Shown: positions 1-27,176 of the stretch, in pieces
How the letters are laid out: every line of letters starts with the position of its first letter
Position numbering within the stretch: the first letter of the stretch is position 1
DNA from: Thermoplasmata archaeon
Lineage (GTDB): Archaea; Thermoplasmatota; Penumbrarchaeia; JAEHCK01; GCA-020356005
Reading direction: 5' to 3'
Length of the DNA: 27,176 nucleotides
Assembly: GCA_020356005.1 (NCBI GenBank)
Contig: CP070629.1
Span: 829,558-856,733 of the forward strand
Notes under the pieces: model-generated
What the model was told of the DNA's origin: nothing
The model's input: only the letters and a program-made list of their open reading frames with translations
Database searches by the model: none
Translations under genes and position numbers: made by a program

Positions 1-3000
1 ACCCCGATATTGAACGATGACGAGGATAACGATTACGAACCCTCGTTATTATACACCGCTGACGAATTTCTGCTCGTATGGGTCTCAAACGAGTTCGATC
101 AATATACATTCATGGGAAGTACCGATGAGAACCTGATTACATATTCAGTTTCTTCTGACGGCTTGAACTGGAACGATCCTGAGAGTGTCCATCCGCGGTA
201 CTGCCAGGAATCCACACCTTATTTAAGCGTCGATTCCATCGGCAGAATTCTGCTTACATGGAGCTCGGACAGGATGGATTTCGAAGAGGCAGAGGATGAG
301 CGCGATCACGATAAAGATATCTGGTATTCTACTTACGCCGCCGGTGAATGGGCTGTGCCTTCGGCGCTCACATCGGATCCGGCCAACGATGAATCGCCCT
401 CAATGTTCCAGAAGGGGAACGGCGATTACTGGACTGTGTGGTCGCGGGATGACAGGATCTTTTATTCCACCACGGATGAGCTTCCGCCTCCGGTCAATGC
501 CTTCGGATCAGCAATTAATGTTCCCATCGATAGATGGCGAGAGGAATTCGACTATACATACGAGGACGAGATCTCAAACACATTCTGGATCTACAACTAC
601 GGTGAGCGCGACCTGACAGGTAAGATCACTGCTTCGCAGGGATTCACATTAAACAAATTTGAATTTGCTATTGCGCCCGGAGAAAACATATCGTTCACGG
701 TTACATTAAACGCCAAGGACGAAGGGCGGTACCTGGGTGTCGTGGAGATCCTATCCAATGACGAGATCGCACCCAGGATTTCCATCCCGCTATATGTGAA
801 GATCACATCGTCAGAATTCGAAGAGAGCGAGAAGGATATCGGAGAGGGCGTCGGACCTGAGGAGGAGGAAGCAGAGGAGGAGGGCGAAGAGGATTTTCAG
901 AGAGTGCTTATTTTACTTACCGCCCTGGTTATAATTCTGCTGTTAATATTCATAGTAATGAGAAGAGAGGAGAAGAAAGCGGCGGAGGAGAAGAAGAAGG
1001 AGGATGAGGAGGAAGAGGAAGAAAAGGAAGAGGAGGAGGGGGAGGAAAAGGAAGGTGAAGAGGGTGAAGAGGAAGGTGAGGGTGAAGAAGAGGAAGAAGG
1101 AGGAGAGGAAGAGGAAGGAGAAAGCAAGGGAGAAGAGGGATCGGAAGTGGAGGAGGATGCAGCAAGTGATGAAGATGTAAAGACGGAGGAAAAAGAACCC
1201 GAAGATAAAGGTGCCGCCAAAGCCAAACCCAAGCGTAAGAGAGCCGTGAAACCTTTAATGGTGTTCGGTGCGTTTTTCAGCATTATGATTCTTTTATTAT
1301 CAAATTGTTCAGGTGCGGCGAATATGATGGTGCTCGCTCAGGATTCGGATATACCCCAGAGCGAGATCCCCAAGATATCCGAAAACGACCCCGGCGAATT
1401 CTGGACATGGGTACCCTATTATGACCAGAGCGGTGAAGAATCCAATCTGGAGATGCATTCCGAGTATTATGACGATGAAGGTACTTATCCACCTGACTGG
1501 GTCGAGTACGGAAGCTCTCTCAGTTTAAGACAACTGGTGGAGATGCCTTTCCCGGTGGAAAAACTGCGGTTCTGGATGAGGCATGACGAGGGCAGCGGAC
1601 CTGTGGGAGTAGAGATAACAGAAAATGTTTCCAGCAAGGTTGCTGCGGGAACAGAATATTTCTGGGCGGATTATTCATCCAGTTCATATGACTGGTGCGA
1701 GGTCAATGTTTCCACTTCGAAAATCACCAATGTTCTCGGAGGGGGGTCATACTATATTCATCTTACACCCCCCATGGATATACTTACCGAAGGTGAAATG
1801 TACGGAGTAAACCGAATAGGTACTGTTAAACTTAATGATACTCCCATACCCCCCGCGCATATTGTATATAAAACCCTGTATGATGCAGAAGTGGATTTCG
1901 CACAGAGAGGTACCGATAAGTATCAGCACATATTCTGGACTTCAAAGATCGATGATACTGTTTTGATTGACGAATTCTTTATGGACTATGACTATTACGA
2001 CGATCTAAACCCGCAATATATGTCTGACTCCCTCTGGTATACCGATAACGATTTCAATATGAAAATGGAGTTGTATATCAAAGCCGAGATGTTCAACAGC
2101 GCTAATGTTTTTCAGCCTTCTTATCCGGGTTACGAGAATGCCGAAATAGCAGGAAAAATAAATATCGTCAATCCCTTCAGCGACCAGGAGAACTTTACTG
2201 TCAGAGTAGGGTTACTGGGTCCCGATGGAACAGAATATAACGTTTTGAATGAAGAACATAAAATCAAATACGGAACAAACCTACAGCTCGATTACTCTTA
2301 TTTCACAGAAGCCAAACTTCCAGCAGGCGATTATAATGTCCTGGCGGGCATTTATCTGACTGACATTTATGAAGGTGAATACCTGGTCATGGCGGATAAA
2401 TGGGGAGATACGGATTACGAGTTGGAAAAAACGAAATTTTCTATTATCAATACCACCCCGATCATGGATGTTACCCTTATCGATAAGCTCAAGAGCGATG
2501 TTGTTGACGGCAAGATCCCGGTGTATTACCTCAAATGCAGTGATGCGCCCGGCCATAAGCCTCCCCGGTCGATTCAATCGGAGATGGATAATATCCAGGA
2601 ACGGTTCGATTCACTCGAGAGTGTACTTGGCGTGGACTTTGAACATAAAGATATAACCAGCACTCGTGAATTCCTGGAATTGGTAGAATCGGACGTTAAA
2701 GATGCCATAGTGGTTAACTACCACAGCGATTTACTGCCCATACCATCAAGCTTTGCCCGCGGCGAGTATGTTGATTTGAACACGATCGTACGATACTATT
2801 TCGACGAAAATAACGGCACCACTGTTTACGACCGTTCAAAATATATCAATGACGCAGACTTCGTCGGCAATCCCGCCTGGACACAGGAGAAGTATCAGGG
2901 TGCATCTGCACTGTACTTTGATGGGTCGAACGATATGCTGGAAATAGATGACGATATTACATTGAAAACTCCCCGGTTCACCATCCAGTTCTGGCTTTAT

Positions 3001-6000
3001 TTGAATAAAGAATATACATCCGGTGTGCAGAGCATACTATCATATGCTGGTTCAAAAGGCGGATATGAGATCAACTTAAATCAAACATCTTCAAATGCAC
3101 CAAACCAGATCGAGTTCTCGATTTCACATAATTCCTCATGGCACCACATCTCCGGTATGTCGCTGGAAGTGAATAAATGGTACAGGATCACTGCGATTCT
3201 GAACGATACGGAAGCTTCACTCTATGTGGGGTGGGAGGAGACCAAGAAGAAGCGCAGGAGTGAGGTTACCATACAGGTGGATGAACTGCAGGGTAAAATC
3301 GAGCTCGGCGGGATTTCTTTCAGTGATACCTCCTTGACCATCGGCGGCTCGAAGTTGGATACAACCAGAAATATAGAGATGTATATTGATGATTTTATTC
3401 TGACCAATGATGTGCGGCTCCCGCAGGAATACACCGAGGGTCATCCCGAGGACGGTGTCAACTGGGTCAAACGAGTTGGTAAATGGATCGCCGACTCTGG
3501 CATCGTATTCGTGAACACAAGGTACAGTCCCTTCACCGCCGTTGGCAATACAGATAAAAACTGGCCGTACAACAGGATTTCATTGGGAGCCGAGGGCTTC
3601 GGAAATATTCTGGAAACACGCTCAGTGGACGCCACAATATACAAGGATACATGGCTGGAGAATATCAAAACCGACAAAACACCCGAAGCGGCAAATATTC
3701 AAACAATATTGAGCGCGTGGGGCATTCCCTTTCCGGATTCTTTTGAGAGCGCTCAAACCTATATGACTTTGGACTCCGAGCTTGAACCTTTCTGCATACC
3801 GCTTTATAAAACGGCTGATAATGAAATTACCCATGCAATGATATTCTATGGTAAGGGAGCCATAATGTATAACGGCCTGAATAACCCCGACGCCGCCCTC
3901 ATTGCCGGCACTGCGGGTTGGTATACAGCCAAGAATATCCAGCCGCTGTATTTCATCGACTGTTCTGATGCACCCAAATCCTCAAGCAGTAAAGATTACG
4001 TGACGGAGCTGAAGAGCTCGTTTGATAAATTACAGGCGGATACGGGTATTCAATTCTATTATATTACTATCTCCAGCACCGACCAATTCTATCAATTGAT
4101 CAACTCCAACGTCAGGGATATCATTGTGGTGAACACGCACGGAGAATACCTGCCAATGCCGGCAAATTACATCAGCGGTGCATGCGTGGACGATAAAACG
4201 AATGCACTCCTGGGATTCGAGGAGGGCAGTGATATCAGCGCCTTCGATATCTCTGGCAATTACAATGACGGATTGATCGTCGGCGCTACATGGAGCACCA
4301 ATGCCCATTACGGCGATTATGCACTTGATTTCGACGGCAACGATTTTGTCGTCCTGACGCGTACGCCCAAGCTGTCGCCGAAAACCTTTACTATTGAATG
4401 CTCCGTTTATCTGAAGCAGGATTATGATAACAAGTCTGCAGCAATTATCTCAAACGAATTCCATCGTGATTCAGAACCGGGTGAAGAATACACGCATACT
4501 TACGGATATTCTCTTTACATTAATTCCAATTATACTACATTAAACAGACTGGTATTTTCATTGGGTACAAAACTGCCTGAAGTGGAGCCTCTTTATTTCG
4601 ACAGTCTGGAAAAGGAGCGGTGGTACAGGCTGGCTGCTACTTACGACGGCAGGTATATGAAGCTTTATGTCAACTATGAGGAGGTAGCTTCCAAGGTAGC
4701 GTACGGCCTCCATCCCGAAACGCTCAATAATCTGCAGATAGGTAAATGTCCCAGATACGATTACCCGATAAATGCAATAATAGATGATGTGCGGATATCG
4801 GAGGGCGCGTTATCACCTGACCAGATGCTAATAGATGTTGTGTCTCATAAGTTATGTCTGGAGGACCTGAATAGGTGGATTTCAGAGAGTAGTATTATCT
4901 GGACCAATATTGAGGGCTATGATTTCCTTTACCTGGGTTTAAAAGATCAGGACTGGCCGGATGACAGAGTCAACATTGGCTATGACGGCCTCAGTGAGTT
5001 TTCAGAGATCGGACTGCCGCCGCTTGAACTCAATACCAGATCAAACACATGCACTCTGACAGACGTTGGCGATAAAATCGATACCGATCTGGCCAGTATG
5101 ATTTTGAAATCCAGCTTCCAGAGCACTGCAAATATACCTGCCTCATACGATATGTTCACTATTCCCATCTATTCGAATGACAACGCTGTTTCGCACGGGG
5201 TGATACCCATCGGTAAGGGTAAGTTCATCCATACCGGCACCTACGATGCAGATCTGGTTGCTTCAACTGCCGCATGGTTTTTCACGAAAGGTAATGTCCA
5301 GATGATTTTCCTGGTGGACATCCCCGCAACCGTTGGCGGTACCGACCCTCTGGTTGTGGAATCCCAGCACCCTTATCCCACCAGGTTCGGAACCTCCGAG
5401 AATCTTATTGATAACCCCGGTGCGGAATCCGGCAGCATGTCGGGCTGGAAAGTCCTATTACACGGAGGTAACGGCTGGAGGGTACAGGGCGGCAGCTACG
5501 ACGGCGAAAAGCACTTCAGGACATCTTTTAACTGGTGCAAGCGTTATCAGGAGATCGATTTACTGGCAGAGGGGTACACCACCGATGAATTGAATGCTAA
5601 GCCCACCATCTATGCAGAGGAATGGTTCCACGGGTCATGGCCGAACTACGGTGATTACTACTACCTGAAAGTGGAGCTCCGCGACGCTAACCATAAAGCC
5701 ATCTCAACCTATAATTCCGGAGTACAGCGTGCAACGAACAGCTGGCAGAAGTTATCTCATACCTTCTCAGAGTACGGAGCCGGTGTGCGCTATATCTACT
5801 GGGAGGACGGCGGTGACGATGCGGAATACTGGTGGGGATATTACGGTGTAATGATCGACGGTGCGTTTTTGACCATTGACACCGCCGAGCTGGATGATAC
5901 CTGGGTTTTTTACAAGCCCGATGTGAGCAGGATCAGGGTGCATTTCGAAAAATACGAGATAGGTTCCACCGGAGATTACATCAAGGTCCTGAATAAGAAC

Positions 6001-9000
6001 GATTGTGAGCTCGCCAGGTACTCCGGTTTCGATTCCTCAGGAATGTGGACACCGTGGTGCGAAGGCGATACTGTCAAGTTGAAAATGGTAACCGGTTCCG
6101 GCCGGCACTACTGGGGTTTCAAGGTAAATAAGATCGAATATCTGACCGACGGGGTCTCCCCCATTCATCCCTACGGTAAAGCCGAGCTGATAAATAAATT
6201 GACCAATCTTGAGAACACCATGGACACCATCTGCATATTCAATGAAATTACTTCAACCGCCGAATTTGAAAAATTGGTAGAAAGCCGTCTAGAATCGCCC
6301 ATGGTCATCAATTTGCACGGCGATGCGGTGCCCGTCCCTGATTCTTATTTAACCGGAGGTGCCAGCGCCACCATACCGCCGCTGGGCTATTCGCCGGGCG
6401 GTGTAAAAGGCGAATATTACGACAACGAGGGTTTCACGAACCTGAAGGAGACCCGTGTGGACAACGAAATAAATTTCTACTGGAAATACGGCAGGCCTGT
6501 GGGTTCCGTCCATGGTGATACATTCAGCGTTAGATGGACCGGAATGCTGAGAGTCGATTTCTCAGAGGAATATACCTTCCATGTCCAGACAGATGACGGC
6601 ACCAGGTTCTGGATCGACAAGAACATGGATGGTGATTTCGACGATGCAGAAGAACTTGTAATCGATACCTGGAAGCTCCAGGCACCCACCTGGCATCAAG
6701 GTAAAATAAAGCTTACTCCCGGGTTCTATAATATCAAGTATGAATATTACGAGCATTACGGCTATGCGGTGGCAAAGCTGTTCTGGAGCTCGAAAAACAT
6801 TAAAAAGTCGGCGGTACCCGGCGAGAACCTCTATTCAAATCTGGCAACGCCGGCGGGCTACACCTCCGGCGGTCTTGAGGGTGAATATTATGATAATGCC
6901 GATTTAAAATATTTGAAGACAAAAAAAGTTGATTCAACAATCAATTTTAACTGGGGTACGGAAAGCCCGGATGCGGCCGTGGACCCTGATACATTATCGA
7001 TCAGATGGACGGGCATGGTAAAAATCGACGAGACGGGTGAATATGAGTTCTCGGTTAACACCGATGACGGGTCGAGGCTGTGGGTGAACAATCAGCAGAT
7101 CATCAATTCATGGAAGGACCAGTCCGCGCCCACTGAGTATTCCGGTAAGATCTCCTTTACGAAACCCGGTTTTTACGATATCACCTACGAATACTTCAAG
7201 AATACCGGGAGCGCTACGGCACAGCTATACTGGAAAACTCCATCCATGACGCAGGATGGTGAGCAGAAGGTAATCATTCCCTCCGATCATTTATTCAACC
7301 GCGGCGGGATATTCAGATACGCACAGGAATGGCTGAACGAGCTGGGCGATTGGGTTGCGCAGAACGGTGTGGTATATGCCAACACCAAGGATTACCCGTT
7401 CCAGTACGCCATAATCGATAACCCGCCGCCCGACAGCGGCAATCTCTGGTTCATCGGCGAAGAGGGTTTTTCGGAGTTTTTATCACCGCGCTCAGAAAGT
7501 GTAACGCTTGCACGGTACGAAGAAGGGCTCGGGATGGGCAACCTGACCCCCAACGGAAGAGCGCTCCGTGATTACCTGCCTGCGCGTACATTACCGAATT
7601 ATGTGACCGATGTACCCTACCCGCTGCCCTCAGACTATGACTGTATTCCCATCTTCCGCGACAAGGACAACAGGGATATTACCCACGGTATTATTCCCTT
7701 CGGAAGGGGTGCGTACATCCACTGCGGCGGATTCTCGGTGGATGCCTTAACCGCCATGTGTTTCATGTATTCATCTAAAAGAGACGATATGCGGTTTATC
7801 GGCGAGGTATATTACAAAGGCGAAACCGTCTGGACACAGGTACAGGTTCGCAACGATTATCCAATGGAAATGACATATGATTTTGAGCTGGTAACCCATT
7901 TCCCGGAGGAGGGGCTGCGGTCCAGGCGGATGACGGATTCGGAGATCGTTACTCTGCAGCCCGGCGAGGAGAAGACCATATACCTATCGTGGACGCCCAT
8001 CCAGCCGGATAAGATCGGTAAGTACAGCCTGGTAGTCCAGGTAATCGATCTGGAACGGCACACACTGGTAGAGATCTGGGGTAACGATATAGAGAACGAG
8101 TCTATTTCCATTAGCGTGGAGGTGGGAGCTTATATTTCGCAGCTTAAGACCAGCGATTACCTGGGATATTTCGATACTGTTGAAGTTGAGGTTACCATAA
8201 CGAACGAGATGTATATAGATAATCTATTTATCGTCAGCGGTATTTTCCAGAACAAAATCAACAAACATGTTTACTGGACGGAGGAGGAGGAACTTCCGGA
8301 GTATGAAGCCGAGGGTGGTATGGATACTACAGTGACTGTTGTATGGCATCCCTCCCAGCATAACTATCCGAACCAGACTTTTGAGCTCGGGATCTACCAG
8401 GGTACCATATTCTTAGAGGATGTTGCCAGTGCTTACTGCATACCCGATAAAAGTTATAAGACAGGTGAGCCGAAATATTTCAGGGTGAAGAAGATCATAG
8501 ATCAGAGCTCCACGGAATTCCGGATCGTGGGCCAGCTGGAAATCAATTTCCCGAAGGATATCGGGACATGGTCCATCAGCTACCACGGCGAGCTGGGCCC
8601 GTACTTCCCAATCAACCCGCAGGTCCGTGATGTGGTGCGCGTGTTCGACCCCGAGTACGATATCTGGATACGCCGCGACAGCCGGCTGGAGCTGGAGCCA
8701 GAAAGAGAGCCAGGCGGCATGATAGGCTACTGGAAGTTTGATGAATCTGTATGGACCGTGGACGCCGGCCAGGTTACCGATTCGTCGGGCAACGGGCACC
8801 ACGGCACCGCTTATAACGGTGCAAATACGGTACAGTATTCAAGATTCGGTCGATCAGCTGCCTTCAACGGGCAGAATTATGTTGTGATACCGGCCCATGA
8901 TGACATCAATGTTGGTAATAACAATGCGAACTTCAGTGTGGAATTCTGGTTCTTTTTAAAGCAGGGTCCCATCCGTTATTGGCGCAACATAATGCACAAG

Positions 9001-11541
9001 GGTAGTACGAATTCCGAGCGAACATTTGCAATGTGGATGAAGCCATGGGATAATAAAATCCATGCCCGGATAAGCACCACACACAACGTGAACGAGGGAT
9101 TTGACAGCAAGGCATACCTCCAGTTGAACTCATGGACACATGTCGCTTATGTTAAAGACGGAAACACGCTCAGTCTATACCTGAACGGTAAACTTGATAC
9201 CAAGTACACATTGGTTGGTTCTGTTGTTAACAATTCGGGACCGCTGTACATAGGGAAGGACATGTGGTACAATGGCGTTAACAGCCACATCGATGAATTG
9301 TGTCTTTACAACCGCCCCATTTATGAAGATGAGATAAAGCTGCACTATAAGAGCGGTGTAATGGAAGCTTCGGACAGGAACGCTTTCAAGCTGGGTTATT
9401 ATTCGGATTCCGGAAATGACCTGTATGCTGTGGTGAATTTTGAAAGCCAGGATGACGGCAACAGCTACCAGAAGGTTTTAAAGCTGCCCGCTGACGGCAA
9501 CTATCTAGATGTGGAACATCTGTTTGCATATTACTGGCCCGAGGGTACAACTTTAAAGATCTCGCAGGAGCCTAATTTGCAGTTCTCCGGTACGGAATAC
9601 TTCAGTTATAACGGCCCGAGACCCACCACTTTGCCTCTGGAGACCACCGTTAACGGTGTGGATTGCGCGGTACTTTACAACAGAGGTGCGGGAGTCACTT
9701 ACGATGTGGTTTTAAACGATGCGAACTTCTACAAGATCTTCATTACGGCCCAAAACTGTCCCAAGTCCGAAGCCGGCGATATAAAGCTCAGGCTGCATCT
9801 GCACTACTGGACCGGCAACCCGGCACACAAAGATTCGTTCGGTAACGTTGGATGGAAGACCAACGACGAGTCACCGAAGGATTTTGTATGGAGCGAGCGA
9901 AATGAGGAATTTGATACCAAGGAGTTCAGGCTGATACTGTCACCTGCAGGTCATTATCACATAACAATAGAGAACCTGCACGATTATTATACAAAAGATT
10001 ATGACAAGAACGCGTATATATCCGAAGTAGCGATCCGCCCGACATATGCTCTTGATATGGAAAAGCAGAAAGTAGATGAGAGCCAGATGCTGGCAAGCGG
10101 AGAGGCGGGCACACGGAGCATAAGCACCAGCAGCCGTGTGGGCGAAGATGGACCCATCGGCAACCGCAACTGTGACCTCGGTGTTCGACCCAAGAAGGTG
10201 CCGGATGAAACCATGGACTATACGTATAACGAGGTCCCCATCCCGATGTTCGGCGCCAACTACGATATGGGCAGCCCGGGCATAGAAGCTGGCGGCAGCC
10301 TACCTGTAAAATTCGGTGACCATGTAGGATTGGAAATAGAATTCGGTTTAGAGATAGATCCTACTACGGGACTGCTTCAAAAGATCTCTATCGGTATCAC
10401 ACTGGGTATCGAGGGTGAGATAGGCGGGATAGTTAAAATCGCCGCCAAGATACAGGTCCAGATAGAATTCGATGATATACTTAACACCAGCAAACCCTTT
10501 ATTGAGAAATTCAAATGGTCTGTTACTGTTGAGATCGAGGTGGGTTTCGAGATAGGTAAATTGATCTGGAAAGCGCCCATAAGCTTCGAGGTGCCGAAAC
10601 CTGGAGGAAAAGAGGGTGAAGATGAATCTCTATTGGCATTGAAACTCTGCCTGTGGATAGAGCTCGGTTTCAAGATAAGTCTGCACAGCGGAGCGAACGC
10701 CGGTGACGTCCAGATAACAGCGGGAATCTACGGCGGCATTAAATTCGAGGTCAAGTTCGAGGTCAAGATCACTCCTGATATCTTGAAGGGATTAACGCAA
10801 AAGAGTACAGATATGAGAAAGGAGAACACCAAGGCGTTAACCGATCACGCCGACCAGTCCCAGAAGGCAGAGGAATTAGAGGAAAAGCGCGAGAACAAAA
10901 TCAAGGAAATGCAAAAAGACAATAAAGATAAACCGCGCGAAGAGATCGAGAAGTTAGTAGACGAATCGCCAATGGGAAAACAGTATGCCGAGGAGCAGAA
11001 AAAGAAAGAGGATTCGTTCGCGAACCTGATGAAAAGCAGTAAAAAGTTGAGCGAATGTAATAAGTTTAAGGATATATTCGAAAAGGTTTTCGGGAAGGGC
11101 TTCAAGGATTTCCCGACCTTCCTTGAGATAGAGTTCACCATAAATTTTGTTATCGGCCTCCGCCTGGGTGTAAGCACACAGGTAGCGCCGTTCTCGCCTA
11201 CCGGTCCATACTGGAAACTGCTGTTCTACACCGAGTTCTTCTTCGCGGCTGAAATATCCTTTAAAATAATTATCAATATCTGGATCATTAAACTGGAATT
11301 CCCCATAGGCTTCAAGTTCTGGATCGACAAGATCTTCTGGATGAACAAGGTCAATATAATCGGTGCATCAGAATGGGATGACGACGGCGTTATGGGTCAG
11401 TTCATGTTCAAATGCCGCGAAAATATAGATGATGAGACCAAGGACATGATGCTGCCCGCACCCATAGGAGACGATTCAGGCTTCGAAGTGGTGTTCCTGT
11501 GGTTTAAGTTCAAGTTCTCGTTTTGTTTGGTATCTACTTGA
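1..11541 (+). CDS. Giant membrane-anchored multi-lectin surface protein (5'-incomplete, at least 3,846 codons): BNR/Asp-box-like repeats, TM hairpin with poly-E/K loop, 3x LamG, FBA, 2x PA14, CARDB-like Ig folds, C-terminal amphipathic beta-strand module
   Basis: The frame is uninterrupted from nt 1 to the TGA at 11539-11541. Codons 1-9 (acc ccg ata) contain no stop, so the TTG at nt 10 in the ORF track is probably not the real start and the gene likely continues upstream. Recognisable motifs occur along the whole length: SSDGLNW Asp-box, GEYYDN...SVRWTG PA14 signatures, LamG 'IDDVRIS/IDELCLYNR' endings, and an FBA signature. All antisense ORFs inside it look like shadow ORFs. Confidence 0.9.
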   Translation, partial: TPILNDDEDNDYEPSLLYTADEFLLVWVSNEFDQYTFMGSTDENLITYSVSSDGLNWNDPESVHPRYCQESTPYLSVDSIGRILLTWSSDRMDFEEAEDERDHDKDIWYSTYAAGEWAVPSALTSDPANDESPSMFQKGNGDYWTVWSRDDRIFYSTTDELPPPVNAFGSAINVPIDRWREEFDYTYEDEISNTFWIYNYGERDLTGKITASQGFTLNKFEFAIAPGENISFTVTLNAKDEGRYLGVVEILSNDEIAPRISIPLYVKITSSEFEESEKDIGEGVGPEEEEAEEEGEEDFQRVLILLTALVIILLLIFIVMRREEKKAAEEKKKEDEEEEEEKEEEEGEEKEGEEGEEEGEGEEEEEGGEEEEGESKGEEGSEVEEDAASDEDVKTEEKEPEDKGAAKAKPKRKRAVKPLMVFGAFFSIMILLLSNCSGAANMMVLAQDSDIPQSEIPKISENDPGEFWTWVPYYDQSGEESNLEMHSEYYDDEGTYPPDWVEYGSSLSLRQLVEMPFPVEKLRFWMRHDEGSGPVGVEITENVSSKVAAGTEYFWADYSSSSYDWCEVNVSTSKITNVLGGGSYYIHLTPPMDILTEGEMYGVNRIGTVKLNDTPIPPAHIVYKTLYDAEVDFAQRGTDKYQHIFWTSKIDDTVLIDEFFMDYDYYDDLNPQYMSDSLWYTDNDFNMKMELYIKAEMFNSANVFQPSYPGYENAEIAGKINIVNPFSDQENFTVRVGLLGPDGTEYNVLNEEHKIKYGTNLQLDYSYFTEAKLPAGDYNVLAGIYLTDIYEGEYLVMADKWGDTDYELEKTKFSIINTTPIMDVTLIDKLKSDVVDGKIPVYYLKCSDAPGHKPPRSIQSEMDNIQERFDSLESVLGVDFEHKDITSTREFLELVESDVKDAIVVNYHSDLLPIPSSFARGEYVDLNTIVRYYFDENNGTTVYDRSKYINDADFVGNPAWTQEKYQGASALYFDGSNDMLEIDDDITLKTPRFTIQFWLYLNKEYTSGVQSILSYAGSKGGYEINLNQTSSNAPNQIEFSISHNSSWHHISGMSLEVNKWYRITAILNDTEASLYVGWEETKKKRRSEVTIQVDELQGKIELGGISFSDTSLTIGGSKLDTTRNIEMYIDDFILTNDVRLPQEYTEGHPEDGVNWVKRVGKWIADSGIVFVNTRYSPFTAVGNTDKNWPYNRISLGAEGFGNILETRSVDATIYKDTWLENIKTDKTPEAANIQTILSAWGIPFPDSFESAQTYMTLDSELEPFCIPLYKTADNEITHAMIFYGKGAIMYNGLNNPDAALIAGTAGWYTAKNIQPLYFIDCSDAPKSSSSKDYVTELKSSFDKLQADTGIQFYYITISSTDQFYQLINSNVRDIIVVNTHGEYLPMPANYISGACVDDKTNALLGFEEGSDISAFDISGNYNDGLIVGATWSTNAHYGDYALDFDGNDFVVLTRTPKLSPKTFTIECSVYLKQDYDNKSAAIISNEFHRDSEPGEEYTHTYGYSLYINSNYTTLNRLVFSLGTKLPEVEPLYFDSLEKERWYRLAATYDGRYMKLYVNYEEVASKVAYGLHPETLNNLQIGKCPRYDYPINAIIDDVRISEGALSPDQMLIDVVSHKLCLEDLNRWISESSIIWTNIEGYDFLYLGLKDQDWPDDRVNIGYDGLSEFSEIGLPPLELNTRSNTCTLTDVGDKIDTDLASMILKSSFQSTANIPASYDMFTIPIYSNDNAVSHGVIPIGKGKFIHTGTYDADLVASTAAWFFTKGNVQMIFLVDIPATVGGTDPLVVESQHPYPTRFGTSENLIDNPGAESGSMSGWKVLLHGGNGWRVQGGSYDGEKHFRTSFNWCKRYQEIDLLAEGYTTDELNAKPTIYAEEWFHGSWPNYGDYYYLKVELRDANHKAISTYNSGVQRATNSWQKLSHTFSEYGAGVRYIYWEDGGDDAEYWWGYYGVMIDGAFLTIDTAELDDTWVFYKPDVSRIRVHFEKYEIGSTGDYIKVLNKNDCELARYSGFDSSGMWTPWCEGDTVKLKMVTGSGRHYWGFKVNKIEYLTDGVSPIHPYGKAELINKLTNLENTMDTICIFNEITSTAEFEKLVESRLESPMVINLHGDAVPVPDSYLTGGASATIPPLGYSPGGVKGEYYDNEGFTNLKETRVDNEINFYWKYGRPVGSVHGDTFSVRWTGMLRVDFSEEYTFHVQTDDGTRFWIDKNMDGDFDDAEELVIDTWKLQAPTWHQGKIKLTPGFYNIKYEYYEHYGYAVAKLFWSSKNIKKSAVPGENLYSNLATPAGYTSGGLEGEYYDNADLKYLKTKKVDSTINFNWGTESPDAAVDPDTLSIRWTGMVKIDETGEYEFSVNTDDGSRLWVNNQQIINSWKDQSAPTEYSGKISFTKPGFYDITYEYFKNTGSATAQLYWKTPSMTQDGEQKVIIPSDHLFNRGGIFRYAQEWLNELGDWVAQNGVVYANTKDYPFQYAIIDNPPPDSGNLWFIGEEGFSEFLSPRSESVTLARYEEGLGMGNLTPNGRALRDYLPARTLPNYVTDVPYPLPSDYDCIPIFRDKDNRDITHGIIPFGRGAYIHCGGFSVDALTAMCFMYSSKRDDMRFIGEVYYKGETVWTQVQVRNDYPMEMTYDFELVTHFPEEGLRSRRMTDSEIVTLQPGEEKTIYLSWTPIQPDKIGKYSLVVQVIDLERHTLVEIWGNDIENESISISVEVGAYISQLKTSDYLGYFDTVEVEVTITNEMYIDNLFIVSGIFQNKINKHVYWTEEEELPEYEAEGGMDTTVTVVWHPSQHNYPNQTFELGIYQGTIFLEDVASAYCIPDKSYKTGEPKYFRVKKIIDQSSTEFRIVGQLEINFPKDIGTWSISYHGELGPYFPINPQVRDVVRVFDPEYDIWIRRDSRLELEPEREPGGMIGYWKFDESVWTVDAGQVTDSSGNGHHGTAYNGANTVQYSRFGRSAAFNGQNYVVIPAHDDINVGNNNANFSVEFWFFLKQGPIRYWRNIMHKGSTNSERTFAMWMKPWDNKIHARISTTHNVNEGFDSKAYLQLNSWTHVAYVKDGNTLSLYLNGKLDTKYTLVGSVVNNSGPLYIGKDMWYNGVNSHIDELCLYNRPIYEDEIKLHYKSGVMEASDRNAFKLGYYSDSGNDLYAVVNFESQDDGNSYQKVLKLPADGNYLDVEHLFAYYWPEGTTLKISQEPNLQFSGTEYFSYNGPRPTTLPLETTVNGVDCAVLYNRGAGVTYDVVLNDANFYKIFITAQNCPKSEAGDIKLRLHLHYWTGNPAHKDSFGNVGWKTNDESPKDFVWSERNEEFDTKEFRLILSPAGHYHITIENLHDYYTKDYDKNAYISEVAIRPTYALDMEKQKVDESQMLASGEAGTRSISTSSRVGEDGPIGNRNCDLGVRPKKVPDETMDYTYNEVPIPMFGANYDMGSPGIEAGGSLPVKFGDHVGLEIEFGLEIDPTTGLLQKISIGITLGIEGEIGGIVKIAAKIQVQIEFDDILNTSKPFIEKFKWSVTVEIEVGFEIGKLIWKAPISFEVPKPGGKEGEDESLLALKLCLWIELGFKISLHSGANAGDVQITAGIYGGIKFEVKFEVKITPDILKGLTQKSTDMRKENTKALTDHADQSQKAEELEEKRENKIKEMQKDNKDKPREEIEKLVDESPMGKQYAEEQKKKEDSFANLMKSSKKLSECNKFKDIFEKVFGKGFKDFPTFLEIEFTINFVIGLRLGVSTQVAPFSPTGPYWKLLFYTEFFFAAEISFKIIINIWIIKLEFPIGFKFWIDKIFWMNKVNIIGASEWDDDGVMGQFMFKCRENIDDETKDMMLPAPIGDDSGFEVVFLWFKFKFSFCLVST
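904..1302 (+). other. Internal transmembrane hairpin: TM1 (VLILLTALVIILLLIFIVM), ~95-aa poly-Glu/Lys loop, TM2 (MVFGAFFSIMILLLS) that resembles a signal peptide
   Basis: Two hydrophobic ~19-aa and ~16-aa stretches sit at nt 904-960 and 1258-1302. Both have basic residues on the loop side (RREEKK after TM1, KAKPKRKRAVKP before TM2). The loop is an almost pure purine (GAR) tract on the + strand. Confidence 0.75.
2791..3432 (+). other. LamG/concanavalin-A-like lectin domain 1 (Laminin_G_3-like)
   Basis: YYFDENNGTTVYDRS...ALYFDGSNDMLEI...FTIQFWLYL...WYRITAI...LYVG...MYIDDFILTN. This is the pattern typical of LamG_3 domains in prokaryotic surface proteins. Confidence 0.75.
4204..4827 (+). other. 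LamG/concanavalin-A-like lectin domain 2
   Basis: LLGFEEGSDISAFDISGNYNDGLIVGATW...ALDFDGNDFVVL...FTIECSVYL...WYRLAATYDGRYMKLYVN...IIDDVRISEGALSPDQM. Confidence 0.8.
5401..5877 (+). other. FBA domain (F-box-associated / Fbs1-FBXO2 type sugar-binding domain)
   Basis: NLIDNPGAESGSMSGWKVLLHGGNGWRVQ...FRTSFNWCKRYQEIDLLAEGY...YYLKVELRD...WQKLSHTFSEYGAGVRYIYWEDGGDDAEYWWGYYGVMIDGA. This aligns block for block with my recollection of the FBXO2 sugar-binding domain: NLLRNPCGEEDLEGW...HGGDGWRVEE...FASSFEWCRKAQVIDLQAEGY...YELTVKLL...WMEISHTFTDYGPGVRFVRFEHGGQDSVYWKGWFGARVT. Confidence 0.8.
6397..6795 (+). other. PA14 domain 1
   Basis: GGVKGEYYDNEGFTNLKETRVDNEINFYW...DTFSVRWTGMLRVDFSEEYTFHVQTDDGTRFWID...GFYNIKYEYYEHYGYAVAKLFWSS. 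This is the canonical PA14 signature. Confidence 0.9.
6868..7245 (+). other. PA14 domain 2
   Basis: GGLEGEYYDNADLKYLKTKKVDSTINFNWG...DTLSIRWTGMVKIDETGEYEFSVNTDDGSRLWVNNQQII...GFYDITYEYFKNTGSATAQLYWKTPS. Confidence 0.9.
8725..9360 (+). other. LamG/concanavalin-A-like lectin domain 3
   Basis: GYWKFDES...VTDSSGNGHHGTAYNGA...AAFNGQNYVVIP...FSVEFWFFL...WTHVAYVKDGNTLSLYLNGKL...LYIGKD...IDELCLYNRPIYEDEIKLHY. Confidence 0.85.
10234..11538 (+). other. C-terminal amphipathic beta-strand module (two blocks) split by a ~105-aa K/E-rich coiled-coil-like insert (nt ~10801-11118)
   Basis: There are runs of strict hydrophobic/polar alternation: GLEIEFGLEID, ISIGITLGIEGEIGG, IQVQIEFD, WSVTVEIEVGFEIG, LCLWIELGFKISLH, IKFEVKFEVKIT, LEIEFTINFVIGLRLGV, EISFKIIINIWIIKLEF, FEVVFLWFKFKFSF. 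I do not recognise a family signature. Confidence 0.6.
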
Positions 11542-11570
11542 TGATATAATTACGATTGGTTATTGCTACC

Positions 11571-11678
11571 AGAAAGGCGACTAACGGTGTGCGGTTGCGA
11601 GGGGCGTACCGGTTAACGGCAAGCGTCTAGCGTACCGTCAAGCGGTAGTGTCTGGCGTTTTGTCTCTCGCAATCCGAC
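11571..11678. repeat. GC-rich inverted-repeat element, copy 1 (degenerate right arm), 30 nt downstream of the giant ORF stop
   Basis: It starts AGAAAGGCG. The left arm GGTGTGCGGTTGCGAGGGGCGTACCG (11586-11611) matches the reverse complement of the copy-2 right arm at 23/26 positions and the copy-3 left arm at 22/26. The right side retains CTCGCAATCCG. Confidence 0.75.
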
Positions 11679-11744
11679 TTACCAAATTAGTGATTTTATT
11701 ATTCAATTGGTAAGGATTTATAAAAATTTGCCAAAACTAATAAA

Positions 11745-11778
11745 TATTATGGTAAATATATATAATATTGTGGTAAAT
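11745..11778 (+). promoter_or_regulatory. Candidate operator/promoter of the VapBC-like pair: two 13-nt direct repeats (TATTATGGTAAAT / TATTGTGGTAAAT) 21 nt apart within an A/T-rich TATA-like tract
   Basis: The repeats are at 11745-11757 and 11766-11778 and match at 12 of 13 positions. The second ends at the proposed TTG start. AbrB/SpoVT-type antitoxins typically autoregulate through repeated operators. Confidence 0.35.
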
Positions 11779-12029
11779 TGGAATTTATTAAAATCGACCA
11801 AACGGGTAAAATCTACCTGCCTAAAGTCATACGAAACAAAATAGATACCCGCAGTAAATATTTGGTAATTACCCTGCCGGACGGCGATGTGATTCTTCAT
11901 AAAATTAAAAGGTCAAAGAATCCTATACGTGATTTTCAGAAAGCATGGTCCACAGGAAAGGATATTGCAGAGATAAGAAAGGATATTCTGGATGAAGCCG
12001 TTAAACTTGCTGGAGAACGCGGTGATTGA
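11778..12029 (+). CDS. AbrB/SpoVT-fold antitoxin (VapB-like)
   Basis: The N-terminus (M)EFIKIDQTGKIYLPKVIRNKID...LVITLPDGDVILHKI is the swapped-hairpin AbrB/MazE/SpoVT motif. The gene is 83 aa, lies directly upstream of a PIN gene and overlaps it. The start is a TTG and is uncertain. Confidence 0.75.
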   Translation: MEFIKIDQTGKIYLPKVIRNKIDTRSKYLVITLPDGDVILHKIKRSKNPIRDFQKAWSTGKDIAEIRKDILDEAVKLAGERGD

Positions 12030-12408
12030 GTTGTATGCCGATACCGATTTTTTTCTGGCATTAATAAAAAAAGATGATTGGTTGAAGAAACGGGCGGAAA
12101 AACTTTATAAAAAACATCAAAATGAATTGTGGACATCTACATTGACTATTAAAGAATTAATGCTTTTAGCATATCGTGATAATAAGGATGTTACAGATAT
12201 TATCGAAAAAGCTTCCGCTTTAATGCCGGTTAAGGAGGTAGATATCGGTGTGGAAGGGCATATTGCCGCCAGCTTTTTAATTAAAAAATATAAAATGACG
12301 CCCTTCGATGCATTACATGCAGTTATTTGTGATAATGATTCAATTATCAGTTCAGATAAAAAATATGATTTGATAGGGCTCAATAGAATTACGTTAGAAA
12401 AAGAATAG
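12022..12408 (+). CDS. PIN-domain ribonuclease toxin (VapC-like)
   Basis: It carries the N-terminal acidic motif YADTDFFLAL and the later FDALHAV and ISSDKKYD motifs typical of PIN domains. I prefer the GTG at 12022: GGAGAA lies 4-5 nt upstream, it overlaps the antitoxin stop by 8 nt, and the first conserved Asp falls at residue 7-9. The ORF-track ATG at 11992 is the alternative. Confidence 0.75.
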   Translation: MIELYADTDFFLALIKKDDWLKKRAEKLYKKHQNELWTSTLTIKELMLLAYRDNKDVTDIIEKASALMPVKEVDIGVEGHIAASFLIKKYKMTPFDALHAVICDNDSIISSDKKYDLIGLNRITLEKE

Positions 12409-12532
12409 ATAAAACTGAGATTGGGAATCCGAACCAATTTTTCTCCAAATTTATAAAAACAACAAAGAATTTAATAGTCTATAATGCAATAATGTGGGTA
12501 ATCTTCCGATTATATTCATGGAGCTCTTTGTG

Positions 12533-14665
12533 ATGAAAATCAAGATCAACCGGATATTGTTATTGATTATTGCATTCATATTGATCTTCGCCGCGGTTGG
12601 CAGCGCTGTTATTTACAGATTCTATTTGCAGCCTGAGGAGGAGGAGGCGGAGACGCTCAAAATCGGTGTGCTGCTGCCCCTGAGCGGCCCCGAAGCTGTT
12701 AATTCATATGAGGTGCTGGATTGGGCTGCGGGCAATATCAATTCGCAGGGCGGAATAAAAGAATATCAAATCGAGCTGGTGTACAAAGACACCTATAACC
12801 ATGACCTGGCATTGCTGGCAGATGAGTTCATACAGGACGAATCCATTAAAATCGTGATCGGGCCGGGCACAAGTTCAGGTGTGTTCGATATTGCGCCTAT
12901 GTTCATTGCCAATAAAAAAATTCTTATCAGTGCATTTTCCACTGCAGCCGATGTATTCAACGCCTTCGGCGGTAAGAACTACATATGGCGCACCTGCCAA
13001 TCCGATGTTGCACAGATACGAACCATTCTGCATATACTCGACTCCAGAAATGTACAGAAAATATCGTTGATGTACGAGAACTCGGTTTACGGGAAGTCCT
13101 TCTATGATTGGACCGGTTTTTTTTCGCTGGAACTGGGAATAGAATTATTGAATCTGGTGGAATTCGAGTACGGGCAGAGCGATTTTTCCGAGGATGTGAA
13201 AACTGCTCTGGAGGGTGATCCCGACTATATCGTTTGTGTCGCATTCTCATCGGATGTAGTGGAGATCAAGAAGGAGCTGGATTTGACCGGCAGCTCAGCC
13301 AAGCTCTTCCTCACGGACGCAGGCGAGACGCCGTATTTGATCAGCGACCTAGGACAAGCAGCCGAGGGGCTGGAAGGTACCACCCCCTCTGCAGATCCCG
13401 CTGCGGGTTTCGAGGCAGTTTATCAAACCGAGCTTGGAAACCCGCCCAACAATATAGCAGCCACAACCTACGATGCGTTCCTGCTCGCACTATATACCCA
13501 CGCCAGACAACTTCATACGGGCGGCTCGGAGGGATTAGATGAATCCATAAAAAAAGTTGTTAGTGGTAACGATACGAAAGTGGGCTGGAGGAAAGAGGAT
13601 GTGGGAGCTGCCGTAGAAATGATTTTGAAAGGAGAGCTCCCGGACATCTCAGGCGTTTCGGGGCCATTGGAATTCGATTCCGAATTCGGCTGCGATCCCC
13701 TTGAAACCTTCTTCAATCACTGGCAGGTATCGGGCGGCGAGTTTCAAAGCCAAGATTCGATCAGTTCGGCTGCATCCTTACATGCAGGAGCAGTTAAATC
13801 AGGTGCTTCCGCATGCAGAACTTCGGGCAGCGCTGAAATTGGTAAAATAGAGGACACAACCGGCACAACGAACGGTCAACTCGCTGCCAGGAAGGATTCC
13901 TGGGCCGTAATTGTCTCTACCAGCACAGACTGGGACAATTACCGTCACCAAGCAGACGCTCTTGCTGTTTACAATATGTTGAAAACCAACGGTATGAGCG
14001 ATGATAAGATTATATTGTTAACGGTGGACGACATACCTGACCATGAGCGTAACAAAAAGCAAGGAGACATACACCACGAGATTAGTGGTACAAATCTCCG
14101 GTTGGATGCAGAGATCGATTATTCTGGTAATGATGTTACCTCCAAGATCTTCCGAAATGTATTAACAGGTAAAAAAACCGCCAGGACACCCACCGTGTTG
14201 GAATCCGATGAGAACAGCAATGTGTTTGTGTATATAGTAGACCACGGCGGCCAGGGCACCATACCCTTTGATAACGGCGGAACACTAAAGGCAGATACAT
14301 TGAAGAATTCTATAGTCGGTATGGACAATGACAATATGTTCCGGCAGATGTTTGTTATTATCGAGACATGTTTTTCTGAGAGCATGACCGCCGATATCGA
14401 GACCCCCGAAGTTGTTTTTTTGACCTCCGCAGCAGAGGACGAGCCCTCATTTGCTGCGAATTACGATTCTGAGATCGGGGCATGGCTGGCGGACGACTGC
14501 ACCTACCAGGTGGTTTCCACACTATCGGAGAATAAAGATATTTCCATAATGGAACTGTATGATGATACATATCCCAAGATCACCGGGTCGCACGTAAGAT
14601 TAAAAAACTATAACAGCTTCAGTAATGTTGAGAGCACGCCGGTAAGCGATTTCATCATGCCGTAA
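12533..14665 (+). CDS. Membrane-anchored fusion protein: type-I periplasmic binding protein (LivK/ANF-receptor-like) domain + C13 legumain-family cysteine peptidase domain
   Basis: The N-terminus MKIKINRILLLIIAFILIFAAVGSAVIY is a signal anchor. LKIGVLLPLSGPEAV...GGI...IELVYKDT...KIVIGPGTSS is the PBP1/Peripla_BP_6 pattern. The C-terminal half matches legumain block by block, including the His and Cys of the catalytic dyad: WAVIVSTSTDWDNYRHQADALAVY...DDI...DYSGNDVT..F.NVLTG...VFVYIVDHGG...MFVIIETCFSESM...SHV. The start at 12533 has GGAG 8 nt upstream. The ORF track begins at the GTG at 12494. Confidence 0.85.
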   Translation: MKIKINRILLLIIAFILIFAAVGSAVIYRFYLQPEEEEAETLKIGVLLPLSGPEAVNSYEVLDWAAGNINSQGGIKEYQIELVYKDTYNHDLALLADEFIQDESIKIVIGPGTSSGVFDIAPMFIANKKILISAFSTAADVFNAFGGKNYIWRTCQSDVAQIRTILHILDSRNVQKISLMYENSVYGKSFYDWTGFFSLELGIELLNLVEFEYGQSDFSEDVKTALEGDPDYIVCVAFSSDVVEIKKELDLTGSSAKLFLTDAGETPYLISDLGQAAEGLEGTTPSADPAAGFEAVYQTELGNPPNNIAATTYDAFLLALYTHARQLHTGGSEGLDESIKKVVSGNDTKVGWRKEDVGAAVEMILKGELPDISGVSGPLEFDSEFGCDPLETFFNHWQVSGGEFQSQDSISSAASLHAGAVKSGASACRTSGSAEIGKIEDTTGTTNGQLAARKDSWAVIVSTSTDWDNYRHQADALAVYNMLKTNGMSDDKIILLTVDDIPDHERNKKQGDIHHEISGTNLRLDAEIDYSGNDVTSKIFRNVLTGKKTARTPTVLESDENSNVFVYIVDHGGQGTIPFDNGGTLKADTLKNSIVGMDNDNMFRQMFVIIETCFSESMTADIETPEVVFLTSAAEDEPSFAANYDSEIGAWLADDCTYQVVSTLSENKDISIMELYDDTYPKITGSHVRLKNYNSFSNVESTPVSDFIMP

Positions 14666-14686
14666 GAAAGCTATTATATCGCTTAC

Positions 14687-14811
14687 AGAAGGGCGGAACA
14701 CGTTGAGCGGTTGTGAAGTGCGTAACGTAGGGCGTCTTACGTTTGACGGCCGCATTTCGCAAACGGATTACGTTACGCCCCTCGCTACCGCAAACCGTTG
14801 GACGCTCTTCT
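14687..14811. repeat. GC-rich inverted-repeat element, copy 2 (both arms present), 22 nt downstream of the PBP-legumain gene stop
   Basis: Outer pair AGAAGGGCG / CGCTCTTCT. Left arm GTTGAGCGGTTGTGAAGTGCGTAACG (14702-14727). Right arm CGTTACGCCCCTCGCTACCGCAAACC (14771-14796). Confidence 0.8.
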
Positions 14812-14844
14812 ATTAGCATTATAAAATCAATAATAAATCTTTTT

Positions 14845-16284
14845 TCATCGCTCCCTGTATCCCATCTGCTCGCGAACTGTGGGCGGTTTGTATTTCGATT
14901 TCTCAAGATCGAATTTTGCCGTGTATGCCATTTGATTTAACGACTCCGCCAGGAACTCGAACTCGTCACCGGTATTGACCTCAATTTTGTGTTCAAGCTG
15001 TTTCTTCTGCATTGCGTCTGCACCATCTTTAAGTAGAAAAATCGGTCTGGTGATTGACCTGCCCACCAGTATGGACAGAACAGAAATTACAGCAAGAGCA
15101 ATTATGACAAAAAGAATGGATATGTTGAACGCCTCACCCAGCTGTTCGTCGATATAGTCGCTGGCGTTCCCTGTGGCATTTGTTATTTTACCTTCGATCT
15201 CCACAGCGGGTGCGATTATTTCGGCAATGGGCATAACAAATGCGACGCTCCAGCCGGTGCTCTCTATCGGCGCGTAAGCGAAATATTTCTCACCCTCCTC
15301 CAGTTCACACCGACTGATCCCAGAATTGCCCGTTGTCATATCCTCGCCTATGGCTTTTAAATCCGGGTTCGTACTCTCCAGCAGATTCTCAAGCTCAAAG
15401 GATTCGTCCCACATTTTATCCTCAGCCTGCAGGCCCGGCCGGGCGATTATATTACCGTTATTGTCCACAAGTATCCCGTAACCGGTTTCACCAACCTGCG
15501 GTTTAATAATATCGGAATTGATGGTTTTTATGGTAATATCCGCCGCCACCACCCAGAAATAATCTGTGCTGGTGGAGTACACAGGTGCGGAGCATGTTAT
15601 CATCAGCTCGTTCGTACCCACATCCAGGTACGGGCTCGTCCAGGATATCCCGCCCGACTCTACCGCATTTGTATACCAATCCCGCACCCTGGGATCGTAC
15701 GTTGGATCTATTCCGGTATCCCACGGATAAATCCTGGCAAAACCGGAACCGGTCCCGATATAAATCCATTCTACATAGGGATCGTTGGAATAAGTGGGTA
15801 TGAAAATATTATCGAGAACACTTGAAAGGTCCAGTTCAGCTCTAACATTATCTGCAGACACACCGGGGGCCAGCACATATACGGAATCTTCGAAAATATC
15901 TTCAGGCTGCTCGTTTTGTGAATATGAATATTTATATTGAAACGATGATGAATTATCGATAAGAGTGGCGGCGAATTCAGACACTATGCTTACTTCCGAT
16001 TCTATCTTTTCGAACAGCATATTTCCGAAAGCTGCTTGACCTTTTGCCAATCTTACCAGGTTATCCTCGGCTTGTGACTCTAGAGCAGTTGTGCTGTCGT
16101 CCACGGCGCTGTCGCCAAGTTCTGTGCACCGGTCAATAGTATAATCACCGCTCTCCTCTAAATTATCTAGAGAGAAATATCCGAAGAAAATTAATGAAAT
16201 CAGAGAAAATACCAAGAAAACTATCAGGATTTTTGTTCGTATCTTCATTTTGATTCTTGATTTCTGTGTCATAAAAACCACCAT
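14845..16284 (-). CDS. Membrane sensor with extracytoplasmic Cache-like domain and HAMP domain, no output domain (paralogue of the N-terminal two-thirds of the adjacent PP2C phosphatase)
   Basis: It has TM1 (ILIVFLVFSLISLIFFGYF), a ~330-aa periplasmic region, TM2 (ISILFVIIALAVISVLSILV) and a HAMP-like stretch (RPIFLLKDGADAMQKKQLEHKIEVNTGDEFEFLAESLNQMA). By eye it is collinear and roughly half identical with residues ~30-470 of the 17112-19286 product. It ends about 30 aa after HAMP. Confidence 0.8.
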   Translation of the reverse strand: MVVFMTQKSRIKMKIRTKILIVFLVFSLISLIFFGYFSLDNLEESGDYTIDRCTELGDSAVDDSTTALESQAEDNLVRLAKGQAAFGNMLFEKIESEVSIVSEFAATLIDNSSSFQYKYSYSQNEQPEDIFEDSVYVLAPGVSADNVRAELDLSSVLDNIFIPTYSNDPYVEWIYIGTGSGFARIYPWDTGIDPTYDPRVRDWYTNAVESGGISWTSPYLDVGTNELMITCSAPVYSTSTDYFWVVAADITIKTINSDIIKPQVGETGYGILVDNNGNIIARPGLQAEDKMWDESFELENLLESTNPDLKAIGEDMTTGNSGISRCELEEGEKYFAYAPIESTGWSVAFVMPIAEIIAPAVEIEGKITNATGNASDYIDEQLGEAFNISILFVIIALAVISVLSILVGRSITRPIFLLKDGADAMQKKQLEHKIEVNTGDEFEFLAESLNQMAYTAKFDLEKSKYKPPTVREQMGYRER

Positions 16285-16290
16285 ACTTAA

Positions 16291-16626
16291 CTACTTAAGC
16301 ATTTTTTCTGCATCTTTAACATTACTGCAGCATTTAAAAAGAGAGGTAAAGCCTGTTATATCAAAAACCTCCTTCACCTGAGGTTGCAGTCCCACAAGCA
16401 CAAGCTCACCATCATTCTTCTTCGTCTCCTTCAAACCTGCCAGTAGAACTCTTAAACCGGCACTGCTGATGAAATCTACATCTTTCATATCGATAATAAG
16501 CTTAAATTTCTTATCGGAAATGATCGAATTCAACCTGGATTCGAGATCCAGAGCCGTATTGGCATCGATTTTACCCTTTACAATTACAAGGCCCAGGTCT
16601 CGTTTCGTTTTAAAATCCAATTCCAT
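16291..16626 (-). CDS. STAS-domain anti-sigma-factor antagonist-like protein (RsbV/SpoIIAA family)
   Basis: LVIVKGKIDANTALDLE...IIDMKDVDFISSAGLRVLL...LVLVGLQPQVKEVFDITGF is the classic STAS pattern and includes the phosphorylatable Ser in DFISSAG. I chose the ATG at 16626 because AGGAGGA lies 5-6 nt upstream. The track start at 16656 would overlap the upstream gene. Confidence 0.85.
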   Translation of the reverse strand: MELDFKTKRDLGLVIVKGKIDANTALDLESRLNSIISDKKFKLIIDMKDVDFISSAGLRVLLAGLKETKKNDGELVLVGLQPQVKEVFDITGFTSLFKCCSNVKDAEKMLK

Positions 16627-16645
16627 ACTAGTTCCTCCTGATCGG

Positions 16646-17071
16646 CTATTTACCAATATATTTGATCATTGTTAATTCATTCCCTGCATCTGCATCAAAG
16701 GTATAATCCAGTTTATCGATATAAGCTTTCATTAAGAAAATTCCGAGCCCGCCTATTTTTCGCTTCTCCAAAGGCGCTTTCGTATCCGGTTCGGGTACAC
16801 TTTTTGGATCGAAGGACTTGCCCTTATCCCTGATAATGATCTTGAATTCATTGCCGGAACCGGAGCAGTCAATAATAATCGGCCCAGCTGTTCCGGGATA
16901 TGCATGTTTCATTATATTGGTACATGCCTCGTCCACTGCCACCTGCACCTCAAATATCTCCTTTTCGGACCCGAACCCGAGGCTCTTCATGGCATCCGCT
17001 ATAAAGTCCCTGACCTCAGGGAGATTTTCAAGTTTACTCGCAACTTCAAGATGTAATTTCTGATCTTCCAT
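16646..17071 (-). CDS. RsbW/SpoIIAB-like serine protein kinase (HATPase_c, anti-sigma-factor family)
   Basis: N-box EACTNIMKHAY, G1-like IIRDKGKSFDP and G2 IGGLGIFLM. The 141-aa size and the position directly upstream of the STAS gene fit this family. Confidence 0.85.
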   Translation of the reverse strand: MEDQKLHLEVASKLENLPEVRDFIADAMKSLGFGSEKEIFEVQVAVDEACTNIMKHAYPGTAGPIIIDCSGSGNEFKIIIRDKGKSFDPKSVPEPDTKAPLEKRKIGGLGIFLMKAYIDKLDYTFDADAGNELTMIKYIGK

Positions 17072-17111
17072 GTGTATTATCCATCCCGGATCTTTGATTA
17101 AGATATATAAT

Positions 17112-19286
17112 TTATTTAACCTTTAATATTATCATAGTGATATCGTCAGCCTGGGGTTCGCCCCTGGTAAACTCTTTAACATCAGCTTTTATTTTGTCAA
17201 CGATCTTTTGAGGGGTTAGTTTGCGATTGCTCGCAAGCAGATCTTTCAACCTTTTTTCACCGTACTGCGCCCCCTTATCGTTCAGTGCTTCCGTAACTCC
17301 ATCGGTAAAAAGTACAACGATATCCCCTGATGAAAGCTCCACCTCAACCTCTTCAAGCTCTATGCTTTCAACTACCCCCAGTGCGATTCCCTTTGCTTTT
17401 AACAGCACAATCTCACTGGTATCTTTGCGCAGAACCAGAGGAGGGTTATGGCCGGCGTTAACATAAGTTAAAATTCTTTTCTTTGAATCGAAAATAGCAT
17501 AGAACAGCGTTACGAACATGGAAGCCTTCGAGTCCTCGCAGATCAGCTTGTTCGCGCTGGTAATGGCCCTTGCAGCCGTTGGATCTTGCACGGTGTTCGC
17601 ACGCACAAGCGTCCGTGACAGCGCCATGAACAGAGCCGCGGGCATGCCCTTACCGGATACATCGGCTATTGCAAGGCCCCATTTATCCTCTGAGATATGT
17701 ATGAAATCATAGAAATCGCCGCCGATCTCCTTGGCGGATTGATTGAATGCCGCAAGCTCGATACCTTCTATATCAGGCACATGCTCGGGTAATATGCTCT
17801 GCTGGATCTTCTGGGCGATATCCATTTCCTTCATCAACCGCTCCTTCTCTGCAGTTGTGTGCTGCAGTTGATCCATATGCCGGTTCAAATCCAGCGCCAT
17901 TTTATTGAAGGAATCCGCGAGATCCTCTAGTTCATCGCCGGTCTTTACATCAACTCTATGCTCAAGATGACCCTGCCCGATGGTGTTGGCGCCCTTTGTC
18001 AGGGTTTTAATGGGCTTGGTGATTTTTCCAGAAAGTACATAAGCCAGGGCGATAACTGCAATAATTATAACAATAAAAATTATAATGAACATATTCTGCA
18101 GATTCAGGATCTTATCCTCAATGCTTTCCTCTGTATCCTTCGTGGCCCTGTCTATTTGACCCTTGGTTTCGGTTGCCGGTGCGATTATCTCGGAAACTGG
18201 CATAACGAAACCAACGCTCCATCCCGTGCTGTTGATAGGTGCATAAGCAATATATTTCTCCCCATCCTCAAAGCTGCACCTGGCAACGCCGCTGCCGCCA
18301 AGTGTCATTTTTTCGGCTATCGCTTTCAGCTCTGTATTATTGCTCTCCAATAAATTCTCGGTTTCAAACGATTCGTCCCACCTGTTATCGCCCGCAGCCA
18401 GACCCGGGCGGGCGATAACAGAGCCTGACTGATCAATTAACAAAGCGTAACCCAGTTCGCCAACCTTTGTATTGATAATATCGGAATTGATGGTCTCTAT
18501 GGTAACATCGAGTCCGATGACCCAGAACATGTCATCCTGAGGTGAATTAACCCGCTGCGAGCAGGTCACCATCAGGCCCGTGCCGGCAACATCGATATAC
18601 GGCTCGGACCAGGATATTCCCTCGGAGCTCTCTGCATTCTTGTACCATTCGCGCTCCCTGGGGTCGTATGTTTCGGGGATGCCGGTGCACCATGGGTAGA
18701 TCCGTATCATACCCGATTTGGTGCCGATGTAAACCCAGGTCAGGTGCGGGTCGCTTGAATAGACCGGTATGAAGATCTCGTCCATGTTGCTTGATAGATT
18801 CAGTTCTGATTGAATAGAATCGTTGTCAACATCCGAAGCAAGAACATAGACTGAGGTCGAATAAATATCATCGGGCGTTTCGTTTTGAGAATAAGAGTAC
18901 CTGTAGGAGGTCATTGATGAATTATACATGAGGTTATATGCGAAATCGCTCATGATATTGGCTTCGGCTTCTACTTTTTCAAATAAGGTGTTGCTAACCT
19001 CCGCTTGGGCCGCCGCCATATCCATGAGATGCTTTTCGGCCTGCTGCTCCAGTGCAGTTGTGCTGTCGTCAACCGCCTGCTCGCCCAGGTCCTTGTTGCG
19101 GTCGGATGAATAATCGCCCATCTCGTTTATGTTCCAGAGTGCAATGAATCCAAAAATGGGAAGAGCTATAAGTGATAGAATCAAAAATGAAACCAGTATT
19201 TTGGATCTTATCGTAAAGTGCTTTGATTTTCCAGCAGCCATATCTTTACTTCCAGTTAGCTTTGAATTTGATGAATGGAAATCCAT
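17112..19286 (-). CDS. Cache-HAMP-PP2C (SpoIIE-type) serine phosphatase, RsbU-like partner-switching input
   Basis: The N-terminal TM/Cache-like/TM/HAMP part is followed by QKIQQSILP...GGDFYDF...GLAIADVSGKGMPAALFM...FTDGVTEA...DDITMIILKV, a textbook SpoIIE/PP2C domain. The ATG at 19284-19286 overlaps the upstream CDF stop (TGATG). The track uses the TTG at 19289. Confidence 0.88.
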   Translation of the reverse strand: MDFHSSNSKLTGSKDMAAGKSKHFTIRSKILVSFLILSLIALPIFGFIALWNINEMGDYSSDRNKDLGEQAVDDSTTALEQQAEKHLMDMAAAQAEVSNTLFEKVEAEANIMSDFAYNLMYNSSMTSYRYSYSQNETPDDIYSTSVYVLASDVDNDSIQSELNLSSNMDEIFIPVYSSDPHLTWVYIGTKSGMIRIYPWCTGIPETYDPREREWYKNAESSEGISWSEPYIDVAGTGLMVTCSQRVNSPQDDMFWVIGLDVTIETINSDIINTKVGELGYALLIDQSGSVIARPGLAAGDNRWDESFETENLLESNNTELKAIAEKMTLGGSGVARCSFEDGEKYIAYAPINSTGWSVGFVMPVSEIIAPATETKGQIDRATKDTEESIEDKILNLQNMFIIIFIVIIIAVIALAYVLSGKITKPIKTLTKGANTIGQGHLEHRVDVKTGDELEDLADSFNKMALDLNRHMDQLQHTTAEKERLMKEMDIAQKIQQSILPEHVPDIEGIELAAFNQSAKEIGGDFYDFIHISEDKWGLAIADVSGKGMPAALFMALSRTLVRANTVQDPTAARAITSANKLICEDSKASMFVTLFYAIFDSKKRILTYVNAGHNPPLVLRKDTSEIVLLKAKGIALGVVESIELEEVEVELSSGDIVVLFTDGVTEALNDKGAQYGEKRLKDLLASNRKLTPQKIVDKIKADVKEFTRGEPQADDITMIILKVK

Positions 19287-20260
19287 CAATCTTTCTTACC
19301 CCGGCTCTTTTTATATTTCATGGGGATCAGAATGAACCGCATTTCGGGAAAGTGCTCCTGCAGGTGTTTTTCGATTTTGCCCTGGAGCTTACTTATTTCT
19401 TTTAACGACATGTCCTTCTTTAAATAAAGTTCTATCTCAATGAAGCGCTTTTTGCCGCTGCTGCGCGTGTAGATATTACCTATATTCTCGTAACTTTCGT
19501 ATTGTTGTGCCAGAACACCCATGATCTTCAGCTGGTCTTGTTCCGGCAGCGGAAAATCTATGAGGACCTTGAAGTTACCCACCGTCAATGTAATTCCGCA
19601 GTAAAGCATGTATAACGCGAGGATCAATGATATTATCGGGTCAAGTAAATAAGCAAGGGTCTCCTGCCCCGAAGATACGAGCACAAACCCGAAGCTTATA
19701 CCGATCAGGACCCCAATATCGAACAGTGTCGTTACTTTGAAATTGATATAGTACGAATGTACCATTGGCGATTCGCTTTTCTGCATCAGCTTTGATGATC
19801 TTCGGAACAGCCATATACTGCGCAGCAGTGAAGGTACCAGCGGTATCTGCGCCAGCGAAAAAGATATGAATTCGGGCGGCGACATAAACCTCCAGGCTGC
19901 GGTGTATATAATGAACAGAGATGTGGGTATAGCCAGCGCACCGTACAGGAAACTCGAGAAATTCTCTAACTTGCCCGTCCCGTAAGGGAACTTCAAAATA
20001 TTGGATTTCTGGATGGTGCGTATGGATTGGAACGCAAATACCTGCACGATCAGAGACAGCCCGTAATCGAAGGCGATTGTATAAATGGTAATGGCATTAG
20101 AGAAATACCCGAAAATGAAATACAATATTATAAAAGGAATAATAGAAAGGAAGGCGATATCAACCAATCTTTTTAGGTCCTCCAGCTCCTGCTCCTCATC
20201 TGTCTTGGCTTCAGATGTACCCATTTCACCTTCTTTGCCTTTAGTAGTTATAAATCTCAT
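19286..20260 (-). CDS. Cation diffusion facilitator (CDF) family transporter, divergent metal-site residues
   Basis: It has six predicted TM segments, the FPYGTGKLENFSSFLYG motif after TM2/3 (compare FPFGHGRAE in CDFs), and a C-terminal alpha/beta dimerisation-type domain (IYTRSSGKKRFIEIELYLKKDMSLKEISKLQGKIEKHL). The positions that usually carry H/DxxxD in TM2 and TM5 read DYGLS and TTLFD. The start is uncertain between 20260 and 20224. Confidence 0.7.
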   Translation of the reverse strand: MRFITTKGKEGEMGTSEAKTDEEQELEDLKRLVDIAFLSIIPFIILYFIFGYFSNAITIYTIAFDYGLSLIVQVFAFQSIRTIQKSNILKFPYGTGKLENFSSFLYGALAIPTSLFIIYTAAWRFMSPPEFISFSLAQIPLVPSLLRSIWLFRRSSKLMQKSESPMVHSYYINFKVTTLFDIGVLIGISFGFVLVSSGQETLAYLLDPIISLILALYMLYCGITLTVGNFKVLIDFPLPEQDQLKIMGVLAQQYESYENIGNIYTRSSGKKRFIEIELYLKKDMSLKEISKLQGKIEKHLQEHFPEMRFILIPMKYKKSRGKKD

Positions 20261-20462
20261 CTCCCTGATTTGACTCTATTAAAATGATTATTGTTGTATT
20301 CTCACCAGCCTGAAATGGAATACCATTACATTTTTTATAATTTTTGGATGTGAAAACATAAAATGTAACTCAAAAACCAGCTTTCATTAATTATAAATAT
20401 TACAATACAATTCCAAAAACCATCAAAATCAATCAATTCAAATGCACTTTCAAATTGATAAT

Positions 20463-20600
20463 GGGATATATTAAGTTAGGGGTGGAATCCCCTAACAACC
20501 CCTCTTTCTTTATCTTTTTGGGTGATGCCGCAGGCATCACCCATAGAGAAAAGAAAAGAGAGGGGTTATAGGGGAGATTCTTCTCCCCTATTAATATCCC
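20463..20600. repeat. ~140-nt nested palindrome (central 10-bp stem GGGTGATGCC/GGCATCACCC, long imperfect arms, two flanking hairpins)
   Basis: The palindrome is symmetric about nt 20531. The arms are AACCCCTCTTTCTTTATCTTTTT and ATAGAGAAAAGAAAAGAGAGGGGTT. The side hairpins are TTAGGGGtggaaTCCCCTAA and ATAGGGGAgattcttcTCCCCTAT. The outer arms are GGGATATATTAA and TTAATATCCC. Confidence 0.8.
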
Positions 20601-20636
20601 ACATCAACTGAAAGTGCATATAGATTGGATGATTGT

Positions 20637-21464
20637 ATGAAAAAATTATATTTCGGCACTGCGGGAGTCCCGATAAGTGCTAAGCGGGACGATTCGAAGG
20701 AGGGTGTGCGGCGCATCTCCGAGCTCGGGCTGGACGCCATGGAGCTCGAGTTCGTGCAGGGCGTGCGGTTATCGCTGGAGGGTGCAGAGGCGATCGACGA
20801 GCTGCGCAAAAAGCTCGATGTTAAGCTCACCGCGCACGGGCCGTATTATATCAATCTTAACGCTGTTGAGCCGCACAAGGTGATCGCCAGCCGCAACCAC
20901 ATACTCTCGGCTGCGCGTGTGGGCTGGCGGGCCGGTGCGGTGGGGGTGGTGTTCCATGCCGCATTCTACCTGAAGCAGCCTGCAGACAAGGTCTACAGGC
21001 GCGTCAAAAAGGAGCTGAAGGGGTTGGTCAAGAGCCTCCGAGCGGAGGACAACGAAATCTTGCTTCGGCCGGAAACCACGGGCAAAGGCTCGCAGTTCGG
21101 AACACTGCAGGAGCTTATCAAAATGAGCGAGGATGTTCCCGGGGTGATGCCGTGCCTGGATTTCTCGCATATGCACGCGCGGCAAAACGGCGGGCTGGGC
21201 TTTGAGGATTTTAAAACTATGCTCTCTGACCTGGAGGCTGCGCTGGGCAGAACATCTCTCGACAATATCCACATACATCTTTCGGGTATAGAATACACGG
21301 AGAAGGGCGAGCGCCGGCATACAACTCTGGAAGATTCGGATTTCTTATACGAAGATGTACTGAAGGCCCTCAAGGAATTCGATGTGAAGGGTATCGTAAT
21401 ATGCGAATCGCCCATACTGGAAGACGATGCGATCGTGTTAAAAGAATTTTATGAGGGGCTTTAA
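20637..21464 (+). CDS. Endonuclease IV-like AP endonuclease family 2 / xylose-isomerase-like TIM-barrel protein
   Basis: HGPYYINLN, VVFHAAFY, RPETTGKGSQFGTLQEL, CLDFSHMHAR and IHIHLSGIEYTEKGERRHT parallel the metal-ligand blocks of endonuclease IV (HAPYLINL, VxHPG, ENxAGxG, DTCH, HxNDS...DRH). The ATG at 20637 (MKKLYFGTAG) is preferred over the track TTG at 20625. Confidence 0.65.
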   Translation: MKKLYFGTAGVPISAKRDDSKEGVRRISELGLDAMELEFVQGVRLSLEGAEAIDELRKKLDVKLTAHGPYYINLNAVEPHKVIASRNHILSAARVGWRAGAVGVVFHAAFYLKQPADKVYRRVKKELKGLVKSLRAEDNEILLRPETTGKGSQFGTLQELIKMSEDVPGVMPCLDFSHMHARQNGGLGFEDFKTMLSDLEAALGRTSLDNIHIHLSGIEYTEKGERRHTTLEDSDFLYEDVLKALKEFDVKGIVICESPILEDDAIVLKEFYEGL

Positions 21465-21530
21465 TCATGATTGGATGTTGCTTTTATATCGATATTTTTA
21501 GGCGCTAGAGAAGAGAGAATAAGCGCTAGG

Positions 21531-21659
21531 GTGATTAATAAAGGATAAATAGTGAATGGTGAATAGTGAAGGTAGCTGAGATATTGCCCATTCATAATCT
21601 GCCTTCACCATTCAAGCTAGCGAAGCGAGCGTATTTATCCTTCACCATTTATTAATCAT
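21531..21659. repeat. Imperfect inverted repeat between convergent genes (GTGATTAATAAA...GAATGGTGAA...GTGAAGG // CCTTCACCATTC...CCTTCACCATTTATTAATCAT)
   Basis: The modules TGATTAATAAA, GGATAAATA and (A)TGGTGAAGG recur in reverse complement on the two sides of ~21590. The repeat lies between the stop codons at 21464 (+) and 21686 (-). Confidence 0.55.
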
Positions 21660-21685
21660 TCTGAATTCTGAGTCCTGGGTCCTGA

Positions 21686-24055
21686 TTAAACTGCCTTCAG
21701 TGCGTGCTCCCAGCACTGCCTGTAGCTGTCGATTGCTGAACCGTAATTTTCATTCATTATGAATTCGTATGAATCCTGCATCTTTTGCTGCGCCATTGCA
21801 ATCTCATGGTCTACCTTTTTGCTTGCACCCGCATTTAAAACTGCTTCATCCAAGGCGGTTTTGGCCAGCAGCCAATCAGAGTAAACCAGATTTATTCTGG
21901 CATTAATACATGCCTGAACTACGGAATTCGGTACATTTTTATGGTTCATCAATTCCTCCAGCTTCTGCACCGCCTGCTTTTCCAGCGAGAAAACCTTATG
22001 ACCGTGCTTCGGATCGAGATGATCCAGATCTTCCCACAGTTCTGAATCCAAACTAGCTTCAATAAGCTCGATTATCTTGTCAAGTTTACTATCGATTTTC
22101 TTATCGCCGGTTTTGGCGGATTCAAGATAGTATGCGGTGTAATCTTTGAACGTTTCAGGCGGTATGCTTACCGCGTTGTTTACAACGGCTACAATTGTGG
22201 ATTGTGAATAGGTGTTACCCGCTGCATCATACACGCGGATCTCGATTCGGTTGAATCCATCGTTCAAATCACTGGTATCAAGTGGATAATCAAAGCCGAA
22301 ATTTGAAGATGCAGGTAAATTGATAGTACCGACCAGATTGTCGCCCACATAAATTTCAGCCTTCTCCAGGCAGGTATCGTCCATTGCTACTGCCGATATT
22401 GTTACCGCACCCTGGACGTTTTCAAGATACTTGGGTGATTGTATGCGCAGCCCCGGTGCAGTGTAATCCACAGACACCTGACCGGTTCTTGAAAACTCCA
22501 CCTCGGTTTCGCACGGTATAGCGCTGTGGCCGTTCTCATCCTCGGCGATTATCATTATTTCTATATCAGTGGGTCCTTTCACATGGTTCTTAAATGCACT
22601 TATAGGTATATTCACGGACCAGGTTCCATCACCGTCGGGATCGCTCATTTCATAGTTATCATAGTCTATATGCTCGATATATTCATAGGTTTGATAATTC
22701 GGTGTTAATGGTATAAGAGGTATTATACAGGCAGTCACCTTGGATATAGCTGCCATAGCATCGATCTCGGCTTCGACGGGTATTACCTCCAATTCTGGTG
22801 GGATGGGCCATATAAACGATCTCTTTTCGATTACATACTCAATCCATGGAATGCGAATGATCGGGCCGCCCATGTAGATATGTGCCGCAAAATCACCGTC
22901 GCCGTCATGTGGCAGATACCCGCTGAAAGCAGGTGTATCCCAGCCGTGGCCGACCCCGTCTCCGTTATCATCCAGGAGTGGATGATATGAGTTCAGCGTA
23001 CCGGCTACATATTGGCTGCCGGTATTGAAAGCCGCCCCAAGTGAATCCCCTGACTTAATCGCCGGCCAGTACTCGTTGCTGAACTTCTCGTAGTACGGTG
23101 CAGGAGCGCCGCCGCTGTTTTCATCTGCATTGCTGGATGTAATCGTAATTCTTCCATCCCCGGTGAGGTCATCGATGAAACTGCCGCTGTGACAGCCCAT
23201 GTACCATGTATAGACATCCGCATCCGTGTCTGTTTCCAGGTCGTCTATCCAATCCTCCAGGTCCCACGCCCAGACCTGATCGTCGGTGGGTGGGTCGTCT
23301 ATACAGAACTTATTGACATTGCCGTGATCGAACATAATAATGAATAACGGTTCGTGCTCGCTCACTTTCCCTGCCGCCCAGGTATCAATCGCAGTCTCCA
23401 TTGTAGCACTGGTAGCCATTCCATCCACCCTCCAGTTATTCCAGCTGTTAAGATAATATACCCTGCTGGATGGATAACCGATATCGAGTAGATCATCAAA
23501 AATTTGGTTACAGGCTGCGTCTATCATAAACTGCATATCATCATTATTGTTACCCGCAACGAGGAGTACATAACCCATACCCCGGACTCCAAATGTATGT
23601 CTTCCTTCCAGAACGTCATCAAGAATACTTTCAGTTACAATGGTATATGTCCCGGGATCTAACTTCTCGGTTAAAAAGTTCGACTGCGAAACCATATTCG
23701 TCTCTGTATCACCGGAACCAACACACCACGTTTTAGCCTGCATCGGCCAGGGATTGTTTTTTACATAAGCTGGCGGGTAGACAACCTCGCCATCTTCATT
23801 GTAGATTTTAAATTTGGGCATTATGTCGAACATAATATCGGTTTTGCCTCTGTTGTTGATAAAAACCGATATATCTTCACCTTGTTTGTAATAAGGTTTG
23901 TTCGTGTAAACTTTTAACGGAGATATTATATCCTGGCTTATATCAGAGCTTAAAGCTTCTGAAGATACCTTCGTTGCCGGTAATGCAGCAAAACCTACAA
24001 AGACCAGCATTATGACTATACCAATATTTATTCCAATCTGAAAACCTGTTCTCAT
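21686..24055 (-). CDS. Secreted/anchored clan-CD cysteine peptidase (legumain C13 / gingipain-like His-Cys dyad) with Ig-like domains and a C-terminal helical domain
   Basis: The signal anchor is IGINIGIVIMLVFVGFAALPA. The protease core reads YVLLVAGNNND...PLFIIMFDHGN...VYTWYMGCHSGSFIDD followed by YHPLLDDNGDGVGHG, which I recall recurring in prokaryotic C13-like proteins. An Ig-like region follows (VTISAVAMDDTCLEKAEIYVGDNLVGTINL...IEIRVYDAAGNT). GGGAGG lies 7 nt upstream of the ATG. Confidence 0.75.
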   Translation of the reverse strand: MRTGFQIGINIGIVIMLVFVGFAALPATKVSSEALSSDISQDIISPLKVYTNKPYYKQGEDISVFINNRGKTDIMFDIMPKFKIYNEDGEVVYPPAYVKNNPWPMQAKTWCVGSGDTETNMVSQSNFLTEKLDPGTYTIVTESILDDVLEGRHTFGVRGMGYVLLVAGNNNDDMQFMIDAACNQIFDDLLDIGYPSSRVYYLNSWNNWRVDGMATSATMETAIDTWAAGKVSEHEPLFIIMFDHGNVNKFCIDDPPTDDQVWAWDLEDWIDDLETDTDADVYTWYMGCHSGSFIDDLTGDGRITITSSNADENSGGAPAPYYEKFSNEYWPAIKSGDSLGAAFNTGSQYVAGTLNSYHPLLDDNGDGVGHGWDTPAFSGYLPHDGDGDFAAHIYMGGPIIRIPWIEYVIEKRSFIWPIPPELEVIPVEAEIDAMAAISKVTACIIPLIPLTPNYQTYEYIEHIDYDNYEMSDPDGDGTWSVNIPISAFKNHVKGPTDIEIMIIAEDENGHSAIPCETEVEFSRTGQVSVDYTAPGLRIQSPKYLENVQGAVTISAVAMDDTCLEKAEIYVGDNLVGTINLPASSNFGFDYPLDTSDLNDGFNRIEIRVYDAAGNTYSQSTIVAVVNNAVSIPPETFKDYTAYYLESAKTGDKKIDSKLDKIIELIEASLDSELWEDLDHLDPKHGHKVFSLEKQAVQKLEELMNHKNVPNSVVQACINARINLVYSDWLLAKTALDEAVLNAGASKKVDHEIAMAQQKMQDSYEFIMNENYGSAIDSYRQCWEHALKAV

Positions 24056-24171
24056 TTATTGCCTCCCACTTCGGTAGATTTTTTCTACTTAAATCCCCCG
24101 AATTAATATTATCGGAAGGGAATAAATATGTTGATATTTATAGTTATCCTCAATCGATTATTGTTGATTAG

Positions 24172-24358
24172 TAATACTACAAATACTTCAAATACTACAG
24201 ATAAATCTAAGATTATATGCGAAGACTTACAAATTCCATATTGCATATATTGTAAGTCTTCTGTCCTGAAAGCCCATGAAATTGGTTCTTTATTCAGCGT
24301 TGCGTAGGACTTTCAGTACAAATACTACAAAGGAAGCTCAAAAATCAAATACTACAAA
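24172..24358. repeat. Cluster of AAATACTACAAA-type 12-mers (4-5 copies) in the intergenic region upstream of RNase P RNA
   Basis: TAATACTACAAA at 24172, variant AAATACTTCAAA at 24181, AAATACTACAGA at 24190, AAATACTACAAA at 24320 and AAATACTACAAA at 24347. The same 12-mer recurs at 26858 and 26867. Confidence 0.8.
24221..24261. repeat. Perfect 12-bp inverted repeat GAAGACTTACAA / TTGTAAGTCTTC with 17-nt spacer
   Basis: Read directly from the sequence at 24221-24232 and 24250-24261. Confidence 0.85.
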
Positions 24359-24390
24359 ACGAAGTCGGCAGTACTTATTTCCTGACTAAT

Positions 24391-24424
24391 TACTATCGAC
24401 TATCGACTCCGTACTATCGACTAT
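24391..24424. repeat. Short tandem repeat TACTATCGAC-TATCGAC-tccg-TACTATCGAC
   Basis: Read directly from the sequence. It lies about 25 nt upstream of the putative RNase P RNA promoter box. Confidence 0.8.
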
Positions 24425-24446
24425 TTATTCTCATATTTGCCAATCA

Positions 24447-24459
24447 TTTAATTAATATA
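24447..24459 (+). promoter_or_regulatory. TATA-box-like element (TTTAATTAATATA) ~25 nt upstream of the RNase P RNA 5' end
   Basis: Its position relative to the first paired nucleotide of helix P1 (24480) matches the spacing of archaeal TATA boxes. No bacterial -35/-10 pair is obvious. Confidence 0.45.
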
Positions 24460-24479
24460 CAATGAAATCAATTAATCTA

Positions 24480-24787
24480 TGCTGGGAGCAGATGGGCGAT
24501 TTACGCCGTCTTGGTGATGGTGAGGAAAGTCCCCACTCCTTTAAGCATGCGGTCCGGCGCAAGCCGGATGCCCGAGAGGGCAGGCTCTGGAGCAGAAACG
24601 TAACCTGTGGTGGTTATACTATGATTTACTTTCAAAGTGATGAGGTTCCCTCCGTTCAGGCTGAAACGGCCATTCCCCGCTGGTGCAAGTTCAAATGTAT
24701 CGGGATGACGTGCTTACAGACCGGAAGGTAGAACGCATAGTCCAATATCGCCTGAAACAGAATGGGGCTTACAACCTGCACCCAGCA
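24480..24787 (+). ncRNA. rnpB: RNase P RNA (compact, type A-like; probably archaeal)
   Basis: Universal CR-I GAGGAAAGUCC is at 24522-24532 and CR-V ACAGAAUGGGGCUUAC is at 24757-24772. Together they form helix P4 (AAGUCCCC / GGGGCUU). Terminal helix P1 pairs UGCUGGG (24480-86) with CCCAGCA (24781-87). There is an internal CCGGC-GCAA-GCCGG tetraloop hairpin. Oligo-T follows immediately. Confidence 0.9.
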
Positions 24788-24805
24788 TTATTTTAATTTT
24801 ATTTT
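24788..24805 (+). terminator. Oligo-T tract (TTATTTTAATTTTATTTT) after RNase P RNA
   Basis: There are T-runs directly 3' of helix P1. This is the usual archaeal termination signal. Confidence 0.45.
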
Positions 24806-24832
24806 ATACTAGGGGGATTATTGAATGCTAAT

Positions 24833-25007
24833 AGAAGTGCGTCTATGGGTGTGCGGTGGCGAAGTGCGTAACGTCAATCGGTAGCGAAAAGCGGCTGGTT
24901 CAAAGGTAGCAAAGCCTTTATCGGAAAACGGTCGATATCTTACGGCCGTATACCGTTAAGCGCAATTCGGTACGCCTTTCGCAAACGCAACCGGGGAATG
25001 CACTTCT
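24833..25007. repeat. GC-rich inverted-repeat element, copy 3 (longest, ~175 nt), between RNase P RNA and trmI
   Basis: Outer pair AGAAGTGC / GCACTTCT. Left arm GGTGTGCGGTGGCGAAGTGCGTAACG (24848-24873). Right arm CGGTACGCCTTTCGCAAACGCAACC (24968-24992). Confidence 0.8.
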
Positions 25008-25106
25008 GGGATTGATTATAATACTTATAGAAATCAGTTTTTCTTTATTTTTATACCAAATTATAAATATTATAATTCTATAGATGATTTTACAAAGGTG
25101 GAATAA

Positions 25107-25862
25107 TTGATACAAATCGGCGATATGGTGACATTGATCGGTCCTCGCGGCAAGTTCGTTGTTAAGGTCTCATCCGAGATGCAAAATATAAAAAATCTAG
25201 GTGTGGTTGATACAGGTAAAATAACCGAGAAGGACTATGGTGAAAGTATCAATATAATCGATCAGGACTACATAATTCTGAAACCTTCTTTATCCGATAA
25301 ACTTGATGCGCTTCAGCGAAAGGCCCAGATTATACTACCTAAGGATGCACTACAGCTTGTGGGTATGTGCAATATCCAGTCGGGTTCGCTGGTAATTGAA
25401 GGCGGGGCAGGTTCCGGTGCTCTTACTGTAGCGCTGGCACATTTCGTTGCACCCAACGGCAGGGTGGTGACGTACGAGACCCGTGAGGATTTCGCGGCGG
25501 TCACCCGTAAAAATCTGGCAATGGCCGGTGCGGAAAAATTTGTGGAATTGAAAATCGCCGATGTAACCAAAGGTTTTGACGAATACGATGCCGATGCTGT
25601 TATTCTCGACATCCCCAATCCCTGGAATGTTGTTACCCATGCCTGGAAGGCCTTGGCACCTGGCGGGTTCTTTGCGGTGTATGTCCCGACAATGAACCAG
25701 GTGGAAAAGATTGTTTCTGAACTCCGCGATAATAGATTCATTGAACCCAAGAGTATGGAGACACTCCAGCGTGAAATTGTAGTAGGGAACGGAGGTGTAC
25801 GTCCGAGCTTCGATATGCTGGGACATACCGGATACATTACCGTTGCGAGAAAGATTTTATAG
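25107..25862 (+). CDS. trmI: tRNA (adenine-N1)-methyltransferase, TrmI/Gcd14 family (m1A57/58)
   Basis: There is an N-terminal small beta domain (IGDMVTLIGPRGKFVVKV...IILKPSLSD). The SAM motif I is VIEGGAGSGALTVALA, followed by VVTYETRED and the family-typical DAVILDIPNPW. The TTG start has AAGGTGG 7 nt upstream. An ATG at 25125 is the alternative. Confidence 0.85.
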   Translation: MIQIGDMVTLIGPRGKFVVKVSSEMQNIKNLGVVDTGKITEKDYGESINIIDQDYIILKPSLSDKLDALQRKAQIILPKDALQLVGMCNIQSGSLVIEGGAGSGALTVALAHFVAPNGRVVTYETREDFAAVTRKNLAMAGAEKFVELKIADVTKGFDEYDADAVILDIPNPWNVVTHAWKALAPGGFFAVYVPTMNQVEKIVSELRDNRFIEPKSMETLQREIVVGNGGVRPSFDMLGHTGYITVARKIL

Positions 25863-26027
25863 CGATTGAATCAGGTTCTAGGTTCTGGGTTTTAGGAGAA
25901 TAGACAAAGGACCCCGCGTGTTATTATCAATTAAAATTACCCTTGGGCCTGGCCTCTGACCTCCGGTCTCCAGTATTACTTTTGCCTAGTGCCTCTTTTC
26001 TTTTGCCTCTTATAAAAATATTCTCGC

Positions 26028-26279
26028 TTATTCAAAAAACTCTTCTAAAATCCCTTTACGGATGGTTATCTGTTCGCCCTCGGTGGTCTCCACCGTTCTC
26101 TCTTCAGCCAGCAAACGGTCCATATAATACAAACCCAGCGCTAAAGCACCCAGCGCTATACCTTTTTTTAATCGTTCATCCTCTCCGGCAATTAGTTTCT
26201 TCTCATCTGATGATTTTTCCGTGGGTTCTGCATCGGTTTCTTCAGGTTCTACCTGGTTTTCTTGCGTGGGTTTCGGCAT
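26028..26279 (-). CDS. Small hypothetical protein (acidic N-terminus, one hydrophobic GxxxG-like helix GIALGALALGLYY)
   Basis: The only support is an open frame with a plausible composition. I do not recognise a family. There is no clear RBS, and a + strand ORF (25943-26281) overlaps it. Confidence 0.35.
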   Translation of the reverse strand: MPKPTQENQVEPEETDAEPTEKSSDEKKLIAGEDERLKKGIALGALALGLYYMDRLLAEERTVETTEGEQITIRKGILEEFFE

Positions 26280-26842
26280 AAAAGTCACTTGTGAAATTCC
26301 TATTCATAAGAAGGACGGAAAAGGGATGAGCAGGCGATTGAGTTCCTGACGCAATGCCATCCTTTAGTGAATTTTGATGTACTCGCCTTCTAAATACGGT
26401 ACCATAAGGAATAGGACTTATTTGCTCCTCATCCCTCAAAAAAAATGTACGTGATTGGAACTATATATTCTTTTTGGGATGATTTTGGATTTCAGGGTTA
26501 AATGTACACTTTCCGGTTTTTAAAAGTAAGCATCATTTCCAGTGTAACCGCAAACTATAAATCATTCGAACAATAATATTATTAAAGCCTTGGTACGAAG
26601 GCCTGGGGAAAGCAATTGATGAACCAGTGCGCAAGCTCCAAGGTGACATTGCGGTATCGTTTGGGTCCCTGTTTGACCTAACAGACTTGTAGTCAAGGGA
26701 TGATAATAAGGCCAACCCCGATATCGTACAAATCAATCCCCCGGTACAGGGTTAAACTGTGGATGTTGCACTACGCACTAGATGACTACAGTGGTTAGTA
26801 TCGGGGGACACTCCCTTTTGATTTTTTTTAATTTTGGACAAG

Positions 26843-26900
26843 GGAAATTCAAAATTCAAATACTACAAATACTACAAAGGAAATCCAAAATTCAAAATTC
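26843..26900. repeat. Second AAATACTACAAA cluster (two overlapping copies) flanked by GGAAAT(T/C)CAAAATTCAAA direct repeats
   Basis: The sequence reads GGAAATTCAAAATTCAAATACTACAAATACTACAAAGGAAATCCAAAATTCAAAATTCAAAAAA. It shares the 16-mer AAATACTACAAAGGAA with 24320-24335. Confidence 0.8.
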
Positions 26901-26911
26901 AAAAAAGATCT

Positions 26912-27176
26912 TCAGATTACATTCTTTTCTCGGAGCTCTTGAATCTGTGTGTCGTTGAGGCCCAGCAGTTCCGACAGTATTTCCTCGGTGTGTTGGCCCA
27001 GAAGCGGCGAAGGTTCGAATTTTTCCCTCAAACCCTTGATCTTAATGGGATTGCCCAGTACCTTGAGCTTACCACACTTGGGATGGTCGATCTCAGGAAC
27101 CATATTACGCGCAACCACCTGCTCGTCCTCCATTACCTTGTCCACGGTATTTATGGGTCCTGAAGGTACACCAGCC
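26912..27176 (-). CDS. Family III CoA-transferase (CaiB/BaiF / formyl-CoA transferase-like), C-terminal fragment; gene continues past the window end
   Basis: ...DEQVVARNMVPEIDHPKCGKLKVLGNPIKIKGLREKFEPSPLLGQHTEEILSELLGLNDTQIQELREKNVI is the characteristic C-terminal block of family III CoA-transferases (P.k.s.tp......aP.lGeHt.evL). The frame stays open to nt 27176. Confidence 0.8.
   Translation of the reverse strand, partial: AGVPSGPINTVDKVMEDEQVVARNMVPEIDHPKCGKLKVLGNPIKIKGLREKFEPSPLLGQHTEEILSELLGLNDTQIQELREKNVI

What the first reader, a model, noticed from the sequence alone, without database searches (positions are those of the whole stretch)
1..11541. Giant 5'-open ORF encoding a mosaic, apparently non-enzymatic, multi-lectin surface protein
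One uninterrupted frame of more than 3,840 codons is still open at the window edge. It combines five or six carbohydrate- or ligand-binding folds: 3 LamG, 2 PA14 and 1 FBA, plus CARDB-like Ig domains and BNR-like repeats. I do not recognise any catalytic domain. It also has a membrane hairpin in the middle and an unusual beta-strand module at the C-terminus. The size, domain mix and topology point to a cell-surface glycan-recognition or adhesion machine, not an S-layer protein or an enzyme. I do not recognise this whole architecture as a described family.
Basis: partly seen in the sequence, partly recalled or inferred. Interest (0 to 1): 0.8.

Follow-up and report, generated by a model that had tools for sequence, protein, structure and literature searches.

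The report
Giant archaeal multi-lectin surface protein
The ORF is real and encodes about 4,100 residues of a membrane-tethered, sugar-binding surface protein from a Thermoplasmata archaeon, built in an undescribed way: lectin domains are inserted into loops of a new non-catalytic scaffold domain.

Summary
Frame 1 is stop-free from nt 1 to the stop at 11539-11541 (3,846 codons). A Thermoplasmata MAG contig carries a collinear ORF, 57% identical over 3,637 residues, so a chimera or frameshift is unlikely. That ORF supplies the missing N-terminus: about 252 residues with a signal peptide.

Pfam recovers exactly 3 Laminin_G_3, 2 PA14 and 1 FBA above threshold. CARDB is not recovered, and the BNR-like propeller is sub-threshold.

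New findings:
- **Nested lectins.** Two LamG domains and the PA14 pair are insertions in three copies of a roughly 260-residue alpha/beta domain with no Pfam model. Only 34 of 1.84 billion representative proteins match it.
- **Scaffold fold.** AlphaFold (pLDDT 88.5) plus Foldseek place this domain in the class I glutamine-amidotransferase-like fold. No nucleophile is conserved.
- **Hairpin.** The mid-protein membrane hairpin is conserved across the family. Its second helix looks like an internal cleavable signal peptide.
- **C-terminal module.** The amphipathic-beta module recurs in two other giant proteins and matches nothing known.

All relatives are "hypothetical" Thermoplasmatota proteins. 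The best reading is a glycan-binding adhesin or sensor. This is inferred, not shown. It is a new variant of a known kind.

The parts
1..555 (+). C-terminal part of a BNR-like beta-propeller (aa 1-185). About 252 residues, including the signal peptide, lie upstream of the window.
   Evidence: Sub-threshold Beta-prop_BT_1020 hit (E=0.004) and an SSDGLNW Asp-box-like motif. The L001 homologue supplies the signal peptide plus 252 more residues. A family profile gives only marginal hits to sialidases and GH43 propellers (E 9e-4 to 0.3).
556..795 (+). Ig-like domain (ASH/HYDIN type), aa 186-265
   Evidence: PF15780 ASH scores 32 bits in the whole-protein scan (cutoff 27); HYDIN_VesB_CFA65-like_Ig and choice-of-anchor D hits are weak. 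76% identical to L001.
796..903 (+). Acidic stalk before the membrane, aa 266-301
   Evidence: Read directly from the sequence; alignment to L001.
904..960 (+). Transmembrane helix 1 (aa 302-320), followed by RREEKK
   Evidence: Kyte-Doolittle peak of 3.55. Conserved in position in L001, P0004, P0006, P0008, P0031 and P0001.
961..1254 (+). Low-complexity charged loop (aa 321-418), predicted cytoplasmic. E/G-rich core with basic ends.
   Evidence: Basic residues flank both helices. 21% identical to L001, where the loop is K-rich and of similar length. Other family members have loops of about 12-45 residues. Encoded by the GAR DNA repeat.
1255..1338 (+). Transmembrane helix 2, or an internal signal-peptide-like segment (aa 419-446). 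Hydrophobic core LMVFGAFFSIMILLL, polar c-region SNCSGAANMMVLA, then Q447.
   Evidence: In family members the second helix is followed by a polar stretch and a small-x-small site: VLA|Q, ATA|Q, VVA|Q, AKA|D, SNA|Q, AQA|S.
1339..2508 (+). Unassigned beta-rich ectodomain region (aa 447-836). Its last ~130 residues look Ig/CARDB-like by eye only.
   Evidence: No Pfam hit at E<=1 and no PDB profile hit. 56% identical to L001 and 34% to P0001.
2509..3963 (+). Module A: GATase-like scaffold split by a LamG insert. N-half aa 837-925, LamG insert aa 926-1139, C-half aa 1140-1321.
   Evidence: Self-BLAST repeats and alignment A1. Laminin_G_3 at 44 bits. AlphaFold of the joined halves gives pLDDT 88.5 and pTM 0.89. 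Foldseek hits GATase-like folds.
3934..5322 (+). Module B: GATase-like scaffold split by a LamG insert. N-half aa 1312-1397, LamG insert aa 1398-1603, C-half aa 1604-1774.
   Evidence: Laminin_G_3 at 63 bits.
5383..5880 (+). FBA domain, the Fbs1-type sugar-binding domain (aa 1795-1960)
   Evidence: PF04300 at 111 bits. Matches FBXO2 sugar-binding domain 1umi at E=8e-29. The YW.G.FG motif and the F of YFASSF align.
5881..6117 (+). Small unassigned beta domain (aa 1961-2039)
   Evidence: No Pfam hit. 60% identical to L001.
6118..7809 (+). Module C: GATase-like scaffold split by a tandem PA14 pair. N-half aa 2040-2123, PA14 x2 aa 2124-2424, C-half aa 2425-2603.
   Evidence: PA14 at 161 bits with 2 stretches. 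The pair aligns end to end with the RsgI3 sensor 6qe7 at E=3e-58. Scaffold halves.
7810..8835 (+). Unassigned region, probably Ig-like repeats (aa 2604-2945)
   Evidence: Only weak ASH/Cep192 hits (E 0.05-0.17). 65% identical to L001. Homologous stretches occur in P0001, P0005, P0006, P0008 and P0031.
8836..9345 (+). Third LamG domain, free-standing (aa 2946-3115), unusually diverged
   Evidence: Laminin_G_3 at 85 bits. Only 29% identical to L001 while the flanks are 62-72%.
9346..10320 (+). Unassigned region (aa 3116-3440)
   Evidence: Weak CBM60 hit (E=0.001, below cutoff). No PDB profile hit. 62% identical to L001.
10321..11538 (+). C-terminal module: amphipathic-beta part 1 (aa 3441-3598), K/E-rich helical insert (aa 3599-3703), amphipathic/aromatic beta part 2 (aa 3704-3846)
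   Evidence: Beta hydrophobic moment of 1.82 and 1.35 against about 0.9 elsewhere. Homologous modules with the same three-part layout end P0005 and P0006. No recurrent Pfam hit and no hit with profile A5.
11539..11541 (+). Stop codon

Best explanation
This is most of the gene for a roughly 4,100-residue cell-surface protein of a Thermoplasmata archaeon.

Proposed assembly and topology:
- A Sec signal peptide, present upstream of the window, exports a BNR-like propeller and an Ig domain.
- A membrane hairpin follows: helix 1, a charged cytoplasmic loop, then helix 2. It re-initiates export of a further 3,400 or so residues.

That long ectodomain displays six lectin-type domains. Two LamG domains and a tandem PA14 pair are nested as insertions in one surface loop (after strand 3) of three copies of a non-catalytic glutamine-amidotransferase-like scaffold domain. 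An Fbs1-type FBA domain and a third LamG stand free between Ig-like spacers.

The protein ends in a conserved amphipathic-beta / helical / amphipathic-beta module. This module probably anchors or oligomerises the distal end.

The most likely role is multivalent binding of glycans on particles, other cells or the cell's own envelope, that is, adhesion or capture.

Shown here: the ORF, the domains, the nesting, the fold of the scaffold, conservation of the hairpin, and the family's distribution. Inferred: the topology, sugar binding, the absence of catalysis, and the biological role.
For: Real, conserved ORF:
- 3,846 stop-free codons.
- A collinear homologue at 57% identity in an independent Thermoplasmata MAG, with its own signal peptide.
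- The host is an archaeon, shown by RNase P RNA at 207 bits.

Lectin domains:
- Above Pfam cutoffs.
- The PA14 pair matches the carbohydrate-sensing RsgI3 dyad at E=3e-58.
- The FBA domain matches the Fbs1 sugar-binding domain at E=8e-29, with the YW motif kept.

Nesting of the lectins:
- Three internal repeats have split alpha/beta halves around LamG or PA14.
- The same domain occurs unsplit in smaller archaeal proteins, where the profile matches contiguously over positions 5-252.
- The joined halves fold as one domain, pLDDT 88.5 and pTM 0.89.

Scaffold fold and catalysis:
- Foldseek gives probability 1.00 to GATase-like domains: 3fij, GH164 and GH42 accessory domains, SpuA, HTS, CTP synthase.
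- The family's near-invariant residues are N, H, P, P, G, G, G, with no Cys or Ser nucleophile.
- No catalytic family appears in Pfam or NCBIfam.

Hairpin:
- Two helices with basic residues on the loop side, conserved in 7 family members.

Extracellular context of the family:
- Relatives carry signal peptides, a class III (pilin-type) signal, CarboxypepD_reg domains and C-terminal anchors.
Against: - No experiment, and no ligand is known.
- About 1,500 residues have no assigned fold, so a catalytic domain could be hidden there or in the propeller. Weak sialidase/GH43 similarity exists; a relative scores GH43 at 4e-5 and another BNR_2 at 9e-6, both below cutoff.
- Foldseek TM-scores for the scaffold are modest (0.38-0.47), so the fold assignment is distant.
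- N-glycosylation sequons are not enriched (19 against 26.7 +/- 4.6 expected).
- Topology was judged from hydropathy and charge only. No dedicated predictor was available.
- Gene neighbourhoods are not conserved and give no functional hint.
Confidence: 0.7

Rival explanations
1. Polyprotein-type precursor. Helix 2 is not a permanent anchor but an internal signal peptide that signal peptidase cuts after A446 (VLA|Q). This would give two chains: a membrane-anchored propeller-Ig subunit of about 700 residues, and a free 3,400-residue lectin chain. The free chain would stay on the cell through the C-terminal module or through binding to the anchored subunit. This refines the best explanation rather than excluding it.
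For: In seven family members the second helix has a short hydrophobic core, then a 5-13-residue polar stretch rich in S/G/P/A, then a small-x-small site: VLA|Q, ATA|Q, VVA|Q, AKA|D, SNA|Q, AQA|S. This is the same pattern as their true N-terminal signal peptides, VKA|Q, VNA|S, VFA|E and VEA|G. Basic residues lie just before it. There is no conserved internal start codon, since L001 has no Met there, so the two parts must be made as one chain.
Against: No signal-peptide predictor or proteomic data were available, and the pattern was judged by eye. Internal signal-peptidase processing of this kind is well known for viral glycoprotein precursors (background knowledge), but I know of no archaeal surface-protein example. 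An uncleaved hairpin explains the same sequence features.
Confidence: 0.35
2. Carbohydrate-active enzyme with many binding modules. The N-terminal propeller, or an unassigned region, would be a glycoside hydrolase such as a sialidase- or GH43-like enzyme. The lectin domains would then act as carbohydrate-binding modules that target it to a polysaccharide.
For: The propeller family profile touches sialidases and GH43 xylosidases (E 9e-4 to 0.3). P0031 scores Glyco_hydro_43 at 4e-5 and P0004 scores BNR_2 at 9e-6. GATase-like domains accompany GH42 and GH164 enzymes. The PA14 part resembles that of Xyl3A xylosidase.
Against: All these hits are below the curated cutoffs. In the 7-sequence propeller alignment only one Gly and one Pro are invariant, with no Arg, Asp, Glu or Tyr. 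No GH catalytic domain appears in Pfam or NCBIfam for the window protein or for L001. The scaffold lacks a conserved nucleophile.
Confidence: 0.12
3. Contact-dependent membrane-inserting or pore-forming device. The lectins would dock on a target cell, and the C-terminal amphipathic-beta module would insert into the target's membrane or the cell's own as a beta-barrel-like anchor, loosely like the C-terminal barrel of an autotransporter.
For: The C-terminal module has 8-12-residue strands of strictly alternating hydrophobic and charged residues, rich in I/G/F. Its beta moment is twice that of the rest of the protein. It is conserved at the extreme C-terminus of P0005 and P0006. Other family members also end in very hydrophobic beta-like segments.
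Against: There is no similarity to any known barrel, pore-former or Pfam family. The two kinds of C-terminus in the family are not detectably related (hhalign probability 2.8%). No structure model could be made, and the same pattern fits a soluble beta-sandwich or solenoid.
Confidence: 0.12
4. Artefact: an assembly chimera, or two or more neighbouring genes fused by a lost stop codon or frameshift.
For: The GAR-rich repeat at nt 960-1157 is the kind of tract whose length short-read assemblers can get wrong. Helix 2 looks like the start of a separate secreted protein.
Against: An independent assembly has the same continuous, collinear ORF. Six other family members also carry propeller, hairpin and modules in one ORF, one of them annotated with both start and stop. 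The three protein modules are only about 30% identical, so there is no DNA repeat to collapse.
Confidence: 0.02

Closest known systems
Giant membrane-anchored surface proteins and multi-LamG surface proteins of DPANN/nanohaloarchaea ('SPEARE' proteins)
   Same: Archaeal, thousands of residues long, extracellular, with LamG and Ig-like domains. They are proposed to mediate binding to glycosylated partners (PMC10266531).
   Different: Those proteins are described with a VirB4/TraG-like ATPase domain, tandem Ig/fibronectin arrays and a coiled-coil tip (PMC10266531). The protein here has no ATPase. It has PA14 and FBA domains, lectins nested in GATase-like scaffolds, a mid-protein hairpin and a different C-terminus, and it comes from Thermoplasmatota. 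No sequence comparison with SPEARE proteins was run.
RsgI3 anti-sigma-I factor sensor of Clostridium thermocellum (PDB 6qe7), a tandem PA14 carbohydrate sensor
   Same: The two PA14 domains align end to end with the RsgI3 dyad at E=3e-58.
   Different: RsgI3 is a small bacterial single-pass anti-sigma factor. Here the dyad is an insertion inside another domain of a giant archaeal protein with no sigma-factor-binding part.
Fbs1/FBXO2 sugar-binding domain (Pfam FBA, PDB 1umi)
   Same: Full-length domain match at 111 bits. The aromatic YW motif and the Phe that contact the N-glycan core in Fbs1 (my recollection of the Fbs1 structures) align with Y-W and F here.
   Different: There is no F-box. 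The Lys after YW is Trp here. The protein is extracellular and archaeal rather than a cytosolic ubiquitin-ligase subunit.
Class I glutamine-amidotransferase-like accessory domains of GH42 and GH164 glycosidases, and GATase-like proteins such as lin1909 (3fij)
   Same: Same fold by Foldseek: probability 1.00, E 3e-6 to 1e-4.
   Different: TM-scores are only 0.38-0.47 and identity 6-14%. There is no sequence-level hit to PDB or Pfam and no Cys-His-Glu triad. The domain is extracellular, archaeal, and used as a host for inserted lectin domains.

Membership tests
Laminin_G_3 (PF13385, concanavalin A-like lectin/glucanase) | Profile match above Pfam's gathering score | tested here: met
   Three stretches. 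Tile scores are 44, 63 and 85 bits against a cutoff of 27.6.
PA14 (PF07691) | Profile match above the gathering score; tandem dyad as in RsgI3 | tested here: met
   161 bits with 2 stretches. Matches 6qe7 at E=3e-58 over both domains.
FBA (PF04300, Fbs1-type sugar-binding domain) | Profile match above the gathering score | tested here: met
   111 bits against a cutoff of 32.4, covering profile positions 8-174 of 175.
FBA (PF04300, Fbs1-type sugar-binding domain) | Conserved glycan-contact residues (Phe, Tyr-Trp-Lys of Fbs1; residue list from memory) | tested here: inconclusive
   F, Y and W align, but K is replaced by W (YWWGYYG against YWKGWFG). Binding was not tested.
CARDB (PF07705) Ig-like domains | Profile match | tested here: not met
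   No CARDB hit in any tile at E<=1. Only ASH/HYDIN-type Ig is found at aa 190-262.
BNR / sialidase-type beta-propeller | Profile match to BNR_2 or Sialidase above cutoff, and repeated Asp-box motifs | tested here: inconclusive
   Only Beta-prop_BT_1020 at E=0.003-0.004, below cutoff. One Asp-box-like motif in the window and three in L001. The family profile hits sialidases and GH43 at E 9e-4 to 0.3.
BNR / sialidase-type beta-propeller | Catalytic residues (Arg triad, Tyr/Glu nucleophile pair, acid/base Asp) | tested here: inconclusive
   In a 7-sequence family alignment only one Gly and one Pro are invariant. The alignment is at 18-27% identity, so absence is not proven.
Class I glutamine amidotransferase-like fold | Fold similarity of a confident model | tested here: met
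   Model pLDDT 88.5 and pTM 0.89. 97 PDB matches at E<=1e-3, led by GATase-like domains, with TMq 0.38-0.47.
Class I glutamine amidotransferase (as an enzyme) | Cys-His-Glu catalytic triad with the Cys at the nucleophile elbow | tested here: not met
   Across 29 domain copies the invariant or near-invariant residues are N70, H72, P77, P79, G149, G234 and G236. No Cys or Ser is conserved, and the stretch after strand 4 reads N-x-x-G-Y-P-F.
Known archaeal surface-anchor signals and S-layer families (e.g. PGF-CTERM and related NCBIfam models) | Match to a curated C-terminal sorting or S-layer model | tested here: not met
   The NCBIfam scan of the whole protein at E<=0.1 lists no such model. The C-terminus has no recurrent Pfam hit.
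Nanohaloarchaeal giant 'SPEARE' proteins | VirB4/TraG-like ATPase domain and a neighbouring AAA+ ATPase gene (PMC10266531) | tested here: not met
   No ATPase family appears in the Pfam or NCBIfam scans of the protein. The downstream genes are a PIN protein and a PBP-C13 peptidase.

The most novel reading that the evidence does not exclude
This family would be a previously unrecognised kind of archaeal surface machine, made as a polyprotein. An internal signal peptide would split it into a hairpin-anchored propeller subunit and a 3,400-residue lectin chain. The lectin chain would display its lectins on a new 'host' scaffold domain with an insertion-tolerant loop. Its C-terminal amphipathic-beta module would insert into a membrane, the cell's own or a partner's. 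Functionally this would be an archaeal counterpart of autotransporter or two-partner adhesins, built from unrelated parts.
Probability: 0.15. Interest if true: 0.85.

Novelty: new variant of a known kind. Interest (0 to 1): 0.6.

Why it matters
Little is known about how uncultured Thermoplasmatota, which are abundant in sediments and the ocean, recognise particles, glycans or other cells.

This protein defines a small lineage-restricted family with only 34 detectable relatives among 1.84 billion representative proteins. It has three features worth testing:
- A new extracellular scaffold domain whose single loop accepts whole lectin domains of about 200-470 residues. This is a natural domain-insertion platform.
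- A conserved mid-protein hairpin that may be an internal signal-peptidase site. That would be unusual for a cellular surface protein.
- An Fbs1-type N-glycan-binding domain outside eukaryotes, next to a clostridial-type PA14 sensor pair.

Each domain is small enough to express and put on glycan arrays, so the ligands, and hence the ecology, are directly testable.

Tried and rejected
Searches that found nothing or failed:
- The whole-protein search in the 5.8-billion-cluster database timed out, probably because of the poly-E tract.
- Word-indexed searches found nothing with aa 440-1320, with scaffold profile A2 or with C-terminal profile A5.
- Exact look-ups of two neighbouring proteins found nothing, so the source genome is not in that collection.
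- Two metagenome scans, with the C-terminal profile and with a profile of module C plus the Ig region, found no relatives.
- PDB profile searches for the scaffold (A2, A3) gave only noise. Those for aa 443-836 and aa 3116-3400 gave nothing or a single chance-level match.

Models and alignments that did not work:
- AlphaFold of the scaffold with only the three window copies gave pLDDT 42.8 and was discarded.

Leads rejected:
- The weak DUF6603 hit in the C-terminal module does not recur in P0005 or P0006 and is treated as noise.
- hhalign found no relation between the two kinds of family C-terminus.
- N-glycosylation sequon density gave no support for surface location.
- Gene neighbourhoods of three relatives share nothing with the window.
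- Literature searches found no description of this family.
Full report

Frame 1 of the + strand has no stop codon from nt 1 to the stop at 11539-11541. That is 3,846 sense codons, and the frame is open at the window's 5' edge. A random sequence of this composition would be expected to hit a stop about every 21 codons, so chance is excluded. GC content is even along the ORF at 0.44-0.52. The only DNA-level repeat is an imperfect GAR tract at nt 960-1157. The three protein-level repeats are only about 30% identical, so there is nothing for an assembler to collapse.

The window carries an archaeal RNase P RNA at 24484-24783 (207 bits), so the organism is an archaeon.

**2. Independent confirmation and the missing N-terminus**

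I searched one genome per GTDB species with aa 1-290. This returned a single locus, L001, on contig CBDVCJ010000043.1 from an uncultured Thermoplasmata MAG.

- L001 holds one continuous ORF that is collinear with the window protein. It is 57% identical over window aa 2-3638, with no large gaps, and it runs off the fetched stretch.
- Most domains are 54-76% identical. This argues for purifying selection along the whole length and against a chimera or a hidden frameshift.
- L001 also shows what lies upstream of the window. It has a start, a signal peptide (hydrophobic core aa 20-38, then VKA|QTT) and about 252 more residues of propeller.
- The full protein is therefore about 4,100 residues.

**3. 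Domain content**

| Domain | Copies | Evidence |
|---|---|---|
| Laminin_G_3 | 3 | tile scores 44, 63 and 85 bits; cutoff 27.6 |
| PA14 | 2 | 161 bits |
| FBA | 1 | 111 bits; cutoff 32.4 |

- The PA14 pair aligns end to end with the tandem PA14 sensor of the RsgI3 anti-sigma factor (6qe7, E=3e-58).
- The FBA domain aligns with the sugar-binding domain of FBXO2/Fbs1 (1umi, E=8e-29). The aromatic YW motif and a Phe are kept, but the following Lys is Trp. That these are glycan-contact residues in Fbs1 is my recollection, not a result obtained here.
- An ASH/HYDIN-type Ig domain lies at aa 190-262.
- CARDB was not recovered in any tile, even at E<=1.
- The BNR-like N-terminal part is sub-threshold. 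It gives BT_1020 propeller at E=0.004 and has one Asp-box-like motif in the window and three in L001. A 7-member family profile reaches sialidases and GH43 xylosidases only marginally, at E 9e-4 to 0.3.
- No catalytic family appears in Pfam or NCBIfam.

**4.

Self-comparison shows three copies of a 460-560-residue module, at aa 837-1321, 1312-1774 and 2040-2603. In each module a roughly 85-residue alpha/beta N-half and a roughly 175-residue C-half flank a LamG (modules A and B) or the PA14 pair (module C).

The alpha/beta part has no Pfam model and no PDB sequence match. An exhaustive HMMER search with a profile of the three joined scaffolds found only 34 proteins at E<=1e-3 among 1.84 billion representatives.

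In several smaller hits (P0016, P0017, P0019 and others) the profile matches contiguously. In the large ones (P0001, P0004-P0008, P0031, P0023-25) it is split by about 200-470 residues at the same point. So this is one domain with an insertion-tolerant loop.

With an alignment of these relatives, AlphaFold2 folds the joined halves of module A as a single domain with pLDDT 88.5 and pTM 0.89. Only the artificial junction has low confidence. The earlier 3-sequence attempt gave pLDDT 42.8.

Foldseek against the PDB gives 97 matches at E<=1e-3. They are led by class I glutamine-amidotransferase-like domains:
- lin1909 (3fij);
- the accessory domains of GH164 and GH42 glycosidases;
- SpuA;
- homoserine O-succinyl/acetyltransferase;
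- CTP synthase.

TM-scores are modest at 0.38-0.47, so the relation is distant and at fold level only.

Across 29 domain copies the invariant or near-invariant residues are N70, H72, P77, P79, G149, G234 and G236 (motif I-N-x-H-G-x-x-x-P-x-P). No Cys or Ser nucleophile is conserved. I therefore read it as a non-catalytic scaffold. The lectin insert sits after strand 3, just before helix 3.

**5. The hairpin**

Two hydrophobic segments, aa 302-320 and 419-446, bracket a 98-residue E/G/K-rich loop. The ends of that loop are basic: RREEKK after helix 1 and KAKPKRKRAVKP before helix 2. By the positive-inside rule (established knowledge) the loop is cytoplasmic, so both large parts are outside.

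The hairpin is conserved in position in L001, P0001, P0004, P0006, P0008 and P0031. The loop ranges from about 12 to about 95 residues and is K-rich in L001.

In every case helix 2 has a short hydrophobic core, a polar S/G/P/A-rich tail and a small-x-small site: VLA|Q, ATA|Q, VVA|Q, AKA|D, SNA|Q, AQA|S. This is the same pattern as the family's true N-terminal signal peptides. It raises the possibility that helix 2 is an internal signal peptide cut by signal peptidase, which would yield two chains from one precursor. I could not run a signal-peptide predictor, so this is inference only.

L001 has no Met near helix 2, so separate translation of the distal part is unlikely.

**6. The C-terminal module**

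Residues 3441-3598 and 3704-3846 consist of short strands of alternating hydrophobic and charged residues. They are rich in I/G/E/K and in F/I respectively. Their two-residue hydrophobic moments are 1.82 and 1.35, against 0.78-1.14 elsewhere in the protein. They flank a 105-residue K/E-rich, presumably helical stretch.

The same three-part layout ends two other giant family members, P0005 (3,647 aa) and P0006 (4,483 aa, from Tara Oceans).

Attempts to place the module found nothing:
- The module has no recurrent Pfam hit.
- Profile A5 found nothing in the word-indexed database or in metagenome contigs.
- It is not detectably related to the hydrophobic C-termini of P0004, P0007 and P0031.

Its role as anchor, oligomerisation element or membrane inserter is open.

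**7. The family**

The named relatives are "hypothetical protein" from Thermoplasmata or Candidatus Thermoplasmatota MAGs. Others come from JGI, ENA and Tara metagenomes.

The large members share a common plan: signal peptide, BNR-like propeller, Ig domain, hairpin, split scaffold with a LamG-type insert, Ig-like region and a hydrophobic C-terminus. P0001 has three split modules, as the window protein does, but lacks FBA.

Small members place the unsplit scaffold behind Sec or class III signal peptides, together with CarboxypepD_reg domains and C-terminal anchors. This is an extracellular setting.

Neighbourhoods are not conserved. The exception is that P0005 and P0006 are each preceded by a large He_PIG protein gene.

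**8. Mechanism, and what is shown versus inferred**

Shown here:
- the ORF and its conservation;
- the six lectin-type domains;
- the nested architecture;
- the GATase-like fold of the scaffold and its lack of a conserved nucleophile;
- the conserved hairpin;
- the conserved C-terminal module;
- the restriction of the family to Thermoplasmatota.

Inferred:
- Sec export of both large parts, with the loop in the cytoplasm;
- glycan binding by the lectins;
- multivalent adhesion or capture as the role;
- a non-catalytic nature for the whole protein.

The main rivals are set out in the rival-explanations section: internal signal-peptide cleavage (a refinement of this reading), an enzyme carrying binding modules, a membrane-inserting device, and an artefact.

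**9. Comparison with known systems**

Giant archaeal surface proteins with LamG and Ig domains are known from DPANN/nanohaloarchaea. Those are described with a VirB4-like ATPase domain and other features that are absent here (PMC10266531).

The individual lectin domains are ordinary members of their families. New here are the scaffold domain family, its use as a host for inserted lectins, the conserved hairpin with a signal-peptide-like second helix, the C-terminal module, and the domain combination as a whole. I found no paper describing it.

**Verdict**

It is a new variant of a known kind, the giant multi-lectin surface protein. Interest is 0.6.

Noticed in passing
window 24484-24783 (+): Archaeal RNase P RNA (RF00373), 207 bits, full length. 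It fixes the host as an archaeon.
   Followed up: yes
window 12494-14665 (+) and 21686-24055 (-): Two legumain-type peptidase genes. One fuses a periplasmic-binding-protein domain to Peptidase_C13 (181 bits). The other has a weak C13 match plus bacterial Ig domains. Both appear to be secreted.
   Followed up: partly
window 14845-19289 (-): A bacterial-style partner-switching set in an archaeon: a dCache-HAMP sensor, a STAS protein, an anti-sigma-type HATPase_c_2 kinase, and a dCache-HAMP-SpoIIE phosphatase.
   Followed up: no
window 8836-9345 (aa 2946-3115): The third LamG domain is only 29% identical to its counterpart in L001, while the flanking regions are 62-72% identical. The L001 copy also scores as Pentaxin. 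This suggests a domain swap or fast evolution of one binding site.
   Followed up: partly
L002 2428-7905 and L004 211-6690: In the P0005/P0006 branch of the family, a 1,825- or 2,159-residue He_PIG protein gene lies directly upstream on the same strand, only 2 nt away in L004. This suggests a two-gene unit. The equivalent position cannot be seen in the window.
   Followed up: no
window 960-1157: An imperfect GAR (GAA/GAG/GGA) repeat encodes the E/G-rich cytoplasmic loop. The homologue has a K-rich loop of similar length instead, so the charge is reversed.
   Followed up: partly
window 11992-12408 (+): A PIN-domain gene lies immediately downstream of the giant ORF. No obvious antitoxin partner was examined.
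   Followed up: no
window 25943-26913 and 26914-27176 (-): About 1 kb has no convincing ORF and no Rfam hit. It is followed by a minus-strand gene fragment that runs off the window end.
   Followed up: no

What the first reader, a model, noticed from the sequence alone, without database searches (positions are those of the whole stretch)
2509..7790. Three tandem alpha/beta scaffold units, each interrupted by lectin insertions (nested-domain architecture)
A ~200-aa module recurs three times with the same ordered motifs. (i) beta1: IPVYYLKCSDAP / LYFIDCSDAP / MIFLVDIPA. (ii) ITSTREFLELVESDVKDAIVVNYHSDLLPIP / ISSTDQFYQLINSNVRDIIVVNTHGEYLPMP / ITSTAEFEKLVESRLESPMVINLHGDAVPVP. (iii) after an insertion: WIADSGIVFVNTRYSPF / WISESSIIWTNIEGYDF / WVAQNGVVYANTKDYPF. 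(iv) ITHAMIFYGKGAIMYNG / VSHGVIPIGKGKFIHTG / ITHGIIPFGRGAYIHCG. Between (ii) and (iii) unit 1 carries LamG-1, unit 2 carries LamG-2 and unit 3 carries PA14 x2. Unit 3 also carries the CUB-like/FBA cassette between beta1 and helix 1. The G(K/R)G..(I/M)(H/Y) ending resembles ThuA/GATase1-like flavodoxin folds, but this is a weak inference from memory. A repeated host domain that displays different lectins at one loop looks like a modular display scaffold. Both the duplication and the swapping of inserts can be read directly from the sequence.
Basis: partly seen in the sequence, partly recalled or inferred. Interest (0 to 1): 0.7.

Follow-up and report, generated by a model that had tools for sequence, protein, structure and literature searches.

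The report
Lectin domains nested in repeated scaffold
A giant archaeal surface protein carries three back-to-back copies of a previously uncatalogued alpha/beta domain, each split at the same loop by inserted sugar-binding-type modules, and relatives show that this loop takes different inserts.

Summary
Unit 1 and unit 2 align over their whole length (E 7e-44). Unit 3 aligns to both as two colinear halves (E 2e-8 to 3e-12).

An exhaustive profile search found 119 representative relatives. In 86 of them the ~235-aa domain is uninterrupted. In 13 proteins, including this one, it is broken at one position, HMM position ~81 in the beta3-to-alpha3 loop. The inserts there are 202-461 aa: Laminin_G_3, PA14 x2, PPC plus an unknown module, or an unknown beta-rich module.

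Unit 3 with its inserts excised folds as one compact domain (pLDDT 89, pTM 0.89). Its best structural matches are weak (TM 0.38-0.45) but consistently class I glutamine-amidotransferase-like. The Cys-His-Glu triad is absent. No Pfam, NCBIfam or PDB sequence match covers the scaffold.

The host is an archaeon, probably Thermoplasmatota. The protein has two hydrophobic segments, and the units most likely lie outside the cell.

The most likely function is a rigid scaffold presenting several glycan-binding modules for adhesion. A ligand-binding or enzymatic role for the near-invariant N-x-H-G-E-x-x-P-x-P motif next to the insertion site is not excluded.

I rate this a new variant of a known kind (nested lectin insertion) on an undescribed domain family.

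The parts
1..11541 (+). Giant ORF of at least 3,846 aa. The frame is open from base 1, so the N-terminus is cut off by the window edge.
   Evidence: Homologues P0004-P0006 align their residues ~109-463 to aa 3-274 here.
901..960 (+). Hydrophobic segment 1 (aa ~301-320), followed by an E/K-rich acidic low-complexity stretch.
   Evidence: Kyte-Doolittle scan; translation.
1252..1308 (+). Hydrophobic segment 2 (aa ~418-436), preceded by KAKPKRKR. It reads as a second membrane pass or an internal signal-like segment, and the scaffold units lie after it.
   Evidence: translation. The topology is inferred.
2512..2775 (+). Unit 1, N-half of the scaffold (beta1-alpha1-beta2-alpha2-beta3 and the N-x-H-S-D-x-x-P-x-P motif), aa 838-925.
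   Evidence: HMM positions 6-87, E 6e-17.
2776..3420 (+). Insert in unit 1: Laminin_G_3 module (Pfam match aa 974-1076).
   Evidence: E 3.8e-12.
3421..3939 (+). Unit 1, C-half of the scaffold, aa 1141-1313.
   Evidence: HMM positions 75-236, E 1e-30.
3940..4179 (+). Unit 2, N-half of the scaffold, aa 1314-1393. It abuts unit 1 with no linker.
   Evidence: HMM positions 4-81, E 5e-21.
4180..4857 (+). Insert in unit 2: Laminin_G_3 module (Pfam match aa 1445-1608).
   Evidence: E 1e-17.
4858..5295 (+). Unit 2, C-half of the scaffold, aa 1620-1765.
   Evidence: HMM positions 86-236, E 1e-27.
5296..5346 (+). Unit 3, strand beta1 and its loop (VQMIFLVDIPATVGGTD), aa 1766-1782.
   Evidence: Best of 303 candidate 17-mers when spliced to the rest of unit 3: +9.3 bits against a mean of +2.3 (sd 1.4). 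Modelled as strand 2-7 with block pLDDT 94.
5347..6177 (+). Insert A in unit 3 (beta1-to-alpha1 loop): FBA sugar-binding-type domain (aa 1800-1958, nt 5398-5874) plus an unassigned ~100-aa beta-rich module (aa 1959-2059).
   Evidence: FBA E 1.7e-30 / 4.8e-32. No Pfam hit for aa 1956-2060. FBA is absent from orthologue P0001.
6178..6357 (+). Unit 3, alpha1-beta2-alpha2-beta3 and the N-L-H-G-D-A-V-P-V-P motif, aa 2060-2119.
   Evidence: HMM positions 24-80, E 6e-13.
6358..7293 (+). Insert B in unit 3 (beta3-to-alpha3 loop): two PA14 domains (aa 2134-2273 and 2291-2418).
   Evidence: E 9e-21 and 4e-29.
7294..7794 (+). Unit 3, C-half of the scaffold, aa 2432-2598.
   Evidence: HMM positions 78-236, E 3e-32.
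8866..9339 (+). Third Laminin_G_3 domain (aa 2956-3113). It is free-standing, not nested in a scaffold unit.
   Evidence: the best-scoring Laminin_G_3 stretch of the protein.

Best explanation
Window nt ~2512-7794 encodes three directly abutting copies of a ~235-aa alpha/beta domain. This domain belongs to an uncurated, mostly archaeal family of mostly secreted or membrane-anchored proteins.

The domain has a flavodoxin-like alpha/beta/alpha sandwich fold. It is closest to the class I glutamine-amidotransferase-like fold but lacks the Cys-His-Glu triad.

In each copy the loop between strand beta3 and helix alpha3 has taken up an autonomous beta-sandwich module. That loop directly follows the family's near-invariant N-x-H-G-E-x-x-P-x-P motif. 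The modules are Laminin_G_3 in units 1 and 2 and a PA14 pair in unit 3. Unit 3 has a second nested cassette (FBA plus an unassigned module) in the beta1-to-alpha1 loop.

Units 1 and 2 arose by duplication of a unit that was already interrupted. Unit 3 carries a different insert at the same point.

The region is part of a protein of at least 3,846 aa from a Thermoplasmatota-type archaeon. The protein has two hydrophobic segments upstream of the units.

Inferred function: the three scaffolds form a rigid platform outside the cell. It presents five recognised carbohydrate-binding-type modules inside the units (two Laminin_G_3, two PA14, one FBA), with a third Laminin_G_3 downstream, for multivalent binding to glycans. 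Targets could be the organism's own or neighbouring cell surfaces, or polysaccharide particles. The conserved scaffold motif next to the insertion point probably shapes the insert-bearing loop or contributes to a shared binding surface.

Shown: the repeats, the insert identities, the common insertion point, the existence of uninterrupted homologues, and the single-domain prediction. Inferred: extracellular location, glycan binding and adhesion.
For: - Repeat significance.
- Insert identities.
- An exhaustive hmmsearch over 1.84 billion representatives found 119 relatives. After one iteration of the profile there are 91 uninterrupted full-length domain instances in 86 proteins and 17 split units in 13 proteins. 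Sixteen of the 17 break at HMM positions 77-90 (N-half end); P0112's N-half runs to position 107. Inserts are 202-461 aa.
- Inserts at that point in relatives: Laminin_G_3 (P0001 units 1 and 2, P0004-7, P0010, P0012), PA14 x2 (P0001 unit 3), PPC plus an unknown module (P0105), and modules with no above-threshold Pfam match (P0013, P0016, P0083, P0044, P0112).
- AlphaFold2 of unit 3 with inserts excised, using a 68-sequence alignment: pLDDT 89.2, pTM 0.89. Both splice junctions fall in loops after a strand and before a helix.
- Foldseek against the PDB: the best hits are GATase1 domains (TrpG 1i7q_B, SpuA, GatD, CTP synthase) and the Op5Man5 and GH164 mannosidases. In the viral library, a named 'Type 1 glutamine amidotransferase', a CTP synthase and an FGARAT protein are among the weak hits (ranks 3, 28, 39; ranks 1-2 are an uncharacterized protein and an autotransporter-domain protein).
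- Family conservation: N 97%, H 97%, P 99%, G 94-100%. All three units keep the N, H and both P residues.
- 76 of 119 relatives have an N-terminal hydrophobic segment and 50 have a C-terminal one.
- Archaeal origin: an RNase P RNA in the window; the closest relatives are named Thermoplasmata and Thermoplasmatota archaeon.
- Orthologue P0001 (34-37% identity) keeps the order LamG, LamG, PA14 x2 but lacks FBA.
Against: - No full unit with its insert could be modelled. The single-sequence attempt on unit 1 failed (pLDDT 36.7).
- A spliced query with an alignment of uninterrupted homologues is biased toward the family fold. It shows compatibility, not proof.
- Structural matches are weak (TM below 0.5, rmsd 7-10 A), so the fold assignment is tentative.
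- No ligand, binding residue or localisation was tested.
- LamG, PA14 and FBA are 'lectin-type' only by family. Many LamG_3 domains are not known to bind sugar.
- The near-invariant N/H/E residues could mean the scaffold has its own activity rather than being passive.
Confidence: 0.85

Rival explanations
1. The scaffold is a cryptic enzyme, for example a hydrolase or transferase acting on surface glycans or peptides. The nested lectin modules shape or target its active site, as PA14 does in GH3 beta-glucosidases.
For: - Near-invariant polar residues N62, H64 and E66 sit at the C-terminal end of beta3. This is where GATase1-like enzymes build their active site. The site is directly adjacent to the insertion point.
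- There is a precedent: PA14 inserted in a loop of the GH3 (alpha/beta)6 sandwich contributes Phe-508 to the active site (PMC5104943).
Against: - The nucleophile-elbow position is G-Y-P-F in the family, and D, G or Y in the three units.
- The C-terminal His is only 62% conserved, and the printed sequences of the giant-protein relatives P0004, P0006 and P0010 lack it at that position.
- Unit 1 is degenerate at several conserved positions.
- No sequence match to any enzyme family in Pfam, NCBIfam or the PDB, even at E <= 10 for Pfam and the PDB and E <= 1 for NCBIfam.
Confidence: 0.12
2. The scaffold is a degenerate clan CD (caspase, legumain or gingipain-like) pseudo-peptidase. 'IVVNxHG' would be the hydrophobic strand plus His-Gly, and the catalytic Cys has been lost.
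For: - The motif resembles one: a hydrophobic strand followed by H-G.
- Two neighbouring genes carry Peptidase_C13 domains.
- MALT1 and caspase-4 appear in the Foldseek list (ranks 46-48).
Against: - The caspase-type hits are much weaker than the GATase1-type hits (E ~0.05 and TM 0.24-0.25, against E ~1e-3 and TM 0.38-0.45).
- There is no Cys at the expected position anywhere in the family.
- Profile-profile comparison with the neighbouring C13 domains gives nothing (probability below 2%).
Confidence: 0.02
3. There is no nesting. The N-halves and C-halves are separate small domains strung between lectin domains, or the similarity is due to chance or composition.
For: None beyond the lack of a full-unit model.
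Against: - In 86 relatives the two halves are contiguous, and a single HMM alignment spans the junction.
- The spliced unit is predicted as one domain with pTM 0.89.
- BLAST E-values go down to 7e-44.
Confidence: 0.01

Closest known systems
[quoted passage not shown]
   Same: An autonomous beta-sandwich carbohydrate-binding-type module is inserted into one surface loop of an alpha/beta sandwich host domain. The same loop is used in different proteins. The insert sits next to the host's functional face.
   Different: - The host here is a different, uncurated domain with no known catalytic activity.
- It is repeated three times in tandem.
- The loop accepts at least four different kinds of insert, not only PA14.
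- One unit is interrupted at two loops.
Class I glutamine-amidotransferase-like fold, including the non-catalytic accessory (GH42-type) domain of the Op5Man5 and GH164 mannosidases (7bob, 6t5o) and the enzymes TrpG, SpuA, GatD and CTP synthase
   Same: These are the best structural matches. The secondary-structure order is the same, beta-alpha-beta-alpha-beta-[loop]-alpha-beta followed by C-terminal antiparallel strands. The conserved residues lie at the C-terminal ends of beta3 and beta4.
   Different: - TM is only 0.38-0.45 and sequence identity 8-13%.
- There is no Cys nucleophile and no His-Glu pair.
- There is no Pfam match to GATase, ThuA or Glyco_hydro_42M.
- The location appears to be extracellular and archaeal.
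Giant multi-lectin surface adhesins of bacteria and archaea (beads-on-a-string LamG, PA14 or Ig arrays). This comparison rests on general knowledge.
   Same: A very large membrane-anchored protein rich in LamG, PA14 and Ig-like modules, with a probable adhesion role.
   Different: Here the lectin modules are not strung in series. They are nested inside a repeated globular host domain, which should fix their relative geometry.

Membership tests
Class I glutamine amidotransferase (GATase1) enzymes | Three-layer alpha/beta/alpha fold with the GATase1 strand order | tested here: inconclusive
   The top Foldseek PDB hits are GATase1 domains, but they are weak: E 7e-4 to 1e-2, TM 0.38-0.45, rmsd 7-10 A. 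The viral library gives the same picture.
Class I glutamine amidotransferase (GATase1) enzymes | Nucleophile Cys in the elbow after beta4 (G-x-C-x-G) | tested here: not met
   The family consensus at that position is G-Y-P-F (G 94%, Y 86%). The units have D-Y-P-F, G-Y-D-F and Y-S-P-F.
Class I glutamine amidotransferase (GATase1) enzymes | His-Glu pair on a C-terminal strand | tested here: not met
   Only one His (G-x-G-x-Y-V-H) is present, conserved in 62% of members. It is Tyr in unit 1, and no conserved Glu follows it.
ThuA-like / Glyco_hydro_42M non-catalytic GATase1-like domains | Sequence match to PF06283 or PF08532 | tested here: not met
   No such hit at E <= 10 for the three spliced units or for 68 family members.
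ThuA-like / Glyco_hydro_42M non-catalytic GATase1-like domains | Structural match to a solved member | tested here: inconclusive
   The mannosidase chains Op5Man5 (7bob) and GH164 (6t5o) rank 1 to 8, with TMq 0.38-0.42. No ThuA structure is in the top 50.
Clan CD cysteine peptidases (caspase, legumain, gingipain) | His-Gly after a hydrophobic strand plus a catalytic Cys after the next strand | tested here: not met
   H-G is present, but there is no Cys in the family. Caspase and MALT1 hits reach only E ~0.05 and TM ~0.25. hhalign against the neighbouring C13 domains gives probability below 2%.
Nested (domain-in-domain) architecture | The host domain is contiguous in homologues that lack the insert | tested here: met
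   91 uninterrupted instances in 86 representative proteins.
Nested (domain-in-domain) architecture | The insert is an autonomous, independently recognised domain | tested here: met
   Laminin_G_3, PA14 and FBA all score above the Pfam gathering thresholds.
Nested (domain-in-domain) architecture | The host halves fold together as one domain | tested here: met
   Spliced unit 3: pLDDT 89.2, pTM 0.89. Caveat: this is a prediction on a spliced sequence. No full unit with its insert was modelled.
Laminin_G_3 / PA14 / FBA (the inserts) | Pfam score above the gathering cut-off | tested here: met
   Laminin_G_3 scores 47 and 65 bits (cut-off 27.6). PA14 scores 74.6 and 101.7 bits (cut-off 24). FBA scores 106.6 bits (cut-off 32.4).
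Laminin_G_3 / PA14 / FBA (the inserts) | Actual carbohydrate binding | not testable with these tools
   This needs glycan arrays or binding assays.

The most novel reading that the evidence does not exclude
The ~235-aa scaffold is a new archaeal cell-surface domain family whose near-invariant N-x-H-G-E...G-Y-P-F site is itself a ligand-binding or catalytic pocket. On this reading the beta3-to-alpha3 loop is an evolutionary 'socket': interchangeable lectin modules plug in and, together with that pocket, form composite glycan-recognition or glycan-processing sites. The three abutting copies might also pack as a pseudo-trimer, echoing the trimerisation role of the GATase1-like domain in GH42-type glycosidases. 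That would give a fixed three-armed lectin array.
Probability: 0.15. Interest if true: 0.7.

Novelty: new variant of a known kind. Interest (0 to 1): 0.55.

Why it matters
It defines a domain family absent from the copies of Pfam, NCBIfam and PDB sequences searched here. I found 119 representative clusters, and every member that carries a name in the sources checked is called 'hypothetical protein'. The family appears to be a common building block of archaeal surface proteins.

It also gives a clean natural example of one loop that has repeatedly accepted different autonomous modules. That is useful for studying how nested domains evolve, and it points to a permissive insertion site for engineered display.

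For archaeal biology, it marks a class of giant Thermoplasmatota surface proteins that probably mediate glycan-based adhesion. One of their modules is FBA, a sugar-binding domain best known from eukaryotic F-box proteins.

Tried and rejected
- AlphaFold2 of the whole of unit 1 from a single sequence gave pLDDT 36.7 and was unusable. It cost one of the two structure jobs.
- The word-indexed homologue search with the three spliced units found nothing. The exhaustive search was needed.
- A second word-indexed search with the family profile returned only 24 proteins, all unnamed or 'hypothetical'.
- A scan of GTDB representative genomes with the spliced-unit patterns found 15 pattern matches, none confirmed. 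The source genome and its close relatives are therefore not in that collection. The 68-sequence alignment was too divergent to derive search patterns from.
- The clan CD pseudo-peptidase idea was raised because of the H-G motif and the neighbouring Peptidase_C13 genes. I rejected it on the hhalign results, the Foldseek ranking and the absence of a conserved Cys.
- Sequence searches of the scaffold against Pfam (E <= 10), NCBIfam (E <= 1) and the PDB (E <= 10) gave nothing meaningful.
- The 'CUB-like' label for aa 1959-2059 got no Pfam support.
- The gene neighbourhoods of three relatives showed no shared partner genes.
- Literature searches found no description of this family.


Full report
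**The sequence.** The finding lies inside one very long open frame, window 1-11541 on the + strand. It encodes at least 3,846 aa. The frame is open from base 1, so the N-terminus lies outside the window. Pfam finds Laminin_G_3 three times, PA14 twice and FBA once in the protein.

**Repeats.** I cut the region into three units: aa 830-1313, 1314-1765 and 1766-2600.
- Unit 1 against unit 2 gives one BLASTP alignment over the whole length, LamG included: 495 columns, 26% identity, E 7.4e-44.
- Unit 3 aligns to units 1 and 2 only in two colinear pieces. One is the segment around ITSTxEF...NxHG...PxP (E 1.8e-8 and 6e-7). The other is the ~145-aa C-terminal part (E 3.3e-12 and 4.3e-11).

This is what nested insertion predicts. 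Units 1 and 2 share host and insert. Unit 3 shares only the host.

The inserts were checked one by one:
- Laminin_G_3 at aa 974-1076 (E 4e-12) and aa 1445-1608 (E 1e-17).
- PA14 at aa 2134-2273 (E 9e-21) and aa 2291-2418 (E 4e-29).

FBA lies at aa 1800-1958 (E 2e-30).

**The scaffold is a real domain family that is normally uninterrupted.** With the inserts excised, the three units align at 32-34% identity. They have no Pfam, NCBIfam or PDB sequence match. A word-indexed search found nothing. An exhaustive hmmsearch over 1.84 billion representative proteins found 119 relatives.

After one round of profile refinement:
- 86 relatives hold 91 full-length copies of a ~235-aa domain in one uninterrupted stretch. 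Six of these proteins have two abutting copies.
- 13 proteins, including this one, hold 17 split copies. Sixteen of the 17 break at HMM positions 77-90 (N-half end); P0112's N-half runs to position 107. The gaps are 202-461 aa.

The inserts at that point in relatives are:
- Laminin_G_3 in P0001 units 1 and 2, P0004-7, P0010 and P0012.
- PA14 x2 in P0001 unit 3.
- PPC plus an unknown module in P0105.
- Modules with no above-threshold Pfam match in P0013, P0016, P0083, P0044 and P0112.

The orthologue P0001 (34-37% identity) has the same three-unit order: LamG, LamG, PA14 x2. It lacks exactly the FBA domain. The closer fragment P0002 (66% identity, 'Thermoplasmata archaeon') keeps FBA.

**Strand beta1 of unit 3.** The family profile picks up unit 3 only from helix 1 onward. 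I spliced each of 303 candidate 17-residue windows from aa 1740-2058 onto the rest of unit 3. The window at aa 1766/1767 (VQMIFLVDIPATVGGTD) gave the largest score gain: +9.3 bits against a mean of +2.3 (sd 1.4). It also matches the family's beta1 consensus (VYxIxIPxV) better than the beta1 strands of units 1 and 2 do. The margin over the next unrelated window (+6.9 bits) is modest.

**Structure.** A single-sequence prediction of the whole of unit 1 was useless (pLDDT 36.7). I then predicted unit 3 with both inserts excised (240 aa) using a 68-sequence family alignment. The result was one compact domain, with pLDDT 89.2, pTM 0.89 and no block below 79.

The order of elements in the model is:
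- beta1 (residues 2-7), alpha1 (18-32)
- beta2 (36-41), alpha2 (44-52)
- beta3 (59-62), a short strand (67-69)
- alpha3 (79-97), beta4 (100-103)
- further strands, including a C-terminal antiparallel set (191-217)
- a final helix

Both splice junctions (17|18 and 77|78) fall in loops that leave the C-terminal end of a strand. In a flavodoxin-like sheet, the ends of beta1, beta3 and beta4 are neighbours on one edge. The two insertion sites and the conserved motifs should therefore lie on the same face. This last point is inferred from the fold, because I could not access the model coordinates.

Caveat: a spliced query with an alignment of uninterrupted homologues is biased toward the family fold.

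**Fold assignment.** Foldseek against the PDB gives only weak matches: best E 7e-4, TM 0.38-0.45, rmsd 7-10 A. They are consistent, though. They include anthranilate synthase TrpG, SpuA, GatD, the CTP synthase glutaminase domain, and the Op5Man5 and GH164 mannosidase chains. In the viral library, a named 'Type 1 glutamine amidotransferase', a CTP synthase and an FGARAT protein appear among equally weak hits. Caspase and MALT1 hits are much weaker (E ~0.05, TM ~0.25).

ThuA itself is not among the top hits. No ThuA, GH42M or GATase Pfam model matches any of 68 members, even at E <= 10.

**Conserved residues.** Over 100 family sequences:
- N 97%, H 97%, G 91%, E 77%, and two P at 99% and 88%, in N-x-H-G-E-x-x-P-x-P at the end of beta3.
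- G 94%, Y 86%, P 89%, F 88% after beta4. This is the position of the GATase nucleophile elbow, and there is no Cys.
- G131 98%, G212 100%.
- The His in G-x-G-x-Y-V-H is only 62% conserved.

All three units keep the N, the H and both P residues. Unit 1 is degenerate elsewhere (G65S, G106Y, Y107S, H216Y). The GATase triad is therefore absent. The strongly conserved motif lies only ~5-8 residues before the insertion point.

**Host and location.** The window carries an archaeal RNase P RNA at 24484-24783. The nearest relatives are named Thermoplasmata or Thermoplasmatota archaeon. Short family members come from Thermoprotei. Every source name is 'hypothetical protein'.

The giant protein has two hydrophobic segments, at aa ~301-320 and ~418-436. 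They flank an E/K-rich stretch whose ends are positively charged. This fits a two-pass topology with the scaffold units outside the cell, but that is an inference. Of 119 relatives, 76 have an N-terminal hydrophobic segment and 50 have one after the last domain. This fits secreted or anchored surface proteins. Three gene neighbourhoods showed no shared partner genes.

**Interpretation.**
- Architecture (confidence ~0.9): three tandem host domains, each with nested beta-sandwich modules at a family-wide insertion hot spot. Unit 3 is interrupted at two loops.
- Function (confidence ~0.5): a rigid extracellular platform presenting several glycan-binding-type modules for adhesion.
- Main rival: the scaffold has its own binding or catalytic site at N-x-H-G-E, which the inserts complement. 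PA14 does this in GH3 beta-glucosidases, where it is inserted in a loop of the (alpha/beta)6 sandwich and supplies an active-site aromatic residue (PMC5104943). Against this rival are the missing nucleophile, the poorly conserved C-terminal His and the degeneracy of unit 1.
- Rejected: the clan CD pseudo-peptidase idea and the 'no nesting' reading.

**Novelty.** Nested lectin insertion is a known phenomenon, and the fold class is probably a known one. Three things appear undescribed: the host domain family itself, the use of one loop for at least four kinds of insert, and the triple tandem arrangement with a doubly interrupted unit. I rate it a new variant of a known kind, of moderate interest.

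Noticed in passing
window 5398-5874 (aa 1800-1958): There is a strong match (E 2e-30) to the FBA domain, the sugar-binding region best known from eukaryotic F-box proteins, inside an archaeal surface protein. It is present in the 66%-identical relative P0002. It is exactly deleted in the 34-37% identical orthologue P0001.
   Followed up: partly
window 24484-24783 (+): Archaeal RNase P RNA (RF00373, 207 bits, full length). This shows that the window comes from an archaeon.
   Followed up: yes
window 12494-14665 (+) and 21686-24055 (-): The first ORF fuses a periplasmic-binding-protein domain (Peripla_BP_6) to a Peptidase_C13 (legumain) domain (E 2.5e-53). The second is a large ORF with a weak C13 match plus bacterial Ig-like domains. 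Neither is related to the scaffold by profile comparison.
   Followed up: partly
window 14845-19289 (-): A partner-switching-type signalling cluster in an archaeon. It comprises a dCache-HAMP protein, a STAS protein, an HATPase_c_2 (anti-sigma-type) kinase, and a dCache-HAMP-SpoIIE phosphatase.
   Followed up: no
window ~880-1310 (aa ~295-436): Two hydrophobic segments flank a ~95-aa stretch made almost entirely of Glu, Lys and Gly. No stop codon separates the N-terminal BNR/Ig-like part from the rest, so the protein may cross the membrane twice.
   Followed up: partly
window ~10140-11541 (aa ~3380-3846): The C-terminal region has Gly/Ile/Glu-rich beta-like repeats, a Lys/Glu-rich probable coiled coil and a hydrophobic tail. 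It has no Pfam match. It is conserved in the giant homologues P0005 and P0007 (BLAST E 2e-11 and 5e-9).
   Followed up: no
relatives P0008, P0009, P0011, P0015, P0021, P0034: Six family members carry two uninterrupted scaffold copies that abut directly with no linker. Tandem packing therefore seems to be a property of the family, not only of this protein.
   Followed up: partly
window 11992-12408 (+): A small PIN-domain ORF lies immediately downstream of the giant gene.
   Followed up: no
relatives P0028, P0042: A minority of family members have no N-terminal hydrophobic segment and start directly with the scaffold. One family member (which one was not reported) carries a DpnII-MboI restriction-endonuclease-like domain. 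The family is therefore not exclusively extracellular.
   Followed up: no

Follow-up and report, generated by a model that had tools for sequence, protein, structure and literature searches.

In the literature we searched, the FBA domain figures solely as the part of eukaryotic F-box ubiquitin-ligase receptors that binds the substrate, so what is a copy doing in the surface protein of an archaeon, and does it say anything about where the eukaryotic glycan reader came from? The window, the whole 27,176-nucleotide stretch of DNA analyzed here, raised this question when a preliminary description placed an FBA domain at 5359-6141 and proposed that it interrupts a CUB-like beta-sandwich. The domain was there taken to be mainly eukaryotic and, provided that the host was an archaeon, to be either a relative of the eukaryotic glycan reader or a horizontal acquisition. 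The host does prove to be archaeal, a Thermoplasmata MAG. All feature coordinates below refer to the plus strand of the window.

The FBA domain and its host protein

The 5359-6141 segment is part of a single continuous frame-1 ORF (1-11541), as established from the ORF list and translation, and its translation and flanks (ESQHPYPTRF and WVFYKPD...KIEY) agree with those given previously. The ORF encodes more than 3846 aa; its N-terminus and 5' end lie beyond the window, and the ORF-wide results (ORF list, translation, Pfam scan and hydrophobicity scan) cover the 3846 aa inside it. These contain three Laminin_G_3 domains, two PA14 domains, one FBA, one CUB and a pair of transmembrane-like helices. 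The two hydrophobic segments, separated by an E/K-rich stretch (889-1311; hydrophobicity scan, translation), start at about aa 297 and aa 415, and the long lectin-rich part of the protein follows the second. A CUB strand and a repeated module stand directly upstream of the FBA. The PA14 pair lies downstream of the CUB::FBA unit, its better-scoring member at 6871-7254 (aa 2291-2418, Pfam E 1.8e-44), and the best-scoring Laminin_G_3, a concanavalin A-like lectin domain, is found at 8866-9339 (aa 2956-3113, Pfam E 3.6e-48). The membrane topology of the product is what we infer from its sequence; the protein is probably a cell-surface protein, with the CUB::FBA part predicted to be extracellular, and it may use domain nesting repeatedly.

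The FBA assignment made earlier stands. The Pfam FBA profile (PF04300) aligns to ORF residues 1800-1958 (nt 5398-5874) over positions 8-174 of its 175, at an E-value of 4e-32; the score, 112 bits, compares with a gathering threshold of 32.4. In a phmmer search of PDB sequences, the best match was the sugar-binding domain (SBD) of mouse Fbs1/FBXO2 (1umi, E 5e-29, 37% identity), followed by FBXO44 and FBXO6, and all five sequence blocks named in the preliminary description are present in the 1umi alignment. As sequence matches, these resemblances are far beyond chance. The complete inserted segment, comprising the FBA and short linkers (GTSENL...TIDTAEL, aa 1797-1964), spans 5389-5892, as delimited by Pfam, PDB, AF2, Foldseek and alignment to CUB units, and FBA is the only Pfam domain matched in it. 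The absence of an F-box, also claimed before, is borne out in the in-window part of the ORF: neither F-box nor F-box-like profiles match the 3846 aa at E-values up to 0.1.

The AF2 (AlphaFold) model gives the FBA domain a pLDDT of 93-98. Foldseek superposes this predicted structure on the Fbs1 SBD (1umh, 1umi, 2e33) with a TM-score of 0.81-0.85 and an rmsd of 1.7-1.9 A over about 178 columns; as modeled, the domain is a ten-stranded antiparallel beta-sandwich superposable on that of Fbs1. After the Fbs proteins, its structural neighbors are the bacterial carbohydrate-binding modules CBM22, CBM61, CBM16 and CBM4.

A putative sugar-binding site

In Fbs1, Phe177, Tyr279 and Trp280 form a pocket that stacks on GlcNAc-GlcNAc (chitobiose) (PMC4603797). 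Alignment with 1umi (numbering offset 113) equates Phe177 with Phe1843 of the window protein (in TSFNWC, 5527-5529), and Tyr279-Trp280-Lys281 with Tyr1943-Trp1944-Trp1945 (EYWWG, 5827-5835). Conservation of the glycan contacts, left as a question for the structural comparison, is thus partial: the aromatic Phe, Tyr and Trp are kept, and Lys281 is replaced by Trp. Among about 170 prokaryotic domains compared, 145 have an aromatic residue (Y, F or W) where Fbs1 has Phe177, and the residue most often aligned with Trp280 is W (144). A lysine matching Lys281 characterizes the eukaryote clade alone (10 of 14), and prokaryotic domains mostly have A, G or S there.

Retention of these residues does not guarantee sugar binding, since FBG3/FBXO44, with Tyr, Tyr and Trp at the pocket positions, does not bind glycans, owing to differences in its loops (PMC4603797). 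The window FBA also departs from Fbs1 in its beta5-beta6 loop, which is important in Fbs1, as it does at the Lys281 position, and in the literature searched we found neither binding nor other biochemical data on prokaryotic FBA domains. The domain might therefore be no lectin at all, having lost sugar binding, or never had it, as in FBXO44/FBG3, and serving as a protein-binding or structural module. We regard this as unlikely, if worth keeping in mind. Most prokaryotic domains retain the aromatic platform, which suggests selection on the site; the closest structural neighbors outside the FBA family are all carbohydrate-binding modules; and FBA domains travel with lectin-like modules and glycan-active enzyme domains such as NAGPA and beta-helix.

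A CUB domain interrupted by FBA

The proposed insertion is upheld by several lines of evidence. The two pieces of the split CUB were delimited by alignment, HMM and model. The N-terminal piece (PLVVESQHPYPTRF, aa 1783-1796, 5347-5388) carries the CUB 'ES.HPY' motif and aligns to the first 13 or so positions of uninterrupted CUB units, and the C-terminal piece (DDTWVFYKPD...KVNKIEY, aa 1965-2047, 5893-6141) shares 24-39% identity with those units and has an HMM score of 89 bits. Uninterrupted copies of the flank domain occur in tandem in 11 proteins, where HPY is followed by seven residues and then W. Once the insert is removed from the window sequence, HPY-PTRF[168 aa]DDT-W, the HPY-to-W spacing is likewise seven residues, and the spliced flanks align to the uninterrupted units without a gap at the junction. 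MAFFT, unforced, split 18 of 18 uninterrupted units around the FBA, leaving a 165-residue gap with no residues inside it. An HMM built from uninterrupted units only, with the window sequence left out, found the N-terminal piece separately in the intact sequence, where it adds about 14 bits over the C-terminal piece alone, compared with about 2-5 bits for shuffled or decoy pieces. By alignment and profile, then, the FBA is nested in a loop of the CUB, the host domain being continuous in its homologues and the guest bounded by both host pieces.

That the joined flanks make one CUB-like domain is likewise sustained, chiefly through their relatives. Taken alone, the joined window sequence matches Pfam CUB at an E-value of 0.022 and 15.5 bits, below the 21.4 cut-off, whereas the profile of its homologue family is unambiguously CUB: 14 of the 21 members of the flank family match PF00431 (best E 1e-13), and the family profile finds cubilin (3e-18) as well as the CUBs of MASP, enteropeptidase, neuropilin, PCPE and Kremen, over profile positions 3-93. 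In a CUB-informed model, the C-terminal flank reaches a pLDDT of about 90 and is superposed by Foldseek on the Kremen and enteropeptidase CUBs (rmsd 2.4-2.8 A, 83-92 columns), the junction residues are non-strand, and strands resume at DDTWVFY. The N-terminal piece has a pLDDT of about 70 in that model and below 50 in the FBA-informed one, and no single model shows both domains at high confidence. The two conserved disulfides of animal CUBs are absent from the window CUB, in which the positions of the first Cys pair are 'T-W' and 'GDY', as they are in most prokaryotic CUB units; these disulfides are a trait of the animal subfamily and not of the fold.

Could the flanks and the FBA instead be three independent neighbors, with the N-terminal piece a linker bearing a chance 'HPY' and the C-terminal flank a truncated CUB-like domain folding alone? 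The N-terminal piece is just some 14 residues long and has a low pLDDT in the FBA-informed model, and the spliced sequence falls under the Pfam cut-off. A chance arrangement is nevertheless very hard to reconcile with the exact spacing and gapless junction, the unforced split of every unit, the score added by the N-terminal piece, and the retention of motif and junctions in two further assemblies. A CUB without its first strands would moreover be incomplete, as solved CUBs align from profile position 3. We consider this alternative highly improbable.

The further assemblies, both from Thermoplasmata, carry the nested CUB::FBA at 65-68% identity, with the motif and junctions conserved. Of the 150 best representatives, none but the Thermoplasmata orthologue shows an FBA inside a CUB. 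The nesting is conserved within one Thermoplasmata lineage, and it illustrates cleanly, in a natural protein, how one beta-sandwich domain can sit in a loop of another.

Distribution and origin of the FBA family

The premise that FBA is mainly a eukaryotic domain does not survive a wider search. An exhaustive search recovered 1298 protein clusters at 50% identity, with up to eight FBA copies in tandem per protein. Scanning species-representative genomes with two peptide patterns only, we found FBA in 28 genomes from many phyla, including the bacterial Cyanobacteria, Myxococcota, Hydrogenedentota, Acidobacteriota, Verrucomicrobiota, Bacteroidota, Nitrospirota, Chloroflexota and Dependentiae, about ten bacterial phyla in all, and the archaeal ANME-1 and Thermoplasmata. 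Short FBA homologues have signal peptides and C-terminal sorting-like tails. The domains that accompany prokaryotic FBAs are, as we take them to be from their accessions, SLH, a T9SS tail, CARDB, cadherin, beta-helix and NAGPA. Of the best 150 proteins, 143 bear an FBA, and only six of these belong to the eukaryote-like clade; an F-box was seen in three of the six (P0018, P0034 and P0064) in a scan like that of the window ORF. Judged from these sequences, the FBA family is large and diverse and consists mainly of modules from secreted prokaryotic proteins, and the F-box-linked forms make up one compact clade within it.

The phylogeny called for in the preliminary description gives the same picture: in neighbor-joining (NJ) bootstrap analysis, the F-box-linked, eukaryote-type FBAs form a separate clade (94/100), and the window FBA lies outside it, grouped with its orthologue (98/100). 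The nearest relatives of the window FBA are prokaryotic, at 45-58% identity (about 50%), against 37% for mouse Fbs1, so neither a special relationship to the eukaryotic glycan reader nor a notable horizontal acquisition is indicated. A near-identical eukaryotic contaminant is excluded by the same figures. A recent eukaryotic transfer or an assembly chimera with eukaryotic DNA, which might be suspected because the best-studied family members are eukaryotic and 37% identity is fairly high across domains of life, can be dismissed given these relatives and this tree, the in-frame position within a single ORF of an archaeal contig of 3.58 Mb, the same layout in the two other Thermoplasmata assemblies, and a G+C content for block 5001-6000 (0.505) inside the ORF-wide range (0.438-0.519).

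Archaeal copies are 34-35% and bacterial copies 28-33% identical to eukaryotic FBAs, which would place the archaeal ones marginally, not clearly, closer. As this margin is unclear, and as bacteria have FBA no less commonly than archaea do, CUB::FBA by itself has no bearing on eukaryote origins. Since FBA is common in secreted bacterial and archaeal proteins, the window copy would be a lectin-like module of an ordinary prokaryotic kind, unusual in its nested layout, and not a special archaeal link to eukaryotes. The prokaryotic family as a whole does point to a source for the eukaryotic N-glycan reader, and it offers hundreds of candidate lectins, tandem arrays included.

Proposed function and comparison with known systems

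With reasonable confidence, we propose that CUB::FBA is a nested unit in which the FBA serves as an extracellular glycan-binding module of a multi-lectin, adhesin-like surface protein. Carbohydrate binding, and with it the ligand, we infer. In this reading, a complete FBA interrupts the CUB beta-sandwich at the loop that links the 'ES.HPY' and 'TW.I' strands, and the CUB would act as a stalk presenting the guest. The FBA would bind carbohydrate via an aromatic platform of Phe1843, Tyr1943 and Trp1944 at the loop end of the sandwich and, along with the neighboring Laminin_G_3 and PA14 domains, might make the protein a multivalent glycan-binding adhesin or a substrate-capture protein. The F-box-linked SBDs of animal Fbs1/FBXO2-type proteins represent one clade of this mostly prokaryotic, secreted, lectin-like family. 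A bolder extension, which we hold to be improbable, is that prokaryotic surface FBAs read the chitobiose/oligomannose core of N-glycans on archaeal or other envelopes, that the cytosolic glycan reader of eukaryotic ERAD was recruited from such a lectin via F-box fusion, and that CUB::FBA is a living example of the ancestral function.

Among known proteins, the window FBA is homologous over the whole domain to the SBDs of Fbs1/FBXO2, Fbs2/FBXO6, FBXO27, FBXO17, FBXO44 and NCCRP1. It shares with the Fbs1 SBD the predicted ten-strand sandwich and the aromatics at the positions that stack on GlcNAc-GlcNAc. It differs from the Fbs proteins in having Trp at the Lys281 position, in being nested in another domain and predicted to be extracellular where theirs are cytosolic, and in grouping with the prokaryotic members in the family tree, outside the F-box clade. 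The in-window part of the protein also shows no match to their F-box or linker, so Skp1 docking or a link to ubiquitination is not expected.

Closer in sequence are the secreted prokaryotic FBA proteins, which are uncharacterized and carry machine-annotated PF04300 domains, for example in Acidobacteriota, Hydrogenedentota, ANME-1 and Minicystis rosea. The window FBA shares their 'NLL.NPGAE.GDMSGW' start, their 'RYIYWEDGG.D.EYW.G.YG' end and their surface-protein contexts, but there the domain is free-standing or tandemly repeated (up to eight copies), whereas here it sits inside a CUB. The host domain can in turn be compared with the CUBs (PF00431) of cubilin, MASP, C1s, neuropilin, enteropeptidase and Kremen, which the flank family matches by profile and on which the modeled C-terminal flank superposes; unlike animal CUBs, it is prokaryotic and cysteine-poor, has 'T-W' in place of 'C.W', and contains a 168-residue guest. 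Finally, CBM22, CBM61, CBM16 and CBM4, which have a galactose-binding-like fold, align with the window FBA at a TM-score relative to target of about 0.55-0.73, with 12-21% identity in the structural alignments. In Fbs1 the ligand is bound at the loop end. These modules are extracellular accessory sugar-binding parts of large multidomain proteins, the role that we propose for the window FBA.

An FBA domain nested in a CUB domain

The open reading frame contains an Fbs1-type sugar-binding (FBA) domain set within a second, CUB domain (nt 5359-6141). The FBA assignment is secure: Pfam FBA (PF04300) matches residues 1800-1958 (nt 5398-5874) with an E-value of 4e-32 and a score of 112 bits (curated cut-off 32.4), covering profile positions 8-174 of 175, as the preliminary description had proposed from conserved sequence blocks. 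Among proteins of known structure, the best sequence match is the sugar-binding domain of mouse Fbs1/FBXO2 (1umi, E 5e-29; 37% identity), followed by FBXO44 and FBXO6. An AlphaFold2 model built from 35 sequences has a pLDDT of 93-98 over the domain, and this predicted fold superposes on the Fbs1 crystal structures with a target-normalised TM-score of 0.81-0.85 and an rmsd of 1.7-1.9 A over about 178 columns. The next structural neighbours of the model after Fbs1 are the bacterial carbohydrate-binding modules CBM22, CBM61, CBM16 and CBM4.

The flanks were characterized through uninterrupted relatives. When the two flanks were joined into a spliced CUB sequence, a word-indexed search of proteins returned no match; an exhaustive phmmer search recovered 11 proteins in which the flank domain is repeated in tandem, uninterrupted, roughly every 104 aa. 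The consensus of these copies, 'ES.HPY.NN...TW.I..PGA..R.HF...', places seven residues between HPY and W. In the window, HPY-PTRF is followed by 168 residues and then DDT-W, and the HPY-to-W spacing is likewise seven once the insert is taken out. Alignment of the spliced sequence to the uninterrupted units (24-39% identity) runs through the junction with no gap. Given the intact 297-aa segment, its orthologue and 18 of these units, MAFFT, unforced, split all of the units, putting 'ES.HPY.' on the N flank, the remainder on the C flank and no residues in the FBA region. An HMM built from the uninterrupted units only gave 89 bits for the C flank and 103 bits for the spliced sequence, against a maximum of 93.8 bits for 20 shuffled N pieces and 15 decoy 13-mers, and on the intact sequence it picked up the N piece as a separate match where expected. 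The spacing, the gapless junction, the alignment split and the gain in score together bear out the earlier proposal that the FBA domain is an insertion in a CUB-like domain.

Sequence comparison identifies the flank family as genuine CUB. Pfam CUB is matched by 14 of 21 family members (best E 1e-13), and the family profile matches, over almost its full length, cubilin (3e-18), MASP-1/2/3, enteropeptidase, PCPE-1, neuropilins, Kremen and C1s. Taken by itself, the spliced sequence from the window matches Pfam CUB weakly (E 0.022, under the cut-off), and the assignment therefore rests on the family and not on the single sequence. Two separate AlphaFold predictions, on a CUB-informed alignment (A5) and a broad alignment (A7), were used in place of one joint run. 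Joint alignments of FBA-only and CUB-only sequences were discarded: MAFFT put the CUB units wholly or largely over FBA columns in A3, A4, A6, A9 and A10, and in A8 misplaced only their N-terminal ~18 residues. In the CUB-informed model, the C flank has a pLDDT of ~90 and the N piece, the PLVVESQHPYPTRF strand, of ~70; a strand begins exactly at DDTWVFY, and the modelled C flank superposes on the CUB domains of Kremen and enteropeptidase with an rmsd of 2.4-2.8 A. The FBA-informed model gave the N piece a pLDDT below 50.

The nested arrangement, including its junctions, is also present in two other Thermoplasmata assemblies, in a partial protein (KAJ51_02860; 65-68% identity) and on contig CBDVCJ010000043.1 (66% identity). 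We found no orthologous giant protein whose CUB domain is uninterrupted here; such a protein would have dated the insertion.

The host protein and its neighbourhood

The unit lies in frame 1 of a single plus-strand ORF that extends from the left window edge to 11541, encoding more than 3846 aa from a start outside the window, and all of the peptide segments quoted in the preliminary description are found in its translation. Three neighbouring ORFs are identical to UCH89591.1, UCH89593.1 and UCH89595.1 ("MAG: Thermoplasmata archaeon", 3.58 Mb contig), and the host is therefore an archaeon, which the preliminary description had left conditional.

The same ORF encodes three Laminin_G_3 and two PA14 domains, and it has a repeated split module whose halves lie on either side of Laminin_G_3 or PA14 domains. 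The three copies of this module span window 2521-7779 (aa 841-2593): the first (aa 841-936 and 1159-1320) and the second (aa 1316-1410 and 1619-1775) each have Laminin_G_3 between their halves, and the third (aa ~2080-2121 and 2445-2593) has both PA14 domains. Neither half has a Pfam match. One possibility is a scaffold domain in which lectin-like guests are nested, repeating the theme of the CUB and FBA unit, which sits between the second and third copies; another is that the halves are two separate domains.

Two transmembrane-like hydrophobic segments on the same strand (window 889-1311, starting near aa 297 and aa 415) lie on either side of an acidic, E/K-rich low-complexity stretch and suggest a mid-protein membrane hairpin, in which case both large parts of the protein would face outward. 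The first 290 aa of the ORF contain an Asp-box-like 'SSDGLNW' and a weak ASH/choice-of-anchor D match. The C-terminal ~450 aa (aa ~3400-3846, window ~10200-11541) have an odd composition, with alternating hydrophobic and charged repeats ('GLEIEFGLEIDP...', 'KFEVKFEVKI') and a K/E-rich coiled-coil-like stretch; this region matched no family and may serve in anchoring or assembly. Judged from homology and architecture, the ORF most likely encodes a very large, multivalent, glycan-binding surface protein, whose FBA domain would act as one among several lectin-like heads, held out on a CUB stalk.

Nearby are two legumain-type (Peptidase_C13) proteins, at 12494-14665 (plus strand) and 21686-24055 (minus strand), one fused to a periplasmic-binding-protein domain (Peripla_BP_6) and the other with bacterial Ig-like domains; the pair would be consistent with an archaeon that degrades proteins outside the cell. 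Between them, at 14845-19289 and all on the minus strand, is a bacterial-style partner-switching set in an archaeal genome, comprising a Cache-HAMP-SpoIIE (PP2C) phosphatase, an HATPase_c_2 anti-sigma-like kinase, a STAS protein and a further Cache-HAMP protein.

FBA domains in prokaryotes

An exhaustive phmmer search of 1.84 billion cluster representatives matched 1298 proteins at E<=1e-3, of which 691 reached E<=1e-10 and 139 reached E<=1e-30, and the nearest neighbours of the window domain are prokaryotic. The preliminary description was right that this FBA domain comes without an F-box, but its evolutionary framing is correct only in part, as the domain is no eukaryotic rarity. Among the best 150 representatives, together with earlier matches, 143 proteins had 209 FBA domains; 94 of these proteins have a Met start and a long hydrophobic stretch in the first 40 residues, and short homologues combine a signal-peptide-like start with a hydrophobic, basic C-terminal tail (in one, 'IPTLSEAG...'). 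Some prokaryote-type matches, such as the 1506-aa P0011, consist almost wholly of tandem FBA domains, with up to eight copies, an array that suggests multivalent binding. Only six proteins of the best set looked eukaryotic, being 42-56% identical to mouse Fbs1, and an F-box is present in three of the six. Partner domains recorded for the matches include SLH, a T9SS sorting tail, PGF-CTERM, CARDB, cadherin, DUF11, fn3, right-handed beta-helix, Laminin_G_3 and NAGPA.

Scanning a single genome for each GTDB species yielded 28 FBA loci, an undercount of genomes because only two narrow peptide patterns were used. The archaeal loci are in Thermoplasmata, ANME-1/Methanophagales, Methanospirareceae and a Methanobacteriota MAG, and the bacterial loci in Cyanobacteria, the cultured myxobacterium Minicystis rosea DSM 24000, Hydrogenedentota, Acidobacteriota, several Verrucomicrobiota, Nitrospiraceae, Flavobacteriaceae, Saprospiraceae, Chloroflexia and Dependentiae. 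The PF04300 label is already present in precomputed annotations of prokaryotic FBA proteins, but in papers where the domain comes up it is regarded as exclusive to F-box proteins, and a literature search found no paper discussing prokaryotic copies. Of wider interest is the family to which the unit belongs, as most of it is prokaryotic and extracellular.

A neighbour-joining tree of 187 domains grouped the 14 eukaryote-type domains in one clade; mean distances were 0.65 among prokaryotic domains, 0.49 among eukaryotic ones and 0.72 from one group to the other. A 70-taxon bootstrap recovered the eukaryote clade in 94 of 100 replicates and the window domain with its orthologue in 98, and the eukaryote clade was not basal under midpoint rooting; the tree method is simple and the sampling biased towards relatives of the window. 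Recent transfer from a eukaryote, or contamination, is excluded by the archaeal contig, the other Thermoplasmata copies, the prokaryotic nearest relatives and the separate eukaryote clade. Mean identity to the eukaryote set is 34-35% for archaeal and cyanobacterial copies and 28-33% for most bacterial ones, a gap too small to be read as signal. The copy nearest to the eukaryotic ones (40% mean identity) is a fragment of only 74 aa from Dependentiae (contig JAGOBX010000020.1, locus positions 2401-3225). A eukaryote-derived F-box effector was considered for this copy and rejected, as a long glycine-rich region precedes the domain and there is no F-box.

Comparison with Fbs1 and other F-box proteins

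In Fbs1, Phe177, Tyr279 and Trp280 make essential hydrophobic contacts with GlcNAc-GlcNAc (PMC4603797). Numbering in 1umi is offset by 113 from that of full-length Fbs1, and on this basis the aligned residues in the window are Phe1843, Tyr1943 and Trp1944. Among the prokaryotic domains compared, position 177 is Y/F/W in 145, position 279 is Y/F/W in 102 and position 280 is W in 144; Lys281, which is Trp1945 in the window, is typical of the eukaryote clade only. Such sequence conservation across the aromatic platform supports a ligand-binding site that is itself conserved. It is not proof of sugar binding or of ligand identity, because FBG3/FBXO44 keeps Tyr, Tyr and Trp at the same positions yet binds no sugar, owing to differences in four loops (PMC4603797). 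The F-box proteins also vary in architecture: mammalian Fbs proteins have a single FBA domain, whereas three eukaryote-type matches (P0018, P0034 and P0064) combine one F-box with two to four in tandem. The unit described here, nested, F-box-less and archaeal, is a new architectural variant of this known domain family.

Follow-up and report, generated by a model that had tools for sequence, protein, structure and literature searches.

The C-terminal module of a giant archaeal surface protein is tentatively explained as a tip domain that bears a coiled-coil arm and forms a 'beta-sheet bilayer', either buried within itself or by self-association. The analyzed window is a 27,176-nucleotide stretch from a Thermoplasmata archaeon, and the protein is encoded on its + strand (1-11541) by a reading frame (frame +1) that is open from nt 1, has its 5' end beyond the window and closes with a stop codon at 11539-11541, giving at least 3846 aa. 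The encoded part contains an Ig-like (ASH) domain, a predicted transmembrane (TM) helix (aa 302-320), a poly-Glu stretch and a second TM or signal-like segment (aa 415-446). These are followed by the lectin-type domains (three LamG_3, two PA14 and one FBA), which separate the TM segments from the module at the C-terminus. It is a sugar-binding, lectin-rich surface protein. As no other TM helices are predicted, approximately 3000-3400 residues separate these two segments from the module, and the C-terminal end of the protein was found to have neither a classical TM helix nor a sorting signal. That the host is an archaeon, as originally presumed, is backed by an archaeal RNase P RNA in the window (24484-24783) and by neighboring proteins identical to Thermoplasmata MAG entries.

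The module stands out by its regular alternation of apolar (VILMFWCY) and polar (all other) residues, which was counted in strict runs of at least 7 residues. The region aa 3412-3846 (nt 10234-11538, 435 residues) contains 12 such runs covering 122 residues, and none of 2000 shuffles reached this number (mean 23.8, sd 13.2). Elsewhere in the protein, segments of 435 aa have a mean of 37 and a maximum of 73 residues in runs. The original prediction of at least nine alternating stretches is therefore borne out, and the strings GLEIEFGLEID, WSVTVEIEVGFEIG, IKFEVKFEVKIT and FLWFKFKFSF which it named are all located in the module. Within the module, 29.5% of the residues are in alternating runs (41% when the helices are left out), the longest run is 17 residues and three runs reach at least 13. 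By comparison, E. coli OmpT, OmpF, OmpA, TamA, the ElfC usher and the Ag43 beta-domain have 4-23% of their residues in runs, with the longest run at 7-11 in the barrel controls, at most 11 in the whole set and none of at least 13. TamB has 15% (z = 5.6), and the LamG and FBA domains of the giant protein itself have 0%. The alternation in the module is longer and more regular than in outer-membrane barrels, TamB or its own beta-sandwich domains.

The two faces created by this alternation differ strongly. The apolar face is about 85% VILMFWCY (I29, F22, L17, V13, W2, Y0), its columns are 83% hydrophobic across the four family members, and its stripes of 14-25 residues span each strand from end to end. 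The polar face is about 39% charged, and Gly makes up 13-14% of it vs about 3% of the apolar face. The description of the strands as Glu-studded holds for this protein (9.9% E) but not for the family, as the three homologues have 4.6-5.3%. What the aligned family members conserve is the alternation of apolar and polar residues together with polar-face Gly, and not Glu.

An AlphaFold2 monomer model without any partner, built on an alignment of the four sequences, reached moderate confidence (pLDDT 73, pTM 0.55), and the secondary structure was identical in two runs. According to this model, the module is predicted to fold autonomously as an antiparallel meander of about 410 aa with around ten unusually long amphipathic strands. 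The module was rightly recognized as a separate C-terminal unit, but its structured part begins only at about aa 3434 (nt 10300), and nt 10234-10299 belong to a linker. This conserved linker (10057-10299, + strand, low model confidence) joins the preceding beta-sandwich ('ISEVAIRP') to the module and shares the motifs CDLGxxPKK (10171-10197) and VPIPxFGA (10234-10257) with homologue P0001. Beta block 1 (10300-10770, +) consists of six antiparallel amphipathic strands of 14-23 residues by AlphaFold2 and face analysis, S1 aa 3434-3452, S2 3459-3474, S3 3478-3491, S4 3504-3519, S5 3541-3563 and S6 3570-3590. Its best-conserved motif, G[RK][LM][IM]W[KG][AF]PI (here GKLIWKAPI, 10555-10581, +), opens the loop of 21 aa that connects S4 to S5 and faces the same way as the helical hairpin.

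The K/E-rich antiparallel hairpin of about 110 aa (10774-11109, +) is inserted between S6 and S7, and its helices (aa 3592-3640 and 3646-3703) have the highest confidence within the model. The K/E/Q-rich helical segment of about 105 aa expected at nt 10801-11118 comprises 106 aa, of which K makes up 21.7%, E 15.1% and D 8.5%, and is modeled as these two long helices. Helix 1 has a hydrophobic period of 3.6 residues in 4/4 family members, and a conserved KKLSEC motif is found at 11041-11064. Beta block 2 (11122-11361, +) has three very long strands of 22-25 residues (S7 aa 3708-3729, S8 3737-3760, S9 3763-3787) and includes WIDKIFWMNK at 11320-11349. It is followed by an acidic, Asp-rich loop or small subdomain of 39 aa (11362-11478, +) that includes one short strand and one short helix, and carries the invariant motif [WF]D[DN]DG, here WDDDG at 11374-11388. 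The terminal aromatic strand GFEVVFLWFKFKFSFCLVST and the stop codon (11479-11541, +) close the module, with model confidence below 50. Face analysis and AlphaFold2 thus agree with the predicted order of beta-hairpins with one apolar face, a coiled-coil hairpin between them and an aromatic strand last.

The I/F/L/V face is continuous and comprises about 85 side chains, or roughly 45 x 65 Å if the sheet is flat. It cannot be turned toward water, and our favored reading, at low confidence, is that the protein itself buries it. We propose that the six strands of block 1 and the three or four of block 2 would pack against each other, or curl, with their faces together. This arrangement would resemble synthetic (FKFE)n peptides, which form a 'beta-sheet bilayer'. 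The outcome would be a rod with a charged exterior, where the coiled-coil hairpin of about 7 nm projects from one end and the conserved acidic WDDDG loop lies at the opposite end. The alternation would then be the mark of a buried core and not of a lipid-facing belt. The end-to-end apolar stripes, the alternation kept in 4/4 members and the moderately confident monomer model are consistent with self-burial, as are the missing aromatic girdle, the distant TM helices and the lectin-type domains in between. Conservation adds to this, although values from a four-sequence alignment are weak evidence: in block 1 the polar face scores lower than the apolar face (BLOSUM 1.06 vs 1.60), which fits a solvent-exposed surface above a core, the pattern of soluble proteins. 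Block 2 has a second face with 40% hydrophobic residues, which is conserved better than any other surface (2.13 vs 1.43, from the same four sequences and equally weak) and suggests that this block may be covered on both sides. Strands of 20-25 residues are, however, rare in soluble sandwiches, and no soluble fold is found among the Foldseek matches. The concentration of Gly on the polar face also argues against self-burial, as it would be expected if that face lined the crowded interior of a barrel whose apolar face points outward. With an alignment of four sequences, the AlphaFold2 model is weak evidence, as are the conservation contrasts. The sequence pattern, the secondary structure, the conservation and the lack of homologues are results of the analysis, and from them we infer how the module packs, how it is oriented relative to the cell and what it does.

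The same apolar face could instead be shared between molecules. Sheets of two or more copies would then form an intermolecular beta-sheet bilayer, with the hairpins adding contacts, and would either tie several giant proteins together at their far ends or connect neighboring cells into a matrix. We regard this as rather unlikely, even though the face is very large and regular, the length of the hairpin is conserved, and strings such as IKFEVKFEVKIT and FKFKFSF are similar to (FKFE)n peptides, which self-assemble. The low confidence of the terminal strand in the monomer model is also what is expected of a strand that adds to another chain. However, the monomer is already modeled with moderate confidence, and the helices have a single sparse hydrophobic seam (16-31% hydrophobic), which is enough for a hairpin but not for a larger bundle.

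Only three relatives of the module were found among 1.84 billion representative proteins, giving a family of four. Pfam, NCBIfam, PHROGs and PDB sequences gave no match for the module region or its relatives, and a look for autotransporter, aerolysin, MACPF or Tc relationships gave no family signal. Weak Foldseek matches in PDB and BFVD were to the outer-membrane barrels OmpU, Pla, OmpT, OpcA, NalP and FecA (best E-value 7e-4; probability 0.96 for FecA), with TM-scores of 0.13-0.24 by query and at most 0.40 by target and an rmsd of 8-27 Å. Since they cannot be superimposed, and TM-scores against 10- and 12-stranded barrels are at most 0.4, these hits reflect a local, wall-like similarity and not a barrel match. 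Neither a confident soluble sandwich or solenoid nor clear homology to a known soluble domain emerged when looked for.

These neighbors bring up the original prediction of a membrane-inserting barrel or pore. Here the apolar face would point outward into lipid and the E/K/G face would line a water-filled lumen, in a monomer of about ten strands or an oligomer, either as an anchor in an outer envelope or inserted into the membrane of a partner cell. The family-wide Gly enrichment on the polar face fits this, as does the fact that the module forms the C-terminus of a protein with a huge, adhesin-like passenger and no classical C-terminal anchor. Counting the terminal strand, the strand number is even, so that both chain ends come to lie on the same side as the hairpin. 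A second membrane has also been reported, on weak evidence, for some Thermoplasmata relatives (PMC4243693), which counts for a barrel as well. Still, we consider a barrel rather unlikely, and membrane insertion, though compatible with part of the evidence, was not confirmed. The apolar stripes of 14-25 residues far exceed the belt of about 10 residues in real barrels, an aromatic girdle is missing as the apolar face has almost no Tyr or Trp, and the C-terminal aromatic signal of barrels is kept in 1/4 members. Opposite the passenger, the acidic loop of 39 aa and another one of 12 aa would need to cross the membrane. The low TM-scores, the less conserved polar face of block 1 and the lack of any match to OMP, autotransporter or pore-forming-toxin families point the same way, and a family of four is not a general anchoring device. 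The archaeal host is a further objection, as no barrel-assembly machinery is known in archaea.

Microsomal triglyceride transfer protein, also among the weak Foldseek matches, is in line with a sheet curved with its apolar side inward as a groove or tube for lipids or apolar ligands, like repeating-beta-groove (RBG)/AsmA-like, TULIP or LptA-type proteins, or alternatively lying on a hydrophobic surface like apoB-type amphipathic sheets. In general terms the module matches the description of RBG units, in which long amphipathic strands form a meander that leads into a helical element and the exterior is hydrophilic (PMC7613979). The alternation in TamB is likewise significant, and the apolar face is purely aliphatic plus Phe. 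We nevertheless hold a groove to be quite unlikely. AsmA, TamB and Chorein gave no family match even at E = 10, and the six strands with a hairpin returning on the same side differ from the five strands and crossing element of RBG units (PMC7613979). In addition, a single unit of about 45 Å is no bridge, and the second face of block 2, which is also apolar and conserved, is more in line with packing than with an open groove. If a groove were nevertheless present, the giant protein could use its tip to bind the lipid of a partner cell or a particle, or to extract it.

Collectively, the sequence searches indicate that the module is a new orphan, unclassified domain confined to a narrow lineage. 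If the apolar face is self-buried as we tentatively propose, the module would be neither a membrane anchor nor a pore. It would instead form the far tip of the giant protein and have a structural or contact role, where the hairpin and the conserved loops may mediate protein-protein or partner binding.

The alternation of hydrophobic and polar residues in the last ~410 aa of the giant ORF (from ~aa 3434; hereafter the module) far exceeds that of shuffled sequences. Between aa 3412 and 3846, 122 residues belong to 12 runs of strict alternation, each at least 7 residues long; shuffles placed 23.8±13.2 residues in such runs and reached 122 in 0 of 2000 cases, and the maximum of the same statistic in other windows of the giant protein was 73. 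All alternating strings quoted in the original prediction are present, and the helical segment that it placed at nt 10801-11118 contains 21.7% K and 15.1% E. E. coli K-12 proteins and the LamG and FBA domains of the giant protein itself served as controls. In OmpT, OmpF, OmpA, TamA, the ElfC usher and the Ag43 beta-domain, 4-23% of residues alternate and the longest runs are 7-11 residues; the corresponding values are 15% and 11 for TamB, which has a lipid groove, and 0% and 0 for the LamG and FBA domains, and none of these controls has a run of 13 or more. The module reaches 29.5% (41% without its helices), with a longest run of 17 and three runs of at least 13. The alternation lies beyond every control class, and the pattern is therefore real and more extreme than in the controls. 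The module is a clean, conserved sequence outlier, with strands longer and more regular than those of outer-membrane barrels, lipid-bridge proteins and ordinary sandwiches.

Two AlphaFold2 runs, made with a four-sequence alignment of the module family, agreed in secondary structure. The mean confidence was pLDDT 59 for a 513-aa construct, and pLDDT 73 with pTM 0.55 for the trimmed aa 3433-3846. The model contains six strands of 14-23 residues each (S1-S6, aa 3434-3590; block 1), a hairpin of two long helices (aa 3592-3640 and 3646-3703) that is its best-confidence part, three strands of 22-25 residues each (S7-S9, aa 3708-3787; block 2), a 39-aa Asp-rich loop that includes one short strand and one short helix, and, at low confidence, a terminal aromatic strand at the C-terminal end. 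These predictions support the amphipathic beta-hairpins and the coiled coil proposed originally. Helix 1 shows a hydrophobic period of 3.6 residues in all four homologues and has 16-30% hydrophobic residues, which suffices for a two-helix hairpin. The apolar face of the strands consists of about 85% VILMFWCY (I29, F22, L17, V13, W2, Y0) and spans each strand end to end, forming a stripe of 14-25 residues; W or Y occupies only 2 of its 101 positions. On the polar face, about 39% of residues are charged and 13-15% are Gly. An internal duplication relating block 1 to block 2 was considered and rejected (hhalign probability 1%).

Searching 1.84 billion representative proteins exhaustively with HMMER, we found three relatives of the module. 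P0001 is a contig-truncated fragment of 569 aa from another Thermoplasmata MAG, 36% identical, which shares the upstream domain and linker; P0003 (593 aa) comes from a JGI metagenome and P0002 (371 aa) from an ENA assembly. An in-frame stop lies right before the first strand of P0002 (contig L003, 1-400), with upstream fragments in another frame; P0002 may therefore be truncated, pseudogenised or misassembled. No additional relatives were found in GTDB genomes or JGI metagenome contigs. A viral or plasmid origin of the module was rejected, as IMG/VR contigs, INPHARED phages and PLSDB plasmids contain no relative. Of two profile searches, the one with alignment A1 gave no match, probably because low-complexity words took up its capped candidate list, and the one with alignment A2 recovered P0002 alone.

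The layout is kept in all three relatives, and the four proteins share the motifs G[RK][LM][IM]W[KG][AF]PI, KKL[SN]E, D[KA]I[FMV]W[YM]NK and [WF]D[DN]DG. Alternation is significant in 4/4 members, more weakly in P0002 and P0003. The description of the strands as Glu-studded holds for the window protein (9.9% Glu), but not for the other three (4.6-5.3%). Over the four proteins together, hydrophobic residues fill 83% of the apolar columns, and Gly makes up 11% of the polar and 2.6% of the apolar face. Among these four sequences, the apolar face of block 1 is more conserved than its polar face, and in block 2 conservation is higher on the second face, of which 40% is hydrophobic.

Neither single sequences nor the profile gave a significant match in Pfam, NCBIfam, PHROGs or PDB sequences. 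The module belongs to none of the families tested and makes up a new orphan domain family. In the last ~430 aa, Pfam returned nothing except DUF6603 (PF20248), which was rejected at 11-11.8 bits (11.8 bits in this search) against a gathering threshold of 27, with E = 0.087-0.15 over a 50-aa stretch in one of the four members; no literature on DUF6603 exists. Weak matches to PHROG families (scaffold protein, head protease) and to Pfam families (Laminin_I, Syntaxin_2 and others) are confined to the K/E-rich helices and were rejected because they are composition-driven. The top profile match among PDB sequences, TatC at E = 0.49, was dismissed as noise. Foldseek searches of PDB and BFVD matched no soluble fold and returned outer-membrane barrels only (OmpU, OmpK36, Pla, OmpT, OpcA, NalP and FecA), at E values of 7e-4 or worse, TM scores of at most 0.24 (query) and 0.40 (target), and rmsd of 8-27 Å. 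These hits show local similarity, of long hairpin-connected strands, and do not amount to a fold match.

That every Foldseek neighbour is a barrel nevertheless favours the reading that the module inserts in a membrane as a barrel or pore, which we regard as unlikely. The module resembles the omptins OmpT and Pla, OpcA, and the autotransporter translocators NalP and Ag43 beta-domain in its antiparallel amphipathic meander, tight hairpins and Gly on the polar face; the strand number becomes even once the terminal strand is counted, and, as in autotransporter-type barrels, it sits C-terminally behind a very large adhesin-like passenger. The passenger has no other C-terminal anchor: a hydropathy scan of the giant ORF found TM-like helices only at aa 302-320 and 415-446, either side of a poly-Glu stretch, and after aa 446 no hydrophobic 19-mer over threshold except part of strand S8, and the last 513 aa have no NCBIfam match to an archaeal sorting or anchor signal (PGF-CTERM and similar). 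Some Thermoplasmata relatives are also reported, on weak evidence, to have a double membrane (PMC4243693).

Against membrane insertion, the module lacks a sequence-family match to these barrels, its TM scores do not exceed 0.4, and its apolar stripe is far more regular and about twice as long as a membrane belt; the belt of 9-11 residues per strand with Tyr/Trp girdles typical of outer-membrane barrels is absent. A C-terminal beta-signal with a final aromatic is likewise not conserved, since only P0001 ends in F (window protein ...FSFCLVST, P0002 ...FGKE, P0003 ...FSKA). A 110-aa hairpin breaks the strands, and the 39-aa acidic loop and a 12-aa loop, on the side opposite to the passenger and hairpin, would need to cross the membrane. 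Furthermore, block 1 is conserved as in a soluble protein, the host is archaeal, and only four members are known. Of the original interpretation, the amphipathic hairpins and coiled coil stand and the membrane or assembly role is conjectural, with the stripe length and the missing girdle and conserved C-terminal aromatic among the features that speak against a barrel of the classical type.

As to the autotransporter-like version of this reading, neither the autotransporter domain PF03797 nor the trimeric anchor PF03895 was detected anywhere in the protein (E <= 0.1) or in the four family members (E <= 10). The model has six strands, a hairpin and three to four strands, an order that differs from a closed 12-stranded barrel (or four strands per chain) directly behind a pore-filling helix; the NalP translocator aligns to it with TM 0.15 (query) and 0.20-0.23 (target). 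Homology to pore-forming toxins or Tc/Rhs cocoons, for which a check was proposed originally, was not borne out: there was no Pfam match for aerolysin/ETX-MTX2, leukocidin, MACPF/CDC or Tc/Rhs families, and of these perforin-2 alone appeared in Foldseek (E = 0.12, TM 0.07). The stems of beta-pore-forming toxins such as alpha-haemolysin, aerolysin and anthrax PA are alternating apolar/polar hairpins with Gly-rich strands; each protomer contributes one hairpin, with a Ser/Thr-rich polar face, whereas the module has about ten strands in one chain and an E/K-rich face.

In water, a flat sheet could not leave some 85 I/F/L/V side chains exposed; something has to cover the apolar face, whether lipid, another copy or the remainder of the domain. 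Our tentative preference is the last of these, with the module as a self-buried "beta-sheet bilayer" tip domain carrying a coiled-coil arm, although we hold this with less than even confidence. In (FKFE)n and EAK16 peptides, alternation drives two sheets to bury their apolar faces together, and the module strings IKFEVKFEVKIT, VEIEVGFEIG and FKFKFSF alternate apolar and charged residues likewise; the module differs in being natural, hairpin-linked, 400 aa long and non-repetitive, with conserved loops and a helical insert. Burial against another copy, i.e., oligomerisation of the module, would account for some of the observations but seems to us doubtful.

Cover by lipid in an RBG/AsmA-like groove, or binding to some hydrophobic surface, is rather improbable, although a lipid groove likewise agrees with some of the observations. 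In RBG/AsmA-like units, a beta meander that is hydrophobic on one face and hydrophilic on the other leads into a helical element, each RBG unit having five strands and a sixth element that crosses the groove (PMC7613979). The lipid bridges TamB, YhdP and VPS13 thus share the two-faced meander and helical element with the module, and the alternation in TamB is also significant. The module differs in having six strands and a returning hairpin, one or two units instead of a long bridge, and a longest run of 17 versus 11 in TamB; moreover, AsmA, TamB/DUF490 and Chorein_N gave no Pfam match at E <= 10. In architecture only, membrane-fusion (periplasmic adaptor) proteins of the HlyD/AcrA type are also comparable, as the halves of their beta domain are split in sequence by a long antiparallel helical hairpin. 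Their split domain is, however, a small lipoyl sandwich with short strands in periplasmic bacterial proteins, and the module has no Pfam match to it. What probability remains falls to some other explanation.

The giant ORF is already open at nt 1 and ends with a stop codon at 11539-11541, encoding at least 3846 aa. Pfam identifies an Ig-like ASH domain (aa 209-259), three Laminin_G_3 (LamG_3) domains, two PA14 domains and an F-box-associated (FBA, PF04300) sugar-binding domain (aa 1800-1958, window 5398-5874; E = 1.7e-30). FBA is known mainly as a eukaryotic domain, and here a strong match lies inside an archaeal surface protein beside the PA14 and LamG_3 domains. An unassigned module without a Pfam match occurs three times in the passenger (~2536-2750, ~3961-4165 and ~6304-6350), always before a lectin-type domain, with the signature "...CSDAP..." followed ~55 aa later by "VVN(Y/T)H..LP(I/M)P"; the third copy reads "VINLHGDAVPVP". 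At window 904-1338 (aa 302-446), the TM helix at aa 302-320 precedes ~100 aa of poly-Glu/Gly, after which aa 415-446 combine a KRKR motif with a hydrophobic segment ending in "LLSNCSG". This region resembles a surface protein's C-terminal anchor that continues in frame, without a stop, into the signal peptide of the next such protein; it may be a genuine two-TM fusion, or reflect a lost stop or an assembly artefact. Candidate internal starts are a GTG at 1246 and an ATG at 1258.

The presumed archaeal host is supported by a full-length archaeal RNase P RNA gene (RF00373, RNase P_arch; 24484-24783, + strand, 207 bits) and by two neighbouring proteins identical to "Thermoplasmata archaeon" MAG entries on a 3.58-Mb contig, which has proteins UCH89593 to UCH89596 close by. 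Downstream of the giant gene, an 83-aa ORF (11778-12029), AbrB/VapB-like at its N-terminus, overlaps the 5' end of a PIN-domain gene (11992-12408); 11778-12408 is probably a VapBC toxin-antitoxin pair placed between the giant gene and a PBP + Peptidase_C13 gene, and the corresponding spacer in the related contig L001 is 164 bp. Two legumain-type Peptidase_C13 proteins are encoded at 12494-14665 (+) and 21686-24055 (-), one fused to a periplasmic-binding domain (Peripla_BP_6) and the other carrying bacterial Ig-like domains. A 60%-identical orthologue of the PBP + Peptidase_C13 gene also lies 3' of the giant-gene homologue in L001. A functional tie to this gene found no support: the gene is conserved beside P0001 alone, P0002 and P0003 having other neighbours, and the adjacency is therefore plain synteny of close relatives. 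Further along (14845-19289, -), genes for a Cache-HAMP sensor, a STAS protein, an HATPase_c_2 (anti-sigma-like) kinase and a Cache-HAMP-SpoIIE/PP2C phosphatase stand in a row, which is a bacterial-type partner-switching set in an archaeon.

To our knowledge, no transmembrane beta-barrel protein is established in Archaea, and little has been established about the ways in which giant surface proteins of Archaea stay attached to the cell or make contact with partner cells. It is a long shot that the module is the first beta-barrel-type membrane-active element in Archaea, i.e., an autotransporter- or toxin-like device tipping a giant lectin-studded fibre and inserting its apolar strands in an outer envelope layer or in the membrane of a symbiont, host or prey cell to dock, fuse or open a channel. 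If the module is membrane-active, Archaea would have a new mechanism of envelope attachment or cell contact; if it is instead a self-buried or self-associating "beta-sheet bilayer" rod, it would count as a new natural fold that protein design might use as a scaffold.

Follow-up and report, generated by a model that had tools for sequence, protein, structure and literature searches.

The gene described here encodes a membrane-anchored polypeptide in which a LivK-type Venus-flytrap is joined to a complete legumain/GPI8-type C13 peptidase, and the fusion is not rare but recurs over many archaeal and bacterial phyla. The preferred reading, to which a probability of about 0.4 is given, sees in the protein a peptidase of Asn/Asp specificity that lacks a prodomain, lies on the outer side of the membrane and is controlled by an amino-acid-like ligand of the flytrap. 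The whole stretch of DNA that was analysed (27,176 nt) is referred to as the window, and its relevant features are listed in Table 1.

Table 1. Features of the flytrap-C13 gene and its product (positions are those of the window; aa, residues of the product).
Feature	Residues	Position	Strand	Basis or remark
Flytrap-C13 fusion gene	710 codons plus TAA	12533..14665	+	Single uninterrupted ORF
N-terminal membrane helix / signal anchor	about aa 7-31	12551..12625	+	Kyte-Doolittle, AF2
Type I periplasmic-binding-protein (LivK/ANF-receptor) Venus-flytrap	aa 41-411	12653..13765	+	Pfam, PDB, Foldseek
Pocket residue	S114	12872-12874	+	LivJ alignment
Pocket residue	T137	12941-12943	+	LivJ alignment
Pocket residue	Y186	13088-13090	+	LivJ alignment
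Pocket residue	D262	13316-13318	+	LivJ alignment
Helix YGxTFxDW(T/F)GFFxxE, putative flytrap-C13 interface	aa 185-201	13085..13135	+	Conservation
Inter-domain linker	aa 412-454	13766..13894	+	Mostly ordered in AF2 model
Complete C13 (legumain/GPI8-type) catalytic domain	aa 455-710	13895..14662	+	Pfam, PDB, Foldseek
Catalytic residue	N469	13937-13939	+	Conservation, legumain alignment
Catalytic residue	H571	14243-14245	+	Conservation, legumain alignment
Catalytic residue	C613	14369-14371	+	Conservation, legumain alignment

In-frame start candidates were found at 12494 (GTG), 12519 (ATG) and 12533 (ATG), with the TAA at 14663-14665, and the flytrap-C13 ORF from 12494 to 14665 is free of internal stops and frameshifts. 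The 710-aa product read from 12533 is identical to a deposited Thermoplasmata MAG protein (P0001). A first-pass annotation of the sequence had described the two domains as fused on one polypeptide and had named about 13750-13900 as the place where a frameshift or stop would separate them; the frame is open through this region, and profile searches (Pfam) scored the flytrap and the C13 domain far above their cut-offs. Of the 120 homologue clusters listed, 119 combine the two domains in a single chain, so that the join cannot be put down to an assembly error or a frameshift. A merger of two neighbouring genes by sequencing or assembly error could be argued from a close relative, P0120 (loci L085 and L086), in which the flytrap and a C13 fragment are separate broken ORFs, but that copy is the exception and looks like a decaying gene. 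Given the open frame in the window, the continuous fusion in those clusters and in 80 independent genomes, and a linker length conserved across 72 representatives, such a merger was rejected, its probability being negligible.

Sequence and structure both bear out the legumain-like protease that had been proposed for the C-terminal part. Peptidase_C13 (PF01650) was matched at aa 457-690 with an E-value of 2.4e-53 (181.7 bits, the cut-off being 22.8) over positions 2-241 of the 258 in the profile. Among PDB sequences the domain scored best with GPI8 (9ub7_C, 3.9e-35, aa 444-707), and legumain 4noj was matched at 1.2e-31. In Foldseek searches with the AF2 model, mature human legumain (4awb) was superposed with a TMt of 0.92 and an rmsd of 1.7 Å at about 31% identity, the caspase-like α/β/α fold expected of clan CD was present, and PIGK was matched as well. 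All of the motifs quoted in the first-pass annotation were found (W457-AVIV, W467-DNYRHQAD, D570-H571-GG and I610-ETC613-FSESM), and H571 and C613 had been rightly picked as the catalytic His and Cys.

Residue conservation in the C13 domain was counted in 42 homologues of 40-60% identity, and equivalence with legumain was read from the 4noj alignment. No homologue departs from H571-G572 or C613, and 41 of the 42 have N469. The Asn/Asp-type S1 pocket of legumain is taken here to consist of Arg44, His45, Glu187, Ser215/216 and Asp231; at the S1 positions of the fusion R471 and H472 are invariant, residue 611 is E or D, and S639 and D654 are kept in 39 and 41 homologues, respectively. As judged from these alignments, the Cys-His-Asn triad is intact and the S1 pocket is of the Asn/Asp type, both being conserved across the family. 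A legumain-type C-terminal prodomain is absent, the protein ending at aa 710 after the catalytic domain; across 72 representatives the tail past this domain measures 0-11 aa, so that no family member has a prodomain. Coverage of prolegumain was accordingly low in Foldseek (TMt 0.57-0.62, versus 0.9 for mature legumain).

The LivK/ANF-receptor flytrap assigned to the N-terminal part was likewise upheld. Peripla_BP_6 (PF13458) was matched at aa 41-320 (1e-24; 88.3 bits against a cut-off of 31.7) and ANF_receptor in the same region (9.7e-10). PDB sequence matches were 3td9 and 1z15, and the two-lobe fold is supported by the Foldseek alignment with 3td9 (TMt 0.78). In LivJ the α-carboxylate and α-ammonium groups of the ligand are contacted by Ser79, Thr102, the Tyr150 region and Glu226. 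Pocket positions were mapped through the LivJ alignment in 78 orthologues (33-60% identical), in which the four residues listed in Table 1 are conserved at 93-100%: S114 is Ser in 73 and Thr in 5, T137 is Thr in 72 and Ser in 6, Y186 is kept in 74, and D262, which aligns with a one-residue offset, in 76. Equivalents of LivJ Tyr18 and Tyr202 are not conserved in this set. The pocket is thus of the amino-acid type to the extent that the LivJ alignment can tell; the residues retained are generic LivK-family features, which neither prove binding nor name the ligand.

The domain content of relatives was read with local HMMs built from the alignment (147 representatives). In a few of them the same flytrap subfamily is fused to a Bmp domain in place of C13, with the same pocket motifs, and it is also found alone; since it occurs in some proteins without any peptidase, its role is not peptidase-specific.

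The domains follow one another from the N-terminal membrane helix through the LivK-type flytrap and a linker of about 43 residues to the C13 domain. A Kyte-Doolittle scan (19-residue window) gave one hydrophobic segment only, aa 8-31 (maximum 3.04; 1.34 elsewhere), where a helix at aa 2-31 is present in the AF2 model, and no C-terminal TM helix; anchoring is therefore at the N-terminus only. The membrane attachment that had been suggested earlier is confirmed by this segment, and the helix tethers the polypeptide on the outer side of the cytoplasmic membrane. Archaeal homologues have a TM helix at the same place, and those of Bacteroidota and Myxococcota a lipobox Cys instead.

The pLDDT of 92.8 and pTM of 0.87 of the AF2 model of the fusion point to a defined inter-domain arrangement; no solved PDB chain with both folds was found with Foldseek. 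Within the linker the pLDDT is about 90, except at aa 441-450 (about 64), and its length varies from 28 to 48 aa (median 37) in 72 representatives. An autocleavable linker serving as a pseudo-substrate was not adopted, as column counts in the 78 orthologues gave no conserved Asn or Asp in aa 412-454. In the family-specific helix of the flytrap, F190, W193, F196, F197 and E200 are conserved in 64-78 of 78 C13 fusions. The DW(T/F)GFF helix is conserved solely with the C13 partner, the motif being degraded in flytrap-Bmp fusions.

The first-pass annotation had reported no adjacent ABC transporter, and this was extended to the wider family: ABC transporter genes are absent from the window, and no ABC permease or ATPase family recurs across 85 related loci. 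ABC-ATPase motifs were seen in four ORFs in 3 of the 85, all more than 2.8 kb away, and a conserved operon with an ABC transporter was rejected, no ABC family being linked in the window or in the 85 loci. When the ORFs of these loci were clustered, the sole recurrent neighbour was a membrane-tethered Bmp/PnrA-like flytrap protein, the gene of which directly adjoins the fusion gene in 24 of 80 loci, often with a 4-nt overlap. It resembles Borrelia BmpD (3e-28) and BmpA (8e-28); Borrelia basic membrane proteins bind nucleosides. In the window this partner is absent (tblastn). Three long contigs carrying homologues have unrelated neighbours. Sensor kinases lie near the fusion gene in 12 of 85 loci, a number that kinase-rich methanogen genomes would, by a rough estimate, probably give anyway; a conserved signalling partner did not emerge from the 85. 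A second C13-like ORF in the window (21686-24055) was considered as kin of the fusion and set aside (BLASTP E-value of only 0.75; not recurrent in other loci), and a search for anti-phage defence membership gave no PADLOC family match at E ≤ 0.001.

The flytrap-C13 family comprises at least 122 clusters at 50% identity. Its carriers are found among the archaea in Thermoplasmata, ANME-1, Methanomicrobiales and Undinarchaeota, with several copies in Methanoregula genomes, and among the bacteria in Bacteroidota, Myxococcota, Chloroflexota, Actinomycetota and Patescibacteria. Pairs of the fusion and its Bmp neighbour occur, for example, in Draconibacterium and in Methanocalculus taiwanensis (P2F9704a, locus L061), the one cultured organism encountered among the carriers. 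The suggestion that the architecture is uncharacterised holds insofar as no published description was found in the literature; it is not peculiar to one genome, being that of a large family across phyla, automatically annotated as 'C13 family peptidase' or 'GPI8/ABC-type branched-chain amino acid ... substrate-binding protein'.

Under the preferred reading, the C13 domain would cleave, or possibly transpeptidate, cell-surface proteins or peptides at the bond that follows Asn or Asp, and the flytrap would supply the control exerted in legumain by the LSAM prodomain and pH. A small amino-acid-like ligand would close the flytrap on binding; this movement would pass through the aa 185-201 helix and the packed linker and so switch the peptidase, either in its activity or in its accessibility. 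Many relatives would have a further sensor or partner in the membrane-tethered Bmp/PnrA-type protein that is translated together with the fusion; the window's copy would work without one next to it. Control by a ligand is favoured because the pocket is conserved, a prodomain is lacking, the helix is tied to the C13 partner, the linker is constrained and no ABC transporter is linked. SBPs serve signalling receptors as well as transporters, according to PMC9602780, PMC9769921 and PMC10384115, and the self-inhibition of C13 enzymes ordinarily comes from a C-terminal domain (PMC4357240).

If the flytrap is rigidly packed, however, it might fail to open and close. It could then be a rigid spacer without a sensing function, perhaps one that also aids folding or stability, and would keep the C13 site at a set distance above the membrane, limiting cleavage to membrane-rooted substrates of suitable stem length. 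The placing of the flytrap between anchor and peptidase, the pTM of 0.87, the tight constraint on linker length and the conserved anchoring (TM helix in archaea, lipobox in bacteria) would all suit a pedestal of this kind, and PIGT and PIGS hold PIGK in such a way, with the catalytic dyad about 22 Å above the membrane (PMC9098846). Conservation of S114, T137, Y186 and D262 at 93-100% among sequences of 33-60% identity is not what one would predict for a pure spacer, the flytrap-Bmp fusions retain the pocket motifs as well, and a mere pedestal is considered distinctly unlikely. The same pocket can also be taken, at the level of sequence, as that of a nutrient scavenger, in which the flytrap would deliver amino acids to a remote Liv-type ABC importer while the peptidase frees food, the Bmp protein doing likewise for nucleosides. 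Membrane tethering is typical for SBPs of archaea and monoderms, the Bmp partner has its resemblance to Borrelia BmpD and BmpA, the tandem flytrap-Bmp fusions resemble known tandem SBDs, and the family is present in the reduced genomes of Patescibacteria and Undinarchaeota. Scavenging is nevertheless thought unlikely: an endopeptidase specific for Asn/Asp frees no single amino acids and degrades protein in bulk only poorly, a flytrap packed rigidly on the C13 domain would dock less readily to a permease, and the ABC motifs near the gene are confined to the few distant ORFs mentioned above, with no recurrent permease or ATPase family.

The chemistries of peptidase, ligase and transamidase appear alike in the C13 sequence, and a GPI8-like transamidase, or sortase analogue, was weighed as well. 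Here the C13 domain would remove a C-terminal signal from surface proteins and pass the acyl-enzyme on to an amine presented by the flytrap; the amine might belong to a wall component, an amino acid or the head group of a lipid. A subunit of the GPI-anchor transamidase is indeed the highest-scoring sequence in the PDB (9ub7_C, 3.9e-35), although the E-value for legumain is nearly equal (1e-31). The prodomain is missing as in GPI8 and the catalytic domain is membrane-proximal; plant C13 enzymes are natural transpeptidases (PMC5834244). Against this stand the lack of a C-terminal TM helix, a LivJ-type pocket that would bury the attacking amine, and flytrap-Bmp fusions that have no transferase; neither GPI-T partner subunits nor a candidate substrate family nor lipid-synthesis genes are conserved nearby in the window or the 85 loci. 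A transamidase role is held to be quite improbable.

Ligand-controlled proteolysis, the reading preferred here, can be set beside several known systems. With legumain (MEROPS C13, 4awb) the fusion shares the catalytic fold, the Cys-His-Asn triad and the residues of the zwitterionic S1 pocket. Eukaryotic legumain is restrained by its C-terminal LSAM prodomain and by pH, whereas the fusion has neither, lacks the activation peptide, carries an N-terminal membrane tether and flytrap, and is prokaryotic and presumably active at neutral pH. GPI8/PIGK (9ub7_C, 7wld_K) is, like the fusion, a prodomain-less C13 enzyme near the membrane held by non-catalytic modules (PMC9098846), but its anchor is C-terminal and that of the fusion N-terminal. 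Equivalents of PIGT, PIGS, GPAA1 and PIGU are absent near the fusion gene (window and 80 loci). Its holding module is a covalently joined flytrap, and a PBP-like fold, sought as a deep link, is not described for any GPI-T subunit in the cryo-EM paper (PMC9098846). LivJ/LivK (3td9, 1z15) have in common with it the two-lobe type I fold and equivalents of the ligand-holding residues, and differ in that the fusion has no linked permease or ATPase, an additional DWxGFF helix and a fused enzyme.

In the lytic transglycosylase MltF a PBP-like module allosterically activates the catalytic module, and in DegS peptide binding to the PDZ domain activates an envelope protease. The concept of a sensor that gates an extracytoplasmic protease is shared with DegS; the folds (serine protease and PDZ) are unrelated and the functional likeness is putative. 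Extracytoplasmic flytraps control a catalytic output through closure in ANF/natriuretic-peptide receptor guanylate cyclases and in GlnH-GlnX-PknG (PMC9602780, PMC9769921). What sets the fusion apart is its output, a clan CD cysteine peptidase located on the flytrap's own side of the membrane, and control is proposed only; no precedent for a flytrap joined to such a peptidase on the same side was found.

More broadly, the fusion, the Bmp-type flytrap protein and the flytrap-Bmp fusions may together form an unrecognised extracytoplasmic module common to archaea and bacteria, in which transporter-independent flytraps for amino-acid-like and nucleoside-like ligands would govern a peptidase or transpeptidase of the legumain type, and surface proteins would be remodelled or released by it; this extension is tentative and somewhat doubtful. 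If true, it would constitute a new class of ligand-gated surface proteolysis and a source of natural prodomain-free, neutral-pH C13 enzymes.

To our knowledge, every C13 enzyme characterised so far (legumain, plant peptide asparaginyl ligases and GPI8) comes from eukaryotes and is under the control either of a prodomain and pH or of a complex of several subunits. The flytrap-C13 family is a compact prokaryotic version that has neither form of control and carries a built-in flytrap with a pocket of apparent amino-acid type. Should control by the flytrap prove real, the family would provide the first clan CD protease gated by a ligand at the cell surface and a new class of output for flytrap sensors. 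Without such control, the family would still offer prodomain-free C13 catalysts that might be used for ligating peptides, insight into the relatives that GPI8 and legumain have among prokaryotes, and a testable case of transporter-independent SBPs. Because at least 122 clusters are spread over many phyla and the Bmp partner recurs, a general role in anaerobic microbes of sediments and wetlands can be argued for this family.

The fusion gene was read as one open reading frame (ORF) with zero internal stops, and translation from the ATG at 12533 gave 710 residues, in which an N-terminal membrane helix is followed by a LivK-type Venus-flytrap domain (aa 41-411), a linker and a legumain/GPI8-type C13 peptidase domain (aa 455-710). 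The Pfam scores of Peripla_BP_6, ANF_receptor and Peptidase_C13 far exceeded the curated cut-offs (see table). The proposal of the first-pass annotation that a flytrap and a C13 peptidase share a single polypeptide was borne out by the uninterrupted ORF and by both Pfam domains; each motif that it had quoted was found in the fusion, and no stop or frameshift splitting the ORF into two genes was present. By database comparison the product was 100% the same as P0001, a 'Thermoplasmata archaeon' MAG protein on a 3.58-Mb contig. An artefact was excluded on the unbroken frame and on the presence of both Pfam domains in 119 of the 120 top-ranking database clusters (defined at 90% identity). The membrane anchoring proposed earlier was also upheld: the sole hydrophobic stretch was at aa 8-31, which makes it an N-terminal anchor and puts flytrap and peptidase on the extracytoplasmic side. 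Archaeal members use a TM helix for this, those of Bacteroidota and Myxococcota a lipoprotein signal that contains a lipobox Cys, so that the conserved property is membrane tethering.

Features of the window and Pfam matches within the fusion product
Feature	Position	Strand	Remarks
Giant ORF, at least 3843 aa	10-11541	+	ends 950 nt upstream of fusion
AbrB-like antitoxin (83 aa) overlapping PIN-domain toxin (138 aa)	11778-12408	+	directly upstream of fusion
Flytrap-C13 fusion	12494/12533-14665	+	
Peripla_BP_6 in fusion	aa 41-320		Pfam 1e-24
ANF_receptor in fusion	aa 41-320		Pfam 9.7e-10
Peptidase_C13 in fusion	aa 457-690		Pfam 2.4e-53
dCache-HAMP, no output domain	14845-16284	-	downstream of fusion, convergent
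STAS	16291-16656	-	partner-switching module
RsbW-like HATPase_c_2	16646-17071	-	partner-switching module
dCache-HAMP-SpoIIE/PP2C	17112-19289	-	partner-switching module
CDF cation-efflux gene	19286-20260		next after partner-switching module
Second clan-CD-like surface protein, 789 aa, very divergent	21686-24055	-	N-terminal TM helix
Archaeal RNase P RNA	24484-24783	+	RF00373, 207 bits, full length

Across a set of 42 homologues (40-60% identity), neither H571-G572 nor C613 varied, and N469, R471, H472, E/D611, S639 and D654 were also kept. The conserved residues aligned in sequence with the triad Asn and the S1-pocket residues of legumain, the latter being Arg44, His45, Glu187, Ser215/216 and Asp231; the active site is intact, with a predicted P1 specificity for Asn/Asp. 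The fusion ends right after the catalytic domain (C-terminal tail of 0-11 residues in 72 divergent representatives), and neither a legumain-type inhibitory C-terminal prodomain nor a GPI8-type C-terminal TM helix was found in any of the 72. The C-terminal half carries all testable hallmarks of family C13, whereas legumain proper is defined by the prodomain, which the fusion lacks, and GPI8 by a C-terminal TM helix, missing here, and by partner subunits, of which none was found among the neighbouring genes. The known self-inhibition element of C13 is the legumain prodomain (PMC4357240).

An AlphaFold2 model of the fusion was built on 42 homologues (pTM 0.87, mean pLDDT 92.8); such a pTM in a two-domain chain implies that, in the model, flytrap and C13 hold a defined mutual arrangement. 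Superposition of the C-terminal half gave TMt 0.92 and rmsd 1.7 A with mature human legumain (4awb), and this half also superposed on PIGK of the human GPI transamidase; for the N-terminal half, TMt was 0.78 with Thermotoga LivK (3td9). Among the structure-search matches there was no solved chain with both folds. By sequence, the best solved relative was the GPI-anchor transamidase subunit 9ub7_C (3.9e-35), with legumains close behind (1e-31). The linker (aa 412-454) was ordered for the most part in the model and measured 28-48 residues (median 37) in the 72 representatives; column counts in 78 orthologues gave no conserved Asn/Asp as an autocleavage site within it.

For pocket mapping, the N-terminal half was aligned to E. 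coli LivJ and columns were counted in the 78 orthologues (33-60% identity). The residues that grip the ligand alpha-carboxylate and alpha-ammonium in LivJ, Ser79, Thr102, Tyr150 and Glu226, corresponded to S114 (73 S and 5 T), T137 (72 T and 6 S), Y186 (74 of 78) and, with a one-residue offset, D262 (76 of 78); the equivalents of Tyr18 and Tyr202 were not conserved in these orthologues. The ligand class suited by the pocket, a point raised by the first-pass annotation, appears on these columns to be amino-acid-like; the domain has the look of a functional binding module for such a ligand, its side chain left unspecified by sequence. The N-terminal half is a LivK/Peripla_BP_6 member on sequence, fold and pocket, whereas an ABC-importer substrate-binding protein (SBP) is defined functionally by a linked transporter, which this flytrap lacks. 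A helix at aa 185-201, YGxTFxDW(T/F)GFFxxE, was family-specific and near-invariant among the 78 orthologues.

The GTDB scan, with one genome per species, returned 548 relatives, and the best 80 were analysed; in these the query matched across both domains, L043 and L071 ending at a contig edge. Archaeal carriers among the 80 were Thermoplasmata, ANME-1, Methanoregula (two copies per genome in some), Methanospirillum, Methanoculleus, Methanocalculus (including the cultured Methanocalculus taiwanensis P2F9704a) and Undinarchaeota. The bacterial ones were Bacteroidota (Draconibacterium, Tangfeifania), Myxococcota, Chloroflexota, Actinomycetota, Patescibacteria, Armatimonadota, Clostridia and Spirochaetales. 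A search of 1.84 billion representative proteins in which only the flytrap half served as query gave 122 representatives at E <= 1e-30; 109 of the best 150 matches were plain flytrap-C13 proteins and about 8 more were the same with insertions, so this flytrap subfamily is almost confined to the C13 fusion. Stand-alone members were also seen (P0121, P0134, P0182, P0237, P0264), and in the nearest Thermoplasmata relative a TM-anchored stand-alone flytrap (415 aa; L005, 8166-9410, +) immediately follows the fusion gene. Other forms were P0122 (884 aa; an N-terminal extension of ~200 aa with a weak dockerin match, then flytrap-C13), P0185 (1188 aa; three flytraps in tandem) and P0254 (3020 aa; at least six partial flytrap repeats).

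In the window the fusion gene is effectively isolated, and neighbours of homologues on three long contigs were unrelated. No transporter genes were found in the window, and only 4 ORFs, spread over 3 of the 85 loci of relatives and all >2.8 kb from the fusion, carried ABC-ATPase motifs; the earlier statement that no ABC transporter is adjacent therefore held, and a conventional uptake system is unlikely, as then suggested, given the missing linked transporter. When ORFs were called in all 85 loci and clustered, the sole widely recurrent neighbour was a membrane-tethered Bmp/PnrA-family protein of ~335 residues (PF02608, 4.7e-43; closest solved relatives Borrelia BmpD and BmpA). It was present in 25 of the 80 GTDB loci and directly adjacent in 24, downstream as a rule and upstream at times, its start overlapping the fusion stop by 4 nt in 14 loci; tblastn did not find it in the window. 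On a neighbour-joining tree the pairing was scattered (a Bacteroidota clade, a deltaproteobacterial clade, Methanocalculus and several Methanoregula sub-clades), so the link is old or repeatedly transferred.

Four representatives (P0153, P0157, P0160, P0145) carried Bmp in place of C13 behind the same flytrap subfamily. In the two loci examined (P0153 and P0160, the latter with archaeal marker genes) the gene was solitary, with no C13 or ABC neighbour. In these proteins the DWxGFF helix had decayed and the pocket motifs were retained; since the decay occurs where Bmp replaces C13, we infer that the helix contacts the C13 domain. Sensor kinases lay near the fusion in 12 of the 85 loci, judged by rough estimate no commoner than expected in kinase-rich genomes. 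In one Bacteroidota clade (L070, 3503-9095; L079, 3505-9104) a TPR-HisKA_3-type sensor kinase, a NarL/LuxR-type regulator, flytrap-C13 and Bmp, identified by eye, follow one another in this order on the same strand, with 16 nt between regulator and fusion. Draconibacterium loci held an AraC-like membrane regulator and a tandem SBP-like lipoprotein (both identified by eye) and arrays of a ~280-aa unannotated lipoprotein without a Pfam match. A close relative, P0120 (flytrap identity 62%; L085, 1776-5054; L086, 342-2371), has a broken copy made up of a 432-aa flytrap ORF, small fragments and a 142-aa C13 fragment, with a MazE-PIN pair directly downstream and, in L085, a 152-aa Bmp fragment ~0.8 kb upstream; this module seems to be on its way to becoming a pseudogene.

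Elsewhere in the window, the giant ORF (three Laminin_G_3, two PA14, and FBA, PF04300, 1.7e-30, aa 1797-1955; a poly-Glu/Lys stretch at ~aa 290-400; hydrophobic segments) probably encodes a very large adhesin or lectin of the cell surface; the sugar-binding FBA domain is known chiefly from eukaryotic F-box proteins. A bacterial-style partner-switching module, here in an archaeon, is convergent with the fusion gene (14845-19289, minus strand). The 789-aa protein had a weak Peptidase_C13 match (1.3e-5, aa 235-317), motifs FIIMFDHGN and YMGCHSGSF aligning with the His and Cys of the fusion C13, and Ig-like domains (Big_7, Big_14, Ca_tandemer); it had no match in PDB or PADLOC and did not recur beside the fusion in other genomes. 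No tRNA genes were found in the window; the RNase P RNA marks it as archaeal in origin.

The best reading, at a probability of roughly 40%, is that the flytrap takes over the controlling role of the legumain prodomain and gates an Asn/Asp-specific surface peptidase. Ligand binding would close the flytrap, helix 185-201 together with the packed linker would pass this closure on to C13, and the peptidase would act on surface proteins or peptides. SBPs that serve signalling instead of transport are established (PMC9602780, PMC9769921, PMC10384115). Against this reading count the pocket residues, which are generic to the LivK family, and the occurrence of the same flytrap without any peptidase.

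Capture of nutrients for an importer encoded elsewhere we consider unlikely, as linked transporters are wholly absent and the endopeptidase specificity is narrow. That the flytrap is a pedestal holding the active site at a constant height, much as PIGT and PIGS position PIGK (PMC9098846), seems quite improbable. GPI8-like transamidation, with the amine presented by the flytrap, is more doubtful still, as the amine would be buried in a LivJ-type pocket and neither GPI-T-like partners among the neighbouring genes nor a C-terminal anchor were found.

Database labels, all automatic, were 'C13 family peptidase', 'ABC transporter substrate-binding protein' and 'GPI8/ABC-type branched-chain amino acid transport ... 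substrate-binding protein'. The architecture had not been recognised as a characterised one, which stands in that a full-text literature search found no study of it; it is a novel combination of known kinds, visible in databases. As a large family it is less singular than first thought, and the Bmp partnership, the alternative fusions and the prodomain loss make it richer. The flytrap-C13 family is a testable candidate for ligand-gated clan CD proteolysis, by a mechanism that we infer, and a source of prodomain-free C13 enzymes.

Follow-up and report, generated by a model that had tools for sequence, protein, structure and literature searches.

A putative sigma-independent partner switch in an archaeon and a CDF-like membrane protein as its candidate client

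Partner switches and their clients

SiaABCD of Pseudomonas aeruginosa is composed of a HAMP-PP2C protein (SiaA), a kinase (SiaB), a STAS-like protein (SiaC) and a diguanylate cyclase (SiaD); the kinase/phosphatase pair sets the phosphorylation of SiaC, which binds and controls the fourth protein of the operon (PMC7278518, PMC7647112). In CapK/CapS and VapK/VapS/VapC, a GHKL kinase phosphorylates a conserved serine of the STAS protein, and phosphorylation frees the STAS protein from a client that is not a sigma factor (PMC13373217). The STAS fold also serves as a cytoplasmic accessory of membrane transporters, both as the C-terminal STAS of SLC26/SulP proteins and as MlaB on the MlaFEDB ABC transporter (PMC8256260). 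The SLC26 and ABC transporter families are unrelated to CDF proteins. To our knowledge, switching of these accessory STAS domains by an RsbW/PP2C pair is not known.

Archaeal genome annotation labels RsbW, RsbV and PP2C genes as anti-sigma regulators, though archaea are without sigma factors. In the literature searched we found neither functional studies of these archaeal genes nor papers connecting partner switching or STAS proteins to CDFs. The locus analyzed here lies in a stretch of 27,176 nucleotides from a Thermoplasmata archaeon (the window), and together with its relatives it offers a specific and testable answer, in which the conserved genomic partner of the switch genes is a membrane protein. 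If this answer is true, sigma-independent partner switching, as in SiaABCD, HsbA and CapS/VapS, would be extended to direct transporter control and to Archaea.

The operon and its switch

Five tightly packed genes were delimited on the minus strand from the ORF listing and by direct reading of the strand (Table 1), and all operon domains scored above the Pfam gathering cut-offs. The packing given in the preliminary description is exact to the base: the TGATG overlap is followed by gaps of 40 nt (17111-17072), 19 nt (16645-16627, containing AGGAGG) and 6 nt (16290-16285). In the overlap, the CDF stop TGA (19288-19286) and the phosphatase ATG (19286-19284) have an A in common; this ATG is taken as the phosphatase start, and an in-frame TTG is present at 19289. 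The counterpart of this junction in the related locus L001 is a 10-nt gap, GAAGGTGGTG. The five genes are probably co-transcribed, with translational coupling probable at TGATG. Judging by position and composition, the TATA-like box and the A/T-rich tract of Table 1 might be the promoter and the end of the operon, respectively.

Table 1. Features of the operon and its flanks, in window coordinates
Feature	Position	Strand	Description
TATA-like box, candidate promoter	20331-20345	-	AAAAATTATAAAAAA, ~70 nt upstream of ATG 20260; direct reading
CDF-like membrane protein	19286-20260	-	324 aa; six TM helices and C-terminal ZT_dimer
TGATG stop/start overlap, CDF/phosphatase	19284-19288	-	direct reading
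Membrane sensor phosphatase	17112-19286	-	724 aa; dCache_1-HAMP-PP2C/SpoIIE
RsbW/SpoIIAB-like GHKL serine kinase	16646-17071	-	141 aa; HATPase_c_2
AGGAGG, Shine-Dalgarno-like hexamer	16639-16634	-	in the kinase-STAS gap; direct reading
Single-domain STAS protein	16291-16626	-	111 aa
Stand-alone dCache_1-HAMP protein	14845-16284	-	479 aa; without output domain
A/T-rich tract with oligo-T runs, candidate archaeal terminator	14815-14844	-	directly 3' of the last stop; direct reading

The host is archaeal: RNaseP_arch matches at 24484-24783 with 207 bits, and the named relatives of the TrmI encoded in the window are all Thermoplasmatota. Archaeal transcription is established to work without sigma factors, and an archaeal host therefore excludes a sigma-factor client. 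The Pfam scan likewise found no sigma-factor domain in the scanned ORFs of the window, which bears out the earlier remark that the locus encodes no sigma factor.

The phosphatase contains dCache_1, HAMP and SpoIIE domains (SpoIIE E 3e-55). Its predicted layout comprises TM1 (~26-54), an extracytoplasmic dCache_1, TM2 (~391-424), HAMP (418-467) and a PP2C/SpoIIE domain at residues 533-723. The PP2C metal motifs GGDFYD (522-527), ADVSGKG (541-547), FTDGVTE (660-666) and ADDITM (713-718) are present and align with SpoIIE 5mqh; among solved structures, SpoIIE, RssB and SiaA come closest. The kinase (HATPase_c_2, E 1e-29) carries the N box EACTN (48-52), the G1 box RDKGKS (81-86) and the G2 box GGLG (107-110), all of which match its best solved relative, RsbW 6m36, residue for residue; RsbW is also its best NCBIfam model, with a score under the cut-off. 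The third protein of the triad matches Pfam STAS with E 3e-23 and TIGR00377 above the cut-off, and has 4hyl and SpoIIAA as best solved relatives. Within its DFISSAGL motif, Ser55 (codon 16464-16462) is predicted to accept the phosphate; this residue aligns to SpoIIAA Ser58 and RsbV Ser56, and a serine at the SpoIIAA S58 position is invariant across all CDF-linked STAS proteins. The RsbW, SpoIIAB and SpoIIAA equivalog models each score under their cut-offs, and the match of the window STAS to mlaB_1 is weak (E 3e-4, under the cut-off). The triad thus looks complete and catalytically competent, in agreement with its first recognition as RsbU-RsbW-RsbV, as all catalytic and phospho-acceptor motifs, including Ser55, are intact. 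By its motifs the system appears to function as a partner switch, yet not one that regulates a sigma factor.

The locus resembles SiaABCD in being operon-encoded and apparently sigma-independent, and its phosphatase likewise is a HAMP-PP2C protein of the membrane; this phosphatase has SiaA as its best NCBIfam model and counts 6k4e among its solved relatives. However, the score against the SiaA model NF038263 is 89.8 bits versus a cut-off of 700, so that the window phosphatase is no orthologue. Moreover, the predicted acceptor, Ser55, belongs to a canonical STAS protein and not, like Thr68, to the divergent SiaC; a dCache_1 domain serves as sensor and the host is an archaeon. The client would be a membrane protein of the CDF fold, whereas SiaD is a diguanylate cyclase; no GGDEF gene was found in the window operon with Pfam. 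The analogy to SiaABCD would therefore be one of logic only.

The three protein families of the triad are those of the Bacillus systems RsbU/RsbV/RsbW-sigmaB and SpoIIE/SpoIIAA/SpoIIAB-sigmaF, down to the catalytic and acceptor motifs, and among solved structures RsbW, SpoIIE and SpoIIAA rank as best or near-best relatives of the window proteins. The locus differs in having a transmembrane receptor of Cache-HAMP type as its phosphatase and in that a sigma factor is impossible in an archaeon. A GHKL kinase, a STAS serine and a STAS protein that would itself touch a non-sigma client recall CapK/CapS and VapK/VapS/VapC; in those systems, however, the STAS protein has a wHTH or a C-terminal extension and the kinase an HTH-STAS extension, DNA or a PIN toxin serves as client, and a PP2C partner is absent. 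A reading of the operon as a defence system of the CapK/CapS type was rejected: the STAS protein is single-domain, the kinase has no HTH, and none of the five operon proteins matched a family among the PADLOC models at E <= 0.001.

The fifth gene encodes dCache_1 and HAMP domains with only ~26 residues after HAMP, and TM segments at ~13-40 and 381-412. Over 439 residues aligned without gaps, its Cache-HAMP module shares 55% identity with that of the phosphatase. The view of this protein as an output-less paralogue is borne out by an orthologue in the nearest relative (L147), which is 74% identical and has the same place after the STAS gene. Decay of a duplicate was considered and rejected, since the ORF is clean, there is no space for a PP2C remnant, and the 74% identity of the Cache-HAMP orthologue exceeds the 54% of the kinase.

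Amino-acid sensors of the dCache_1AA family, of the PctA type, are defined by the AA_motif (PMC8915833). A regular expression with the published spacing in the membrane-distal module (PctA Y121-R126-W128...Y144...D173; PMC8915833) matched both window paralogues, compared with 2 of 20000 shuffles. The residues are Y207, R212, W214, Y230 and D260 in the phosphatase and Y196, R201, W203, Y219 and D249 in the stand-alone protein. Its L147 orthologue also carries the full motif at this spacing; in the L001 orthologue the first Y is replaced by F, and the motif is absent from the CDF-linked phosphatases of two bacterial loci, L018 and L118. By this motif the Cache domains of the window are putative amino-acid binders, and their ligand would be an amino acid.

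The CDF-like membrane protein

The gene that overlaps the phosphatase encodes a protein with Cation_efflux and ZT_dimer domains, which scores 101.5 against TIGR01297 (cut-off 82.35) and approaches none of the NCBIfam equivalog models FieF, MntE, ZitB and MamB/M. It matches the YiiP profile with E 9e-25; its AF2 model has a pLDDT of 87, and the top Foldseek matches are YiiP, ZnT7 and ZnT1, with a probability of 1.00 to YiiP/ZnT structures. Fold and domain order are those of YiiP/FieF-type CDFs, and framework motifs are held in common, namely GxGKxE after TM2 and an RTRxSGxxxFIxIxL strand in the C-terminal domain. Translation may start at Met13 (ATG 20224, preceded by GAAGGTGA), where most homologues start. 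A subfamily signature, FPYGTGKLENFSS, covers residues 91-103.

Metal-site residues were assigned by alignment to E. coli YiiP and compared across 106 members of the subfamily. In place of the DD-HD of YiiP, site A of the window protein reads D-S-N-T: the counterparts are D65/S69 in DYGLS of TM2 and N173/T177 in NFKVT of TM5, and the (H/D)xxxD pair is not found. None of the 106 members retains YiiP D49 or H153, and a single one retains D157. The site B counterparts are I88/F91/T95, with the histidines H71 and H75 replaced by F91 and T95, and those of site C (H232, H248, H261) are G261/E277/S290. F91, T95, G261 and E277 are near-invariant in the subfamily; the H261 counterpart is variable. The preliminary description had named DYGLS and TTLFD as non-canonical metal-site residues. 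The first assignment stands (D65...S69); the second (177-181) is displaced by one helical turn relative to the YiiP alignment, where the true TM5 equivalent is NFKVT (N173...T177). The departure from the canonical sites is greater than was first claimed and extends to all three zinc sites of YiiP. On this alignment, the CDF-like protein is a member of a small subfamily with the YiiP fold and all three zinc sites replaced.

Other neighbours of the subfamily elsewhere are EanB/EanA-like genes, patatin and methyltransferases; in ~25 bacterial loci an EanB/EanA-like biosynthetic gene abuts the CDF homologue. A 355-aa "family" that recurs near bacterial CDFs was discarded, being made of antisense ORFs within the EanB/EanA-like gene. 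Some members adjoin signalling proteins (PAS-GGDEF, sigma-54 activators, hybrid kinases). These signalling neighbours, together with the subfamily-wide replacement of the YiiP metal sites, would fit a CDF-like protein that is an input: a sensor or scaffold in the membrane (a transceptor) reporting the state of the membrane or of the cytoplasm to the kinase/STAS pair, with the real output elsewhere. We consider such a role unlikely: phosphatases of the linked loci already have sensors of their own, the structure prediction gives, with good confidence, the fold and TM core of a normal CDF, and the abutting EanB/EanA-like gene fits a transporter better than a sensor.

Linkage to the switch genes and the candidate client

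The link of the CDF-like gene to the triad was staked in the preliminary description on its presence in related genomes, where it does recur. Within the CDF clade of at least 55% identity, STAS, kinase or PP2C genes lie at most 2.6 kb from the CDF gene in 10 of 12 lineages (the window, L001, L068, L061/L069, L071, L058, L070, L002/L072, L065 and L063), a count that overstates independence, as many linked loci are related by phylogeny; most of them belong to one CDF clade with 55-90% mutual identity. Triad genes number 31 in the 590 kb that lie no more than 3 kb from a CDF gene, versus 1 in 692 kb farther out. The closest homologue of the window STAS (75%) lies in a locus that repeats the window gene order, and in two bacterial loci, L018 (Desulfurivibrio) and L118, the whole set is present at a CDF identity of 36-41%. 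No triad is found near the CDF gene in L003 and in the L067/76/77/94 group of the close clade, nor near most bacterial members of the subfamily.

Linked loci show at least seven gene arrangements: CDF>PP2C>kinase>STAS; convergent CDF> <STAS<kinase<PP2C; convergent CDF> <STAS<kinase, with PP2C not found; PP2C>kinase>STAS>CDF; CDF>STAS alone, with a 24-nt gap; CDF>PP2C>STAS>kinase; and CDF>STAS>kinase...PP2C. The sensor of the phosphatase also differs from one locus to another (Cache-HAMP, PAS-PAS or 5TMR-LYT), and the CDF-linked STAS proteins belong to at least three STAS lineages. A STAS gene is found in every linked locus with visible flanks and is the sole partner in L063/L064.

Adjacency without function, with the genes side by side in a single archaeal clade through common descent and in bacteria through chance or block transfer, would fit the kinship of the loci and the nature of the contigs, which are short metagenomic fragments. 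Even so, this explanation appears very improbable to us, because linked loci differ from one another in gene order and orientation as well as in sensor domain and STAS lineage, triad genes are concentrated near the CDF gene, and the association is repeated in the distant bacterial loci.

A more serious possibility, though one that we still hold to be improbable, is that the client is encoded elsewhere, for example a transcription factor, an enzyme or a motility component, and that the CDF-like gene is merely co-expressed for the same response, without contact. Clients encoded outside the operon are common among bacterial partner switches. Two relatives of the window STAS at ~50% identity were looked up and neither adjoins a CDF gene, which argues that the window STAS is not a CDF-dedicated clade; a client elsewhere would also suit the CDF genes that stand without a triad. 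In a search of 1.84 billion representatives, the best 150 contained no fusion of a CDF to a STAS, kinase or PP2C domain; the only CDF fusions among them are with a class I SAM methyltransferase (P0121, L004, L078, L079). (A single family for the methyltransferases beside and fused to CDFs was unconvincing, at 19% identity and E 2e-4.) Against a client elsewhere, the linkage survives the rearrangements, including the convergent loci L058 and L002/L072, where co-transcription is impossible, and one locus has kept the CDF and STAS genes as a pair; neither would be expected under mere co-expression.

The reading that we favour, while giving it no better than an even chance, is a SiaABCD-like, sigma-independent switch with the CDF-like membrane protein of the same operon as its client. 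It is supported by gene packing, recurrent linkage, the constant presence of STAS in the visible linked loci, intact motifs, the AA_motif of both Cache paralogues, the archaeal host and the precedents of STAS proteins acting on non-sigma clients; lack of fusions, unlinked lineages, a non-dedicated STAS, unrelated CDF partners elsewhere and kinship of the loci count against it. The sensor signal would pass through HAMP to the PP2C domain. The stand-alone Cache-HAMP protein may bind the ligands of the phosphatase sensor too, and probably pairs with that sensor or competes against it. The phosphate on Ser55 would be put on the STAS protein by the RsbW-like kinase and taken off by the PP2C domain; depending on its phosphorylation state, the STAS protein would bind either the kinase or the CDF-like protein, the latter at its cytoplasmic domain, and the activity of the CDF-like protein would thus be switched. 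The pattern is that of SiaC acting on SiaD and of VapS acting on VapC. We infer the triad component that touches the CDF-like protein, the sign of the regulation, the ligand and the CDF substrate, and likewise the physical contact of the switch with the CDF-like protein. This protein is the first concrete candidate for what archaeal partner switches control.

More tentatively still, the subfamily could be a small, previously undescribed CDF branch that has lost every metal-binding site and become a carrier or gate for a substrate that is not a transition metal, perhaps an organic cation or a thiol-histidine betaine, gated post-translationally in archaea by a phospho-STAS switch that senses extracellular amino acids; we think this doubtful as a whole. 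The hint to such substrates comes from the tight pairing with the EanB/EanA-like ergothioneine genes of the bacterial loci. On this reading, the CDF-like protein would be the first known client of a partner-switching module in archaea, and no transporter before it would have been shown to answer to a switch of the RsbW/RsbV/PP2C type. If the link to the switch is confirmed, it would also mark out a CDF subfamily incapable of metal binding of the known kind, which would bear on automatic FieF annotation. Subfamily proteins are currently auto-annotated as "cation/ferrous-iron efflux pump FieF".

An intact triad in a probable archaeal operon

The locus comprises five minus-strand genes (see the table of features), beginning with a CDF-like membrane protein and including a triad of SpoIIE/PP2C phosphatase, RsbW-like GHKL kinase and single-domain STAS protein. 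The preliminary description had reported such an operon, with an output-less Cache-HAMP paralogue and no sigma factor encoded alongside, and had pointed out that none would exist in the genome if the host were archaeal; in each of these respects its reading stood, including the coordinates and junctions. On direct reading of the minus strand the CDF stop (TGA) and the phosphatase ATG share TGATG, and the gaps that follow are of 40, 19 and 6 nt, the second containing AGGAGG. Oligo-T runs in an A/T-rich tract lie directly 3' of the last stop and a candidate TATA-like AAAAATTATAAAAAA precedes the first ATG by ~70 nt, both consistent with a single transcription unit. The true start of the CDF may be Met13, because most homologues start there.

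Features of the window (operon genes from the ORF listing, with Pfam domains above gathering score)
Feature	Position	Strand	Content
CDF	19286-20260	-	Cation_efflux + ZT_dimer
Possible CDF start	20224	-	ATG, Met13
CDF/phosphatase overlap	19288-19284	-	TGATG
Phosphatase	17112-19286	-	dCache_1 + HAMP + SpoIIE
Kinase	16646-17071	-	HATPase_c_2
Motif in 19-nt gap	16639-16634	-	AGGAGG
STAS protein	16291-16626	-	STAS
Stand-alone Cache-HAMP	14845-16284	-	dCache_1 + HAMP
Three-hairpin element	20470-20600		divergent intergenic region upstream of operon
RNase P RNA	24484-24783	+	archaeal, full-length
Large protein	12494-14665	+	Peptidase_C13 (legumain)
Large protein	21686-24055	-	Peptidase_C13 (legumain)
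83-aa ORF and 138-aa protein	11778-12408	+	overlapping; PIN domain in the latter
3843-aa ORF	10-11541	+	Laminin_G_3 near C-terminus

The catalytic and acceptor motifs of the triad are all present. Aligned to RsbW (6m36), the kinase conserves the N box EACTN (48-52), G1 RDKGKS (81-86, corresponding to ADEGDS in RsbW) and G2 GGLG (107-110); the PP2C domain, which aligns with SpoIIE (5mqh, 3t91, 5ucg), RssB (3eq2) and SiaA (6k4e), keeps GGDFYD, ADVSGKG, FTDGVTE and ADDITM; and Ser55 of the STAS protein (DFISSAGL) occupies the position of SpoIIAA Ser58 and RsbV Ser56. Matches to the RsbW, SpoIIAB, SpoIIAA and SiaA equivalog models all fall below cut-off, and the anti-sigma-antagonist superfamily model is passed; judged by sequence, the three proteins are members of these families without being orthologous to those of any characterised system. 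Among solved relatives of the kinase, 9qih, deposited as 'SenB' (304 aa; E 1.5e-5, C-terminal GHKL part only), ranks second.

The RNase P RNA matches RF00373 at 207 bits. For the tRNA m1A methyltransferase of the window, every relative that carries a name (~50-54% identity) comes from a Thermoplasmatales, Thermoplasmata or Thermoplasmatota MAG, and within the genome collection the nearest CDF and Cache-HAMP are those of a Thermoplasmata MAG (L001). Archaeal transcription initiates with TBP and TFB, and archaea are not known to have sigma factors, so that an RsbW-type kinase in this host cannot have its classical client; those ORFs of the window that were scanned showed no sigma domain.

Conserved linkage between the CDF-like gene and the triad

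That this neighbourhood is conserved, its absence from related genomes having been proposed as a refutation of the reading, was borne out. Loci were sampled by a profile of the CDF subfamily (57 in species-representative genomes, 79 in metagenomes), extra contigs were added for individual CDF homologues, and triad genes were sought in every ORF using profiles from the window PP2C, kinase and STAS proteins. Where the CDF shares 55% identity or more with that of the window, ten lineages have triad genes within 2.6 kb of it. Two other lineages of this group do not: no triad was found within 10 kb on each side of the CDF in a Bathyarchaeota contig (L003), nor near the CDF in one population (L067/76/77/94). 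The whole set is repeated at two bacterial loci whose CDF identity is only 36-41%; two further loci (L079, L023) hold fragments.

Gene neighbourhoods of the CDF subfamily (WIN, the window; L and P numbers, loci and proteins homologous to those of the window)
Loci	Arrangement
WIN, L001	CDF>Cache-HAMP-PP2C>...
L061/L069, L068	CDF>PAS-PP2C>kinase>STAS
L058	CDF> <STAS<kinase<PAS-PP2C, convergent
L002/L072	CDF> <STAS<kinase
L065, L070	(5TMR-LYT-PP2C>)kinase>STAS>CDF; Cache-only protein after CDF in L065
L071	STAS remnant (158-331) upstream of CDF; convergent kinase/STAS pair
L063/L064	CDF>STAS alone, 24 nt apart
L018 (Desulfurivibrio)	CDF>Cache-HAMP-PP2C>STAS>kinase
L118 (bacterial)	CDF>STAS>kinase...Cache-HAMP-PP2C
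L047:3566-7015 and 24 others, e.g. L031, L036, L044, L045, L125-L131, L134, L142	EanB/EanA-like gene
L006, L011, L020, L054, L082, L083, L087, L137	patatin-like gene, same strand, overlap or 4-nt gap
L007, L009	patatin-like gene, opposite strand, 1.5-2.1 kb upstream of CDF
P0121; L004:290-2041; L078:1252-3015; L079:1643-2761	CDF fused to SAM methyltransferase
L005, L021, L023, L025, L027, L029, L030, L089, L131	signalling proteins

Counted across every locus, the 590 kb of sequence within 3 kb of a CDF contains 31 triad genes, and the 692 kb further off contains one. The linked STAS proteins form at least three sequence groups, those of the window and L063 each being unlike the main archaeal group and those of L018 and L118 different again, and the phosphatase sensor varies among Cache-HAMP, PAS-PAS and 5TMR-LYT. 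The association therefore outlasts rearrangement, inversion and sensor swapping, and probably also replacement of the triad, which argues for a functional link rather than inherited synteny alone and makes it highly improbable that the adjacency is without meaning. In L071 the STAS remnant, a C-terminal half 25 nt upstream of the CDF, together with the intact downstream pair, suggests that the triad beside the CDF undergoes turnover or replacement.

A candidate client and a predicted signal

Bacteria are well known to have partner switches that work without a sigma factor. We propose, at even chances and by analogy, a switch of this kind in which the phosphorylation state of the STAS protein would control the CDF-like protein: the Cache-HAMP-PP2C receptor and the kinase would set phosphorylation of Ser55, and the STAS protein would bind either the kinase or the CDF-like protein's cytoplasmic domain. 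STAS is found at all linked loci with visible flanks and is the sole partner in L063; the kinase never directly adjoins the CDF, except as a fragment in L023. The analysis shows the components, their intactness, the archaeal host and the recurring linkage; we infer the contact with the CDF, its partner (STAS or kinase) and the sign of regulation, as well as ligand and substrate. That the switch has its client elsewhere in the genome and the CDF is no more than co-expressed seems unlikely to us, and a CDF-like protein serving as input or scaffold quite improbable.

The proposed control of the CDF by STAS is modelled on SiaABCD, in which SiaC phosphorylation is set by the phosphatase SiaA and the kinase SiaB and unphosphorylated SiaC binds and activates the fourth protein of its operon (PMC7278518, PMC7647112), and on VapK/VapS/VapC and CapK/CapS, in which contact with the client is made by the STAS protein itself and ends when its conserved serine is phosphorylated (PMC13373217). 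Searches of defence-system models with the five operon proteins gave no match. The occurrence of PP2C/SpoIIE domains in archaea has been noted from genomes (PMC5847659, PMC12088040), and in the literature searched we found no functional study of them, nor any paper joining "partner switching" or "STAS domain" with "cation diffusion facilitator". The locus offers a specific, testable candidate client for a sigma-independent partner switch.

The stand-alone Cache-HAMP protein, with only ~26 residues after HAMP, is 55% identical to the phosphatase sensor module over 439 ungapped residues, and would probably form mixed dimers with that sensor or compete against it. At L146/L147, which encode the closest relative of the window STAS (75%), the genes run PP2C (68% identical), kinase (54%), STAS and Cache-HAMP, as in the window. 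The product of the last of these shares 74% identity with the stand-alone paralogue and only 52% with the phosphatase N-terminus, so that the paralogue is a conserved gene under selection. The amino-acid-binding dCache_1AA motif, Y-x4-R-x-W ... Y ... D (PMC8915833), is complete in both window paralogues and the L147 orthologue (2 of 20000 shuffled sequences match it); Phe replaces the first Tyr in L001, and the motif is absent from bacterial L018 and L118. From this motif, extracellular amino acids are predicted as the signal in the window's lineage.

Both Peptidase_C13 proteins look secreted; one is fused to Peripla_BP_6 (Leu/Ile/Val, branched-chain amino-acid-binding type) and the other has Big_7/Big_14 repeats. 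Their fit with an amino-acid signal is only suggestive; taken with Cache domains that are predicted to sense amino acids, they suggest a protein-degrading lifestyle. In L001 a 722-aa ORF upstream of the CDF nearly equals the plus-strand one in length, the only property compared.

The CDF subfamily and neighbouring features

The CDF-like protein passes the CDF superfamily model, with every equivalog model far out of reach. The subfamily profile matches E. coli YiiP at E 9e-25, and the AF2 model (pLDDT 87) has YiiP, ZnT7 and ZnT1 as best structural matches. The subfamily is small (a search of 1.84 billion proteins yields ~40 representatives at 50% identity that score more than 200 bits) and is marked by an invariant PYGTGKLENF. 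Non-canonical metal residues had been described as DYGLS and TTLFD; the first is correct, and by the YiiP alignment the second motif is NFKVT.

Metal-site residues in 106 non-redundant subfamily members aligned to YiiP
Site	YiiP	Window	Subfamily
A	D45	D65	D in 12/15 of close clade, variable elsewhere
A	D49	S69	S/A/G, never D
A	H153	N173	N/D/S, never H
A	D157	T177	S/A/T, D once
B	H71	F91	F/Y
B	H75	T95	T
C	H232	G261	G
C	H248	E277	E
C	H261	S290	variable

In 25 loci of bacterial members (31-36% identity to the window CDF) the adjoining gene, abutting or overlapping (4-nt gap in L047 and L134), has Rhodanese + Methyltransf_33, the domains expected of a fused EanB/EanA anaerobic ergothioneine synthase; L038, L046 and L131 have them as two separate genes. 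A hint follows from this pairing that the cargo of the subfamily is a thiol-histidine betaine or related compound, not metal. The CDF-like protein does not look like an ordinary metal pump: given the replaced sites and differing neighbours, its substrate is unlikely to be bound as YiiP binds zinc or iron. A patatin-like phospholipase gene upstream of the CDF in 10 loci (42-45% identity) is a third recurrent partner, unrelated to the others. Four CDFs (~577-588 aa) carry a C-terminal class I SAM methyltransferase, and a separate methyltransferase directly follows CDF>STAS in L063 and is convergent in L066; whether these methyltransferases form a single family is doubtful. Other bacterial members have PAS-GGDEF, REC-sigma54 activator, hybrid histidine kinase or REC-PAS-HD proteins within 3.5 kb, which may reflect a general tie of the subfamily to signalling or just the density of such genes in these phyla.

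The three-hairpin element, present in one copy within the window, consists of nested inverted repeats with arms up to 31 nt and a core palindrome GGGTGATGCC...GGCATCACCC (RNA MFE -70.8 kcal/mol, z -8.4); it has no match in Rfam, and its possible identities include a site for a regulator, a small RNA and a mobile element of palindromic type. The 3843-aa ORF, which begins at base 10 and reaches the window's left end, holds little else recognisable besides its laminin domain. The 83-aa ORF has no Pfam match, and with the PIN-domain gene whose start it overlaps it has the layout of a VapBC-type toxin-antitoxin pair.
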